Shown: positions 1-64,000 of the stretch, piece after piece
Numbering within the stretch: position 1 is the first letter of the stretch
Layout: each line of letters opens with the position of its first letter
From: Craspedostauros australis
Lineage: Eukaryota
DNA length: 64,000 nt
Assembly (NCBI GenBank): GCA_030167865.1
Contig: JALAGF010003954.1
Location: 1-64,000 of the forward strand
Direction of reading: 5' to 3'
Position numbers and translations under genes: made by a program
The notes under the pieces: generated by a model
What the model saw: only the letters and a program-made list of their open reading frames with translations
What the model was told of the DNA's origin: nothing
Databases searched by the model: none

Positions 1-486
1 TCCTACCCCAGACTCGAGGTGCGCAAGAGCGATGCTTGGTACGATCCAGACGAGGTGCTGCAAATGGTCACGTTGCGAATGAATTGCCGGCTCTGGGGAC
101 GCAATCGATCGGGCATCAACGATGCTACCGGCGTCGTGCTGAAGCGCGGTGGACGATTATCGCACGGATCCATACTGTGGATCGACCAATCGTCCTCGAT
201 TTCATCGTCAACCACGGCGTCCTCGCCGTCGTCAGGGGACGGGCTGATACGCAATGTTGCACCATCGCGGCAAAGCAGATCGGGAATCAGCGATATGTTC
301 CGCAGAGCCCAATCGATGCTGGGATTGCCTTCTGTTGTGGCATCCTTCTCCGGGTCATCGTCGCCAATGACGACAGCGGGAGCAGCAGAAGAAACTGGAT
401 CCATTCAGTCGCGTTCGTGGCGTCGTCAGAAAATGGAGATGTACGACGATGTTGGCAATGAAGATGAGGAGATCTTTGGATACTGA
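1..486 (+). CDS. 3' end of a hypothetical protein (5'-truncated by the window edge)
   Basis: Frame 1 is open from base 1 (SYPRLEVRKSDAWYDPDEVLQ...) to TGA at 484-486. Ser-rich middle and acidic tail; no recognisable domain. Confidence 0.5.
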   Translation, partial: SYPRLEVRKSDAWYDPDEVLQMVTLRMNCRLWGRNRSGINDATGVVLKRGGRLSHGSILWIDQSSSISSSTTASSPSSGDGLIRNVAPSRQSRSGISDMFRRAQSMLGLPSVVASFSGSSSPMTTAGAAEETGSIQSRSWRRQKMEMYDDVGNEDEEIFGY

Positions 487-519
487 TCATGTCCGACGCA
501 GCGATGACGTCGTTTCGGA

Positions 520-1695
520 CACTTCCAGAATACTGCAACTAGAACCACTCGCAGAGAATCGCAGAGCACACAACCGTGTGAAGGGTGTACTGGTCTCATG
601 GTGTCAGGTTATCCTCGCGTCTGCACTTGCGTTTGCCTCTCATGCAGTTACGCATTCAGACACAATCCCTCTTGTCGTCTTCCACCTTGCCCACCATCCC
701 GATTATGAACTTTTCTACCGTACTGAATTCGATGACCTGATGCTCTAGTTCGGCTGGTGTGAGTCGGAGACACTTCTCCGTCGTGCTCTCGTCTTCGTGT
801 TGTTGATTAGTCTTGGAGCCACCGACTTGACTCCTGTTGCTGTCATCATCGCCATCAATACAGCAACCGGGTCATCGATGTGACTCTCTGTGCCATGAAC
901 AACATGGATGTCGCTGGTACGCGTCAGCGAGATCCTGGAGGTTCAATAGTCTCTCTACGGAGCGACGAAACTGGGACAGGCACCTGCACGGGTACAGACG
1001 CTGGCACGAACGCATTCAATTCTCAACGCCCATGGCAGAAGCAGTTCATGCAAGCAGGGATCACATCAGCCGTGTTTGGATTTGCTCCTCCCGCTCCGCC
1101 GGGGCTGTATGCTGGGGTTTCCAAGGCGCGACAATGGATCCACGAGACCATATGCCGTAAATCGGAGTATGCATCGTCCGAACACTGTTGTGCAGGTGAA
1201 CATCCAAGCATCACCAACGATGGCTCGTCAGCACCCAAGTGGAATGTGGGTGATGGCTGGTATGATCGCATCGAGGATACGAAATCGACTTGATATGTCT
1301 CCCCATCAGCGAGGTTGGGCATTGAGGATGCTGCAAAAGGAGGCAGATGCAGGAACAGGACAGCCAGTGGGGATATCAACCGAACGCATATGGCAGCAAC
1401 AGCAACATGGGGATACAACGGAAAGTCCATGGATAACTGTTGCATACCAACCGACCCTTCCTCACACAACAAACCTCAACAGTACGAGAGAGTGATAGAG
1501 ATCGTGTCGGTTGCGGGTGATCGACAGTGCGTGCTCACGGTACTGGACAGCGACAGCGACGGCCACAGAAGATTACGAGGCGAGCATGGTATGGTGGTCA
1601 TCGACAGTCGAACGGACACGGTTCTCTTTGATGAGATCCTCAGCAGCAACAGCGACAGCAATAGATGGACAGGGACTTTCAGGCTCTTCCTATGA
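520..1695 (+). pseudogene. Degenerate trypsin-like (S1) serine protease pseudogene with C-terminal accessory domain remnant
   Basis: Trypsin-like fragments occur in the correct order across frames and stops: HPDYELFYRTEFDDLML* (~700-748), YSNRVIDVTLCA..RQRDPGGSIV (cf. CQGDSGGPL), QAGITSAVFGFAPPAPPGLYAGVSKARQWIHETIC (cf. GIVSWG.GC..P.YPGVY.RVS...WI...IC), then LTVLDSDSDG (cf. FTI.DS.GDG). Catalytic His and Ser motifs are not intact. Confidence 0.6.
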
Positions 1696-1861
1696 TGGCC
1701 CGTGTATCCCGACTCGCTGTCATATCGACACATCACATAACCGAGCTAGATCCATTAGATGGCGATTATTTCATGGAGTATTCGTTTAATGATTCCAAAT
1801 CAAGGTATCTCCTCGACTTCATGACGCGTTCGCTTCTCTCAATAGCTGCCGTGGTGGCGAT

Positions 1862-4639
1862 TCACTCCTCTTCCTCAACATCGCTGTTGGTCTCAGCCAG
1901 TCTGGACGATTTGATGGACCGCACGCCGTCCTCCCATGTTGCGCGATCCATGTAAGCATCCAAATGAAAACTTGTCTCTTCATTCAGCACCTCGTACAGC
2001 TCCATCATTGACATGCGACTGTACGCGTCATCAATACCGTCGCTATCTGGTCTCCCACTGCAAAACGCCTGGAGCTCACTCAGTAGTTGGGGCTGTGGAA
2101 TCAGCTTCCTGAAATCTGGATGAGTGAACATATCTTTCTCATTTTCAGCCGCCATCCTCATTGCCGCATCTTTCAATAGGTCACAGTTGTGTTGATCGGC
2201 GAATATCAATGCATCAATCATGGTGTGCTTCGTGAGATGCTTGCGGACCAACTCCGCTTCAAGAACAAGCTTGAGTCGCCAGAAGCCGAACGCATTGGCC
2301 ACAAGGATCAGCTGTTGTAGATCGTCCTGCCCATTGAGGGTGGGGGCTGGTTGGTCCGTGCCATCATCGTCGGCGTCGTCATGAGTGGTGTTGGTGTTGA
2401 AGGATATCTCACCTGCGTAGATGCATTGGAGGACATGTCGGACGTGTTTTGATTGAAGGTTGGGAAGAGGGATGGTCGTTTGCAAGAGTTCAGTCCCATC
2501 GTGAGCGCCATCACCAGTGCATTGATGTTGGATTCCGGAGTCGATCAATGTCTGAATGGATGGGACAGTGACCACGAGGACTCCAGAGTTTGCCTTGATT
2601 GCTTGTTGTTCGTCACCTTGTTCACACAGGAAGGTCACGTCTGTCTTGGCTTCAGTGAGAACAGCGCTGCGTCGATCTTGGTCGATGCTGATGCTGGTCG
2701 CTGTGCGGGTTTGTGGGTTGTAGTGTTGTGATGGTGTGGTGATGATGTTTGTGTGGCTTTGTTTGTGCATTCGCAGCTGCATCTGCAATTGTGAGTTTCG
2801 GAAATTGAGGCTGGTGACACACTTCATGAGTAATCTCGTCAGGTTGATTTCTTCGTATGTACCCACCACATCGAAGGGTGTTTTGTGGTTGTCGTTCTCG
2901 ATGTCCATGTCGGCTCCGCATAACTTGACGAGGTACTCCACACACTCCAGATGGCCGTTGAAGCATGCCATATGAAGAGGAGTGGTGCCTTTGCGGTCTT
3001 TGCAGTCGACATCTGTCTCGCAGGATTCGACGAGGTACTCCACACACTCCAGATGGCCGTTGGAGCATGCCATATGAAGAGGAGTGGAACCTTTTCGGTC
3101 TTTGCGGTTGACATCTGCCTTGCAGGATTCCACGAGGTACTTGACACACTCCAGATGACCGTTGGAGCATGCCATATGAAGGGGAGTGGCACCGTTACTG
3201 TCGTCGCAGTTGACATCTGCCTGGTAGGATTCGATGAGATGCTCCACACACTCCCGATGGCCGCCGGAGCATGCCAAATGAAGAGGAGTGGGATCTTCGT
3301 TATCTTTGCAGTTGATATCCGTCTCACAGGATTCGATGAGGTATTTCACAAACTCCAGATGACCGATGGAGCATGCCACATGAAGGAGAGTGGGATCTTT
3401 GTTATCTTTGTAGTTGACATCTGCCTTGCAGGATTCGATGAGGTACTTCACACACACCAGATGGCCGTCGGAGCATGCCAAATAAAGGAGAGTGGAACCT
3501 TTTCGGTCTTTGCAGTTGACATCTGCCTTGCAGGATTGGACTAGGTATTTCACACACTCCAGATGGCCGCCGAAGCATGCCAACTCAAGGGGAGTGGGAC
3601 CGTCGCTATCGTTGCAGTTGACATCCACCTTGCAGGATTCGACTAGGTATTTCACACACTCCAGATGGCCGCTGAAGCATGCCAAATCAAGGGGAGTGAA
3701 ACCTTTATGGTCTTTGCAGTTGACATCTGCCTTGCAGGATTCGACGAGGTACTCCACACACTCCAGATGACCGTTGGAGCATGCCATATGAAGGAGAGTG
3801 GTGTCATTGCGGTCTGTGCAGTTGACATCTGCCTCGCAGGATTCCACGAGGTATTTCACACACTCCAGATAGCCGTTGAAGCATGCCATATGAAGGGGAG
3901 TGGGACCGTCGCTATCTTTGCGGTTGACATCCACCTTGCAGGATTCGATGAGGTATTCCACACACTCCAGATAGCCGTTGAAGCATGCCATATGAAGGGG
4001 AGTGAAACCTTTACGGTCTTTGCAGTCGACATCTGCCTTGCAGGATTCGATGAGGTACTTCACACACTCCAGATGGCAGTTGAAGCATGCCATATGAAGG
4101 GGAGTGAAACCTTTACGGTCTTTGCAGTCGACATCCACCTTGCAGGATTCGATGAGGTACTTCACACACTCCAGATGGCAGTTGAAGCATGCCATATGAA
4201 GGGGAGTGAAACCTTTACGGTCTTTGCAGTTGATGTCTGCCTTGCAGGATTCCACGAGGTATTCCACACACTCCAGATGGCAGTTGGAGCATGCCATATG
4301 AAGAGGAGTGGAACCTTTTCGGTCTTTGCAGTTGACATCTGCCTTGCAGGATTCGATGAGATACTCCACACACTCCAGATGGCCGTTGGAGCATGCCATA
4401 TGAAGGGGAGTGGCACCGTTACTGTCTTTGCAGTTGACATCTGCCTGGTAGGATTCGATGAGATACTCCACACACTCCTGATGGCCGCCGGAGCATGCCA
4501 AATGAAGGGGAGTCCGACAATAACTATCTATGATCCTGTTGATGTCAACTCCGAACTTCTTCTCGTTCCATTTCTTCATCGCCGACAAATCGCCTGCAGC
4601 GACGGCATCGAGGAGCTGTTTGCTCGTGACACGCGGCAT
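1862..4639 (-). CDS. Ankyrin-repeat (16x) + BTB/POZ-BACK protein, 925 aa, intronless
   Basis: ATG at 4639 (MPRVTSKQLL). Sixteen 34-aa repeats of the form xKDxxGxTPLHMACxNGHLECVxYLxESCxADVN, then BTB (TDVTFLC...LQCIYAGEI...LILVANAFGFWRLKLVLE) and BACK-like (ALIFADQHNCDLLKDAAM) segments. Confidence 0.9.
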   Translation of the reverse strand: MPRVTSKQLLDAVAAGDLSAMKKWNEKKFGVDINRIIDSYCRTPLHLACSGGHQECVEYLIESYQADVNCKDSNGATPLHMACSNGHLECVEYLIESCKADVNCKDRKGSTPLHMACSNCHLECVEYLVESCKADINCKDRKGFTPLHMACFNCHLECVKYLIESCKVDVDCKDRKGFTPLHMACFNCHLECVKYLIESCKADVDCKDRKGFTPLHMACFNGYLECVEYLIESCKVDVNRKDSDGPTPLHMACFNGYLECVKYLVESCEADVNCTDRNDTTLLHMACSNGHLECVEYLVESCKADVNCKDHKGFTPLDLACFSGHLECVKYLVESCKVDVNCNDSDGPTPLELACFGGHLECVKYLVQSCKADVNCKDRKGSTLLYLACSDGHLVCVKYLIESCKADVNYKDNKDPTLLHVACSIGHLEFVKYLIESCETDINCKDNEDPTPLHLACSGGHRECVEHLIESYQADVNCDDSNGATPLHMACSNGHLECVKYLVESCKADVNRKDRKGSTPLHMACSNGHLECVEYLVESCETDVDCKDRKGTTPLHMACFNGHLECVEYLVKLCGADMDIENDNHKTPFDVVGTYEEINLTRLLMKCVTSLNFRNSQLQMQLRMHKQSHTNIITTPSQHYNPQTRTATSISIDQDRRSAVLTEAKTDVTFLCEQGDEQQAIKANSGVLVVTVPSIQTLIDSGIQHQCTGDGAHDGTELLQTTIPLPNLQSKHVRHVLQCIYAGEISFNTNTTHDDADDDGTDQPAPTLNGQDDLQQLILVANAFGFWRLKLVLEAELVRKHLTKHTMIDALIFADQHNCDLLKDAAMRMAAENEKDMFTHPDFRKLIPQPQLLSELQAFCSGRPDSDGIDDAYSRMSMMELYEVLNEETSFHLDAYMDRATWEDGVRSIKSSRLAETNSDVEEEE
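2903..4535 (-). repeat. Tandem array of 16 x 102-bp units encoding the ankyrin repeats
   Basis: Near-identical segments such as 'cacacactccagatggc' and 'gcatgccatatgaag' recur with 102-nt periodicity. Confidence 0.95.
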
Positions 4640-5271
4640 GTTGAGATGATGGTCGATGGTTGGATGGATGATTGGTGTTGGAGGAAGCATGCGGAGTGCG
4701 GTAAGTATGGAATGGCAGAGACGTCGATTGTGTGCTCCGATTGTACCGTTCAATGAAAAGTGGGTTGATATCTTCTGGTGATGTGTTCGAGCAGAGTGCG
4801 ACCAGGGGTTTGTGCACGAAGGTATACTGTGTTGCTGTCCCTCGCCTTGTCTCGCTTTCTTTGATGGCCCCTTCTCTTGGCCGCGCTGTTTGTTGTTGGT
4901 GTGGATCCTTCTCTTGGTCGTGTGCGAACAACAATCAAGAGAGAGAAGTTGTTCTTTTCTGTTGTCATGGAACAAAGAGAACCATCGACTCGTGGGATCG
5001 TTCTGGTCGATCGATGACTGATGTCACCAATCGTGAATCAAAGGAGGGGACACGTCATCATTTTGTTGTTGACGTCATCCAACTCGATGTCAAAAACAAA
5101 ATCGGCAGCTTTGCCCTTTCCTCGATTTCATTCCAAATCGCTTGTTGCACCAACCGTCGAGCGCAATCAATCATAATACTTGCTTACGCGCACACGCACC
5201 AAGATTCACAGATCATACTTTCCAACATCATACCTACGTACGATACTCATACTCACCCGTATCCATCTACA

Positions 5272-6742
5272 ATGCATTCGCCGAAGTCGCTGCTCGCCGG
5301 CCTCGCTCCAGCCTTCATCCTGGTGTTGATCCATTCAGAGCATGGCCAACCCTCGCTCTTTGCTGATGCCTTGGCAACGACCAAGCCACTTGACAGAGTC
5401 CCACCATCAGCAGCCATCGCGACTATCGATGCCGCACAAACACAGCAGATAGATCGAGTCAATCAGAGATCGTCAGACACACTCCCAGCAACGGCATCAA
5501 TTCAAACCCAGATACAACCGCTGACATCGATCCACATCCTGTCATTGAAATGGCCCAATGACAAGGAATTCTCCAAGCCAGTTCGAGATCTGTGGAAATG
5601 GAAAGACGAAGTTCTGGGAGATGGCAGGGACTTCTTCGTGCCAAAGCCGAAGACTCTTTCCGCCTTGCAATCCGACATCCTCTCAAACACAGATGATTGC
5701 GTGCAGGAATGCACGGTCCTCTCCAACTGCGCGCGGCTGGAAATCATCCTCATCACAAATCAGACGTTGCAGGAGGCCCAAATCCTCGACATCTCCCAAC
5801 GATTTGCGTCGCAGATGTTGGCGGCAGACCACACCAAATCCGCCTTCTCCTTCATCTTGGACGATCCTTCGCAATCCATACCGCGTGATATCCCGGACGC
5901 GCCGCACGAAGACGCTGTCCAAATTGCATCGGCATGGCATCGTATCGACGGTGCAGAGGCCGTGTGCCGCCATCTCGCGTTGATCGCCGCGGGGTTGGCC
6001 GATCGTCCGCGACGGCCTGATCGGGGCGTCGTCTTCCGGCCCTTCTCGTCACGCGATGCGCACATCCTGCTGCAACTCAAACGCACGAAGGATATTGCGT
6101 CGGGTAAGGTCGGCAATCAGTTTTTGGAGTACGCGTTGCGGGCCGGAAAGCGAGCGCGGTCCGTGGACGTCGTGCCGGATATTGCCGAGCTCAAAGCGTA
6201 CGGATCCGGTGATTCCAAGTACTCTTCAGAAGCACCACGATCGTTGATGCAGCGCGTGTCGCAGGTAAGTTTGTGCTTCACGGCGCAGAAAGCAATTTTG
6301 ACGCTTGTTCAAGAATGGCAGACATGCAGTACGGAAGATTGCTGCGTCGGGATGGAGTGGAATACAATCTTCCATTCTCTTGACAATCCTTCCTGCTGTG
6401 TCTCACCTCGACTTGAACAATTATCGCCATTCTATATTCGTAATGCTCAACACTGCCCTTCAACCCCTTCGCACAAAGGCCGCCATACAGTTGGCTGTGG
6501 AACCAACTGTCGAGGAATGTCTGGAAGACATCGACGCCAATCTCAACTCGGACAGCGTGAAGGACTTCAGAAACCAATGTGAAAGCATGGCCACCAACGA
6601 TGCAGAACTCAAGTACATTCGGTCGCTGCTGCATGGTCCCACAATCGCCTTGCGCAAAGGACAGTTTTCCAACGAGCACGCCACTGAAGCTCTAGACCAC
6701 ATCAAGATTAGTTTTGAGTCTTGGCAAGATTCACGTCATTGA
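5272..6742 (+). CDS. Glutamyl-tRNA reductase (HemA)-like protein lacking the NADPH-binding domain; predicted plastid presequence; exons 5272-6264 and 6479-6742 (418 aa)
   Basis: Hydrophobic N-terminus. Motifs VLSNCARLEI (cf. LSTCNRxE), EAVCRHLALIAAGL, AHILLQLK (cf. QILGQVK) and ALRAGKRARS. A phase-0 GTAAGT...AAG intron precedes exon 2, which carries LLHGPTIALR (HemA dimerisation motif). Confidence 0.75.
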
Positions 6743-6978
6743 TGCCAAATTCAAATTTGAGAGACGTGCCACACAGACAGGGTGTCATTGGTGATCTTGG
6801 GATGTTGATGGTGGGAGACCAAATCGTGACCTGTCATGCACAATTGAACAACATCAAATCCCTCCAACAACAGAGACGGCAATACCTATCAATAGCGACA
6901 TTAAAGTAGCAGCAGTATTGGTCACTCTACGTATGACAGTAAATACCACCGTACGTCATCGGCAAACGATCTGTTGAT

Positions 6979-8952
6979 ATGACCTCTCGCACGGCAGACG
7001 AAGAAGACAGCAACAGTCAGCACTTTCCTCCCGACCGGGACGGACACGAAGATGGAGGAGCTGGATGTTCAGAAAACCTTGACGATAGCATCTCGGTTCT
7101 TTCCATGACCTCTATCGACTGCTATAAGACCAAGAGCAGCAGCAACGCTGTCGTTCGCAATGACTTCCTCGACGCTTCTGACGATGAACACGACGAAGAT
7201 TCGTACTCCTACTATTCTTCGTCATCGTCATCTTCCGCATCGTCGTCATTTTCCTCATCGGGGTTCTCTGACATATCAACCCCATCACGTGCGCATAATC
7301 GTCTCCATGACGACGACGACGACGATCATAGTGATGGTGATATTGATATTGACGACTATCATCCATCTCATCGACCTGCGGCAGATTATGGATTCACCTC
7401 CAATGCAGGCTTCGGCATGACTCGGCGCAGGGCTGTTCCGCGATGCGACGAAGACAAAGATGATGGCGACGGCGACGGTGTATTTGATTTCACGAGAGGC
7501 AAACGCAGACGCAGTCGGCGCTACGACTATGCAGAACAGAATGGAAGCGATTCTGATGGGTATCGTTCATCGAACGAATCACCATATCTGAATCCAACAA
7601 GAGGACGGAAGGGGCGGTACCGAAGAAGACGGTACACACAGCCAAATATCGTGAGCTTGCAAAGATTCCTCATCACGAATCGATCATCATCAACGATCCT
7701 TCTGTTCGCTTCAATCGCCGTCTGGATTATTGTGCAGCTTCACACCAACACCTACACCAACACTCGCACCCAACCCACTTTGAAAAGAGCAGCGCCTGCA
7801 CCCACCAATGATTCGGAGCAAAAAACGATCAAAGCACAAAGGCTTCGTGGCCATGGGCTCAAGAACAAACCGCCATCACGTCAGGCTTCTGTCGGAGATG
7901 CCACATGGCGCGCCGCGCACAATGCGCTCAATGGTTTGGCCAAGCAATTCAGCAGTTTTCCCAGCGATGCAGATGCCATACCGGAAGGATGCGAATTGGA
8001 GGAATGGCAACAGCAACACTTGCCCAACTGCAACGACATCCATGAGGTGGACATGATGGATTTTCTGGCGGTTGCCAATCCGAAGAAATTTCGTTCAACT
8101 CTGCACTATGACGCACCGGGATACCTGGGAAAGGGGATGTGGCGATCGGTTTGGCAGATCACGCCACGGTATGGCCTCGAGCCTTTCGTGACCGACAGAG
8201 TCGCGATCAAGTTCATGAAATTGGAACATGATGTGGAACCTCGGAACTTCGAACGGCACCGCAGAGAGGCGATGGTGATGGAGCATTTTACTTCATCACC
8301 GCACGTCGTGTCCATATACGGCTACTGTGGCAACACCGTGATGACGGAGTACATCCCGCAGGATCTTGAAATCCACCTGCAACAGATGAGTGCGGACGAA
8401 AACACTGCCGAGAGGCGTCTGGATCTCGCGCTTGGCGTTTCCAGGGCCATCGCCACGTTGCACTCGAATGACAGAAGCCCGACCGTTCACGCTGATCTCC
8501 AGGCCAAGCAATTTCTTATCGACGCCGACGGCCACATCAAGGTGAACGATTTCAACCGTTGCCGTTTCATTTCGCACAAGAATGGGACCGATGAAAAGTG
8601 CGCGCTGTACATTCCCACGGCACCCGGCAGATCTCGTTCACCGGAGGAGTACTCGTTGAGTTCATTGGATGAGAAATTGGACGTCTACAGCCTTGCCAAC
8701 GTCCTGTACTTGATCCTAACTGGTCGCAAGGCATGGGCAGATTTTGGTTTCGCCGCAGCGAAGAAGCAGATCCAGCGTGGCAAGATGCCTGCGATGCCAA
8801 CATCCGGGCTGCAACCCGCCGACATTCCGTTGGCGAACTTGATTGCAAAGGCCTACACGTACGATCCAAAACAACGCATCAGTGCAGCTGATCTTGTGGC
8901 GGAGTTGGAGAAGTTGCAGCGTACCATGAACGTGCAGAAGGTACAAGTTTGA
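6979..8952 (+). CDS. Type II membrane protein kinase-like protein (atypical motifs, PKDCC/VLK-like), 657 aa
   Basis: Low-complexity N-terminus, Arg-rich stretch, single TM (TILLFASIAVWIIVQL), then kinase motifs LGKGMWRSVW, VAIK, HADLQAKQFL, NDFN, RSPEE and DVYSL. Confidence 0.85.
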   Translation: MTSRTADEEDSNSQHFPPDRDGHEDGGAGCSENLDDSISVLSMTSIDCYKTKSSSNAVVRNDFLDASDDEHDEDSYSYYSSSSSSSASSSFSSSGFSDISTPSRAHNRLHDDDDDDHSDGDIDIDDYHPSHRPAADYGFTSNAGFGMTRRRAVPRCDEDKDDGDGDGVFDFTRGKRRRSRRYDYAEQNGSDSDGYRSSNESPYLNPTRGRKGRYRRRRYTQPNIVSLQRFLITNRSSSTILLFASIAVWIIVQLHTNTYTNTRTQPTLKRAAPAPTNDSEQKTIKAQRLRGHGLKNKPPSRQASVGDATWRAAHNALNGLAKQFSSFPSDADAIPEGCELEEWQQQHLPNCNDIHEVDMMDFLAVANPKKFRSTLHYDAPGYLGKGMWRSVWQITPRYGLEPFVTDRVAIKFMKLEHDVEPRNFERHRREAMVMEHFTSSPHVVSIYGYCGNTVMTEYIPQDLEIHLQQMSADENTAERRLDLALGVSRAIATLHSNDRSPTVHADLQAKQFLIDADGHIKVNDFNRCRFISHKNGTDEKCALYIPTAPGRSRSPEEYSLSSLDEKLDVYSLANVLYLILTGRKAWADFGFAAAKKQIQRGKMPAMPTSGLQPADIPLANLIAKAYTYDPKQRISAADLVAELEKLQRTMNVQKVQV

Positions 8953-9083
8953 TCGATTCTCAATCTACGAGTAACAATAGAAATGACACGGCTCTACAAG
9001 ACGGCGCGTACTCGACTGCATCAAGTGCGCTTGTTCACTTGAGAAGTGCTGCTACATTTATTTTACTTGTATTTTGGCTCGCT

Positions 9084-10808
9084 TCAGCAAATGGTGTTGT
9101 TGTGGGCACCGTTGGCTTGAGATTGCGTTTTGCTGCTGTCGTCATCATTGACTTCCATGAGAAGGAGAACGTCGTCACCTTCGCTCACGCCGTGGCCCGC
9201 ACTATCGCCTTGAGACGATGATTCCAACTCGCTTGAATCCTCATTGCCGCGCCGCTCATCCAAAACCGAAAACAGGGAGATGATCGGAAACGTCGCAAAG
9301 AACTGCAACGTCGCCGTGATGCAAAAGTTGAAGAGGATGCCTTGCATACCGACGAGAATGCCACCCAACACCGCGCTGCCGGACCACGAGAACATGTTGA
9401 CCGATTCCAGGGCGCTCCACTTGGCTCGCTCCTTGCGTGGGACGTGATCCATGACGATGCTCTTCGTCAGCGCACGTGTGGAGTTCATGAAGGAGGTGCG
9501 TGTGACGAGCAACGCGCAGATGAACCATGCGGGCATTCCATGCTGGTAGGACACGATCATGCCGAACATCAAGGTGATGCCGATCCATTTGAACAGGACG
9601 GTGGTGCGGCATCGTCCGAGATGGTTCGCGGAGATGTACTCGGCCGATTTCATGAGGACGCTTTGCAGAATGGGGCTGAGGACGTAAAGGATTTGAACGA
9701 CGGCAGGCGAGAGGTGCACGTTGTCGTACAGAAAGATGGCGATGTATCGAATGGACATGCCCGACGCCAATCCAGCCATGACGTCAGACAATGCCACGCA
9801 CATGGGGATCCGTCGATTGGATGAAATGATGCAGCATATTTTGGGCCGTGGTGATGATGGTGCTGGCGACTCGGCAGTCTCCGTTCCATTTTCGGTCGCT
9901 GTGGTTGATGCGGAATGTAACCTTTGCAGTTCACTGTCACGTTGTTGTTGTTGTTGTTGCTGCTGCTGCTGATGTTGTTGCAGTTGCCGTTGCTCCGGTT
10001 GACTTTGCTCGCTGTCACTGATATTGCCTTCGTCACTGTCGGCTTCTTCCGAATCTTCGTGAGGCACGGTGTTGTCATCGCTCAACAGCCACAACAGGAC
10101 GAGACTGGGAACGGCGACAAGCTGTCCAGCCGCAAGCACGACGGTGCAATCACGCAACGTCCACGTGTCACCCAAATAGAGGAACATGCCGAGACACAGG
10201 AGCGGCCCCGCGAGGTTTCCGAGCTGCAGGTAGATGCTGCGCGATGTGAATTGCTTGGCGCGCTCGCCATCCTGCATGGAATCGGCAAAGATGGCATTGA
10301 GGCAGGTGTTGGCCACACCCCAGTGCAATCCCCAGCACGTCAAGGCCGCGACGAGACGCAGGTAGCTGCGATACTGCACGGCCACGATGGTGATGGCGGC
10401 AGCGAGAAGGCCCAGCAGCGAGGCGAATCGCAGCAGAGTGTCGCGGCGGTAGCGATCGGCCAAGTAGCCTGCCGGGAAGGAGACTCCCATCTGCGCCAAT
10501 CCCATGCAAGCCGTGATGTATCCGACGGATTTGGCGTCATTGTTGCGCAGCAGGTAGACGAAGGTGGCCAGCACATTCTGGTTCCAGATGGAGCGTCCCG
10601 CGAATGCAAAGAATGTGTACATCTTGGCGTACTTCAGGTTCGGTGACGGCCGTGGCTGTGCTTGCAGTGGCTGTGATGCTGAGGATGCTTCGTCATCCTG
10701 GATCAGCAAGGGTTGTCGCAGATCCTGCTGCATTTCATGGTTGGATTCTGCAGTGACAGGCTCACTTGTGCTGCGAATGTCATTCGTACTTGTTTGCACA
10801 CGTGGCAT
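9084..10808 (-). CDS. Major facilitator superfamily transporter, 574 aa
   Basis: ATG at 10808 (MPRVQTST). MFS motif A-like GYLADRYRRD. Two bundles of hydrophobic helices separated by an acidic/poly-Q loop. Confidence 0.88.
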   Translation of the reverse strand: MPRVQTSTNDIRSTSEPVTAESNHEMQQDLRQPLLIQDDEASSASQPLQAQPRPSPNLKYAKMYTFFAFAGRSIWNQNVLATFVYLLRNNDAKSVGYITACMGLAQMGVSFPAGYLADRYRRDTLLRFASLLGLLAAAITIVAVQYRSYLRLVAALTCWGLHWGVANTCLNAIFADSMQDGERAKQFTSRSIYLQLGNLAGPLLCLGMFLYLGDTWTLRDCTVVLAAGQLVAVPSLVLLWLLSDDNTVPHEDSEEADSDEGNISDSEQSQPEQRQLQQHQQQQQQQQQQRDSELQRLHSASTTATENGTETAESPAPSSPRPKICCIISSNRRIPMCVALSDVMAGLASGMSIRYIAIFLYDNVHLSPAVVQILYVLSPILQSVLMKSAEYISANHLGRCRTTVLFKWIGITLMFGMIVSYQHGMPAWFICALLVTRTSFMNSTRALTKSIVMDHVPRKERAKWSALESVNMFSWSGSAVLGGILVGMQGILFNFCITATLQFFATFPIISLFSVLDERRGNEDSSELESSSQGDSAGHGVSEGDDVLLLMEVNDDDSSKTQSQANGAHNNTIC

Positions 10809-12592
10809 CGTGTGGAGAAGAGGAGGTGAATGATGGAACCGGAATGCCAATAGCAGGAGAGTGTTGAGGATACCTGCTTGGTGCTTGTATTCTATGTCTG
10901 GTGCGGTCAGGTTGAGGGATGAAGAGTAACGTGAAATAGAGTTGCTCGTTGTGTTTGCCTCTCCACAGGACAATACTGTGTGAGGGGTAGTGTTGTGGGT
11001 GGTGAGAGGTTTTGTGTTCGAATGACCTCGGTTTTGGTTGAATTGTGTGGACGCCAGCGCGTGTGAGTGACGGTTCTGCCAGGTTTTTGTGTGTTGACAA
11101 CTGCCCAAACGTGTCTCGTTGGAGGCGTTCCCAACGGTAGGAACGCGAAAGTAGGAGCTCCGCCCAAGCCAAATTGTAAACACCTCACTTCATCTCACTC
11201 ATACAATGATTAAACACTTGTCCTAATTCAACGGTGGAATGTCATTACATGGATTAAAGAGATTCATGCCCATGCGTTCTAAGTTACCGCTGTGCTCTAT
11301 CTCAAGCAAATTGCTACAATGGCTGTGTGCTCTACTTTTGGCCGGAGTGTTCTATTACCAGGGTTTCCACAGCTACCAATACTTTGGTGTCTGTTGATCG
11401 ATCATAGTCGTACTGGTAGCCAGCGCTACATGGACTCCTTCGCAAATAGAGAGAGCAGCGACTTGCGCTCAGTGCACTGGCGCGCCCTTATCCATCGTAC
11501 TTCGCACCTCAAGAGGAAACGAGCGCCTGTTGCGCTGGCTGCCGCTTCTGCTGGGTCGACAATATTTACAACTTCTGACGGATGGACGCGCACGAATAGG
11601 CATGCACAGAATGAGGGGCGTTGCTTGGCTTGGAACAGTTGCCATCGTGCTGCAGGGGACGGAATAATGTGAATAAGGATTGTAGTGAATGTACGGTACA
11701 CGCGGAAAAACAAACAGACGTACACAGAGGTCGGTGGGTACAATCGGATGAGAAATGTGGATGTGATAGAAGCAAACAGAGTAGAACCATGCCATGCCAT
11801 GCCACCCATCCATGCATGCCTTCCAAATCCTTCCCAAAGGCTCTCGTTCTCAAAGATTATTGCTTCCACGAGGAACACAGGTTTCAGCTGCGTCCAGTCA
11901 AGGATTTTGCAATTTGTCGTCATCGCCGGAAGGTTGTGTTTGGACGGGACAGGATGGCCATGCCACGAGACGATCCGATGCAATACAGTGTGCCGGTTGT
12001 CATGACTGATTTTCTCTCGCTCCGACACCTTGGATGGTTGGCATGAAACGAAACGGAAACAGATCATGCTCATGCATCAGACGAAACTGCCATCACACCC
12101 AGCACCACCACAGCCACAACCACCTGCGCCAAAGCACCTGCCCCCGCCAAGAGTACGTGCCGTGTGTCATCATCAGAACCACAGAGATGAATATCCCCAC
12201 CGAATGAAAATCCGTCGGGTAAAAAATGAAAAGTTTGAATCTTGTCTTCCTCACTTGATGACACACGACACGACATGGAATGGTACAGCATGGTGGGCAT
12301 GGCTTCTTTGGGCTCGTGCTGTTGATTGTAATCGTAACTGATGGATGAAAGGTGGGTACACCGATGATCTTGACGATCCTCTCGCTGATCCCCCCTCGAA
12401 TATAGCAGGCAAGTCAACAAGCGAAGACTTACCGTGCGTCTGCGAAGATGGCACTTGAGCAGCCAATTCTCTCCGTTTGTTCGATTCATTGTAGAATTGA
12501 TAAACGGACGACGTCCAATGCGTTGGCTCTCAACTGAGTAGAGAAGAATAGCGCAGAGGAGTTCAAGCCAAGTGAAGTAAAGTAAAGTCAAC

Positions 12593-13426
12593 TCATGTTT
12601 CGACCGGAGCAGGTTCCGCGTAGGCGTTTTCCACCTGCGCGTGCCCCATCCTCGCGCTGAGCAGTGTGACGGCCCGTTCGCGAATTGCGGCTTGGAGAAT
12701 GTCGAAGACGGCGCGACATCCATCCATGGCGGCGTCCGTGACAACCTCCAAGGTTCGGAAGTTGGGCAACCGAGCCTCGCATTGCGCCAGAACGATGGTG
12801 TTGCGTTGCGGCATCATGGCGCAGGGCAGGTTGATGGAGGCTTCGCCAGCGTAGGAGGACTCTTCGCGACGGTTGAGGTCCACGAGCGCCGTGTCGCTGT
12901 CGATGCCGGAGTAGCCAGCGGAACAGGCGCACACGAGGTCTTTCATGGGAATGCCAGCGTCCACCAGCGCGAGCGTGGAGGCGTTGATTGCCGCGCAGAG
13001 CTTGCCGCCATCGTCGGAGATGATGCAGACCACGAGCTCGATGCGGGACTTGGGATAGAGATGGAGGAGGACGCCGGCCTCCATGGCCCTCTTGATGTGG
13101 TGCGACATCTCGATGAAGCGACGGTCGCTGTTGGGGTTGATGGCGCGTCGATCGCCGGATGTGGAGAACGCGGTGGCCTTGATGGTGACGTCCAGGATGG
13201 CCCTGTCAGGCAGCTCGTCGGATCGCCTCTCGCACTGCAACGGCCCGCGCACGGTGGCGAGGGCGGTGGTGAGGCCCATCTCCACGACGGCGCTTCCCGC
13301 AACACCGTCCTGGTGGCTCACAGCGCCCAACCGGGTGCGCATGCGTCGGATTTCATCTGGCTTGCGTCCATCGTTGCGCAGATTGGACAGCGTCAGGATG
13401 TCGGTGCGTCGCAGCGAGTTTGCCAT
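12593..13426 (-). CDS. RRP41: Exosome complex component Rrp41 (RNase PH family), 277 aa
   Basis: LRNDGRKPDEIR, GSAVVEMGLT..LATVRGP, LHLYPKSRI, DDGG..CAAINASTLALVDAGIPMKD, DLNRREE. Confidence 0.93.
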   Translation of the reverse strand: MANSLRRTDILTLSNLRNDGRKPDEIRRMRTRLGAVSHQDGVAGSAVVEMGLTTALATVRGPLQCERRSDELPDRAILDVTIKATAFSTSGDRRAINPNSDRRFIEMSHHIKRAMEAGVLLHLYPKSRIELVVCIISDDGGKLCAAINASTLALVDAGIPMKDLVCACSAGYSGIDSDTALVDLNRREESSYAGEASINLPCAMMPQRNTIVLAQCEARLPNFRTLEVVTDAAMDGCRAVFDILQAAIRERAVTLLSARMGHAQVENAYAEPAPVET

Positions 13427-14022
13427 CGTGCTGGTCTGCTCGTACGTCTGCGCTGCACGTTGAGGAGGATAGCACGTTAGAGTTGAAGCTTGGTGTGTGT
13501 GTGAATTGGATCTTCCTCCTTGCCATCACATCATCATCACCATCGTCTTTTCTTGTTTGCTTGTTGTTTGTTGGTTCGTGCCCATCAGATTATGCGCTGT
13601 GCCGTGCTCGTATGATGTGTTGGTTTTATGATCTGATGACGATGTGTGGCTGAAGATGGTGGTGGTTTCGCACGTGTTCCCATCATCGACGCAAAAGAGA
13701 TCTTTGTTTCTCCCCTTTTCGATGGATCGTCAGATCGCCGTGTTGTTTCGTTGATTGCTTCTTTGGTTGGTTCACAACTCAGACAAGGACAAACCACGAC
13801 GGGACGACGGACAGACTGAGCCATCAACAAATGTTGGTGTTTTCTCTCCCATCACAAAATCAAAGCGAGACCAAAGATCTATCAACAGAAACAGAGCAAA
13901 GAAGCAACCGAGCAAAGAAGGCAAGAGATCGAGAGGATACCAGGGCCGACGACGCTACACTCGACAACAGAGGAAGGCTCTCCCAGAAGCACATCACAAC
14001 AGAGCAAATATTAAGCGACACC

Positions 14023-15426
14023 ATGAACCTCAACCGCCGCTTCGTCAGGGCCGCATTGGGCCTGTGCAGCTCGCAGGTCTTCCAAGCCAAGCGAGCCGCC
14101 GGATTTCTCGTGTCTCAATCCGTGCCAGTCGGTCAATTCTCTCATCGATATGTCGGTATAAGTACCCGTGCGACTTCCCTGTACCAGCCGCAGCTGTTCT
14201 CGCCATCATTGCGGCTTCTTCATTCCAAAGCAAGCGCGGACAACGACAACGATGGCACTGACATCAATACAGTGGCCGACGACGCCGATGTTTCGCAAAC
14301 TGCGGAATCGGATGCGAGATTCGCAACGACGTACCATGCACCGGTGATGTGGAAGGAATGTATCGATGCCCTGCTGCAGTGTGAGCGGTCCAGGATACGG
14401 CAAGGCTCTGAATACCCCAACGCAGATAGTGCCGTTGACGACAATGAAGATGTTGACGTGGATGCCAAAGATGCTCGGCTCGTCTTTGTCGATGGCACAC
14501 TTGGTGGCGGCGGACATTCGAACGCTCTGCTGGAGACGCTGCAAGCCGGTGATATCGTGCTGGGGTGCGATGTGGATCCAGACGCATTGGCAACGGCGTC
14601 GGAACGGCTTCATCAGTACACGACCGGGGACGAGACGAAGCCACATTTCATCCCGGTCAGGACTAACTTTGGCGATCTGCCAATCACCTTGAAGGATGTT
14701 GCACATCCCGTGACCAACAAGCCGGTGCTGGAGCACGACACAGGCGTGGATGGCATCCTGCTGGACCTCGGCGTGTCGTCGCATCAGATCGACACCGCCG
14801 AACGCGGTTTCGCCTTCATGAAGGACGGCCCGCTGGATATGAGAATGAGCAACCAGTCGTCCGGATTGACGGCCGCGGATATTTGCAACGAATTCGACAC
14901 CAGGGAACTGCAGCGGATACTGAAAGTGTACGGTGACGAACCTCGATCGAAGGTGATCGCCAATGCCATCGCCGAACATCGGCCACTGTCGACGACGGGT
15001 GACCTGGTGGATGCCGTTGCCACAGTCACACCTCAATTCGCCAAGAAGAGCAAACGCATGGGCCGCACAGCCACTCTCGCGCGAGTCTTTCAGAGCCTCC
15101 GCATCGTCGTCAACAATGAAGAGAAGGTTCTGGAGCAGGTGCTATCCGAGGCATGTCCTAAGCTGCTGCGGCCCGGCGGTCGGCTGGTCGTTCTCAGCTA
15201 CCATAGCATGGAGGACCGGGCAACGAAACGCATGATCCGTGACGGAACGATCCAGCGCAACAAGCGGAGCCAGCAGAAGGACATGTACGGCAACTACAAT
15301 GGCCCGCCCAAACCATTCAAGGTGGTGGGAAAGAGGGGCAAAGCGAGGAAGGATGAGATTGAAATCAACACAAGAGCGCGCAGTGCCACATTGCGGGTGG
15401 GCGAACGCACGACGTCGGAAGTGTAG
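14023..15426 (+). CDS. rsmH: Organellar SSU rRNA m4C methyltransferase RsmH/MraW (METTL15-like), with mitochondrial-type presequence
   Basis: HAPVM, VDGTLGGGGHS, DLGVSSHQID...RGF, GPLDMRM, YGDE, RVFQSLRIVVN, SYHSMEDR, NTRARSATLR. N-terminus from ATG 14023 is Arg/Ser-rich and acid-poor. Confidence 0.93.
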   Translation: MNLNRRFVRAALGLCSSQVFQAKRAAGFLVSQSVPVGQFSHRYVGISTRATSLYQPQLFSPSLRLLHSKASADNDNDGTDINTVADDADVSQTAESDARFATTYHAPVMWKECIDALLQCERSRIRQGSEYPNADSAVDDNEDVDVDAKDARLVFVDGTLGGGGHSNALLETLQAGDIVLGCDVDPDALATASERLHQYTTGDETKPHFIPVRTNFGDLPITLKDVAHPVTNKPVLEHDTGVDGILLDLGVSSHQIDTAERGFAFMKDGPLDMRMSNQSSGLTAADICNEFDTRELQRILKVYGDEPRSKVIANAIAEHRPLSTTGDLVDAVATVTPQFAKKSKRMGRTATLARVFQSLRIVVNNEEKVLEQVLSEACPKLLRPGGRLVVLSYHSMEDRATKRMIRDGTIQRNKRSQQKDMYGNYNGPPKPFKVVGKRGKARKDEIEINTRARSATLRVGERTTSEV

Positions 15427-15621
15427 AGAATGGTTTCATAACATGCGGCGTGTGTAACTCTATTCAATCCCATATTTTCTGTGCCCGTACTAGGACATGC
15501 ACTTGGACATGCGCATGTTTCATCCCCCCAATGCGAGCTTCCAAGCTCTCAGTGCTACTCGACTTGGCTTCATGGCTCTTCTTGACAATTCACCTTCAAT
15601 GTTCTAGTCTCTCCGGAGAAA

Positions 15622-18600
15622 TCACGTGATGACCATCTCTGGACCATCACGATCGCTGTCAGTGTCATCGCCATCATTATCATTGCCGCTACTGCCTTCG
15701 CCGCCTTCCCTTTGAGAGGACGCCGTCGCATCTTCAACGCTTTCGTTTGGCTGGGCCTTCTTCTTCTCCACGTAGTCCATGTAGGCAGAGAGGAAGGCTT
15801 CGTCAGCGTTTTCTGTGAGTTTGCCATCCTTGCTTCTGCGAGAGCCCTCCTGGAGGAGAGCTCGGACGACCTCATCTTGAGGTTCTTCCATCCTGGTGTT
15901 GTCCTTGTCGGGATCAACGACTACCATCTCGGTCGCACTGACGCGACGGTATTCCCTCATACTCACCTTCGCCTCGCCCTCGCTCTCGTCCGAGAATCCC
16001 GTTGGTATCAAATCAGTCAAACGTTGTGCCATTGCCTCGATCTCTTCCTTCGCTTCCTTTTGCATCCGGTCTCGAATGGCCGCCTTCTCGTTTTCATCCG
16101 TCACGTGTTGAGTCGCCTGAAGGATGCGGTTGGGATCCTTGAGTTGCTTCGCACGCAAGATGGCGCTCTTTGCCGCACGAGCTTGCAGCCTGCGTCCCGA
16201 TGGCACCTTGCCTGGTTCCAACTCGCTCATGTGATCGAAGTTGAGCCCCAATCCGATTCCCAGCATGCTGTAGACTGCCACGCCCAATGGGTCCTGTCAG
16301 TTGTGGCCAAAATAGAGAAAGCAGTCGCAAATGTAGTGATGTCAGTGCAAGAGTATGATGTGCACTGCTGCTGTATCAGACGATGGCGATAGGTGTCGAA
16401 CATTGCTGAAATGACGAGTCACAGCGTTGTCACACAAGAACACAGATGATGAAGGAGCAAAGTGCGCAAGCAGATACACGTCAGCCGTCTCAACACAAAG
16501 CAAGTCCTCTCCCTCCTCCTCCTCCTGCTGCTTCTCTTCCTGCCCCTCTCCGTTTGCGTCTCCTTCTCACCTCATGTTTCCTACTTTTTAGGTGCTCTGC
16601 GTGCTTCTTCGCAAACGATGCCATGGCATTCTCTTTGCATTTTTCTAGAGGAACATCGATCTCGGAAGGCTCCTTCTGGTTCATGGCCCTGTCGACAATT
16701 TTGTACCATTCCTGATTTCCCAAATCTTCTTGTCTGGCGATTTCTTGCATCTGTTTTCTCATTATATCCTCCGGGCATCCCTTGATGAGAAGGTTGTAAT
16801 AGAACTCATCCTCCCACTTCATCATGACTTGATTGAGTCGTACCGGATCGTTCCAGAAGATGGTGTATCTCCATATGGGCGCATTCTCGGGTGCATCGAT
16901 TTCCTTTTGATATCGCTCAGGGTCGGCGATGAGCAAGGAAAGAGAGACGTTGTCTTGGCGCAGAACAGATGTTTGGCGAATCAAATGAGAGATGTGGAAC
17001 CATGCTCTGTGACATTCGGGGATATGCATGCAGGGATGTGAATGTGAAATGTGAGTGTGGATACAGATGGGCGCCCATGGAAGCGCAGTCGGGCATACCA
17101 TCCAGGGAGGGTGGCAGGGCGCAATAAGTACGTATGGTATGGTCGATCAGACGATAGCAATGGATGTCAGCCACTTGGAGTAAGGACATGCCAGGTGTTG
17201 CGAACCATACCGCGACAGTGAGACGATAAAATGACACGAACGCATGGATCCTCGTATGCAGATGACATCATTCCGGTAGCCAACGGCACAAGCTGCTTAC
17301 GGGATGAATGGCAACGCTGCCAAGAAGGATGCTCCGACGACAGTCAATGAACATATCCGAGGAACTCGAAGGAATTGGCGTTTCAAGCTGTGCCAAGGAA
17401 AGCGCTTGATGGCATCCCAAGCCATCGCAATCCATAAGCTGCCGAGCAGAAGACGCTCCGCATCGGCCACGCGCTTTGGCTTGTCTCTTGGCTCTTCAGT
17501 ATCTTCGTCCTTCGGTTGCACCAATCTTGTCATCGCACCCGCCGCGGCGATCATAACCGTGCCGTAGACTCCATAGCTGAATCTGGCAGGTATGCCTGTG
17601 AGCACCTTCGACAAGTCTGAGATCAACCCCATCCTGGCCCATGCCGTGGTGCTCTTGATCATTTTTTGCAAATAGGTCGGAAAGAAGCCGATAGGTCGTT
17701 CCTGATCCTTCCGCTGCACGTCGAACAGGACGGTGCCGCAGCCGAACAACGACGAAAGCGCCCCAAGTCGCGTGAAGAACTGGCTGAGGGAGAGCCAGAC
17801 GCGCACGCTTGCGTTGTTGGTGATGCCAGCAATTCTGGCCAACATCGTCACCAGCCCCATGCACCAAACAGCGGACCACCAGTACTCCAGGAGGACTAAG
17901 GAGCGATCTTTACACGATTCCAACGGATCCACCCAATCGATGGGTATGGAGAGGGAACTCATGACGAGGTCACGCAGTTCACCTAGCTCTTTCAGTTCGT
18001 CCGGCATCGGCTCTGGCTTGGGCATCGTCAACTTCTTCAGCCCCAGCATCAGTATCGGGCACGCCACCACCACGAGCAAGAAATGCAGATCGACGATCGA
18101 ATGGAAGATCGATGCGATCCTTTGTATCGCTGACGAACGTTTGCATGCCATCGTGAGGAAGGCGGTCGCGACTAGTGGTATGAGAACGAAGTTCTTGGCA
18201 TCCCGAAACACCGGGCGTTCTTGTCTGGAAAGCTCGTCCATCTCTTCCCTTCTCTCCATCGACTTTCGATTTCCCCATGCATTGTTCAAGTTGATGGCGT
18301 ATTCCAATCGCATGAAATCGCCGTCAACGTCACCGACCGTCCATGATTCGTCGTCGCAACGCGAAGATCTTAGGATTGAAGACAACCTCGTGCAACATGG
18401 CTGCTGTCGTGCTTGTAGCGGGGATCGGTATTGACGCTGGTGCCATCGTTGTTGCGATTGACACGATTGGTGGCCACACAGATGATGATGATGATGATGA
18501 TGGTGTGGGTAGCCACTGAAAGTCGTAGCATGAAGAGCATGAGCATAGGGCAACGGCATTGCTCGGAAGGATGCTGATGGTGGTCTTGATCGGTGGTGGT

Positions 18601-18712
18601 TGGTGGGCGAAGAAGTCCCGCAGTGTTGAAATCCTTGGGAACCGCGCGATTGCAACGCCAGCATCGATAGAAGATGCATCCATCTCGGGCCACGTTTCGA
18701 AGGTGCCTTCAT
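15622..18712 (-). CDS. Multi-exon hypothetical membrane protein with possible plastid presequence (exons ~18712-17301, possible short exon(s) within 17250-17100, ~16953-16571, 16293-15622)
   Basis: Signal-like MHLLSMLALQSRGSQG|F and several hydrophobic helices. Donor GTAAGC at 17300; donor GTGAGA at 16570 joins in phase 0 to acceptor CAG|GAC at 16293. Middle exon structure is uncertain. Confidence 0.6.
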
Positions 18713-19340
18713 GCTGTGTGTCAATGTACTTTGTAGTGGTATACGAGTATTCGTGTGCGCATGCATGGATGTCGGTGAATGCAAGGGTCTGTCGCAAGGT
18801 GCATGACCTCTTCCTTAGCTTGTGGTCACAGCGTCGCCGCGGGCTTGGCTTGGCTGTCGGTGATGGGTGGGGTCTGTTTCGTTGCGTTTCGGTTGATGGT
18901 TCGTGACTGACATGTTTCTGCGACTGGGACTCGTTTGGTGGTTGTGGGGACGACGCAGTGGAGCGTTGGGAGACGATAGTATTGCATGAACCAGACTTAC
19001 TAGTTCGAGAAGAATACGCAGACGCAACGAGACCTTACAATACCATCACTGTGGCGACGAAAGAGATGCGTCAGGCACCTTCCGAAGAGCGAGCAAGGTC
19101 TCGGTTGGCTCACAAGCACAAGCATGGTGCTGCACAGGAGTTGCGAAAACGCGCATAGTACTGACGGAGGTTGTTGTTACTGCTGCGACATTATCTATTT
19201 TCTCGTATTGATGTCTTGCACTTACGTACTCTCAGTGTTGGAACATGGCAGGCACGGCGCTGCCAACACTGTTTACTACGCATGCATATTTCGGCTCAGT
19301 CTAGTCCAGTCCAGTCCAGTGCGACGTTAACAAGCATCGC

Positions 19341-20647
19341 TTAGTTGCGCTTGAACTCGGCTGGCATGTTGTCTGGGAGCCATCCCATCTTGGTGAGGTT
19401 GACCTTCATTCGCTGGAAGCAAAGGTCGTATGCGGTGTGAATGTCGTTGATGACGATGTGATCTGGCTTGTCGCGCATCAGCTTGGTTGTGTCAAGCTCA
19501 TTGTTTGATCGTGGCGCCTTGATGACCTTGGCCTGCTCTTCGAGGTTGAAGTTCTGGTAGGTGTAGGATGGGTCGATGTACTTCTTGTACAAGTCGAGGA
19601 CCTGGTTGTGGGAGATGACGCCTGGGTTGGTGAAGTTGTACACTCCGGTGAGTCCCTTCTGCGCCATGGCCAGAGAGAGCGGGAGCATTTCGTGGAGGAT
19701 GGTCATGGAATTTGGGATGTTGACGACCTTCTCGTACTTGACGATCTTGGTCACGAAGTTGCGGTGGAAGAGGTCATCGGACACCGGCATGCGGACGCGC
19801 AGAATGAGGCAGTTGGGGTAGTTCTTCAGCATTGGCTCCATGTATCCCTTGGTCTCGCTGTAGAAGGACCCGTCGAAGTTGGGAGTGTCCTCCTCGGTGA
19901 AACCAATTCCGGATCCCTCAGGGTGCTTCTCGTCGTAGACGAAGATGCATCCGGTGGCGTAGACGGTGCAGTGGATATTTCTCTCGTAGCACAGATCGGC
20001 AAGGTTCAATGTTCCAATGACGTTGGTGCGCATGGTTTCCGGCTTGTGATCCTCGCACCAGTCAATGTTTGGTCGCCCGGTGATTCCGGCGGCGTTCAGC
20101 ACGTGGGTTGGCTTGATCTCATCGAGCTCCTTGGCGACGGACTCGCGGTTTTGGATGCGGCTCTCGGCGATGAACAATTCAATATTCTCTGCGTTTGCGA
20201 TCGTCGTCACAGATGGTATGGATGTCGGTCGTATGTATTATAGAATACGTGGCATTGATGGGTCATGTCACGAAGATTCAATGAGGGAGGCACAGGTCAG
20301 GATTCGTGTGGTACGTACATGCACAATCGCAACGACCAGCAGGCTCGATTGTTGCTAACGCAACTTCATCACTAGCGTGACACATCACATCGGTATGGCT
20401 GCATTCGTAAACAGACGGAAAGCAGAGAGGGCTTCCTTCCAACCTTCCCCTCTTCGCATCCGTCAATCAGGCGCAGTCAATCGAGGCAAGAGAGAGGAGG
20501 TAACAGAAAAGGTAGTGGCAGCGTCATTCCACCAGCAAATGGAGAAAGATCTCGCTCACCTTCCTTCTTGACGAGCTCGCCCATCATCTGTCCGATCCAT
20601 CCTGTCTTTCCTCCAAAGATGAGGACCTTCTTCATTTCGGTTGCCAT
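19341..20647 (-). CDS. UER1: Bifunctional NDP-4-keto-6-deoxyglucose 3,5-epimerase/4-reductase (NDP-rhamnose synthesis); exons 20647-20560 and 20188-19341
   Basis: Exon 1 gives KVLIFGGKTGWIG (Rossmann). Exon 2 gives PTHVLNAAGITGRPNIDWCE, YATGCIF, GSFYSETK, LRVRMP and APRSNNELD. The phase-1 GT-AG intron is consistent. Confidence 0.93.
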
Positions 20648-21129
20648 GGTTGCGGTACGTGGGGGATAAGGCTGTGCCTGTGTTTTGAGTATTTCGGCGT
20701 GGTTTGTTGTGCTTGTGATCGTGATCGTGATTGTGAGCGTCAGGCATCAAGAGGGGTCTTTGTTGGTCTTCAGCTACTCGTGGGTGCGAGCTGTCTTTGC
20801 GTTCGTTGTGTTGTGTTGTGTCGTGTCGTGTTGCGTTGCTTCTCGTTGTTGTGGGTCGCACACCGAAGAAGCATTTTCGGTTTTGGTTTTGTGACCGTTT
20901 TCGCTGAAAAAGATGTCCCAAAAAGAAGTCGGACAAGTCAAAAAGCAATCCAACGGTCACCGTCCAGAGCAGTGAACCTAGACATACAGCTATAGATTGC
21001 GTCATCTCAACCACACAAGTAGAATCCACAAGCAGATCATTGCTGGTCGGTGTCCCAAAGACCGATGATTTCAAACACCACGAGCGTGCGAATGCAGTCG
21101 TTTGCCATAACAGGATAGAGTACTCTACA

Positions 21130-23767
21130 TCATTGAATAACACAGCAGACCACACCAGGTGGACAGCCCAAGGCACCGGCGATTCCACCCTGATCTTGCC
21201 CGCCTGCACCAGACGAGCCGGACGTTCCACCCGGAGTCGCTTCGCCACCCTTTCCGCCCTTGATGATCTCAGCAAGCTTCTTCAGGTTGGTGGATTCTTC
21301 GAACATGAATTCGTCCGCTACTCGCGCGCCGTACGATCCTTCCACGATACCCTTGAACTGAGAGAGGCTGAGACTGTCGAGGATGGTGACCAGCGCTGCA
21401 TTGGCATCGATGGAATCTGGCGGAAGAGCGGTGATCTTGGAGACGTCCGTCTTCAGGCGCTTCAGGATCTCTTTGTGGCTCAGCGCACGGATGGCCGCCA
21501 CGCCCGACGCGTCCAGCGCCTTCGGTGCCGTTGCCATGACGACGCCGTCGTTTTCGTCGTCGCCAGAAATTTTGCCGTCGATGAATCTCTTCTGGTACAC
21601 GATCTTCAGCGTGTTCTGGAGGAACGCCTTTCGACACCAGGCTCGCGCGATTTTGCCGCTCGACGTTTTGGGCACCGTTCGCGGTTGCAGGAGCACAATC
21701 TCAGCAACTGACAGCGAGTGTTCCTGGTTGACGACTCCACGCACTTTCTCGGCAAGGCTCTTGCAGATGGCATTCGCTTCGTTGCTCGGCGGCACGTCAC
21801 GGAGTTCCATGATGAGAGCGACTTCCTCCCCACCTTGGCGTGTCGGGTCGATCGTGAACGCGGCGGAGCATCCCGATCGCAGACTATCCGAGCTCTCCTC
21901 AGCCGTTGCCTCGATATCCTGAGGGTAGTAGTTGCGACCGCCCACGATGATGAGGTCCTTGAGTCTGCCGCAGATAAAGAGCTCCTTCTGATGCATGAAA
22001 CCAAGATCGCCAGTTCGCAGGTACTCCACATCGTCCATGCCTTCTATCGTTGCATGGAAGTCGTTCTCAGTCTCCAGCTTCTTGTGGTAGTAGCCAAGTG
22101 CCTTGCTCCCGGAGTTGATCCAGATCTCGCCGACCTCACCCTCGCCGAGCTGCTGACGTGTGTGCCTGTCCACAATCCGCACATCCACGCCCTGAGAGTC
22201 CGGATATCCGCAACCGACTAACGTGGACTGCGTGCCATTGGCCACACCTGCCTTGGAGAATTCCTCCATGACGACCTTGCCATCAACTTCCAGTGATTGT
22301 TTGGAAACGGTGATGATCTGCTGTCCACCAGAGCAAACGAAGACGGTATGTTCCGCCAACCCGTAGGTCGGGAAGATTACCTTTCCCAGGCCGAAGGGAC
22401 CGAAGCATTGGTAGAACCGCTTCATACCATCTTCGTCTACCGGCTCTGCTGCATTGATGATGTGCCGAACGCTCGACAGCTCCAAAGGTCGCTCAGCGTA
22501 GTTGTCCTTGTGGAACTTGCGGGCTGTGAGCTTGAAAGCGAAATTTGGTGCCTGCAAGTGGGTGCCTCTGTACTTCGATACGGCTTCAATCCACAGCATC
22601 GGCCTCTGCACGAACGATATGGGCGACATGTAGTATCCACTTCCACCGCAGTACAGCACACCCAGGTACGATCCGATCAATCCCATGTCGTGGTATTGCG
22701 GCAGCCACGAGACCACCACGGTGTCAGTCTTCGCTTTGAGCTCCGATGTGATGATCGTGAGGTTGTGTGCGAGGTTGCCGTGCGAAATCATGACACCCTT
22801 CGGCTCCGATGTGCTGCCCGATGTGTATTGCAAAAACGCGATGTCATCTGCGCTGCTCTGGACAGGCTCCGCTAGCTGCGCGCCAAACTTTATTTGCTTG
22901 TCATCCGTCGAGATCCACTTCAGCTCCGGCCATGTCGCAACCTTCTTTGTGAACCGTGTGATGGCATCTCGAATTCCTGTAAATATCAAGGATCTCACCG
23001 TGAGGTAAGCACGAATGCAGCGGTGTGAGTCATAGCGACATACGACGATTCAAACGCGCAAACTCAGACGCATTCATCAATCCACACACTGTCTTACGTA
23101 CCTGCAATCTTCTTGATGTGGTTGTATTCTGCACTTGTCAGCGCGAATTTGGCGTCGCAGCTTTTGGTGATTACGGAGAACATGTTGAGGGTATCTCGCT
23201 TCATTGGATTTGGTGGGAAGACGGGCACTGCAATGACACCGACCTTGAGACAGGCAAGGAATGCAACCATGAACTCCAGCGAGGGAGGGTACACCAGGAC
23301 GGCCCTGAATATTTCAAGACGGTGGTTCCATTGGCAATGGTCGTGATGGGAAATACAGTGTGAAAGAAGCAACGCAACAGACAACAGAAAGCAGGGAAGG
23401 GTTAGCTGTTTGTTCGTTGACTGTCGTAGACTGTCATTGACTTTCGTAGACTGTCGTTGAGTTACAAACACTCTACCTCTCATTCTCTACCTCGAACCTT
23501 GTTGCAAACACAGATGAGCATCTCAACGAAAGTAGACACAACGCATGCATCACCGTACCTGTCGCCTCTTTTCAAGCCAGAGCGCTGCAGATGCGCAGCC
23601 AATCCTGCCGTGCGCTTGTCAAGCTCATCGTATGTGTACGTGCTGGAGATCTTGCCAGCTTCCGGACCAGGTGTGATGAAAGAGAACGCCTGCTTGTTCG
23701 GAGCATTGGCAACTTGCGTCGCGAATCGATCCAGCAACAGGTCCACCCCATTGCTTCCGTTCGACAT
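21130..23767 (-). CDS. Fatty acyl-AMP ligase (FAAL)-like adenylation domain fused to an acyl carrier protein, ending in CaaX; exons 23767-23559, 23304-23102, 22976-21130
   Basis: AFLQYTSGSTSEPKG, SWLPQYHDMGLIG, YGLAEH, FAAL-type insertion before LVGCG, LRTGDLG, GRLKDLII.GGRNYYPQDIE, PKTSSGK; carrier motif LDSL; C-terminus CCVIQ*. Both introns are in phase. Confidence 0.9.
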
Positions 23768-24069
23768 GATGCTGTTGATGTTGAGATTGATCCGGTGAGA
23801 GTTATGGGCCTGCGTGTCGCCAGCGGTTGTGGATGGTATTCAATGCAGGCGCATCCGCATTGTTGTGTGCGCCACAAGGGGTTCCATCAATCGGATCGCT
23901 TGGGCAGGTCTCCCTCTTTTGTTTCTGATCGTGGGCCAAAATGGAGCAACAGCGTTGTCACCGTTGTCGTTGATGTACGCCGTTATCGCCGTTATCTTCC
24001 CCGTTTCCCAAATTTTTGAAAGATTCCGCGGGAATCAACTCTCGGTTCATCCGTGATTCGATCCTTCAC

Positions 24070-25662
24070 TCAACTTGTACTGTGGAATTCATACCGCAAT
24101 CTCGCCGCTTGTTTTTCGTTGGACCATTGATGGGTCGATACGGAGCTCTTGCTGCTCTCAGGAGTTCCAACGACGAGCATCCTCACAATATCTGCATCTC
24201 CCAGATACGCGGACCATCGAAAGAAGCTGGACGATGCAGTTCCGATCAGTTCTTTGCGTGCCTTGGCGAGAAAGCAAAAATCTTGAATTGCGGTTGGATT
24301 GGAGATCACGCGCGTCACAAATCCTCGTTGCTCAAGTGAGGTTTGGATATCCTGCACGATGTGGTTGTTGTAACGGCTCGCAATTGCTATCTTGCTGCCT
24401 GGTGGAAGCGATCCGAACACCTTGGCAGCGATGGCACTTGCATCGAGCTCTTCATACTGCGTGCCTTTGGTGCCACTCTCCGATAGCTCAGTCTCGAAGT
24501 TCCGAAAGTGCTGTTTTGAGCCCGAGTACGGAGCAAGGTGAATAGCCAGTGCATTAGAAGAGCGCGGAGAAAGATGAGATTGGAGTTGCTCAGAACAAGA
24601 CGAGAGAAGACAAGAAAACAAATCGGTCATTGGACTTGATTGTCATTGAGAATGGCGCTTTCTCGTAAGGCGAGTGTTCACCACATGTGCTCGCACGAGA
24701 CATTTCGCTTCCGGGAGACCAACAGGACACTGACTTACAAAGACGTGTTCATCATCGTCGGGAATCTCTTTGCAGCATCCAGCCTCATCGATGCGAAATT
24801 GTTGGCGAATTGCGTCGAAATGCAGGTCGACAAAGAGTTCCACATTCATGCTCGTCAGAGTGACGAATGGAATTCGCAGTTCTGCATCATCCGTTGTCTC
24901 ATTCCTGCGATTTGCAACAGTCGGAGATGTCGTGGCAGGATTCTGCAAAGCTTCGGCCATTCTTCTCACATGTTCCAATGCAAGATGAACCTTGCCTTCG
25001 TCATCGCTGTTGACCATGGCCCTCATCGTGGGATCATCCAGGGATGATCGACGCTGCTCTTGTGATCTGCGTTTGTATTCATCCGAACTGATGGTGCGCC
25101 AATCCCAGGACCGCAAATTTGGAAAGCACCGTCGCATGATCTGTCTCGTCCCGACTGCAAGTTGCTGCTTTGCGAGCTGGTCTTTGCGACGATTGCGCCC
25201 GGACCCGGGTCCTGCCCCATCGTGGGAGACGAGAAGGATATTCATGCTCAGCGCGTGCTGGTGCTTTGCCAATGCCTGCAATGCAAAAGCATGTGCCAAT
25301 CCATTCAAATGATTCCCCATCTCACCGCTTTGCTGCACCACAATGGAAGCCTTCAATGGCGTTGCCGTGGCAGCCACCGTGCTGCTTCTGTTCCCATCGT
25401 GTATCTGCTGGCGCACCTTCTCTGTAGTTTTGGCTGATTCGGATTGCTGCACCATACTCGGATTGGGATACTTCCAGCCTTGGCAGACGCAAAGCAACGC
25501 GATGCATGCGAATGCCCACGGCAAGCGCCGTCGCTTTTTCAATCGAGTCGTCTTGATGCCGTCGTTGGCAGTCTCCACCTTCCCGTCCCCAACCAAAGCG
25601 GCTTCCGATTGGACAGCATCATGTCGATGGCCCTCATGCTTCCCTGCAGCCCGATGCGCCAT
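24070..25662 (-). CDS. Type II membrane glycosyltransferase, GT11/fucosyltransferase-like; exons 25662-24739 and 24510-24070
   Basis: KKRRR followed by a TM (LPWAFACIALLCVC). Motifs SGEMGNHL (cf. GRLGNQ), VF|HFRNF (cf. VHVRRGD) and DFCFLAKARKELIGTASSSFFRWSAYLG (cf. NSTFSWWGAYL). Phase-0 intron. Confidence 0.7.
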
Positions 25663-26741
25663 CTCCCATTCGTTGCTTCAAGCAACCTACGGAGACTCGT
25701 CCTCGTCGTGCGCCAATTATTATTGTACTATACTCGTATCGTCGATGCCTCTCGTCTTTTCGTTTCTGGTTGTGACCTTTGGTGGGTTCTTCTCGTCTCT
25801 GCTCTTCCATGGTGTGGATGTGGGCGGCGAGCGCAGCCGAGCAGATTCTCCTGTTCGCTTGTTGTTGACATTTTGGTCATCCTTCGGGCCTCAGTCGTGG
25901 ATACGTGAGATCTAGATACTGACATTGAAACTAGAAATGAGCATCCTCTTGAATCTGCGAGGTGTGGTGTCACCATTCTCGCTGTGCTTGATTGATGCTG
26001 GGCAAAATCGCAGCGCCGAGGATGCTGTGTCCAAGGCTTGCACATTCGAACAACATGGGTGGACAATACGGCTTCAGTATTCGCGGAAGACCAAGAGTGT
26101 TGGCGGCTTCATCATCGCCATCGCCGTAGGGAAGACAGAGAGGAGGGGAAGACAGATAGGACCACCAAAGGCAATCGCACTGGCCAATGCATAACCAGAG
26201 AGAGATCACACAAGTTCCCCGGACTCGTGTGCATTGTCATCATACTTCACTACGTCCCGAACTCTGTCTCCGTTCTCTTGCTTCATCCAAACCCTGATGG
26301 CACTTTCAATGATGCCACTGGCAGTCATCATCTCTCTATGTTAACATGTTGTGGTCTGCCCTCTCTCATCTTATCTTCTCGTCTTGTGAATGCGAATGTG
26401 GACAGCCGGTGTGGTTGGGCGCATTCTCATTGCCGCTTTTGCTTGATATACTGAAAGACTAGTATGTCCTGTGAAACTCGTGACTTAGCAAAGGATTCTG
26501 AAGTGAAGTGAGAAACGTGAAAACGCATCCTTCCCGTTGCCAGAAACAACCGCACAAACGCGCGTTCGCGCCAACATCATGCCTGGGACGCTGTCACCAC
26601 AATGGCATCACCACAATACTCGCCCGACTACTCGTACTGCCACGATCATTCCACAAAACCAAACAACAGGACAAAGAGAGAAACGCCCCACACCTACATC
26701 AACAACAACCTCATCTAAATCAGGAATTGAAGAAAGCAAAG

Positions 26742-28523
26742 ATGGCGCGAGGAAGATGGCTGAGCCGCATGGCGAACAAGGTGAAGGACAAGGTGGAGGA
26801 CATCAAGGAGGATGTGCAGGAGAAGATCACGAAGGTGTCCGGCGGCGCTGATCTCGGACCAGCCTGCGAGAAGCTCAAGGCCACCAGCTCCGAATGCAAC
26901 CGCGTCGCTAACGAGACCATGGAGCTGTGCGATTCTACGAAGACGAAGGGCGATCAGATGGTCGCGTTCGGGGCTGAGATCCAGCAGACATTGCAGTCCT
27001 TCGCGGAGGGCGGCATGGACGCCTCCGTGCTAGAGACGATCAAGGATTTGACGGACGGCGACAGGCTCAAGGAGGCCATGGAAATGGGACAGCACATGGA
27101 CGATGTCGCCCTCAAGTGCGTCGACAAGAGCGTCGAGATGATCGACATGCTTGAGGATTCCATGGACGAATTGCCGGACTCGTTGGAGAAGATGATCGAG
27201 GACGCTGCTGAGAAGCAAGCCACCGACGGCGACGAGGCGCTGCTGTCGCTCAAGGATTTGGACAAAGATGTAGACGACGTCAAGACATGCATCGGCGCCA
27301 TCCAGGATCTCAACATAGCGACGGCATTCACGGTCGGACTCAAAGCGTTCGAGCAGCTGTCCTCGAAGGCGAAGCAGTCGAGGTCGATGTTTGATTCCAT
27401 CCGCGGCTTTTCTTCCGATGTCGCATCCGTGTCAGAGGACCTGAAGTCCCTCGACGTCGTGTCGCTGTCGTCGCGCGTCAAGGATGTCCTGCGCATCATC
27501 CATCTCAGCGAAGTCATGCGAAAGCTTGCGGAAGGCGCCAAGCGCATCATCGAAGTGGTCATCGATCTCTTCAAGATCGTCGCCGAACGCATTAGCACGC
27601 TGTGGTCCGCCCTGGCATTCGCCAAGGATTGTATGTCCGATTGCGTGCAGCACATCGTGAAGGCCAAGACTCTGTGCCTGGAGGCAAAGGACAAGAGTTC
27701 AGTTCTGATGGAACGAGCCATCTCCATCAAAGATCAACTTGACGACCTGGGTGACATGAACATGGAATCTGTCACAACAGCACGCGAATTGAGCCAGGGT
27801 GGAGAGATCCAGGAGGCCATCGATCTGGCCAAGGGGATGGATGATCTGGTGCTGGACTCCACCAAGAGCGTCGCTGCCATGGTCGACCGAGTCACGGAGG
27901 GCTTTCAGAATTTGCCCGACATCCTCACGAAAGGATTTGAGATCAACGAGGCTGGCAAGGAAGACGACGATCCGGAGCCTGTTGATGTGGAGGAGAACAT
28001 CACTGATTTGGAAACCGCCAAGGACGCAATCGACTCGTCAGATATCTTCTCGGCTTGCAAATCGAGCGTCAGAGGATTTTCCTCCGTTCAAGACAACACT
28101 TCCACATGCAAGGACTTGTTGGGTTCGGTCGAGGTCTTCTCAAAGAACTGCGATGGCACCATCACCTCCTTCATGAGCGTCTGGGATTTGGAATCCGCAA
28201 TGACGAAGATCAAGGAGATGTGCAGACTCGTGAGTCTCGGAGAGCTGATGAAACAATTCGCCGACCAAATCAAGAGGCTGCTGTTGGCCATCATTGCCTT
28301 GATGCGTTCCACCATCGACAAGCTATCGTCGTTGGATGTCAAGGACCTCGGTTTGGATGACATCCAAGATGCGGTGCAGAACGTCGTCGGCAATGTCGCT
28401 GATGTGTCGAAGATCACGGAAGGTGTTGGCAACCTCGTCGGTGATGGAGTTGCGGACAAGATGGATGATGCCATGGACAATATTGGAGGGAAATTCAAAA
28501 AGTTTGGCGGTCTTTTCAAGTGA
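26742..28523 (+). CDS. Hypothetical all-helical protein with two ~249-aa internal repeats, 593 aa
   Basis: Long intronless ORF from ATG 26742 with coding-like codon usage. Internal duplication is visible by eye (MELC/KTLC, MDD, LPD.L). Confidence 0.85.
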   Translation: MARGRWLSRMANKVKDKVEDIKEDVQEKITKVSGGADLGPACEKLKATSSECNRVANETMELCDSTKTKGDQMVAFGAEIQQTLQSFAEGGMDASVLETIKDLTDGDRLKEAMEMGQHMDDVALKCVDKSVEMIDMLEDSMDELPDSLEKMIEDAAEKQATDGDEALLSLKDLDKDVDDVKTCIGAIQDLNIATAFTVGLKAFEQLSSKAKQSRSMFDSIRGFSSDVASVSEDLKSLDVVSLSSRVKDVLRIIHLSEVMRKLAEGAKRIIEVVIDLFKIVAERISTLWSALAFAKDCMSDCVQHIVKAKTLCLEAKDKSSVLMERAISIKDQLDDLGDMNMESVTTARELSQGGEIQEAIDLAKGMDDLVLDSTKSVAAMVDRVTEGFQNLPDILTKGFEINEAGKEDDDPEPVDVEENITDLETAKDAIDSSDIFSACKSSVRGFSSVQDNTSTCKDLLGSVEVFSKNCDGTITSFMSVWDLESAMTKIKEMCRLVSLGELMKQFADQIKRLLLAIIALMRSTIDKLSSLDVKDLGLDDIQDAVQNVVGNVADVSKITEGVGNLVGDGVADKMDDAMDNIGGKFKKFGGLFK

Positions 28524-29001
28524 CGGATGCGTTGTTCCATGGCACTCGCACACTACTCCATGTGGAGTCGACCTGTAGTGTCGGAGGCGAAACATTAGGT
28601 TGCGTTACCACAGATCGTGCACCACTCGTATACTAGGTTTCCCAGTACTCGTAAGATGAGAAGTATAGCCTCCCTGACAAATAGTACGGAAGGCAACGAT
28701 CATGATCTGAGCGGAAGATTGTGGTGACGCCAAATAGCTGTTCATGACTTTGGTAATCACGGCTCGTACCTGTACTCGGGCGGTTGATGGCTTCGTCGCG
28801 ACATCTTGCGCTCTCTCTAGATAGGAAGACTGTCTAGTATGATGAGATGATTCAGACTGTTCGACTCAACCGAGTGAGACGCACATTTCCATCTCCCTCC
28901 AAAAACGCAACATGACAAACTGGCGCCACAAAAGTGGATGACGGTGGTACCAACTACTGCGAGTACGATTGTACGCATCCCTCATCAATTGAGACTGCAC
29001 C

Positions 29002-30924
29002 ATGGCGGATTGGAACTTCCATGGAGACGCGGACGCACAGTTCCTGCTCCAGCATCCTCGGTGCACGTCGGAAGCTCCATTGGCATGCGGGGAGTACGAT
29101 CGCGCCGAAGCATGGTGTCGGGATCGGATTCGGGAGGGTGCGGACTTTCTCTTCGATCGTCATTTGTTCGAGTGCGAAATCAATGACGCTTCGATGAAGC
29201 TGGGCATCCACCATCAGTCACTGCTGTCGCTATTGCGCAATATTCACGTTCATCACGTCAAGATCACCGCGCCGAAGGTGAGAGGTGGGATCTCGTGGGC
29301 TGCAACATCCAACAGCAGCGGGGCTATTGCGCAACGTGGCTTCGGAAACACCAAGCAGGGATTTCAAGACACACGAAATGAACAAGTTGGACAGAAACCA
29401 ACGTCTACTCCTCAGACGAACGTGTACCAAGCAATCGTTGGCGAGTACCAATCGGGAACATCCCTGCATGAGCTCGCAAAGTCCATCAACTTCCCACCCT
29501 ACTTGCTATGCCGATATGTCGTCGAACACGTGACGAGCCTCTCTGGTGGCAAAAAGGCAATCACGGCTGCAATGAGAAACCCCATCGATGTGCTTGGCAC
29601 CACCGACGACGTCCTGCTGCCGCAGTACAGATCATCGGAAGATCATCACTCAGGGATTGTGCAACAATTGAAAGAACCGGGTGGTGATACGAGTAGTACG
29701 AAGTGGAAGGGCAGGATCGATGACGTTTCGCGTTTGGCACTTGAAGTGCAGTTCGCCATCGACATGGATCCCATGTACGGTCCGCGCCATGACCGGCAGC
29801 GCCACATGGTTGGCATCGAGTACGAAGTGGTGTTGGAGCAAAAGTTGGCAGAGATGAACTTACCGTTCGAGACAGAGACAGACCTGCGGGAGCGCGGCAC
29901 CTCGCGAACGCCCGACGTTGTACTGAAGGTCCCTATCGCAATTCGTGTCGGTGCGCCCATCTCGCGATCGAACAGCTCTCGCACGATATCGGGCAACCAA
30001 GATCAGCGAGAAGATCAGCGGAGAGGTCTGAGCAAAGCTAGTATGCAGCGATCATCGGAAGAAGCACAGGTTGGAGAATGGAAGCTGGTGTCGTGGATCG
30101 ATTCCAAGGTACGTCCATTCACAAAACAATACGATCTTGCACTTTGAGTCAAAAAGTGGAGCAGTGAAGCAACGGAACCTGATTCCTTGGTCGCAGCGTA
30201 TTGCGTTGTGCTTTCGCACTGTCCGCATTGCTTCTGCTTGTACTCATACTCCACACCCAACTCACACATCACGCCTTCATTCATGCAAATGACTCAAATG
30301 CACTCGATTCGACAGGCAATGTTCGGAGATGTTGGAACCCACCTTACGGACGTTGTACCACAGGCTGAAAGTTACGTGCATCGATTTGGACCAGGTTTAA
30401 TACTGTATTGGTTCGGGCACGCACCGTTGGAACGACTAACTTCTTCTTCTACTACTGATGCTGTTGCTGTTGCTGCTGCTGCTGCTGCTGCTGCTGTGGC
30501 CGACAACGCGTCGTGGCACTCGCAATCGCAAACGAACAACCATCACTCGAGACCGGCAGGGTCAGCCGCATCACTAACTTCATCAACGCAGCCCTCTGTC
30601 ACGAATCCATCGGTTGCGCAGGAAGAAGGATCAGAAGCAAAGGTAGAATCTGCGACACAAACGCATCACGAACGCTTGCAACAAAATGGAGGAAATGCAA
30701 GTTATCCGAACAGACATCAAGTCAGAAACACTCACGACGCTCGCTCATCGCATCGTTGGAATCACGAGGCACGGCAGAAAGAACGCGCAAGCAAGGATGT
30801 CATAATACTGGGTTGGGATCTGCCGCTCGAATTCATGGTACCGAGTGGGGAGATACGGACACGGCGATCCATCAACGACATTGCGACGTCATGGTTGCAG
30901 CGAAAAGTCGCTGCAAATCCTTGA
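29002..30924 (+). CDS. CDIN1: CDAN1-interacting nuclease 1 (C15orf41-like, PD-(D/E)xK); exons 29002-30108 and 30316-30924
   Basis: DPMYGP, GIEYE..L...L, FETETDLRERGTSRTPDV, WIDSK|AMFGD, QAESYVHRFGPGLILYWFG. Phase-0 intron. Confidence 0.88.
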
Positions 30925-31389
30925 AGGAGTTAGTGGAATCGCTGTAGGAATATTAACAGGGATTTCAAAAGTCTGGAGAAGCAGTCCTATTTTGTGGAAC
31001 CTCGCACAACAAGTATGGACGTATGGGTTGGAAAGCAGATCACTGTCTCTAGTTTGGCGCATTGCTATCTACGCTGATTCGAGTCAATGGAGTCAAAGAT
31101 CACCTTTGCGTTGTCCAGAATTTCATGCCACCTCTTGTCGTGTTGGATTTGCTGTCATGGCAAGATTTGTTGCCTCCGCCGTGTGGAATCGAGAAGGATG
31201 GAAGCAACAACGAGGGAGAGCAGAAGGACAAAACCCCAAACCAAAGTCACACAAACACACACATCACCGTTTGCGTCACTTCTTGTCATAGAACAGCTCG
31301 TGTGAGACAAAGCAAGAGGAAGTCGTTCATCGCCACACTGCTGTTTCGGAATACATTTCGATATAATACAGTTGGAGACTTGAGTGACC

Positions 31390-34300
31390 ATGGCGTCAAT
31401 CAACAAGCTCTCCGTTCGTGGAGTGAGGTCGTTCAGTCCTGATGACAAGGAGCAGGTCAGTGTCAAGTCGAATGGATTTTGTGGTGGATGAGGAGCTGGC
31501 GGAGTTGGGCAGCGCTCCAATCTATGGTGGTGATGCTACTCGTGGTTCATTTTTGTCCTGTCTGTTGATCCAAAATTGACGATGATGATAATGATGATGA
31601 TTGTGTGTCATGGTTTCATGAATCCCTCCCTCACATCGCTCGTATCCCTTCTTGCTTGCCTCCATGCTTCCCTCTGTTTTTCCTTCTCTCTTTCACCATC
31701 TCGCCACGCAACTCCACGCTGAAGGTGGTTGAATTCTACTTCCCTTGCACGATCATCGTTGGTGCGAATGGATGTGGAAGTAAGTGACGAAAATGATGTC
31801 CTGCTTGTCCACCTGCGCGCTCATGAATCGCATCACGCGCCTTGTTCGGATTGCGTTGTGGACAATCCTCTCTCACCATACTGTTTGCAATGTATTCCGT
31901 TCATCCATGTTGTCAAACTGCAACACACATCCCAACATCATGCACATGCATATTGGTACGAACTCGTGCCACGCATCATGAGACAGAAACGACCATCATC
32001 GAAAGTCTCAAGTTCGCAGTTTGCGGCGCCTTGCCACCCGGCAACAGATCAGGTCAGGCATTCGTCCATGATCCCAAATCGATCGGCCACAGCGATGTCA
32101 AGGCCAACATCAAGCTGCGCATCACCAACAAGGCAGGCAAGCCGATGGTGGTTGTGCGTTCCATGGAGGTCAGCCAGAAGAAGACGAAGATGACATTCAA
32201 ACAGCTGGATGGTGTGGTGCGAACGACCGACGAGCAAGGCAATAGGCAAGCACTCAGCCACAAATGCACCGAGCTGGACAGTATCATCCCGACGTTGCTC
32301 GGCGTTTCGAAGCCGATTCTGGAACACGTGATCTTCTGCCATCAGGAGGACGCGTCTTGGCCATTGCAGGAAGGCGCAGTGTTGAAGAAGCGGTTCGATG
32401 ACATATTCGATTCCACGCGATACTCGAAGGCTCTTGAAGTATTTTCCAAACAGAAGAAGCAATATACATCGCAAGCCAAAGATTTGAAAGCGGACGTCGC
32501 CAGCTTCACCTCCCACAGACACGCAGCCAGAGGGTTTCGACAGGAGATCGAGAAATACGCCGATCAGATCGAGGAGCTGCAGGACAAGATGGACGCCGCC
32601 AAGCAAGGATTGAAAGACATGAGCGAGGAGCGCGAAGAGATCCTGAAGGAGTTGGAAACGGCGGAGGAGTCGCGCCTCATCATCGTGCAGCGCAAAAACG
32701 AGCTGGGAAATTTGCAATCCGTCGTCGCTAAGCAAAGAGAGATGATCCAGGAGGACTTGTCGAAGTCGCATACGGTAGTCGAGCTGAACGAGATGCTGCG
32801 CGACTTCGGTCAGCAAATGACGGACCAGCTCGACAAGAAGAAGGAATTCGAGGACGAAATTCAGCACAGAACAAAGCAGGTGGAAGCATTCCGACGTGAG
32901 CAGACGAATTTGCGAGAGCACACGGGACGGCTCAAAGCCGAGAAGTCGAGCCATGACGCCAAGCTGCGTCACCGATACGAGAAGATGGTGGAGCTGGGTC
33001 AGAAGTACAACCTGGAATCGGCGCTTTCCCAGCTCTCGCAGACACAGCTGTCGCAAACGCAGATGTCCTCATTCGCTTCCGCGTCGTTCGCGGCAGACGC
33101 ATCGCAGGTCGATGCTCCCACGGACGAACCGCTTTTGGAGATCAACGAAGATGACATGCGAGAATTCTTCCGTGCCATGGACAAGAAGAACGACGAGTTC
33201 CAGGACGAGCTGATGTCTCACAAGAGCAAGTACCAGCAGCAGGAGGACCAGCTGCAGAACTTGCTGGCGGATCTGCAGGGACGCCAACGTTCGATCGAGA
33301 GCGAAAGGGCGAAGGTGCACAAGGAGCAGAGCGACGCCCGCAAGGAGCTGCAGAAGATATCCCAGCAGCTCTCCACCAAGTCGCGTCTCCGCAAAGCGGA
33401 CGTCGAAGATGCCAAACGAAAGGCGGTCCAGCACGCCAAGGACAGAGATGCCGCGAACAACGACCCACGCCGCATCCAGATCCCGACGGAAATTCGCAGC
33501 GCCGAAGACAAGATTCATCGACTGAAGGGCGAGATCGAGGATGACCAGATCGCTTTGAAGGATTTGCGCCATTCCGCCGAGGCGCAGAATGCCGTCGCAG
33601 TGTTGAAGGAGCAAAGCGTGAAAGATCTCGACACGCTTGATGAGATCATCACAGAACAGGACGCCTCGCTGAAACGATTCAACATAGCGGTCCCTTCCGA
33701 ATTGCCAGGATTGGACGATGATGCGAATGGTGACAAGCTCAGCACGATCATTGACAAATTGGTGGACGCCGTGTCGTCAAAGTGGGAAGCACTGAACATG
33801 GATGCTTCGAAGGCCAATGACGAGGTTTCCCGTCTCGTCCGCATCGTTTCTGAGAAGAATGCATTCGTCACGCACAACAAGCATAATCTCTCCGCGAAGC
33901 GAACTCGCATGGTGCAGCTGGAGAATGGCGGCGTGGCGACAGTGCGACAGATCGTCGCGAAGATGAAGCAGATGGAGAAGAGCCTCGGTATTTCCAGCCC
34001 GCACGTGGACGAAACGAAGCCGGATGAGCTGATGGCGTACATCACAAAGCGCATTCAACAGCTGGACAGCGAATCGATGGAAGGCATTGGACCAGAGACC
34101 GTGAAGCGCATCATCAAACGGCTTAAGAGGCTGAGCAAGACCAACGCCATCGGACGTGACTGCTTGCAATGCCCGTGCTGCGCCAGGGATATGGACACGG
34201 AAGATCAAGTGCGCCAATTCGTGCAGCAGATGGACGTCCTCATGGCAGCCGAGTCTCCGCTGATCAAGGGCGACGAGCAAACGACCTCAGCGCTGCCCAA

Positions 34301-37300
34301 GTACAAGAAATGGCAGTCCAGCCTGTCTCCAAACCTGAACGCCATCCACGAATACAAGCGAACAGTGAACGAAATCCGGGACATCGAGAAGAATATGGAG
34401 GAGATGGAGAAGGACCTGGCGGAGAAGAACCGCGAATTGAAGGAGCTCAAGGCCCAGCACAAAGACTCCGAAAGCGAGGCGACGGAAGCCCGGGATCTGT
34501 TGGATTCGGCGCGCAGATGGTCGGAAGCGGCAGGTCGCATCGCAGAGAAGCGTATGCAGGTGAAGCACAAGCAAGAGGATCTCCTCACCATGAGCTCAGA
34601 TCCATCCGGGCGGGACTTGGCCACGGTTGAAAGGCAGATGCAAACCAAGCTCGACGAAAAGGAGCTCCATGCTACGCAGGTGAGTTCAAAAGTGATGGTT
34701 GTAATGGAGGAGATGTCATTGTTTCTCTCCTCTCCGCTGCTGTGCTGTTGCGTCTGAAGCTTCTTGCAGGCCTCACGCTCACCGTCCCACGCCGCCCCCT
34801 GCCACACCTCATTCACCACGATGCCTCAAACTTGTCTACGCACGTGTGTGTTGCTGCGCTTCCACTCTGCTATTTTCATCATGTTTCGATAGATCAACCG
34901 ATTGAACAAGGAAATGACGCAACTCAACACCCGGCTTGCCAACTTGGCCAACTCAGCAACGAAATTGGAACAGCTGGCGCGAGACAAGGAGGCCAAATTC
35001 GCGGATGAACGCACGATGACGGAACGCAAGGCAGTCCTCAACGAAACGATCACGAGGTGCTCGAAAGAAGAAAGTAGGCTGCAGAGTGAGATTGCGCCGT
35101 TGAGGCAAAAACAGCGCACGAAGGAGACCGAGAAGCAACGGTAAGTGCAGACAACGGGAAGGAAATGGAATGCATGTTGAGGCACGGTTGCATTAGTTGA
35201 CCACAAGCATGTCCAGATGATGTTCGTTGCACTCGCACGAGTGAAAGAACTCCGCCAAAGACTTGGCCCATCGAGCACAGGGCGCCTATTAATGCTTTCA
35301 TCGTGACAGAGTTGCTGTTTGAACGTTGCGCGTATCGATGCTATGCGACTCATACCGTCCATCCATCCATCCTTGTTGTTTGCAACCATCATTTTCTGTT
35401 CTGCACTTGCTCCGGGTGCAATTGCTGTTTGTTCATCAAAGACTCCGAGCGCTGGCCGATGAAGAAGAAGTGAAGCTGATTGGAAAGAACAACAGCTTCC
35501 TCTCCGACTACAAGGAACTGAAGAAGCTCACCGATGACATCGAAGTCTACGCCATGTCCGGAAAAGACAAGGAGCTCGAAAACTTGTTCACCAAGTCCAC
35601 CGCATTGGAGGAACAATGCAAGGAGAAGCAGGTCGACATCAACAAAATCAAACCGGAATTGGAGCGTCTCTCCAAAGCGATCGAAGATGAAGAGCGGCAC
35701 AAGACCAACCTACGGGAGAGCATCAGCATGATCAAGAACAACGAACGGACGGCAAAAATGGAGACGGAGATCGAGAAACTGGAAGAGGAAATGGCGCAGT
35801 CAGAGGGGCATGAAAATGCCGCCGAGGATCTGGGCAAGTTGGACAAGAAGATGCAGAAGCTGTCAGCATCTCAAGCTCGGTTGGAGGGACGGCGGTCCGA
35901 AATCGTTGAAAGTATCAGGAGTCTGAAGGTGAGCGCAGAATCGACGGGGTGGAGATGATTGGATTGCATTGTATTTTTTTTAAGTGCAATGGCTTTGATT
36001 GCTCTCGCGATGTGCAGTTGCGGTGTGTTGTCGCTGTGTTGTTGTGCTTCGCGACACGTGATGGCACATCTGAATCTGCGTTGAACATTGACTGACCTTT
36101 TTTGCATTCCTTGATACCATCGGTGTCCTTGTCACTATCTGCTGAACCTCTGTTGATGCTGATCTTGTAGCGAAAATTGAAACAACCGGAGTATAAAAAC
36201 GTCGAGGAGGAATACCGCGTCTCAATGATCAAGCATGAAACGACTCTCATGGCGGTCCGCGACATCGAAAAGTACCACAGCGCCCTCGACCATGCTCTGC
36301 TACAATTCCACAGCATCAAGATCGCAGAGATCAACCAGATCATTGTAAGTCATGCGCAGATGTGTCAATGAGCAGATGTACTGGCGTGGTGGGACCATTG
36401 ACAAGGCCTGGGCCTGGAGCTATGTCTACAAGTATCTTTGCTGATTTGCAACCACCATCAACTAACACCCACTCCATATCCAATGCAATGCCATGCAATG
36501 TCATGCAATGCGAATATACATACACTCGTAAACTATTCAGCGTGATTTGTGGCGACTGACGTACAAAGGTGAAGACATCACGACGATCGAGCTGGTCTCG
36601 GGACAGGACTCGGGCGCCAGGGCATCCAGATCCTACAACTACCGCGTCGTCATGACGAAGGGCAGCACGAGGATGGACATGCGAGGTCGCTGCAGTGCAG
36701 GTCAGCGCGTGTTGGCGAGCATCGTGATTCGGTTGGCGCTTGCCGAGACGTTCTGCGTCAACTGCGGTTGCATTGCGTTGGATGAACCAACAGGTGAGTA
36801 CACACCATATTCAGAATCTTTTCCAGCGCCTGTTTCAGCTCTGCTGCTATTGTGTCTGCTGATGACGGCGCTACGAATTTGTTGCGGATTGAGACTGTGC
36901 GAAATGGTTCCTCAACCAAAATCTCTCGCACTCCTTACATCCATCGTTATTGTGCTTTGAAATGATACAACACGAATACTCATTCAACCATCCCATGCGT
37001 GGACGTGCTTCCCTGTACACGACACTACGCCGCACTGTGACACTGTGACACTGTAACACTGTGACGCAGTTAACCTCGACTTCAACAACAAGCGTGGGCT
37101 GGCCATCGCGCTTGCGCAGATCACCGCCGATCGGTCTGCTCAAAGCAACTTCCAGCTCATCATGATCACTCACGACGAAGATTTCGTTGCCATGATGAAG
37201 ACGGAATTGGCATCGCAGAGTGGATTCACGATGCCCGAAAAGTACTTCCAGGTCCGAAGAGAGGAGGGCGCGGACGGCAAGTACTATTCCAAGATCGACG

Positions 37301-37326
37301 CAATCGACTGGGATGAGCTCGTTTAG
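31390..37326 (+). CDS. RAD50: DNA repair protein RAD50; exons 31390-31455, 31725-31779, 31987-34679, 34893-35140, 35442-35928, 36171-36344, 36541-36793, 37070-37326
   Basis: [12 protein letters not shown], Walker A GANGCG|KTTIIE, IFCHQE, coiled coils, zinc hook [30 protein letters not shown]. All seven GT-AG introns keep frame. Confidence 0.96.
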
Positions 37327-37657
37327 ATCTGCATGTTATGTATTAGTTTTATATTACAGGCGTTGTATGTATCTGACTATTCTACTCCGCGCACTTGCGT
37401 GCGCTGTATCGTTCCGGCACGCGGAGGGATGACGACATGAAAACTTCTGCATGTTGATTTCAGCGTGTTGCAGTTTTGCTTCATGCACTCTCGCGGCTGC
37501 GTACATGCACGAGCTGTGCATGTGCGCTCCAGTTCAAACGGCTCAAGTATTTCTACGCACTGCTCGAGAGCAGTACGCTCATGCCGTGAATCCAAAGTCT
37601 CTTGGCACGTTGTCGCGCAATCGAGTTCGTATCCTTGCCAACCTCACCGGCCCTTGT

Positions 37658-40600
37658 CTACCGGCTGCCAACACCACCGTCATCATGTTCCTCCTCGTTT
37701 TCGGATTCGGAGGAGTAGTCGGCCTTCATCTTTGACGAGAGGACTGTGGAAATGATGGATGGCATAGACAGGGAGGGTCTGCGCTGGGCAGGTGGATCGA
37801 CTATCCATTCGTTGTATCCATTGTTCGTGCCGCCCGGCGGGCTCGTAGTCCCTGTTCCCGTTGTCCCAGTCATCATTCCAGACTTGGATGATTGGATTGA
37901 GTACTCCTCGTCGCTGGTATGGTTGTGAGCTTGATTGGGGCCATTTGGGGGAACTCCGTGTATCCTCTCCAGCCGCTCCAAGCATGCATCCAGCGCATCT
38001 GCGATGCTGTAGTGCAGGCGGATCATGGAGGCATGTCGGTAGGCAGCGACAGCGCCGCCTTGGAAGTACCGATGCAGGTCGGCTGGGTTGGGATCCGAAA
38101 ACAGCTTGAAGTAGTCCGAGTACCGCACCTGCGGCACGATGGTGGTGGATCCGACGAATTCCTGCGTCATCATCGTGGATGTGAACCCCACCGCTGCCTC
38201 CAGATCATTCAGGAAGACGAACTTGGCCTTCATGTCGTTCTTCAGGTACATCTCCAGTGCGGCCAGCAGGAAGCCACCACGCCAACTGGCCTCTTGGTCA
38301 CCGCTGGACCAGCGATTCGGCCTGCCGACGCCGCCCTTGGAATCGAAGAAGAATGGCACGACGTGCGGATTGCACTGGCAGGCGATGAAGAATTGACAAT
38401 TCATCATCTCGGCAAGTCCGTTGATGGGGATGTCCGTCTCGATGGAGCCATCGAAGTAGGTTTCGCCGCCCTTGATCTTGATGGAGCCGTCCCTGTCCTT
38501 GTATCGCAGCTGGACAGGCTGGACGAATCCAGGCACGGCTGCGCTGGCGATGACGGCAGACGCGATGGTCACGTTTGGTGCCGAGATGTAGCTCAGCAGC
38601 AACGGCGGTGCCTTCTTCGTGGTGGAGCTGAGCGTGATACAGAGGGCGCGGCCTGTCTTCTTGTACGCTTCCTCGAAGGTCATGTCGCCGCACGTGAACC
38701 ACCGGATCATGTCCAACCATTCGTTGACGTCAAACATCGCTCCCGTCTTGACGAATGATTTTATGCACTCGGGCCAATTGCGCGCGAAGCATTTGAGCTT
38801 CTCGCCCAGGATCTCCGGTATCATGTCACGTCGAATCTCCTCATCAGTGCGCGTGCAGACCATGGCACCGATCACGCTTCCCGCGCTTGTCCCAGAGATG
38901 ATGTTGGGCAGGCAGTCCGTCTCTATCAGTCCCATGATGTGCCCGAAGTGGTAAAGTCCCATCATGGCGCCGCCGGAAAGGCAGAGCGCTGTCCGACCGT
39001 AGGCTGCTCGTGCACGTTTGATGAAATGGATGAGATGATCCCTGTGCAATGGTGGGAGTGGCGCCTTGGATCCAGCTGCGTTGTCGCTCCCATATTCATG
39101 CGTATGTGCCTGATTTTTGTTGTTGTTGGCGGCGGCATTCGTATTGCCATGCTTGGGAGTGGAAGCACCACCGGCAAAATCGGCAGACGCGGCGCCGGTG
39201 TTTCTGGTCTGCGCGTTGGACATGGCAGAGGAACGTCGCGTGGCGTCGTTCGCGCCTGTGCTCCACGCAGTGGAATGCTCACCAACGCTGTTGAGATCGT
39301 CGGTACTTTCCATGTGGACCGGCAACGTCGTCCAATCCACGACGGACTTCCAGATCTTGCTCTGCTCGCCACGGACCTTGCTCGTGAGCTTCCTCTCGTA
39401 GTACCGTTTGACAGCGGAGGCGTCCATCGCCTTCATGCCGGATTCTGCGGTCGTGCCCCCCAGCGATTCCGCCTCCTCCGTGATCCACCGCAAGGTCTTG
39501 ACGACCTCGGAACAAAAGTCACGCACTATCTTCTTCGGTTCGCCGGTGTTGGTGTAGGAGAATAGATCTTCGCTCATGACACCGCCGACGTTCTTGCGCG
39601 TGCATTGCTGCAGCACCGCCAACGCCAGAAGGGCATCCTCCTTGCGCCGCGCGGCACGCAGATCGACGATGAGCTGCCGGACGAATGACCAGTTGTAGCG
39701 GTAGCTGGTGTTGTCCTTCATGGAGTTCTGCCACGCGTCCCGCTTCTGCGAGACGTCCAAGGCCGAGGCGAACTGGTACCACGAGTCGTAGGACTTGGCC
39801 TTCGACATTTTGCTGCGAAGCACGCGGTGTCGCGGCGTCGCGATGACGGTCTCCGCGAGGTAGATGCCCAGACGGATGATGATGTAGACGCCGAGTTCCA
39901 CCATGATCAAGAAGTAGGTCAATGCCAGGATGGGCCAGCGCATGACCTTGCCGCTGGTGCTGTGGAGTCTGCCAGGGATGATGGAGAGTATGCAAAGGAC
40001 GAGGAGGACGCCGCCGAAGGACCTCCAGAGGAACACCCCGACCTTCCAATCCATCAAGGGCCATTCCCTCGAGAACCACATCCAGAAGGTTTGTCGCGGC
40101 TGCTGCGCCAGGGAGATGATCTCTGTCATGTTGAGCAGCTCTGATGGGCTGATGTGTCCATCCTGGTTGGTGTCGAAGTACTGCACAATGAATTCGGAGG
40201 CCGCCGCAGTGCGTTGCTGCGCGTTCTGGGGAAACTTCTCCATCATCTCCGCCAGTTGCGAACCGAAGTGCTGCAGGGGCTGCTGCGACGGTGTTGTCCA
40301 CGTGGGTAGCAGGAATTGCACGACGCGATCGTTCGCGAGCTGGAAGTACTTGGCTATGTCCTGCATCAATCGGTGGCACAGGATTGGGATGGAAGCAATG
40401 ATCATTGGCATCAGCTCATCCTTGTACACATCGTAAATCGTTTCCAAATTCATGGTGGGTTCCGAGCCAATATTCTGAGCGTGTTCGTGGGTCTGAGGTT
40501 GAACGTGTTCGTGGGCCTGTGCCTGCGCCTGTGCTTGATTTCGAGTTTGATCATTAGTTTGATCATTTGTTTGATCATGAGTTTGAGCCTGGGAATGGGC

Positions 40601-40897
40601 ATGGGAGCATTCTAGCTCATGATGATCTGGCACTGAGGCTGATCCCGAGTTCAAGGCAGCTCGTGTTGTCGCAGGCGGCTTTTCTGCTGCTGGATGCATG
40701 CCTGCATTCATTGCTTGACTTGATGACGTGGTTAGATCAGCAGCGCACGCGACAACGGGATCGCTTTGTTTGCTGTGATTGCAATGCGCTGCCTGCATCT
40801 GCGGCAGTTCCTGCTGTTGTTCTCGCATGTGAATGTGCAACCTTGGTTGTTGCTCTTGCAGGTGTGATTGCGTTGCATGAGGTTCCTCCGTCGCCAT
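37658..40897 (-). CDS. Patatin-like triacylglycerol lipase (SDP1/TGL4 family) with N-terminal EF-hand and TM segments, 1079 aa
   Basis: YGRTALCLSGGAMMG, ISGTSAGS (GxSxG), DMTFEEAY, ASAAVPG, FDGS, QCNPHVVPF; DUF3336-like SYDSW..A.ALD; EF loop DTNQDGHISPSE. Confidence 0.92.
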   Translation of the reverse strand: MATEEPHATQSHLQEQQPRLHIHMREQQQELPQMQAAHCNHSKQSDPVVACAADLTTSSSQAMNAGMHPAAEKPPATTRAALNSGSASVPDHHELECSHAHSQAQTHDQTNDQTNDQTRNQAQAQAQAHEHVQPQTHEHAQNIGSEPTMNLETIYDVYKDELMPMIIASIPILCHRLMQDIAKYFQLANDRVVQFLLPTWTTPSQQPLQHFGSQLAEMMEKFPQNAQQRTAAASEFIVQYFDTNQDGHISPSELLNMTEIISLAQQPRQTFWMWFSREWPLMDWKVGVFLWRSFGGVLLVLCILSIIPGRLHSTSGKVMRWPILALTYFLIMVELGVYIIIRLGIYLAETVIATPRHRVLRSKMSKAKSYDSWYQFASALDVSQKRDAWQNSMKDNTSYRYNWSFVRQLIVDLRAARRKEDALLALAVLQQCTRKNVGGVMSEDLFSYTNTGEPKKIVRDFCSEVVKTLRWITEEAESLGGTTAESGMKAMDASAVKRYYERKLTSKVRGEQSKIWKSVVDWTTLPVHMESTDDLNSVGEHSTAWSTGANDATRRSSAMSNAQTRNTGAASADFAGGASTPKHGNTNAAANNNKNQAHTHEYGSDNAAGSKAPLPPLHRDHLIHFIKRARAAYGRTALCLSGGAMMGLYHFGHIMGLIETDCLPNIISGTSAGSVIGAMVCTRTDEEIRRDMIPEILGEKLKCFARNWPECIKSFVKTGAMFDVNEWLDMIRWFTCGDMTFEEAYKKTGRALCITLSSTTKKAPPLLLSYISAPNVTIASAVIASAAVPGFVQPVQLRYKDRDGSIKIKGGETYFDGSIETDIPINGLAEMMNCQFFIACQCNPHVVPFFFDSKGGVGRPNRWSSGDQEASWRGGFLLAALEMYLKNDMKAKFVFLNDLEAAVGFTSTMMTQEFVGSTTIVPQVRYSDYFKLFSDPNPADLHRYFQGGAVAAYRHASMIRLHYSIADALDACLERLERIHGVPPNGPNQAHNHTSDEEYSIQSSKSGMMTGTTGTGTTSPPGGTNNGYNEWIVDPPAQRRPSLSMPSIISTVLSSKMKADYSSESENEEEHDDGGVGSR

Positions 40898-42105
40898 CGT
40901 TGTAACTGCTGATTGCCGTTGTGAATTCGAGAGTCAAGTGCGCGATCGGCGGATTGGAAGATGAGTTTGGCCGGAAGCACGCGGTGATGCCATGCGACTA
41001 CTCAATCTCACTGTTTCTGTACGAGTACGATCGTACTATATTCTATTACGAATGGAGTATAGTAGAGAGCAGAGTTGTGATAGTCGTGGAGAGGCAATCC
41101 AACCTTGGTGGCCGGGATTGGCAAAGCTGTGGATGATTTATGGATGCTGCGTCAGGAGTTCGTGCGTCGAGTATCGGAAGGTGCTCGCAACGGTGGTGCT
41201 GTGGCTGCTCGTACCAATGCAAATCAAGTTGCTGATGTTGCCAATGATGATGATGATGATGACAGAAGGTCACCCTTCCTGCGTCATCGCCTCTTTCTGA
41301 TACTTTCCCGACGCAAATGCGGGACGCAGCGCAGCGGAATGGGAAGAGATGGAACAAGGAGGATCGGCGGGGTGTGCAAAGTCGCGTCTCCTTGCTGCCA
41401 CACATAGTCAACACCATCGGCTTCTGTTCCTGTTGTCGCCCCTGACGATGCCATTCTTCGTCACACGTGTGCGCCTTCTCTTTTCTCTTCTTTGTCGGTT
41501 CCTCATCCGATCTCCAAATCTCTCTCTCTGTGCGGTTCTCCGTGTTGTGCCAGAAGTTGTTCCGTGTTTTTTGTGATGCGCAAATTGTGAAAGTCGCGCG
41601 CAACGCGGCAAACTTGAGCGCGTCATTGATGTGATTGACATGACAGATCGCAAAACTTCCTCCGAAGTGTGCATTCTCGTCTTTGGGCACATGTTTCTGC
41701 CTTCTGTTTGGCCATCACTATTCAGGGTCTGACTGAGTACCATAACTATCATTTTTGACTTTGATGGAGATGTTGATTCGAAGGGTTCGAGTCGGCTTGA
41801 TTTGAATTGTGGCGCCAAACTTCACACCAGAAGAAGACACAAGAGACAACAAACCAACAACAACGAAACGACCAGGAAGATGCACCCGAGTTCATGAGCG
41901 TGCGCTTGGCACTGACGATGATGGTGCATAGTCATACGACTACTTGCGCAATCACTGCCATCCCAGTCTCCAACTCCACTGTCTCAAACGTTTCTGTCGA
42001 ACTATAATAGCATACGAGTAATCTACAACCTGTCCTTCGGTAGAGAACGAACAAACGCTGACAGTACGCACACTCGTATAATAGGTCGTAAAAAGAGCAG
42101 TGAGG

Positions 42106-43272
42106 ATGTCGAGACGGGTCAAGAGGGAACGGGTGACGTCCACCTCATTTGTGGATGATTTTGCCGAGGATCACGATGGAGACGAAGATGAGGACGAAGA
42201 AGACGAAGAAGACGAGGACAATGACTCGGAAGATCAGGATGAGATCCAGGAGGATCGCAAGAAGAAGCCAAAGGTCGATTTCCAGCTGATAAGGGAGAAT
42301 GAGGATGAGGACGACGACACGTCGGACGATGGAGTCGGCCATGTCAGCGCCTCGCAGACCGACTTTGGCTTCTCGCAGCAGACGCCAGAGCTGTCGCAGC
42401 AGATCCAGGATGCCCGACAGTCCGAAGTGGCGAAGCTGGAGAGGATGGATCCCGTCAGCCGCGAGAACGCCATCACGTCCGTTTCCAGGCTCGTGCTCTT
42501 CAAGGCGTTGGCGCGCGAACCCATCGACCGCACGAAGATCGTCAAGGACGCCGGCATTTCCAATGAGCGCATCTCGACGGCCGTCTTCACGGAGGTGGCG
42601 CATCGTCTGGATGCCGTCTTTGGCTTCGATCTCGAGCGCCTGCCCAAGTTCATGGAGGAGATGAAGTCGATGCCCACCAAGTGCAAGAACCGATTCTACG
42701 TCTGCAACGGTCTGGCCGAGAACCTGGACGGCAAGCACTCAAAGGCCATCCATTCCATGCACAAGTCAACCTCCACCGAGCTGGGTCTACTTATGCTCGT
42801 GCTGGCCTTGGGCTACTGCAAGGGCACGCCGACGTCGGACGGATCGCGATGGATCCTCGATCGCGATCTGTACCGCCTGCTGCACGATGTGGATGAAGGC
42901 ATTCCGAATGAGCCTCCAGTGATAGGCACGACGCGACAAAAGAACAGCCACCAATCGGCGTTGAAGAACAAGAACCGCTTCCGCCACACCGGCAGCCTTA
43001 CGCCCAACGTCGATGCCTTGCTGGATCTCTTCCTCAACCAGGATTATCTCATCCGCGAGAAGGCGACGGACGACAACTTCCCGGAGCGCTTTGAAGATGG
43101 TGACTTTCTGTACTCCATGGGCCCCAGGTCGGCATTGGAGATCGGCCGCAGGCAGATCATCGTCTTCTGCGCGGAGATCCTGGATGAAGCGCCGGATCCG
43201 ACCATGCTGCAGGAGGTGGAGGCACCCGCGGAAGAGGCAGATGACGACGAGGAGGAAGCCGCGGAAGAGTAA
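42106..43272 (+). CDS. NSE3: MAGE-domain protein, Smc5/6 subunit Nse3-like
   Basis: Acidic N-terminus, RLVLFK, L..VFGFDL, GLLMLVLAL, QDYL and YSMGPRSALEIG (MAGE C-terminal motif). Confidence 0.85.
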   Translation: MSRRVKRERVTSTSFVDDFAEDHDGDEDEDEEDEEDEDNDSEDQDEIQEDRKKKPKVDFQLIRENEDEDDDTSDDGVGHVSASQTDFGFSQQTPELSQQIQDARQSEVAKLERMDPVSRENAITSVSRLVLFKALAREPIDRTKIVKDAGISNERISTAVFTEVAHRLDAVFGFDLERLPKFMEEMKSMPTKCKNRFYVCNGLAENLDGKHSKAIHSMHKSTSTELGLLMLVLALGYCKGTPTSDGSRWILDRDLYRLLHDVDEGIPNEPPVIGTTRQKNSHQSALKNKNRFRHTGSLTPNVDALLDLFLNQDYLIREKATDDNFPERFEDGDFLYSMGPRSALEIGRRQIIVFCAEILDEAPDPTMLQEVEAPAEEADDDEEEAAEE

Positions 43273-43601
43273 CACGAGAGTTTGGTCGGAGGCGTGCTCG
43301 CACAAGTGCGTAGGCAGGTGGGGAGGGAGGGAGGGAGAAATAAGCTCACTCGTGATCGTGGGATGTAAAGTATGCCAAAGCAAGTGAACTTGTCAACATC
43401 ATCTATGGCTTTTGAATTTATGGATGTTCAAGCATGATAGGATAGCAGAGTGCTCTGCTCCTGTGATTTGTGCGAAATGACATTCCTACTTTGCTGGAGT
43501 GCTCGTACTGCTCTCTATTGTAAAATGTTATTTTTTTCATGTAAGAGCCATATTTGCAAAAATCGAAATGGCATGGACGCAACCATACCATCATGCATGT
43601 C

Positions 43602-44867
43602 TCAGTCGTCCCCAACGGCAGAATGCACGATTGTTGGAATGGAGACGAGCCTGCGCTCTGGTAGTATCATGGCCGTCATGCCGTTGCCATACACTGCACC
43701 ACTGTCGATGCCGATCGCCATTTCACCGGGATACCGCTGGATGCCGCGACGTGCGTCATGCCCGAAGATCACACGCTGCGGACCCGTCCAAACACTGGCC
43801 CAAGGACTCTTCGTGACGTCCGCGCCGTCCGTGTAACCAACGCCGCGATCATGGTACCTGTACGTGTTGGTGTCACGTAGCAGATCGACTTCGCGGATGG
43901 CCACCATGGAGTAGATGGATTGCTCTTGCACCGGGATGCCCGGCACGAATCCTGCGTGGACAATGACCGTGTCGATGTGGTCATTATTATCACCGCCAAC
44001 ATTGTCGTCGTCGCCATGTTTGGTTTGAAAGTACTCAGCCGGTATCGTCAAGGTGTACGGCAATTCCGACATCCACATGATATCATCATCGCTGAGCACA
44101 ACTGATGGAGATGGGACACTGGTATCACCTGCGTTTCCGTCGGTAGTCCCATGGACGTCTTCATTTTGATTTTGATCTTCATTTGTATCTTCACCCTCCA
44201 ATACCCAGCTGTACTTCGATTTGGCCCGTCTCTTCGCGTGTCCCAGCGCTGCCGACAAAGCGGCATTGTCATGATTGCCTCGCACTGTCCACCACTTGGG
44301 TTGCAACCGTGTGTGACGAACGACGCGTGCCGATTCCGGCCCCTTGTTGACCAAATCACCGACGAGGATGACGTGATCGAATTCCATGTCGTCATTCTCC
44401 GCAATGGCTTTGCGATGCAACTTCATCATGTCCTCGAAGCATCCGTGCACGTCGCCAATGACGAGGATGTTTTTGGAGTTGGCATCCGGCGTGCGAATCG
44501 GCAGAGTCTGATGCTTCTGTGTTGGCGAGGGTATCTTGCCATGCTGTTGGAAGTACAGGTCTGCCGCAGTTGTCTTTGTGCGGCGATTCGCAGCAGCTTG
44601 TGATGTGAGGATCTCAGCGTCCCCATTTTGCCTCAAAGCGGAACATGACAGTGCAACTGTAACATCCCGTCGTTGCGACGCAGCCTCACATGCCAATCGG
44701 TCAGTGGCAGCGCTCGTGTGCACGAAGGCTGCGGCTCTGGATGCTGTGGCAATCGATTGCTGGCGCAGCTGCTGGGAGGATGGATGCGAGCAGAAGGCTG
44801 CAGCTGCCAACGTCGAACCGACCCCCACAAGGATCTTCACGCACAGTCCATTGCACTTGCGTGACAT
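43602..44867 (-). CDS. Calcineurin-like metallophosphoesterase (ApaH/PrpE/Ppn2-like) with hydrophobic N-terminus, 421 aa
   Basis: GDVHG, GDLVNKGP, RGNHD, VHAG, FGHD and DSGAVYG. Confidence 0.9.
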   Translation of the reverse strand: MSRKCNGLCVKILVGVGSTLAAAAFCSHPSSQQLRQQSIATASRAAAFVHTSAATDRLACEAASQRRDVTVALSCSALRQNGDAEILTSQAAANRRTKTTAADLYFQQHGKIPSPTQKHQTLPIRTPDANSKNILVIGDVHGCFEDMMKLHRKAIAENDDMEFDHVILVGDLVNKGPESARVVRHTRLQPKWWTVRGNHDNAALSAALGHAKRRAKSKYSWVLEGEDTNEDQNQNEDVHGTTDGNAGDTSVPSPSVVLSDDDIMWMSELPYTLTIPAEYFQTKHGDDDNVGGDNNDHIDTVIVHAGFVPGIPVQEQSIYSMVAIREVDLLRDTNTYRYHDRGVGYTDGADVTKSPWASVWTGPQRVIFGHDARRGIQRYPGEMAIGIDSGAVYGNGMTAMILPERRLVSIPTIVHSAVGDD

Positions 44868-46710
44868 CGTGACAATCGCTGCTGGTGTTGCTATTCTGCT
44901 CGTAGGAACAAGCGTTGGTCGCGCTCCTTGTAGCCGTCCCTGTCGATGTTAGTAGTATAATAGGTCGTACATGTACTAATACTGAACGTGCGACTATGTT
45001 ATGACTGCTCTTGTCGATGCTGTTGCGTCGGCCTCGACAACCGCGGTAACGTTGGGAGATGAGGATCTGCCGAGAATGGCGTTTGGAAGGAGATTTGTTC
45101 TGTCTCAGATCTGACGGATGGGCGGATGGTCCAACTATTGTGCATGCAAATAAGCAAGACAACGAAACAGAAAACGCACGACTGGAAATATTGGCGAAGG
45201 ATTGGTGGTTGCACAAGTGCCACTGGATAAGCGCACGCCTACGAGTAGGAGCAGAGTAGAGCGGTAGCCTGCTCACAGAATGTGTTTCATCGACCCGAAC
45301 AGGACGGACATGCGGATGCGAGGAAAGCGAAGACTGACTCATTGGGGATCGTGAGCAAGAGCAGAGGGATGGCGCCAACTGCACAGAGACGAGCCAAGCG
45401 GGACGTGATGTGATGCAAAGCGCCCGACGTGATGTGCGGGATGATGTTTTGGAATGCGCGCCATTCGGAAGAGTCTTGTTGGTGCCGCGCAGTATCAATG
45501 ACAAGGAGGGAGGCATCAACGATGGGTAATCCGTATGACTGGATACGCGTACGCGTATCTATGCCAGTACAATTGGCGCACGCACGAGCAGCTCGTACCG
45601 GTTGGGATGAGGGGTTCATCGTATCCCAACTTGTACCCAACCGAGCGATATGTGCGAGTTGCTTTGTCCCCATGGTATTGGTATGCTGGGTCGAAAGAGT
45701 TCGCTGCCGGTGATCCATCTGGCCTTTGTTGTGGTTTGTGGAACAATCTCACGCAAGTGCGTTGCTCCCACCGCGCGCGAAACGGCGATTCCTCGGAACT
45801 TGATGCATCATTTCATCCATGGGGGTTACTGTGTGCATTGTCGCAGAGGTATTCCTCATCCGTTCCGTTCATGCGTGCATTTACGCATGCCTTTTCGGTT
45901 GCGTTTCTTGGTTCACTATGATCTGCTCGTGCTGTTTCTTCCTCTTCCCCGGACCATTCCGAGTGGCACGCCAAGCATCACCCATCTCATACGTTCCGTG
46001 CACCTGTTGCAAACACACACAGAAGAAGCGATGCGGGTATCACGACACAAGGAGAGGCAACAACACCGAGACATCGTTTCTCGGGTGCGACACACAAGGA
46101 GGTAACATGTGATGTGGGTTTCGGACGTATCTCTTTCGAATTGGATTAGCGAACGTGCGACTTCTCTTTTTGCCTCGAGTCCTATCGCCTCCACACCACG
46201 CCGCCACCTCCTCTTCCCCTTTTCTGGTCTTTCTCCTGTTTCTGTCTTCGGCGCTTTTGTTCTCTTCTCGCTACTTTCTCATCTGTTCGTTGTTATTGTT
46301 GTTGTTGTTGCAACTGTTCACGATGCCGTTCGTCATGGTCGCTGTTGTGTGAAAGTTCGAGCAGATCGCATGCCACCGCTGCATGAGGTCTTGTTTTACC
46401 TGTGGTTGGGGAGTGTCTTCTGTTCATTCTGCATGATCTTTGGTTCCCATTGGGACACTGTTCTTTTCTCACATCGGTGAAAAAGGGATGTACGTGAACC
46501 GCTTCACCGCTTCGATTTATCAGTTTGGTTGAAGATGGAAGAGGTGGAGAGGGGTACGCTGTGACGCCGCGATGTCAATGTTACTGCTTTGATCGTCGTT
46601 CACAGCGTTGGGCGCTGCTCTGGTCTCGTGACACTTGCGTTGTTCCTTCACCGCCATCGTCGGTTCTGGTGGTTTCGCACCTGCAGCCACCGTTGGTGTC
46701 ATTGATTCAT

Positions 46711-46736
46711 CTCTCTCTCTCTCTCTCTCTCTCTCT
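46711..46736. repeat. (CT)13 microsatellite
   Basis: Read directly from the sequence. Confidence 0.95.
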
Positions 46737-48605
46737 TGGTTGCTCTGTTCAGTCATTCAGGTGCTGTCGCTGTTGGTGGGTGCCGTTGTTACGCATGGTA
46801 GCATCAGTGTCATTTCGCCTGCCAGAGCCACATAGTCGCTTTAGTTTTTATCTCATGTTTTCACGTCTTGTCGTGGATCTCTTTCCTTGGTGGTGAAGTC
46901 AACGCACCCCTGCGTGTGTGCTTGGTGGTATTTTTTTTTTCATTCGCACTTCTGCCTCCTTTGCGAACTGCGTGCGCAACTTGCCCAAGCCATTCGCAAA
47001 CAATCCACGATTTGATTTTGTACGAGTCGCTTCTGGTTCTGCAACCAAGTCGTGGTGGTTTTGCAAACAATAGAGGAGAAGTCCACGTCATTCGCCAATC
47101 ACAGCACATTGTACGCGTGTCTTCTGTGTCCAGAAAACCCATCTTGGGTGTGATATTCGAACAATGATAATTCATGAAAAGTCCATTGACGCGATCGTTA
47201 AGTCCTGTGCGCTCGGAGTGGTCAAACACTACATACATTCAGTCATGCATTCTGCAAATGACATATGCAGATTCGCGAACAAAAGGCCGAGGTAAAAAGC
47301 TCCATCGTGTCCAGTGAGCCATAAATGGGTTGGGGAAACGGAGCAATAATCGTTTGTGAATGTTCGGCAGACCTTGGCGTTTCGGAGAAAACTGCAGATA
47401 GCTTTCCATTCCCACACGTTTGGGTCCACCGTAACCACACCATCCACCACCACCAACTGTTTGGTTTTGTGATGCTGCTGATTGTGTCCGCCAGCGCAGC
47501 AAAGCGCAGCACAGGAGCCAATCCCGAAACAGTACCGAGCAACCCAGGAAGAGGTGGCGATGGGATGAATTCGTGCACAGGAACCCATGAGCGAAAGCTC
47601 ACGAGCAACATGTGAACAAGGAACGCCATCCAACAAAGAGGTGCCAACAACAACAACGCACCGCCAACACCACCACCAACAACAACACCAAACAAGAAGA
47701 GAAGCGCGGGAGGCGCCGCGAACAAACAATCAATCGGTTGCCCCAATCGCATACAACACAAAGCAGATCCGCACATCGAGACGAGGAGGGAGAGAGAGGC
47801 GAGAAGGTCGCAACCAACAAGGAGCAAAAGACAGCCCGAGAGATAGAAGCGGAAAGAAACAACAGACAGGAAGCCAACAGCAACCAAATCCAGGGGCGTT
47901 GGAACCACACAGAACGAGAAAGAGAGACCGGTGCGACAAACAAAAAGCGCGGGTGATCGTGATTCTTCGCACCACACAACAACACACAGAACAGCTGCGC
48001 ACGACAAAGTAGTGAAACCGCGAAACCGGATCAGAACCACGACATCACAAATCAAGCAACGCACAACAGAGATCACACAAAAACTCAAACACACACACAA
48101 CGTCATACCAAAACGAGCACAAGTACGAGCACAAGTACGAGTACGAGTAGGCACTCTTTGTGAACAATCGCAACAAGGCAGAGTGAAAGCAGCACTCTCT
48201 GGCACCCCACCTCTTGATCGTATTTGAACACACGAAGGAGCAACCATTACCTCTTGTTCAAGCAACAGCAAGTATTTGTACGTACACGGAGCAACAACGG
48301 AACCGCCGACACCTGCATTACCAATTGCCAATCGCCTTCCCAATTTGTCGTTCGCCATTCGTCAGAAACAGACGACATAAACACGCAGCGAAACGCATCA
48401 CAGAACAGAGCAGAACAGAGCCATTCATTCCGCGAGACTCTGAGGAGGCACGAGACGCCGCAACGCCCCACAAATCAAGCAGAAGGGGAAGTAATCAACA
48501 ACAGCAACAACAGCAACAACAGCAACACAACAACACAACAACATAACAGCAACACAACACAACATTACCACTCTTGAGACCAAAGAACACCTCCACACAG
48601 CAAAG

Positions 48606-51600
48606 ATGAACATCGCCTACGACTACGCATTCCCCGATCCACGCAACAGAAGCGGTGCACCACCACCAACGGCGGCAGCCAACGGTGCGCGAGGCCACGT
48701 GGAACGGCGCGACAGCATCAGCACCGTCAGCGATGCCAAGCTCGTCACGGCTCCCAACAGCCGCAGCGAGGGATCGGATGATGATGAAGACTTTTGTCTG
48801 TCGCGCGTCGAAACCATCGCTGTCAACGAAGTGTCTGTGGCGAAGGGTTCCGCCATCGGCATCAATGCTGTTGCCCACGACCATCATCACGACTACACTC
48901 GCAACAATCATCCGCTGCATGATCATGACGATCACGGTGGCAATGGCCTTGATGTAGATAACGAAGAAGAAGGTGACGACAGTACAGACAATGACAGCGA
49001 CAGTGACGACGATGACAACGACAATCACAATGACGAAGACAAGGATGACGAGGATGATGGATCGGAGAAGCACCACCATGAGAATCTCAGCATCAACATC
49101 AACAACTTCCTCCACGCATCCAAAACCAACAGATATCAGCAGCAGCGCCACGAACAGCAGCGACAGCAAGAGGACGATGACGATACTGACGACGACGATG
49201 ACAACAACGATGACAACAACGATGACAACAACGATGGCAACAACGACGACAACAACGACGACAACCACGACGACAACAATGACAACAATGACGACAACAA
49301 CGAAGAGGAACAACAACCAAAACAGAGACAGCCGCGACGAACCAGCTCGCGACTCCACGAGATGGCCAACGAATTCCCGGGCGTCCCGCACCCCGACGAT
49401 GACGACGATCTCTCATTTGATGAGGATGAAACCGTCGACGAGCAGCCCAGCGAGATTGAGAAATCGCCCTACGAAATGACGCTCAATGCCGAAGACAACG
49501 TGCAGGCATTCAACCGACTCTACGACATCCTCTCCGGCGACAAGGAAACGATAGAGTCCCTGGAGGAACCTCGATTGGGCACCGACAAACCGTTCGGAAG
49601 GGAAGAAGCCGCGCAGCTCATCAAATCCTATGGTACGTCGTTCTGTGAAATGCGCCGCCGGCCTGCAGGAGTGTGAAATCACCATCCGCACCTATGAATA
49701 CATTCATTTCCATGCTCGTCTGGGCCAGCAAATTAGACGCGTGCTTGCTTGCGTTCGCAAAGCCTTCTCCAGTTGTGGATGATTCGTTGTTCGGTGGCCA
49801 CAACCAACCATGTTCCACCCACGGCGATGTTGATCGGACTTGTTCCTGATTTTCCGAAGTCGGACATCATCGACGCTCTGTACCCATGGAACATTTACTC
49901 TTGGTGGGGTCTATTCACGACAACCAATCAACCCCAACGCGATCCTCACCCTGTTCCTTTCTTTCCATTTCTGTCCACATCCACGAACCCCATCTGGCGT
50001 GATCTGCTCTGTGTTGGTATTGCCTTGGTATAAATACGATTCCGACTCATGTCGACTCATTTGCCACCGCCCCATCTTCGGACTCCGTCCATCATCCAAA
50101 CCGCACCATCGCACTTCGCAGACCTCGTGGACAAATCCGGCATTCTCTACAGCCAGGAATGGATCACCGGCAACATCCGAGGTAACGTGGTTGGCCCGCT
50201 CACCACAGAACGTCTTCTGCTCTGCCTCATCCCCTACCGCTTCATCAAGGCCAATGCGCCCGTCCTTTCCAGAATGCTCAAGGATCTCAAGGTTCTCCAG
50301 CTCCTCAAGGAGTCCATGACCAAATGGGATCTCAACGACGAATTTCCGAGGGTGAGTATCGTCCCACACTATGCCTGTCTTCCTGCAATGCGGCGCGTGC
50401 TATGCTATGCTATGTATGGTCTGCTCTGTGGATATTCACCACCGTCTATCCATCGATCTATTGCCGAAAGGTATTCTTCCGTGCGCGCGTCATGCCTTCG
50501 CTTCCGTTTGGTCACCCGGCGTTCCAGTCGCCCCTCTGAATTCTGTATTCCCAGCGCGACCATCTTTCTCACGCTCACTCTTTTGCTCTTTCACTATCGG
50601 CTCCTGCGGACTCGGCGCTCCATCTTTCGTGCCTTTCTCTCGATCGTCGAATGTATGGACGCATGGACACTTGAATGCATGAATATCCGCACAACAGGTA
50701 AGTGGGTGGAAGTCTCAGCAGCTTCAGTTCAGCCAAAACAAGAGAGACTGCCTCAAATGCGAGATCTTCGTTGCCCGTGCCTTCAGCTGCATCGAGCTCT
50801 TCGGCTCGCAGTACATGACGCCCGCGCTGTTCTGCAAGGTTCGGCGCTGCCTCTCAATAATGGAAGAGCATCTGCACGAGAGCAAGAAATGCCCCAGACG
50901 CAAATCGGGAACGAGCATCTCGAGGGAGCGCAGCGAGAGCCCCGATGCCGATGACACCCATTCAAACCAGAGCTCCACGAAGAACCCAGGAGGCACGGTG
51001 CATTCTTCCGCATCGTCGTCGTCATCGTCGTCGCAACAGCCGTCGTCGAGAGCAGCAGCAACGCCGGCGACCATCACAACTGCGGCGCCCACGACGGGAA
51101 CCAAACGCAAGCGGACGCGCGCTCCGAAGAAGGCGAAGGCCTCCAAGGTTCCGCGAATGCCAGTCAAGACAGTCCCGAAACCCACGAAACCGATAGACGA
51201 ATTCGAAGACGATGAGCCGAAGCACGGCCACGATCGGAGCAACGACAGCGAGGATGCCCCCGACAACAGCCACAACCGCCCTGGCAGCGACGCGAAAGAG
51301 AATGCAGATGCGAATGCGGATAAAGCCAAACCCGACACTATGGAGGTCGACAGTAACAATAATGATGAAGGTGCTGGCAGCAAGGCAGACAAGAACGAGG
51401 ATGACAACGACAGCCTGCGCAATGATGATGGTAACGAGAGCGACGATGCTGCTGCCAACGCCGACAGCTCCGACGACGAGCGACAGCAGATCGTGGTGCG
51501 AGGATTCGGACGCAAGCAACTCAAATCGTCCATGAGCACCGGGACCAACACGACCGCCGCATCCACCGCGTCATCCTCCAGCAGCAGCAAGAGCAACAGC

Positions 51601-51891
51601 GGCATCACCATCAAAACTGCCAGCAACAACCGCCGCGAAAAGTCGAACGGCAAGTCCAGAGGCAAGCAGGCGCCGAAGAAACGCAAGCGCACCATGGAGG
51701 AATTGCTCACGGCTCTGAATGAGAAGTACCAGCAGGTCGGCGTGCTGCACGCCGAGATGGGGTCGATCATCGGAGAGTTGCAGGACCAGGTGGCGGAGGT
51801 GGAATCCAGAACGCAGACGCGCAAGCAAATTCGTGCGGAGGTTATCCGCGAAGTGCAGTCGGCCATCGCCACGACGCTCTTGCACAAGTGA
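48606..51891 (+). CDS. Hypothetical, probably nuclear protein: D/N-rich N-terminus, central globular region, basic patches, C-terminal coiled coil; exons 48606-49632, 50122-50351, ~50698-51891
   Basis: Three ORF segments join in frame via G|GTACGT...CAG|AC and AGG|GTGAGT...CAG. Basic motifs KRKRTRAPKK and PKKRKR; heptad-like tail. Confidence 0.7.
49175..49302 (+). repeat. Coding low-complexity repeat, approximately (GAC/GAT/AAC)n, encoding DDNN units
   Basis: Imperfect 12-bp tandem 'gacaacaacgat'. Confidence 0.85.
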
Positions 51892-52804
51892 AGACGCAAT
51901 CGCACGAGTGCAGGGACTCGCACGTGCGGCAGCAGAATAGAGCAAGCATAATCCATCGCATCGCGGTGCCAACAATAGAATCCGTAGCATGCAATGGAAA
52001 GGAAAGCGAAAATCCTCTATTGAACCAAACATTGCAGATTCCAGTTCACCGAGAAGTGGTTGCGATTCTTCTCGCTGTGCGGAGGGATGACGCAGGAATT
52101 GACAGGTCGTGCAGTTCCGAGTTCCGGATGAGATGTGTCAGTGACGCGGTTTGCCATCATGTCACCATCACTGTGGTCGACAACAGTGCATTCCCTTCCA
52201 TTGTTGTTGACGACGGACGGAGAATGGAGAATGAAGAACGAAGAAAGGTTCATCCCCTTGCCCACCCACAGGTGACAACATGTGATGACTTGCGCGGAGT
52301 ATTCGTGAAGTGGAAGGTGGAGGTGAAGGTACTACTACACTGAAGTCTCAACATCATTGGCTCCTGATTGAATCTAACCTCGATCAATAGATTGTCTAAA
52401 CTTCCTTGTTTTTCCACTTGCTCGGTTGACTGATTCGACCAAAACGTTTTTGGCGAAACAAGACGACGGCGGCAAGTGTCGGCGAAACAACCACAAATGC
52501 AGCAACACAACAACACCGTTGAAACGGCAAACAAGAAAATGTACGACGTCTATCACGACCACAAACAAAAGCGCAAGAGTTGAAATTGCGACAACCCAAA
52601 TTGCATGACCCAACCCCCCTCCTGACCATCATTATACACGATAGAGTGTTCGCGCAGCCACAGACACGCAGCCGAACGAACCGATGGATGAGTAACAGGG
52701 AGCTTGGTGACCGTTGTTCGAAAGATACGCGTACTCCAAGGCAGTTTGAGAAGAAGGGGATTGCATCATTCGTATACTATTCTCAACGCAGACAAGCCAA
52801 CGCG

Positions 52805-55537
52805 ATGAGCGGGGTTGACGTGGGAGCGTCGGTCATTGATCTCACCGACGATGTTCCATCCAGCGGTGCGGCTGGTACCTCCACTCGCAAGCGAAACAGG
52901 AGCAGCAGATCCAGCAGCCGGAATCGATCTAGAAGCAGACATGGGCAAATGTACGATGAACACCATGATGATGCGCAGCAAGATGACGAAACGCCGATCG
53001 GAGCAGACATCAGCCCGGACGTTGTGGACATGGAAAGCATCGAGTCCGATTCGCAGATGATGGAGACGATCATCGATTTTGAATTCGACATCACGGATGC
53101 CATGCACAATGTCCATGCCTATCATCGCAACCTGCGCAAGCGACGAAGAGAGCAGAAGGAGGAAGAGGCTGCACGGCAAAGGCGACAAAATGAAGCGGCG
53201 GCAGCAGCAACAACAAGAGCAAGAGCAAAGTCATCTGCCAATGAAACATCGAACAGTCGATCTATGAATGATGCTGGCGAGATGGATCGAGGACGGTGTG
53301 CGAAAGGGACTGGTGAAGATGGTGGTGCATTAAGCAGAAAATCGCATCGAAGTGACGGTCAAAAGGAGTCCACTCAAATACGGAAAGAAGAGAACAGCAG
53401 ACACGCAACAGGGGCAGTGCATGCCCAGAACGGAATGAAGGAATCTAGCAGTGCTGATCATCAACAGCAATTTCCCGATGAGTCATCGACAGAGGAAGAG
53501 GTCACCGTGGTGGAGATCCTTGATGCTGATGAAAGCACTGCGATACACGTAACCCGTACGACTAAGAAAGCATGCATGAACAATGAAGCGGGCGGAAGTT
53601 ACAGCAAAGACCACATGAAGAAATCGAATAAGAAGTCTGCGCCAGCGCTGAACAATGCAAACGAGAGTAGTCGCCAAGCCTCTCGCCAACATCAACAACA
53701 CCGACCCAACAAATCGCAACCAGCGAAGTCGTCAGCGAAACCAAAACGACAACGCGTGAAGTCAGCAGCATCAGCAGCTGCTGCTACATCCATGTCTGCG
53801 TCTCGGACTGGACCGGCACGGACATTCGTTCGTATGTCCAAGAAGATTGGTGATATGCACAGCAAGGATGGAGGCACAAACGATCGAGCGGGTAGCGGCA
53901 AAAGCAGCGATGAATGCAACAAGCCAAAGCAAGTTGATAGTGCGAAGCCACGATCTCAGCCTCCGTCTCAGCACAAACGTGACACTAACAAAGTCCTTGC
54001 TCCCATCACCATCGATATTGATGATGATGCTGATGATGGTCATGATGCTCGCTCCAGTCGCCTGAATAATCGTTCGGATACTCCTCAGGCTGCATGCAAA
54101 AGCAAAGGCAGCAAAAGCAAGAGCACCAAGACCAAGATCGTCGAAACTGTTGCTCCTGAAAGGCCGGCAACACGCAAACCAACAAGCAACCACGGCAAGC
54201 CAGGGAATCCAACACCCAAGAAGATCAATGTTGGATACCCTTCACGACAACCGCAGGTACAGCCACTCTCACGACTACCGAAGCGAGAAGAGGACCCACG
54301 ACAACAACAACGACAACAACAACAACCACCACAGAAAGCAAACATCCCCACACTCTCAACCTCGGGAACAACGAAGCCATCAGCAGATAGCCAGCACGAA
54401 ACTGCCTTCGTCATTCTCATTGATGATTCATCCGATGATGACGACGACGATGATGAATTTGATGTTGGTAACGAAGAGGCTGATGCAACGAAAGACGTCG
54501 ACAGCAAGCCCAGATCCACGCCGCAGCAATACGAAAGCAACAAGCAAGCGAAGGAATCCACTGAACGCAATGGAGGCGTCAGTCCGAAGAAACCATCAGC
54601 GAAGCAACGGCCTCCTGCAAATACCATACCAGCGAAGGATGCAGGAAGCAAAGCGAAAGTGCGAAATCGGGCTGAACAGGCTGCCGCCAATCGCAACGCT
54701 GCCCAACCGCGCATCTTCCGACCCAACATGAAGATGCGCAAGCGCGGTATGCCAAATTGCGTACAACAGAGGCAGAATCAGCAGCAACAGCAACAATCGA
54801 CAACACAATCATCGGCGCACCAAGAGAGAAGACGTCAGGTCCCACCCACAAATCCACCACAATGGACAACTGCTGCTGCAGCCCATCGCGCCACACAGTT
54901 CCGTGCCAGCTCGCAAGCATATCCCCGAGCTCACACCACCACACCACGACAGTACAACACCAGCCAAACATGGATGAATGCATCGTCCAGAGCAAAGAGG
55001 CCAACCAGGCCCGTCAATCCGGCGTTCCATAGAAAACCTGATTTCCACAGCTATCAGATGTCTCATGAAGAGGCACTCAAGATGCAGGAACGCATGTTCG
55101 CGGAAGCAGCAGCTCGCGTCCGCTCCCAACATTCCCAATATCAGCAACCGAGCGGTTACCAACATCAGAACCGCCATCATCAACAACAGCAGCAACAACA
55201 GCAGCAACGGCAACAGCAACAACATCGGGCTGGTCAGATGCCACATGGTTCTGCGACGACAAAAAACAATCAGAGCTCAAGTGAAAAGAGAAATATGACG
55301 TTCGCTGCGCCTGTCATCGATGTCGCAAATCGACATCCGAACCATTGGAAATACACCTGCCGCTTCGCCCGATTGGGACTGCCGGTCGTGGCAACGTCCA
55401 AGCAGGTCAAGCTCCACTACCGAAAGCTGGTGCTGCTGTACCATCCAGACAAATCCAAATCCAAAGCGACCGTCCTCAAGTTCCAGGCCATCACGGAGGC
55501 TTATCACTACATTTTGCGCAAGCGGGGGATGCGCTAG
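52805..55537 (+). CDS. C-terminal J-domain (DnaJ) protein with long disordered N-terminus, 910 aa
   Basis: C-terminal RLGL...KQVKLHYRKLVLLYHPDK...KFQAITEAY. The remainder is low-complexity S/K/Q-rich sequence. Confidence 0.88.
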   Translation: MSGVDVGASVIDLTDDVPSSGAAGTSTRKRNRSSRSSSRNRSRSRHGQMYDEHHDDAQQDDETPIGADISPDVVDMESIESDSQMMETIIDFEFDITDAMHNVHAYHRNLRKRRREQKEEEAARQRRQNEAAAAATTRARAKSSANETSNSRSMNDAGEMDRGRCAKGTGEDGGALSRKSHRSDGQKESTQIRKEENSRHATGAVHAQNGMKESSSADHQQQFPDESSTEEEVTVVEILDADESTAIHVTRTTKKACMNNEAGGSYSKDHMKKSNKKSAPALNNANESSRQASRQHQQHRPNKSQPAKSSAKPKRQRVKSAASAAAATSMSASRTGPARTFVRMSKKIGDMHSKDGGTNDRAGSGKSSDECNKPKQVDSAKPRSQPPSQHKRDTNKVLAPITIDIDDDADDGHDARSSRLNNRSDTPQAACKSKGSKSKSTKTKIVETVAPERPATRKPTSNHGKPGNPTPKKINVGYPSRQPQVQPLSRLPKREEDPRQQQRQQQQPPQKANIPTLSTSGTTKPSADSQHETAFVILIDDSSDDDDDDDEFDVGNEEADATKDVDSKPRSTPQQYESNKQAKESTERNGGVSPKKPSAKQRPPANTIPAKDAGSKAKVRNRAEQAAANRNAAQPRIFRPNMKMRKRGMPNCVQQRQNQQQQQQSTTQSSAHQERRRQVPPTNPPQWTTAAAAHRATQFRASSQAYPRAHTTTPRQYNTSQTWMNASSRAKRPTRPVNPAFHRKPDFHSYQMSHEEALKMQERMFAEAAARVRSQHSQYQQPSGYQHQNRHHQQQQQQQQQRQQQQHRAGQMPHGSATTKNNQSSSEKRNMTFAAPVIDVANRHPNHWKYTCRFARLGLPVVATSKQVKLHYRKLVLLYHPDKSKSKATVLKFQAITEAYHYILRKRGMR

Positions 55538-55806
55538 ATGGAGAGGACGAGATGGAGAGAGGGGGAGGGAGGAATATGTGGAGCCAGGAGGTCCGGAATG
55601 CACAAATGAACAAAAATGCCAGTGAAGTTCACTGGTGATACTTAGAAATTAGCTACAGCCACATTCATCCACTCTCTTTTGTGCAGGCAGAGAAAAACAA
55701 CGAATGACGCTGCGCAGTTTCATACTCGAAAGAGAGACAAATCGAGAGAACATCGTCTTAGGAGAACTGCAGTAGACGTAGTAGTAGTAGTAGTAGCAAC
55801 CGAGAA

Positions 55807-56889
55807 TCAAGCCTCGGAATCTGCAGCAGCGGCAGCATCCTCCAGCTTCGTCGTGCAACGATCGATCGCATCGAAGATTTCGTCGGGCGACCACTGATCT
55901 CTTGTCAAGCAATCTTCCGGTGTGAAGATGCCCTGCTTCGTCCGCTGCAACCGAACCGTGGTCGCCACGCTGTCCACGGCGTATGCAATATCGCGCACCA
56001 ATGACCTCACGAATGTACCACCGCCGCACTCGATGTCCAGATCAAACTTTGGGAGCTCGATGGTGTCGGGATCTTCATGCCCTCCTGCCGAGATGCTGTA
56101 CACGTGCACGGGACGGGCATCGATCTTGATATCGTCCGTCGTCTTGCCTTCGCGAGCCGATTTGTAGAGCTTCTTGCCGTCCTTGCGGATGGCGCTGAAG
56201 ATGGGCGGGATCTGCATGATCTCACCTCGGAAATCGGCCAAGGACTCGTGGATGGCATCTGCTGTGACATGATCGTACGGCGCCGTCTTCGTGATATTGC
56301 CTTCCCTGTCGAGCGTCGTGGTTTCGTACCCCAGCTCGGCCGTCGTGGAATACCGCTTGGGGCCCGTGAGGTATTGCTGCAGCTGCTTGGTGCCCTTGCC
56401 CACGCCGATGACAAGGACGCCGTAGGCAAGCGGATCGAGCGTGCCACCGTGTCCCACCTTGACGATCCTGCTCTTGTTCCGTCTGCTTCCCGGACGGACG
56501 GTCCTGGCACCTCTGTTTCTGGCATCGCGCTCCAGGATCCCGCGGATGTAGGACACGACGTCGCTGGATGTCCATTCGAGCGGCTTCTCCACAGCGAAGA
56601 TGCCCTGCGTTCTGTACAAGGGAACGTCGTCGGAAAGTTTGGCATTGTCGCCATCCCTTTTCTTCTTCTGCTGCTGCTTCGAATCGGCAGCCGAGTCCGT
56701 CGAGAACAGATGAGTTGTTGCCGTTCTGGATTGCGCGTTGACGATCCTCGTGGCGGACCTTGCAATGGTGTTCGCCACGGCAGCCGAACCCGACGATGCC
56801 AACGGAGAGATGCCTTGGAATCCTGTCACCGTCTGCACACGGGCAGCTGCAACGGCTAGCGCAACCATGATGTTCCAACGCTTGTTCAT
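55807..56889 (-). CDS. truB: tRNA pseudouridine(55) synthase TruB with predicted bipartite plastid presequence
   Basis: KP..WTSSDVV, KVGHGGTLDP, PPIFSAI..DGKKLY..AR and CGGGTFVRSL. Signal peptide ending VTG|F followed by a Ser/Thr/Ala-rich transit region. Confidence 0.93.
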   Translation of the reverse strand: MNKRWNIMVALAVAAARVQTVTGFQGISPLASSGSAAVANTIARSATRIVNAQSRTATTHLFSTDSAADSKQQQKKKRDGDNAKLSDDVPLYRTQGIFAVEKPLEWTSSDVVSYIRGILERDARNRGARTVRPGSRRNKSRIVKVGHGGTLDPLAYGVLVIGVGKGTKQLQQYLTGPKRYSTTAELGYETTTLDREGNITKTAPYDHVTADAIHESLADFRGEIMQIPPIFSAIRKDGKKLYKSAREGKTTDDIKIDARPVHVYSISAGGHEDPDTIELPKFDLDIECGGGTFVRSLVRDIAYAVDSVATTVRLQRTKQGIFTPEDCLTRDQWSPDEIFDAIDRCTTKLEDAAAAADSEA

Positions 56890-57607
56890 TTCACTTGCTT
56901 GAAAGAGTGGATGGTGTTCTTGAATAGAGCACGACTAGAGGAGAGTAAAATAGAGTGGAATGCAATGCGCGCACGCTGTGGTGTTGCTGCAAGAGTACGA
57001 CTATGGGGAGATGGGGTTCTTGTGATTTGTGCCACTGGTGATTCGATGATGGGTGCGGTGGATGAGATTGATGATCGCAAATGATGTGTGCCGCGTACGA
57101 GCAGTTCTCGATCTTTGCGTTGGATTGATGTGTCTTCTTTGGTGGCTGGCATCAGTTATCGGATCACGGTTGAAGTGTCATTGTGGGACTCGTGTCAGAG
57201 AGTGGTCCAAAGAGTCCATCGTTCGACCACGTTGACCACAATCCGTCGAAAAAAATGGCGCGAAGCGATCGCTCATTTCTGCGATTCTGGCGCCAAACAT
57301 GGAAAACAACCACGACAACACGCGAGAACACTCACAAACAACAATGCGTGGAAATACACGAAGAAGAGATCAATCGCCAGAAAACGAGAACAACAACCGC
57401 GGCACAATCCACAAGACTCCTGAAACAACAGGTTGAAGAAACAAAGACAACCAAGACAAGATCAATCCTCTCACGGAAGAGATCACCGAGATCATCTTCA
57501 TCGCAACATCGTGGCGACAACGCAACATCCAAATCGGCTTGAGACAAAGGAACGGGAACAACAAGCCGAGGTGATACGCAGAAGTCGATAGCAGAAAAAG
57601 CAGCACC

Positions 57608-60342
57608 ATGGAGATCGCCAGACCATCAACGGCAGACGGCCAAAGAATGGCCATCAAGAAAGCGCTGCAGTCGTCAGGCTTGCGCAAGATCTCGGATGAG
57701 CTGCTCATCAAGTGTGAGTTCGTGCTTTTGCTCCATGCTTTGCTGCGTGAGTGAGGTTGACAACGTCATGTGATGCGATGTGATGTGTTCCGTTCACTTG
57801 TGCTCTTCTGTCGTGCTTGAGTGTTGCGATCGTGGAAAGCGCTTGCGTGTGAACCTGTTCGAGCACAGACAGAGATTGACCGATCCAATTCCATTAAATT
57901 CCATTCAATCCGAACCAAACCAAACCAATCCAATACATCGATACATACACCCATGCTGACGACGCAGGTGTGGGGATCTCAACTGCCCTCCAGCTCACTC
58001 CAGAACAACTCGGCGAATCATGGGAGGCATTCAGCCTGACGAAGAACATTTCGGAGCTCACGGAGCACAACTTCGCGTCGTACAGAACGGAGCTGATCAA
58101 GCATTCCTCCGTCCCGAACACGGCAAGCGCGGGCGCTGTGGTCAATCGCAATGGAAAACGGCCCAACCACGACTACTCCAACGTCGTGACGCCGCCGCCA
58201 AAGAAAGCCGTATCGCGCACACCAGCTGGTGGCCAATCGTGGCCGGGCAGCGCATCCTCCAGCGTCAGCAGAACCTTGGACGTCGGTGCGCCAGCAACGC
58301 GAGGTCCCACCTACGATGAGCGGGCAGGTGCGGGGACTGTGGTGGCGACGTACAAGCCATCGAACTTTGCGCCAGTGGAACGCATTGCGCCAACCGAGGA
58401 TCGGCGGTGCAGAATCTCCACGGATGATATCCGCACGAATACGACCAAGCCATACCGACACATGTTCACAACGCTCGCCGATCGAGCCAAATGTTTGGAT
58501 GAGCATCTCGATATCATGTCGGAAGCGATTACGGAGAAGTACGGCATCGGTCCTGGAGAAGGCAGCATCGCACCCCTCGAGGCGGTTGGCATTCCATCGC
58601 AGAGCAAGATCACTTGCGTTGGGCGCATTTGCAACGAGGTGAGTTCATCATTGGCGGGTGTACAGTGTCTACTGTGCTGCCTTGCACGAAACACTGTGCG
58701 CACATGTGCGTATACGTACATGTCTGGACACACGCACAGACTCACACACACTGTTGATTCTGCATCTCACAACATCACGCAACACTCTTCGAATCAATTC
58801 GTGCCTGTCACCATGCTATTCAAACGCCACAGGCCCACAATGGAAAATTGAACGCTGCATCCATCGTTCTGGAAGGTGCGCGAGGCACATCGGGAGGTGC
58901 CAGAATCAATGTCGACCTCACACAAATGAAACGCGACAAGACGGCATACTCGCTGTTCCCTGGTCAAATCGTCGCAATCGAAGGCATGAATCCCACAGGG
59001 CGCAAGCTCATTGCGGAACGAATCTGGGAAGGCGCAGCACAACCCATGGCCACATCCAGTGTGAAGGAGATGAGGAAGCATGTTGCCAAGCAGGATGACA
59101 TGCCCCTGCGTGTCATGGTGGCCAATGGTCCCTACACGACGAGCGACGACACAGAGTACAAGCCGTGGGTGGATCTCATGTCCAACGTCATGGAGACCGC
59201 GCCGGATGTTGTCGTCCTGTCCGGTCCCTTCCTGGATACGAGACAGAAGGCGATCCGAACGGGACACACCAAGCTTGAACTGGAGGACGGTGATGCATTG
59301 ATTGTGCCGTACGAAGTCTTCTTCGCCAACAAGATCGCGTCGTACATCGAAGAAGTCGTTCGGACGAAGGAGGAAGAAGGCGAAGCGTTCCACACCCAAT
59401 TCGTGCTCATCCCAAGTATTGACGATGCCGTGTCGGAGGTTGTGTAAGTCAATTCTGTGATCGTTGATGCTTGTATGCAAAGTGTATGAAACTAAAACAG
59501 CTTGCGTTCCATTGCCTTGCAAGAAACGAGCAAATAGTCATACATTGCTTTCTTCGGTATGCATGCTTTCTCATATCATTCTCCTCTTTCTCCTTCCTCA
59601 CTCGTCATCTGCAACGACCGTGTACCACATCGGTGTATGCGACGCTCTGTGGACACTCATTGCCGACTTGCCCACTCTGTCGTTGCAACAACAATGACTA
59701 CAACAACAATGACTACAACAACAATGCTTACTCTGCAGCTACCCACAAGCACCGCTGACCGATCGCGTCAAGGGTGGTGGACACGAGGACAGCATCCCCG
59801 GAGGCGGGTTGGAAATTGGTACCTTGGGACTGGACCGCATCAACAAATCGTTCAAGCAAGCCAAGATCATGTGCCTTTCCAATCCGTGCACGTTCAAGAT
59901 CAACGAGACGGTCTTCGGTATGACGTCCAACGACACGCTATTCCATCTCAGCATGGAGCAGACCAATGAGTTCCTCCCGCCAGGTTCTCGGCTGAAACGA
60001 ATCGCGGAGCATGTCATCAAACAGCGCAGCTACTATCCGCTGTTTCCCGCACCGGCCAACCTTCCCATCAATCTCGATTTGAAGAAGATGGACAAGATGC
60101 GTCTGCCTTGCCAGCCGGATATCCTGATCCTGCCATCGAAGCTCGCGACCTTCGCTGCCGCAGTATCCAACACCGTCATCGTCAATCCAGGCTACCTCAG
60201 CCGTGGAACCACGGGTGGAACGTACGCAATCCTCCACATCAACCCAGTCAACCGCGACAGTCTGGACAATGCCGGAGCTGACGATGTGCAAGTACCGCAT
60301 GACATCGTCAATCGCACCATGGTCGAAGTGAAGAAGATCTAG
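57608..60342 (+). CDS. POLA2: DNA polymerase alpha subunit B; exons 57608-57713, 57968-58638, 58833-59443, 59739-60342
   Basis: VGRICNE|AH.GKLN..SI.LEG, SLFPGQIVA.EG.NP.G, GPYT, GPFLD, YPQ.PL, SNP, QRSYYPLFP, PDILILPS and NPG. All introns are in phase. Confidence 0.94.
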
Positions 60343-60803
60343 AGCAGAGCAGTTGGAGAGTGGGCAGAAAACAGACCAAGGTTATTGACACCACCATTGA
60401 TGTTTGGGGATAGAGTAATGGAAAGAGATTCACAATAAATGAATGTATCGTCACACAAAGAGCCGACTCCACTTCGACTGACTGTACTTGCCGCTCTTCA
60501 ATCAATTCGTTCGATTCGGCTGACCAGCGTTTGCTTGTTAAGACGACGACAACCAAATCGTCATCAACCATGACGAAACACAACGCAGGATCCCCTCACC
60601 TGGATTGTTACCAACTCAATTGAGATCATGTATCGATGTACTTTATTTATTTACAGTATTTCGCTCTGTTCTGTTCTGTTCTGTTGTTCTGCTATGCTCA
60701 ATATGTGTTATCTTCGCTTCTGCTATTCCGCTGACATGCGATAATGACGATGATGATGGTATCAGAGCATCATGCGCATGCTCACGCTCACGAGTAACCC
60801 TCT

Positions 60804-61951
60804 CTAAATGCTCTTGAATCCGAGCTTGTCGTACAGGAATTCGATCGTCAGCAGCTGCAACGTTGCCATTGGTGCGAACCGTGCCCAGATGGGGACGAAC
60901 CCTCTCCACAACGAAAGGACGCCTTCCTTTTGGACCGTCTGGACGAGGCAGTCGGCCATTCCATTGTACACGCGGGCATTCGTCGGCTGGCTCATCAATT
61001 TCGTGCGAATTCTGTCGAATGGAGCGACGGTGCATGTCATGAAGAAACCTGCCACGAAGCTGGAGGAGAATGCTGTGCGGGTGTCCTTGCGGGCCCATCC
61101 GGTTGCGTTGACGACGTATCCCTTCGTGACGTCGTAAACACCCATCTTGGTGGAATTCAACGCGCACGCGCGCATCATGTTGACGCCCAAACCTCTGTAA
61201 AATCCTCCCATGCCTTGATCGATGTGCATGCTTTGCACGAGCTCCTTCATTGGAAGCGACGGTCCCTTGTTGGTTTGCGCCAGCGTCTTCAGAACATCGA
61301 ATGGATTTCCAGCCATGGCACCGACGGCGCCGGTGAAAGCGCCTGCAATGAATTTCATGTAAAATGGCGCTCCCGGAGCATTCGCGCCGATTGCATCTCG
61401 AACTGTGGTCAGCGTGGAGTAGGAAAATGGAGAAATGGATAGTGCGAGGAATGGAAGGAACAGATTCGTGTGAATGCGGGACGAGTGGAATTCAAATCAA
61501 AGAACCAAGTTGATGCGGAATGGCCAGAGAAGAAATGAAGAAAAGGCCGGCTTGCTCGTGCATGCGCGATGTCATAGGCGTCCCGTGCTCACGTACCTGG
61601 TGCGTAGGCCCCGAGACGGATGGCGGTGTTGGAACCTTCGCGCAAATAGGCGAATGGAAGACCCTTCCAGAATGCGGTGAGTCCTTCGTTTCGGTATGTG
61701 GATGATACCATTGCCGCGACTCCACTCTCCGACAACTGCACGCGAGACTTGACGAGCTCGATGGGATGCGTGAAGTTGACAGCGAAGACGGCTGCCGCGC
61801 CCCCAAGAGCTGTTGATTGCAGCAGCGATGGGTGCGAAGAGGATGGCGCTGCCTTGGCGTGCTTCAGCGTCAGCGTGCGCTTTGGTTCGAGCTGTGGTGC
61901 CAGCATCTGCGTTGCTGATGTCGCGATTGGTGTTGGTGTTTGTGGTGCCAT
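60804..61951 (-). CDS. Mitochondrial carrier (SLC25; dicarboxylate/2-oxoglutarate/UCP-like); exons 61951-61597 and 61402-60804
   Basis: Three Px[DE]xx[KR] signatures ([23 protein letters not shown]). Phase-1 intron. Confidence 0.92.
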
Positions 61952-62950
61952 TTTGGTGTTGTTGGAGCTGTTGGAGCTTGTCTAATGATCGTAGTTGTTC
62001 TGTGGAAAGGTCTGCGAGTCGGTGTGGTGTGACGTGATGTGACTGTGAATGACGTTATGGAGAAGCCAAGGAGGAGAGGAGTGATGCGTTTGCAAGTGAG
62101 TGAATGAGTTTGTGTGGGTGTGCAACTCGAACTCGATCTGATTTTGTGAGCCGATGGTTGGCTTCGGCGTCGTTGTCATCGTCGTCTGCAATTTCGCCTC
62201 CAATTCCGTTGTCCAACTGCAAATACGCACGTACCAGAAGGAGGAGACTGTGGATGCTGTGGCTATGAGATAATGAACGAACGATCAAGGAGTGAGCGAG
62301 AGACAGAGAGCGAGGATGATGGATGCAATTTCCGCCGATGATGAGACCAACCGCCACTCAGCTGGTTGGTTGGTTCCTGTTGCATCGATGCGAGAGGTTT
62401 CCGGTTGCGTTGTCGCAGATCGGAGGCTTGAAGTTTCCTCTCTTCCGGTGTGAAGTGCTCAAACGTGCGTGTCGTTTCCGTTCCTTTGATCGTTTCCACA
62501 AGGACAACGTCACAAAAATGTGAAGACGTGTTGCAATTGCAAGCGCCACCCAAACATTCGCAGATGGTCATCCGTGATTGGATGAGGAAACGTATCATGG
62601 TTCTGGCACTTCCAATGACCTCGTCCGTCGACAATCACGATATACTCAAAACGTGCTTTTGTCGTATCGAGTGAACAATACGGATAATGCGGAAAATTAC
62701 GACATACCGCAGCTTTTTAACGTCTAGAGGACGATGTACTCGCTAGAGAGTAGACAAGGCGATTCCCATCACAATGCTGAGGTAGAAAACACACTGACGA
62801 CTGTGGTGGCACACAAAAGTGAGACTTTCAATTAACTCAAGAGCAATACCTTGCATCAGAGTAGAGGAGAGTGGAGTCGATTCGATTTGAAGAGAGCAGA
62901 GTATTCACCATCTGTCATAATGTTATGCAATACTACACAGTGGTGTGACA

Positions 62951-63898
62951 CTACTTGAGGCGCTTGCGTCTCCATTTGAACTGGGCTGGCTTTCCATTCT
63001 CCTGCTTCCCGACCTTGCGTTTGCGTCCCTTGGCCTGCACGTTCTTCTCCGTCACAAGATGCTTCTCCGCCATTTCAAGCGCCGCAGCTCGCTCCTTCCT
63101 CGCCTCCAATTCCAAGTAGGCGCGTTCTCGGGCCTTCTCAGATTTTCGCAGCGTTTTGCGATCCACCTTCATCAATTTCGCTTTCTGTTTGTCACCGGAC
63201 TTCGCACTCGTCTTTACTCTTGCATTTTCGTCAGCGCTTGCAACATCACTGTCATCATCGGCGTCGCTATCATTCTCGTAGTAGGTCGCCCTGCCACCAT
63301 GCAAGTCTTCAGCATCTGAACCACCTTCATCTCCATCTTTGTTGATGTTGCTGCTCACGGCTCTGTCCTTTGAATTCGCTCTTCCGGCTTTGCGCGGGCG
63401 ATTGTACGCCCTCGAGCTGAGCTTCTTGGTCGTCTGAAAATGGGCTGCAACGCTGAAATTGTCGGCCTCTTCAATATCATCGACGAACACCGTGTGCTTT
63501 CTCTCGGCCGCAGTCTTGTCCTGATGCTCCATGAAGTGCAACGACATTTGCAACCGCTCGATCTTCTTGAGCTCCTTCTGCTTCTGCGTGCGGATGTAGC
63601 TGAGATCCTGATCCTTCATGAGCCGGATGATCTCGGGCGGCAGATCCCTCGATTCCGTGTTGGTGACGTGCTTGCCATCCTTGACTTGGGTGCGGTTCAT
63701 GCCAAAGTAGAACTCATCGGGATTGCGCATCGCCGCCTTCTCGCGGATGCGCTTGATCGTCTTCTCCTTCTTGTGGTAATCATCGGCGCGCTGCTTGTAG
63801 TCCTTCTTCTTCTCGAGGATTCCCAGGTGCTGCCGGTTGACTGGCTGCGACCGTTCCTTGTGCGCGATGCGCTTCACGGCGTTGCGCAGCGACGACAT
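62951..63898 (-). CDS. UTP11: U3 snoRNA-associated protein 11
   Basis: MSSLRNAV.R..HKERSQP..R..LGILEKKKDY..RA.DYH, RNPDEFYFGM and C-terminal FKWRRKR.K. Confidence 0.95.
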   Translation of the reverse strand: MSSLRNAVKRIAHKERSQPVNRQHLGILEKKKDYKQRADDYHKKEKTIKRIREKAAMRNPDEFYFGMNRTQVKDGKHVTNTESRDLPPEIIRLMKDQDLSYIRTQKQKELKKIERLQMSLHFMEHQDKTAAERKHTVFVDDIEEADNFSVAAHFQTTKKLSSRAYNRPRKAGRANSKDRAVSSNINKDGDEGGSDAEDLHGGRATYYENDSDADDDSDVASADENARVKTSAKSGDKQKAKLMKVDRKTLRKSEKARERAYLELEARKERAAALEMAEKHLVTEKNVQAKGRKRKVGKQENGKPAQFKWRRKRLK

Positions 63899-64000
63899 GA
63901 TTCTGGGGCGTCGCACAGGTGTTTGGTGTTGCTTTTGACAAATGGGCTATGAACTCTCAACTCGACTCAGCCGTCGCGGCGGTGGTGGATGCAATTCAAT

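Follow-up and report, generated by a model that had tools for sequence, protein, structure and literature searches.

A FAAL-ACP protein of the diatom Craspedostauros australis with a conserved CaaX-type tail: a candidate membrane-anchored donor of acyl chains to glycerolipid acyltransferases

By the standard account, the assembly of glycerolipids in eukaryotes uses acyl-CoA, whereas acyl-ACP occurs only in plastids and mitochondria. A gene of the diatom Craspedostauros australis raises the question of whether a cytosolic acyl-ACP route may exist beside it, and of which enzyme would receive the acyl chains. Its product joins a FAAL-type adenylation domain to an acyl carrier domain and ends in a Ras-like CaaX box. 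The gene lies within a window of 64,000 nucleotides (positions 1 to 64,000 of contig JALAGF010003954.1, the whole stretch of DNA that was analysed), and a preliminary description, made from the sequence letters, had proposed a membrane-tethered, CoA-independent loading module that serves a partner in trans. The reading favoured here, at a probability of about 0.5, is that of a prenyl-anchored cytosolic FAAL-ACP which would pass acyl chains in trans, and independently of CoA, to an O-acyltransferase of the membrane.

The gene occupies positions 21130..23767 on the reverse strand, to which all the coordinates given below belong, and was read from the sequence as three exons with an open spliced frame of 752 aa. 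Exon 1 (23559..23767) starts with the ATG at 23767 and meets a GT donor at 23558. Intron 1 (23305..23558, 254 nt) and intron 2 (22977..23101, 125 nt) both have GT..AG borders and enclose exon 2 (23102..23304), which covers positions 51-101 of the AMP-binding profile. Exon 3 (21130..22976) holds the remaining adenylation domain, the ACP, the linker, and the tail up to the TGA stop codon (21132-21130). A scripted splice yields 2259 nt of coding sequence in a single open frame, that of a eukaryotic-type gene. Residues 9-752 are co-linear with residues 9-752 of the full-length homologue P0001, and the alignment is ungapped over residues 9-306, which cover both exon junctions (aa 70 and 138). The excision of intron 1 produces the conserved junction GDR/AVLVYPPSLEF, and the intron 2 junction KKIAG/IRDAITRF matches P0001 co-linearly (slashes mark the splice sites). 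Exon-3 residues are numbered along the exon-3 translation, so that S534 of exon 3 is Ser672 of the full-length protein. Along the protein, the adenylation domain of FAAL type comes first, followed by the acyl carrier domain, a Gly-rich linker that is disordered, and GVVCCVIQ-stop; the adenylation domain, LDSL carrier, Gly-rich linker, and ending named in the preliminary description were all confirmed at 21130..23767. An alternatively spliced C-terminus, which would have undone the last of these, is unlikely since the transcriptome-derived MMETSP/EukProt homologues P0071, P0088 (‘type:complete’), P0102, and P0103 share the ending. A C-terminus mis-called owing to a hidden 3' intron was discarded on the same identity of endings.

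The adenylation domain carries the features of its enzyme class. Pfam AMP-binding matches exon 3 at 1.4e-46 and exons 1 and 2 as well, with profile positions 1-47 falling on residues 15-69 in exon 1. The ANL adenylation core motifs and the two-subdomain fold are present, and the blocks T51-S52-G53-S54-T55..K59, Y204-G205-L206-A207-E208, G322-D323, and K436-T437..K441 are invariant in an alignment of 68 rows. The C-terminal adenylation subdomain (21598..21957; exon-3 residues 340-459), which includes the invariant K436..K441 block, is matched as a DIP2-like AMP domain (PF23024, 7.9e-07; PF24919, 2.1e-06). The putative FAAL-type insertion region (22207..22326; exon-3 residues 217-256, GGQQ...LVGCG) can be aligned with the equivalent part of the olefin-synthase FAAL of Synechococcus (7r7e/f/g). 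The Pfam AMP-binding match spans 269 residues against 234 profile positions, a surplus of about 35 residues.

Several source annotations treat such proteins as ordinary long-chain acyl-CoA synthetases; for example, JGI homologues are named ‘acyl-CoA synthetase (AMP-forming)/AMP-acid ligase II’, and PRK07768, an NCBIfam model named long-chain-fatty-acid--CoA ligase, scores 1e-94. The best NCBIfam matches, on the other hand, are FAAL models at 6e-100 to 1e-86 (PRK05850 6e-100, FadD32 1e-89, PRK12476 3e-89), and apart from PRK07768 the best acyl-CoA ligase models reach about 1e-32 or worse; every one of these matches lies under its curated cutoff, the query having started after residue 138 (e.g., 335 vs 775 bits for FAAL). 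The top PDB sequence matches are the olefin-synthase FAAL 7r7e-g (1e-88) and the Legionella FAAL 3kxw (3e-83), and a Foldseek search with the AF2 model (mean pLDDT 80) again places the same FAAL structures on top at E 3e-41. Furthermore, the fused carrier domain with its invariant Ser would be unneeded by a CoA ligase. An ordinary acyl-CoA synthetase is thus highly improbable. With the FAAL models well ahead of the FACL models and FAALs as the nearest solved structures, homology establishes the window protein as a FAAL-type adenylation enzyme, as had been claimed.

The acyl carrier domain (21256..21510; exon-3 residues 489-573) is modelled as a confident helical bundle, with block-mean pLDDT of 79-96 over residues 491-570 and AF2 helices at 489-496, 500-515, 528-531, 534-547, 554-557, and 564-573. 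The presumed site of phosphopantetheine attachment is the Ser of LDSL (codon 21373..21375; Ser672 of the full length, S534 of exon 3), which sits at a helix start in the model and is invariant in 68/68 aligned sequences, with D533 retained in 90% or more. Pfam PP-binding (PF00550) stays below threshold on the window protein (17.1 vs 20.8 bits, over 506-570); it is annotated on the homologues P0003 and P0013, and 24 of the 34 scanned relatives match PP-binding at E <= 1e-3. Hence, the carrier domain proposed earlier stands by its Ser and its helical bundle, and not by the Pfam gathering score. Alignment and model together show a carrier domain in which the Ser, predicted to be phosphopantetheinylated, is invariant. 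The Gly-rich linker behind it (21187..21255) is variable, being unconserved among 121 aligned sequences and modelled at pLDDT <50.

The linker is followed by the conserved tail block G-I-A-G-A-L-G-C-P-P-G-V-V-C-C-V-I-Q (21133..21186), delimited by the homologue alignment. It contains Cys742 (21165-21163), Cys748 (21147-21145), which adjoins the CaaX Cys, and the CaaX box itself, Cys749-Gln752 (21144-21133; C-V-I-Q-stop). The CaaX ending is conserved in all of the 120 best homologues, which finish in Cys-aliphatic-(Ile/Val)-X: position -4 is Cys in 120/120, and the second aliphatic position, -2, is Ile (108) or Val (12); X is Q in 61, L in 35, M in 20, S in three, and I in one. In 120/120 a GCP Cys stands 6-8 residues upstream, GCPPG is found in 119/120, and Cys stands at -5 in 59/120. 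All eight homologues with a named organism are diatoms. The tail was compared with those of 59 complete bacterial relatives from a genome scan (generic FAALs, 32-43% identical), which serve as the negative control: none has a canonical CaaX ending, and two have a non-canonical Cys at -4. Similarly, 0/88 of the long PKS/NRPS relatives have a canonical CaaX or a Cys at -4. As judged from these alignments, the conservation of the tail is beyond chance and shows a CaaX-form ending with extra Cys residues upstream, under strong purifying selection.

The rule for protein prenylation is that X = Q, M, or S makes a substrate of FTase and X = L or I one of GGTase-I. The CaaX Cys would be prenylated, with farnesyl expected by this rule in the window protein (X = Q) and geranylgeranyl wherever X is L or I (36/120 orthologues), and one or both of the nearby Cys residues may be S-acylated as a second signal. 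The changes of X between the FTase type and the GGTase-I type within the clade fit selection for prenylation as such. Our literature search found nothing relevant on a diatom farnesyltransferase. Alternatively, the Cys-rich end may not be a prenylation signal at all and may be only S-acylated, possibly through the enzyme's own acyl-ACP thioester, or may bind a metal or a partner. Among 61 short cluster representatives, 11 have a CaaX ending and 21 have Cys-rich tails with clusters outside the CaaX frame (CPCC../..CC), often with Lys/Arg runs, and the 12 residues before the CaaX box, GCPPG included, are conserved beyond the needs of a prenylation signal; both observations would suit such a role. 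The exact register of the diatom clade, however, is not demanded by loose S-acylation or by a metal site, and CC-a-a-X endings recur across separate subclades (P0123, P0139, P0148, P0169, P0215), which makes a tail of this other kind distinctly unlikely.

A prenylated tail also fits the predicted location of the protein, as protein prenyltransferases act in the cytosol. The enzyme domain begins at residue 15, which leaves no space for a signal or transit peptide, and a cytosolic protein is therefore expected; a plastid or ER-lumen location was discarded on this ground. Tail residues 577-614 are modelled at pLDDT <50, residue 601 excepted. The likeness to Ras/Rho-type CaaX proteins lies in the Cys-aliphatic-aliphatic-X ending, the disorder of the tail that bears it, and additional Cys residues placed 1 and 7 residues upstream. 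Unlike in those proteins, the tail belongs to a metabolic enzyme of 750 aa rather than to a GTPase, and the pre-CaaX block G-x-A-G-A-L-G-C-P-P-G-V is itself near-invariant.

The class of the acceptor is suggested by the eukaryotic relatives. A PF03982 DAGAT domain lies downstream of the ACP in 5/34 scanned relatives (P0127, P0144, P0150, P0154, P0162) and an MBOAT domain occurs in 1/34, and 16 clusters of FAAL-ACP-DAGAT fusions were found, consisting of metagenome or transcriptome proteins. The nearest named relatives of the fused DAGAT domain are the DGAT2 enzymes of plants and green algae. An exact search for the DGAT2 motif ‘HPHG’ found almost none in the fusions; in green-algal DGAT2 this position is xPHG, a core kept in 8/14 aligned fused DAGAT domains, with the remaining 6/14 lacking its His. 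The short forms with CaaX endings, with Cys-rich tails, and with fused acyltransferases make up one clade (support 99 in FastTree with 68 rows, 100 in IQ-TREE with 42 rows). A protein of this clade ends either in a Cys-rich tail of lipidation type or, in its place, in a DGAT2-type (PF03982) or MBOAT domain at the C-terminus, and the DAGAT fusions have just 0-1 Cys within their last 25 residues. The sister of the diatom clade is a DAGAT-fused clade in FastTree (support 83) and a Cys-rich clade in IQ-TREE (support 80); as the order of subclades differs between the trees, the fusions are family members and not demonstrated closest kin. The window polypeptide stops after its tail and has no DAGAT (PF03982) domain, and hence shares the clade but not the architecture. 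The partner, which the preliminary description had left unnamed, may thus be narrowed to the DGAT2-type or MBOAT acyltransferases to which clade relatives are fused. Bacterial relatives are built on a like modular principle but with different acceptors, among them a PlsC-type acyltransferase in 3/18 scanned.

The classical role of a FAAL would be different, namely that of a free-standing loader that primes a PKS/NRPS encoded elsewhere, with the anchor merely placing the pathway on a membrane. The characterised FAALs all load ACP, mostly in PKS/NRPS pathways, and FAAL-PKS proteins are reported from Bacillariophyta, as are 2.9 FAALs per diatom genome (PMC12820801). Likewise, 88/150 best representatives are longer than 1300 aa, and those scanned or placed in a tree resemble PKS/NRPS loading modules; two long forms, P0141 and P0159, adjoin the short clade in FastTree. 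The lipid-tailed and acyltransferase-fused forms nevertheless have their own clade, apart from 12/14 long forms in FastTree and 4/4 in IQ-TREE, and no scanned member of this clade contains a KS or C domain. The window agrees with this, although proximity is weak evidence in a eukaryote: KS, AT, and C domains are absent from the gene and from the 33 ORFs scanned with Pfam out of 54 window ORFs of at least 200 aa. The earlier claim that KS, C, TE, and reductase domains are missing held for the gene and the same 33 ORFs, which likewise hold no DAGAT domain and no acyltransferase gene. A PKS/NRPS loader is, on this evidence, rather unlikely. Should the partner be a PKS after all, the protein would nevertheless be a membrane-tethered loading module without an earlier example in the literature searched.

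The protein may also be anchored and CoA-independent and yet serve another acceptor, such as an AOS enzyme (serine-palmitoyltransferase-like; sphingoid/sulfonolipid bases), a reductase, or an N-acyltransferase that acts on proteins or lipids. The 18 scanned bacterial relatives offer examples, being fused to a thioester reductase in 8/18, an AOS-type aminotransferase class I/II domain in 3/18, and a C domain in 2/18; they illustrate fused acceptors but do not serve to name the partner of the diatom protein. Furthermore, four relatives of the eukaryote clade (P0152, P0156, P0220, P0224) have C-terminal extensions without any Pfam match. In the clade of the diatom protein, by contrast, DAGAT (5/34 scanned, and 16 clusters) and MBOAT (1/34) are the only recognisable fused acceptors, and an acceptor of another kind is accordingly unlikely.

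The favoured reading, that of an anchored donor to an O-acyltransferase, can be laid out in steps. The FAAL-ACP would be held to an endomembrane, on its cytosolic side, through a prenyl and S-acyl anchor, a location that follows if the CaaX Cys is prenylated and a nearby Cys S-acylated, as we infer. The FAAL domain would convert free fatty acid and ATP into acyl-AMP, and the acyl group would be loaded, without CoA, onto the enzyme's own phosphopantetheine arm. The acyl-ACP would then be presented in trans to a membrane-embedded acceptor enzyme, most likely a glycerolipid-synthesis O-acyltransferase of the DGAT2 or MBOAT type; this acceptor is favoured because such a domain, behind the ACP, replaces the lipid-type tail elsewhere in the clade. 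Prenylation, the rejection of CoA, and the hand-over in trans are the presumed elements of this scheme. A wider extension is tentative and must be held with considerable doubt, namely that a widespread protist FAAL-ACP family provides a path in the cytosol by which free fatty acids, as acyl-ACP and independently of CoA, enter triacylglycerol or other glycerolipids, with the DGAT2 or MBOAT acyltransferase either fused to it or placed alongside through the prenyl/S-acyl anchor. In this extension, the near-invariant G-C-P-P-G-V block may dock on the acyltransferase or may take the acyl group from the enzyme's own thioester.

Among the nearest known systems are bacterial ones. The Synechococcus olefin-synthase FAAL (7r7e-g), 39% identical across about 440 residues, shares the adenylation fold and the putative insertion region, and bacterial FAAL-ACP didomains likewise have the ACP directly behind the ligase. 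The nearest feature neighbours are Atlas clusters of bacterial AMP-binding plus PP-binding proteins (580-708 aa; scores of 0.93-0.97). In nocuolin A biosynthesis, a FAAL is fused to its ACP (cited in PMC12820801). The window protein differs from these bacterial forms in its eukaryotic origin, its introns, its predicted cytosolic location, and its conserved CaaX-type tail, and it belongs to no gene cluster. The preliminary description knew of no described example of the architecture; this holds for the lipid-anchored variant, for which none was found in the literature searched, but not for the FAAL-ACP didomain, which is common in bacteria (PMC12820801). No description of a CaaX-ended FAAL or of a FAAL-ACP-DGAT2 fusion was found, and the searched parts of PMC8460268 and PMC12820801 supplements gave no relevant match for diatom, DAGAT, or CaaX terms.

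Among eukaryotic proteins, DIP2/Mug62 shares the DIP2-like C-terminal AMP subdomain, the Mug62 Pfam signatures, and the FAAL chemistry. DIP2 has two FAAL-like domains and a DMAP1-binding domain without an ACP or CaaX box, as described in PMC8460268 and PMC9342972, whereas the window protein has a single FAAL with an ACP and a lipid-anchor signal. In yeast, the tandem FAAL-like protein DIP2 is reported as necessary for turning DAG into TAG, which parallels the DGAT2 fusions in the clade (PMC9342972). The diatom protein would offer a tractable model for the unexplained link of FAAL-like DIP2 proteins to DAG/TAG homeostasis. Should the family-wide route be true, it would give a biochemical precedent for DIP2-type proteins driving DAG-to-TAG conversion. 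An anchored cytosolic FAAL-ACP, if real, would amount to a second, CoA-bypassing channel for fatty acids and would be one of the rare metabolic enzymes to be prenylated. Among the major producers of marine lipids are diatoms and related algae, which are also targets for biofuel and omega-3 production.

A bacterial counterpart of the proposed logic is Aas, a bifunctional acyl-ACP synthetase/2-acyl-GPE acyltransferase in which the fatty acid is adenylated, passed to ACP, and then to a membrane acyltransferase without CoA. The same flow of free fatty acid to ACP to membrane acyltransferase would hold for the ACP-FAAL-PlsC fusions; in three bacterial relatives (L049, L073, L074) the ligase is followed by a PlsC-type domain, and in L073 and L074 it is also preceded by an ACP. 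The NCBIfam model PRK08633 (acyl-[ACP]--phospholipid O-acyltransferase) matches the window protein at 3.8e-26. This match is weaker than those of the FAAL models, and the window polypeptide, in contrast to Aas, contains no acyltransferase. The acyltransferase fused in the eukaryotic relatives is of the DGAT2 type or MBOAT, against the PlsC type in bacteria. As a separate observation, an Atlas query with the ACP-DAGAT part of P0144 returned bacterial ACP-PlsC clusters at <=0.81, a lead at most.

The tail of the FAAL-ACP protein is under selection, as judged from its homologues. Among the best 120 protein-search matches, which are 53-64% identical, the eight that carry an organism name are all from diatoms (Cylindrotheca, two from Pseudo-nitzschia, Nitzschia, a Bacillariaceae MAG, Chaetoceros, Helicotheca, and Amphora). 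The CaaX proposed in the preliminary description is conserved, as all 120 have Cys at position -4 and either Ile (108) or Val (12) at -2. V, T, I, or A occupies position -3 in 116/120, Val is found at -6 in 119, and 59 have a Cys at -5. The terminal residue is Q in 61, L in 35, M in 20, S in three, and I in one. Under the accepted rules for prenylation, a CaaX ending in Q, M, or S is a farnesylation signal and one ending in L a geranylgeranylation signal; the switching of X between these classes fits selection for the prenyl group as such. The linker directly upstream of the tail block shows no conservation in the aligned homologues. A canonical CaaX is found in none of the 59 bacterial relatives with a complete frame, two of which have Cys at -4 (C-T-D-A and C-K-V-R), and among the 88 long relatives Cys at -4 does not occur. 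Since the enzyme domain starts directly at the N-terminus, the protein should be cytosolic, where prenyltransferases work.

All 120 homologues also have the Cys of a Gly-Cys-Pro 6-8 residues upstream of the CaaX Cys (GCPPG in 119). The surrounding block G-(L/I)-A-G-A-L-G-C-P-P-G-V (21133-21186, minus strand) is nearly invariant in P0001-P0120, the diatom-clade homologues. Its conservation, read from the alignment, far exceeds the need of a prenylation signal, and the block may serve for docking, for a second lipidation, or as a processing signal. The rival reading that the Cys tail has a non-prenyl role is to be weighed with this block on one side and the exact CaaX register on the other.

The gene is composed of three exons on the minus strand, which were read from the sequence: 23767..23559, with the ATG at its start, 23304..23102, and 22976..21130, ending in tgc tgt gtt att caa tga. 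Introns of 254 and 125 nt separate them; the window has a G+C of ~53%, and short GT-AG introns are typical of its genes. Splicing by script yields a single open frame of 752 codons, and the span 21130-23767 and the carrier Ser codon at 21373-21375 proved exact. Over residues 9-752 the product aligns pairwise with residues 9-752 of P0001, a full-length homologue (62% identity), gapless at both exon junctions in the portion covering residues 9-306. An unseen 3' intron, and with it a differently spliced C-terminus, is unlikely because the transcriptome-derived homologues have the identical type of ending.

The AMP-binding domain is found by Pfam in all three exons, with DIP2-like and Mug62-like signatures in the C-terminal subdomain. 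The top NCBIfam models are fatty-acid--AMP ligases (PRK05850, 6e-100; FadD32, 1e-89; PRK12476, 3e-89; PRK09192, 1e-86), and typical acyl-CoA ligase models score ~1e-32 or worse, although every match is below its curated cutoff. This ranking favours the FAAL assignment of the preliminary description over the rival of a plain acyl-CoA synthetase, for which PRK07768, a model named CoA ligase, speaks at 1e-94. The closest solved proteins by sequence are the Synechococcus olefin synthase FAAL domain (7r7e-g, 1e-88), Legionella FAAL (3kxw), and mycobacterial FadD32, FadD23, and FadD28. An AlphaFold2 model of exon 3 (68-row input alignment, mean pLDDT 80.1) recovers the same FAAL proteins from the PDB with Foldseek (E 3e-41). 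Exon-3 residues 217-256, where FAALs have an extra insertion, align with the olefin-synthase FAAL, which was the reference for this comparison.

The carrier domain stands on its L-D-S-L motif and its fold, whereas the PP-binding profile is sub-threshold (17.1 vs 20.8 bits, Pfam). Its Ser is invariant (68/68 aligned sequences), the preceding Asp is almost so, and exon-3 residues 489-573 are modelled as a confident helical bundle with a helix beginning at this Ser; PP-binding is listed for 24 of 34 relatives scanned. The Gly-rich linker between the carrier and the tail is unconserved in the alignment and disordered in the model. The protein joins a FAAL-type ligase, a carrier with an invariant Ser, a disordered linker, and an exact conserved CaaX register with conserved Cys residues upstream.

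The wider family was surveyed by an exhaustive search of 50%-identity representatives, of which the best 150 proteins include 149 new ones. Sixty-one of these are < 1300 aa: 11 have a CaaX at the end, 21 have terminal Cys clusters accompanied in many cases by Lys/Arg runs, and truncated fragments and proteins with an additional C-terminal domain are among the remaining 29. Fusions to DGAT2-type or MBOAT domains occur among the 34 relatives scanned with Pfam: DAGAT (PF03982, DGAT2/MGAT family) lies behind the ACP in five (P0127, P0144, P0150, P0154, and P0162), and MBOAT is present in one (P0203). With the ACP-DAGAT part of P0144 as query, 16 clusters join DAGAT to AMP-binding, DIP2-like AMP, or PP-binding domains. 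When the DAGAT part is taken by itself, its closest named relatives are an Eimeria acyltransferase and the DGAT2 of plants and green algae. The xPHG core, a DGAT2 motif, is kept in 8/14 aligned DAGAT sequences. Within the final 25 residues, the fused proteins contain 0-1 Cys; the family thus shows tails of the lipidation type or, in their place, membrane acyltransferase domains. Six further proteins of 460-816 aa (P0271, P0272, P0278, P0285, P0287, and P0292) have PP-binding and DAGAT without AMP-binding, which makes them genuine ACP-DGAT2 fusions or else predictions truncated at the N-terminus.

In trees of the ligase-ACP region, the tailed and fused forms make up one clade apart from the PKS/NRPS-type FAALs (FastTree, 68 rows, support 99; IQ-TREE, 42 rows, support 100, branch 0.61), with a subclade order that differs between the two. 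P0217 and P0218, without a Pfam DAGAT match, are counted as fusions in the tree labels because both cluster with them. Four members of the clade (P0152, P0156, P0220, and P0224; 858-1120 aa) have post-ACP extensions without a Pfam match, which may be other fused acceptors.

The CaaX Cys would be prenylated (with farnesyl here) and the tail probably S-acylated as well, and the protein would be bound to a membrane from the cytosolic side. There it would adenylate free fatty acid, load its own ACP without CoA, and deliver the acyl chain in trans to a membrane O-acyltransferase. That the protein is an anchored FAAL-ACP is very probable; an acyltransferase as its partner is a tentative proposal, somewhat short of an even chance, and the combined reading is given a probability of roughly 0.5. 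DIP2, a tandem FAAL-like protein, is reported to be necessary for DAG-to-TAG conversion in yeast (PMC9342972), and this role fits the acyltransferase direction.

A rival would make the protein a trans loader of a PKS or NRPS. FAAL-PKS proteins are mentioned for diatoms, which have the most FAALs among eukaryotes, in sections of the FAALPred paper (PMC12820801). The absence of such partners from the window, as first proposed, holds for the 33 of 54 ORFs of >= 200 aa scanned with Pfam, in which no PKS, NRPS, or DAGAT domains are found. The genes present are ordinary eukaryotic ones (kinase, MFS transporter, RNase PH, MraW-type methyltransferase, TruB, and Utp11).

The acceptor could also be another membrane enzyme. 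In 80 bacterial loci (32-43% identity), the FAAL module is joined to many acceptors; the 18 mid-size frames scanned comprise eight thioester reductases, three aminotransferases (oxoamine-synthase type), two condensation domains, three PlsC-type acyltransferases, one acyl-CoA-dehydrogenase-like domain, and one plain didomain. ACP-FAAL-PlsC-type fusions are seen in L073 and L074. A recurrent protein of ~1000-1160 aa, mostly from Acidobacteriota (~5500-8900 in loci L008, L012, L022, L028, L042, L044, and L038), combines a FAAL and a carrier region with a thioester reductase (NAD_binding_4), and presumably makes fatty aldehyde or alcohol. The nearest Atlas neighbours are bacterial clusters that combine AMP-binding with PP-binding (580-708 aa). 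There is thus nothing unusual in the didomain as such; the unusual feature is the tail.

In agreement with the view that the architecture is undescribed, a full-text literature search, with subscription journals mostly outside its coverage, revealed neither a CaaX-ended FAAL nor a FAAL-ACP-DGAT2 fusion, and the supplements of PMC12820801 gave no relevant match. Eukaryotic FAAL-like domains are reported in plants, fungi, and animals in parts of PMC8460268, and the pertinent passages of PMC3760245 name FAAL solely as part of coccidian PKSs.

Several other features were observed in the window. A 1079-aa ORF (37658-40897, minus strand), ~14 kb from the gene, has patatin-like phospholipase and DUF3336 domains, the architecture of SDP1/TGL-type triacylglycerol lipases; its proximity is probably coincidental. 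Directly upstream on the same strand (24070-25662), a pair of ORFs (339 and 186 aa) without a Pfam match probably belongs to a single gene interrupted by an intron or a frame change; the start of this gene contains a basic run followed by a short hydrophobic stretch. Directly downstream (19341-20210, minus strand), an RmlD/NAD-epimerase-like protein of 289 aa may be an epimerase-reductase of deoxy-sugar (rhamnose-type) synthesis. The TPD-motif domain (PF14811) extends across two consecutive ORFs (29002-30924, plus strand; profile positions 3-75 and 85-125), which suggests an intervening intron or frameshift. A 1037-aa ORF (1862-4975, minus strand) is nearly all ankyrin repeats (Ank_2, 1.4e-213, 11 stretches), and the ~8 kb of 48001-56000 have a strong positive AT skew of 0.17-0.34, unlike the rest of the window.
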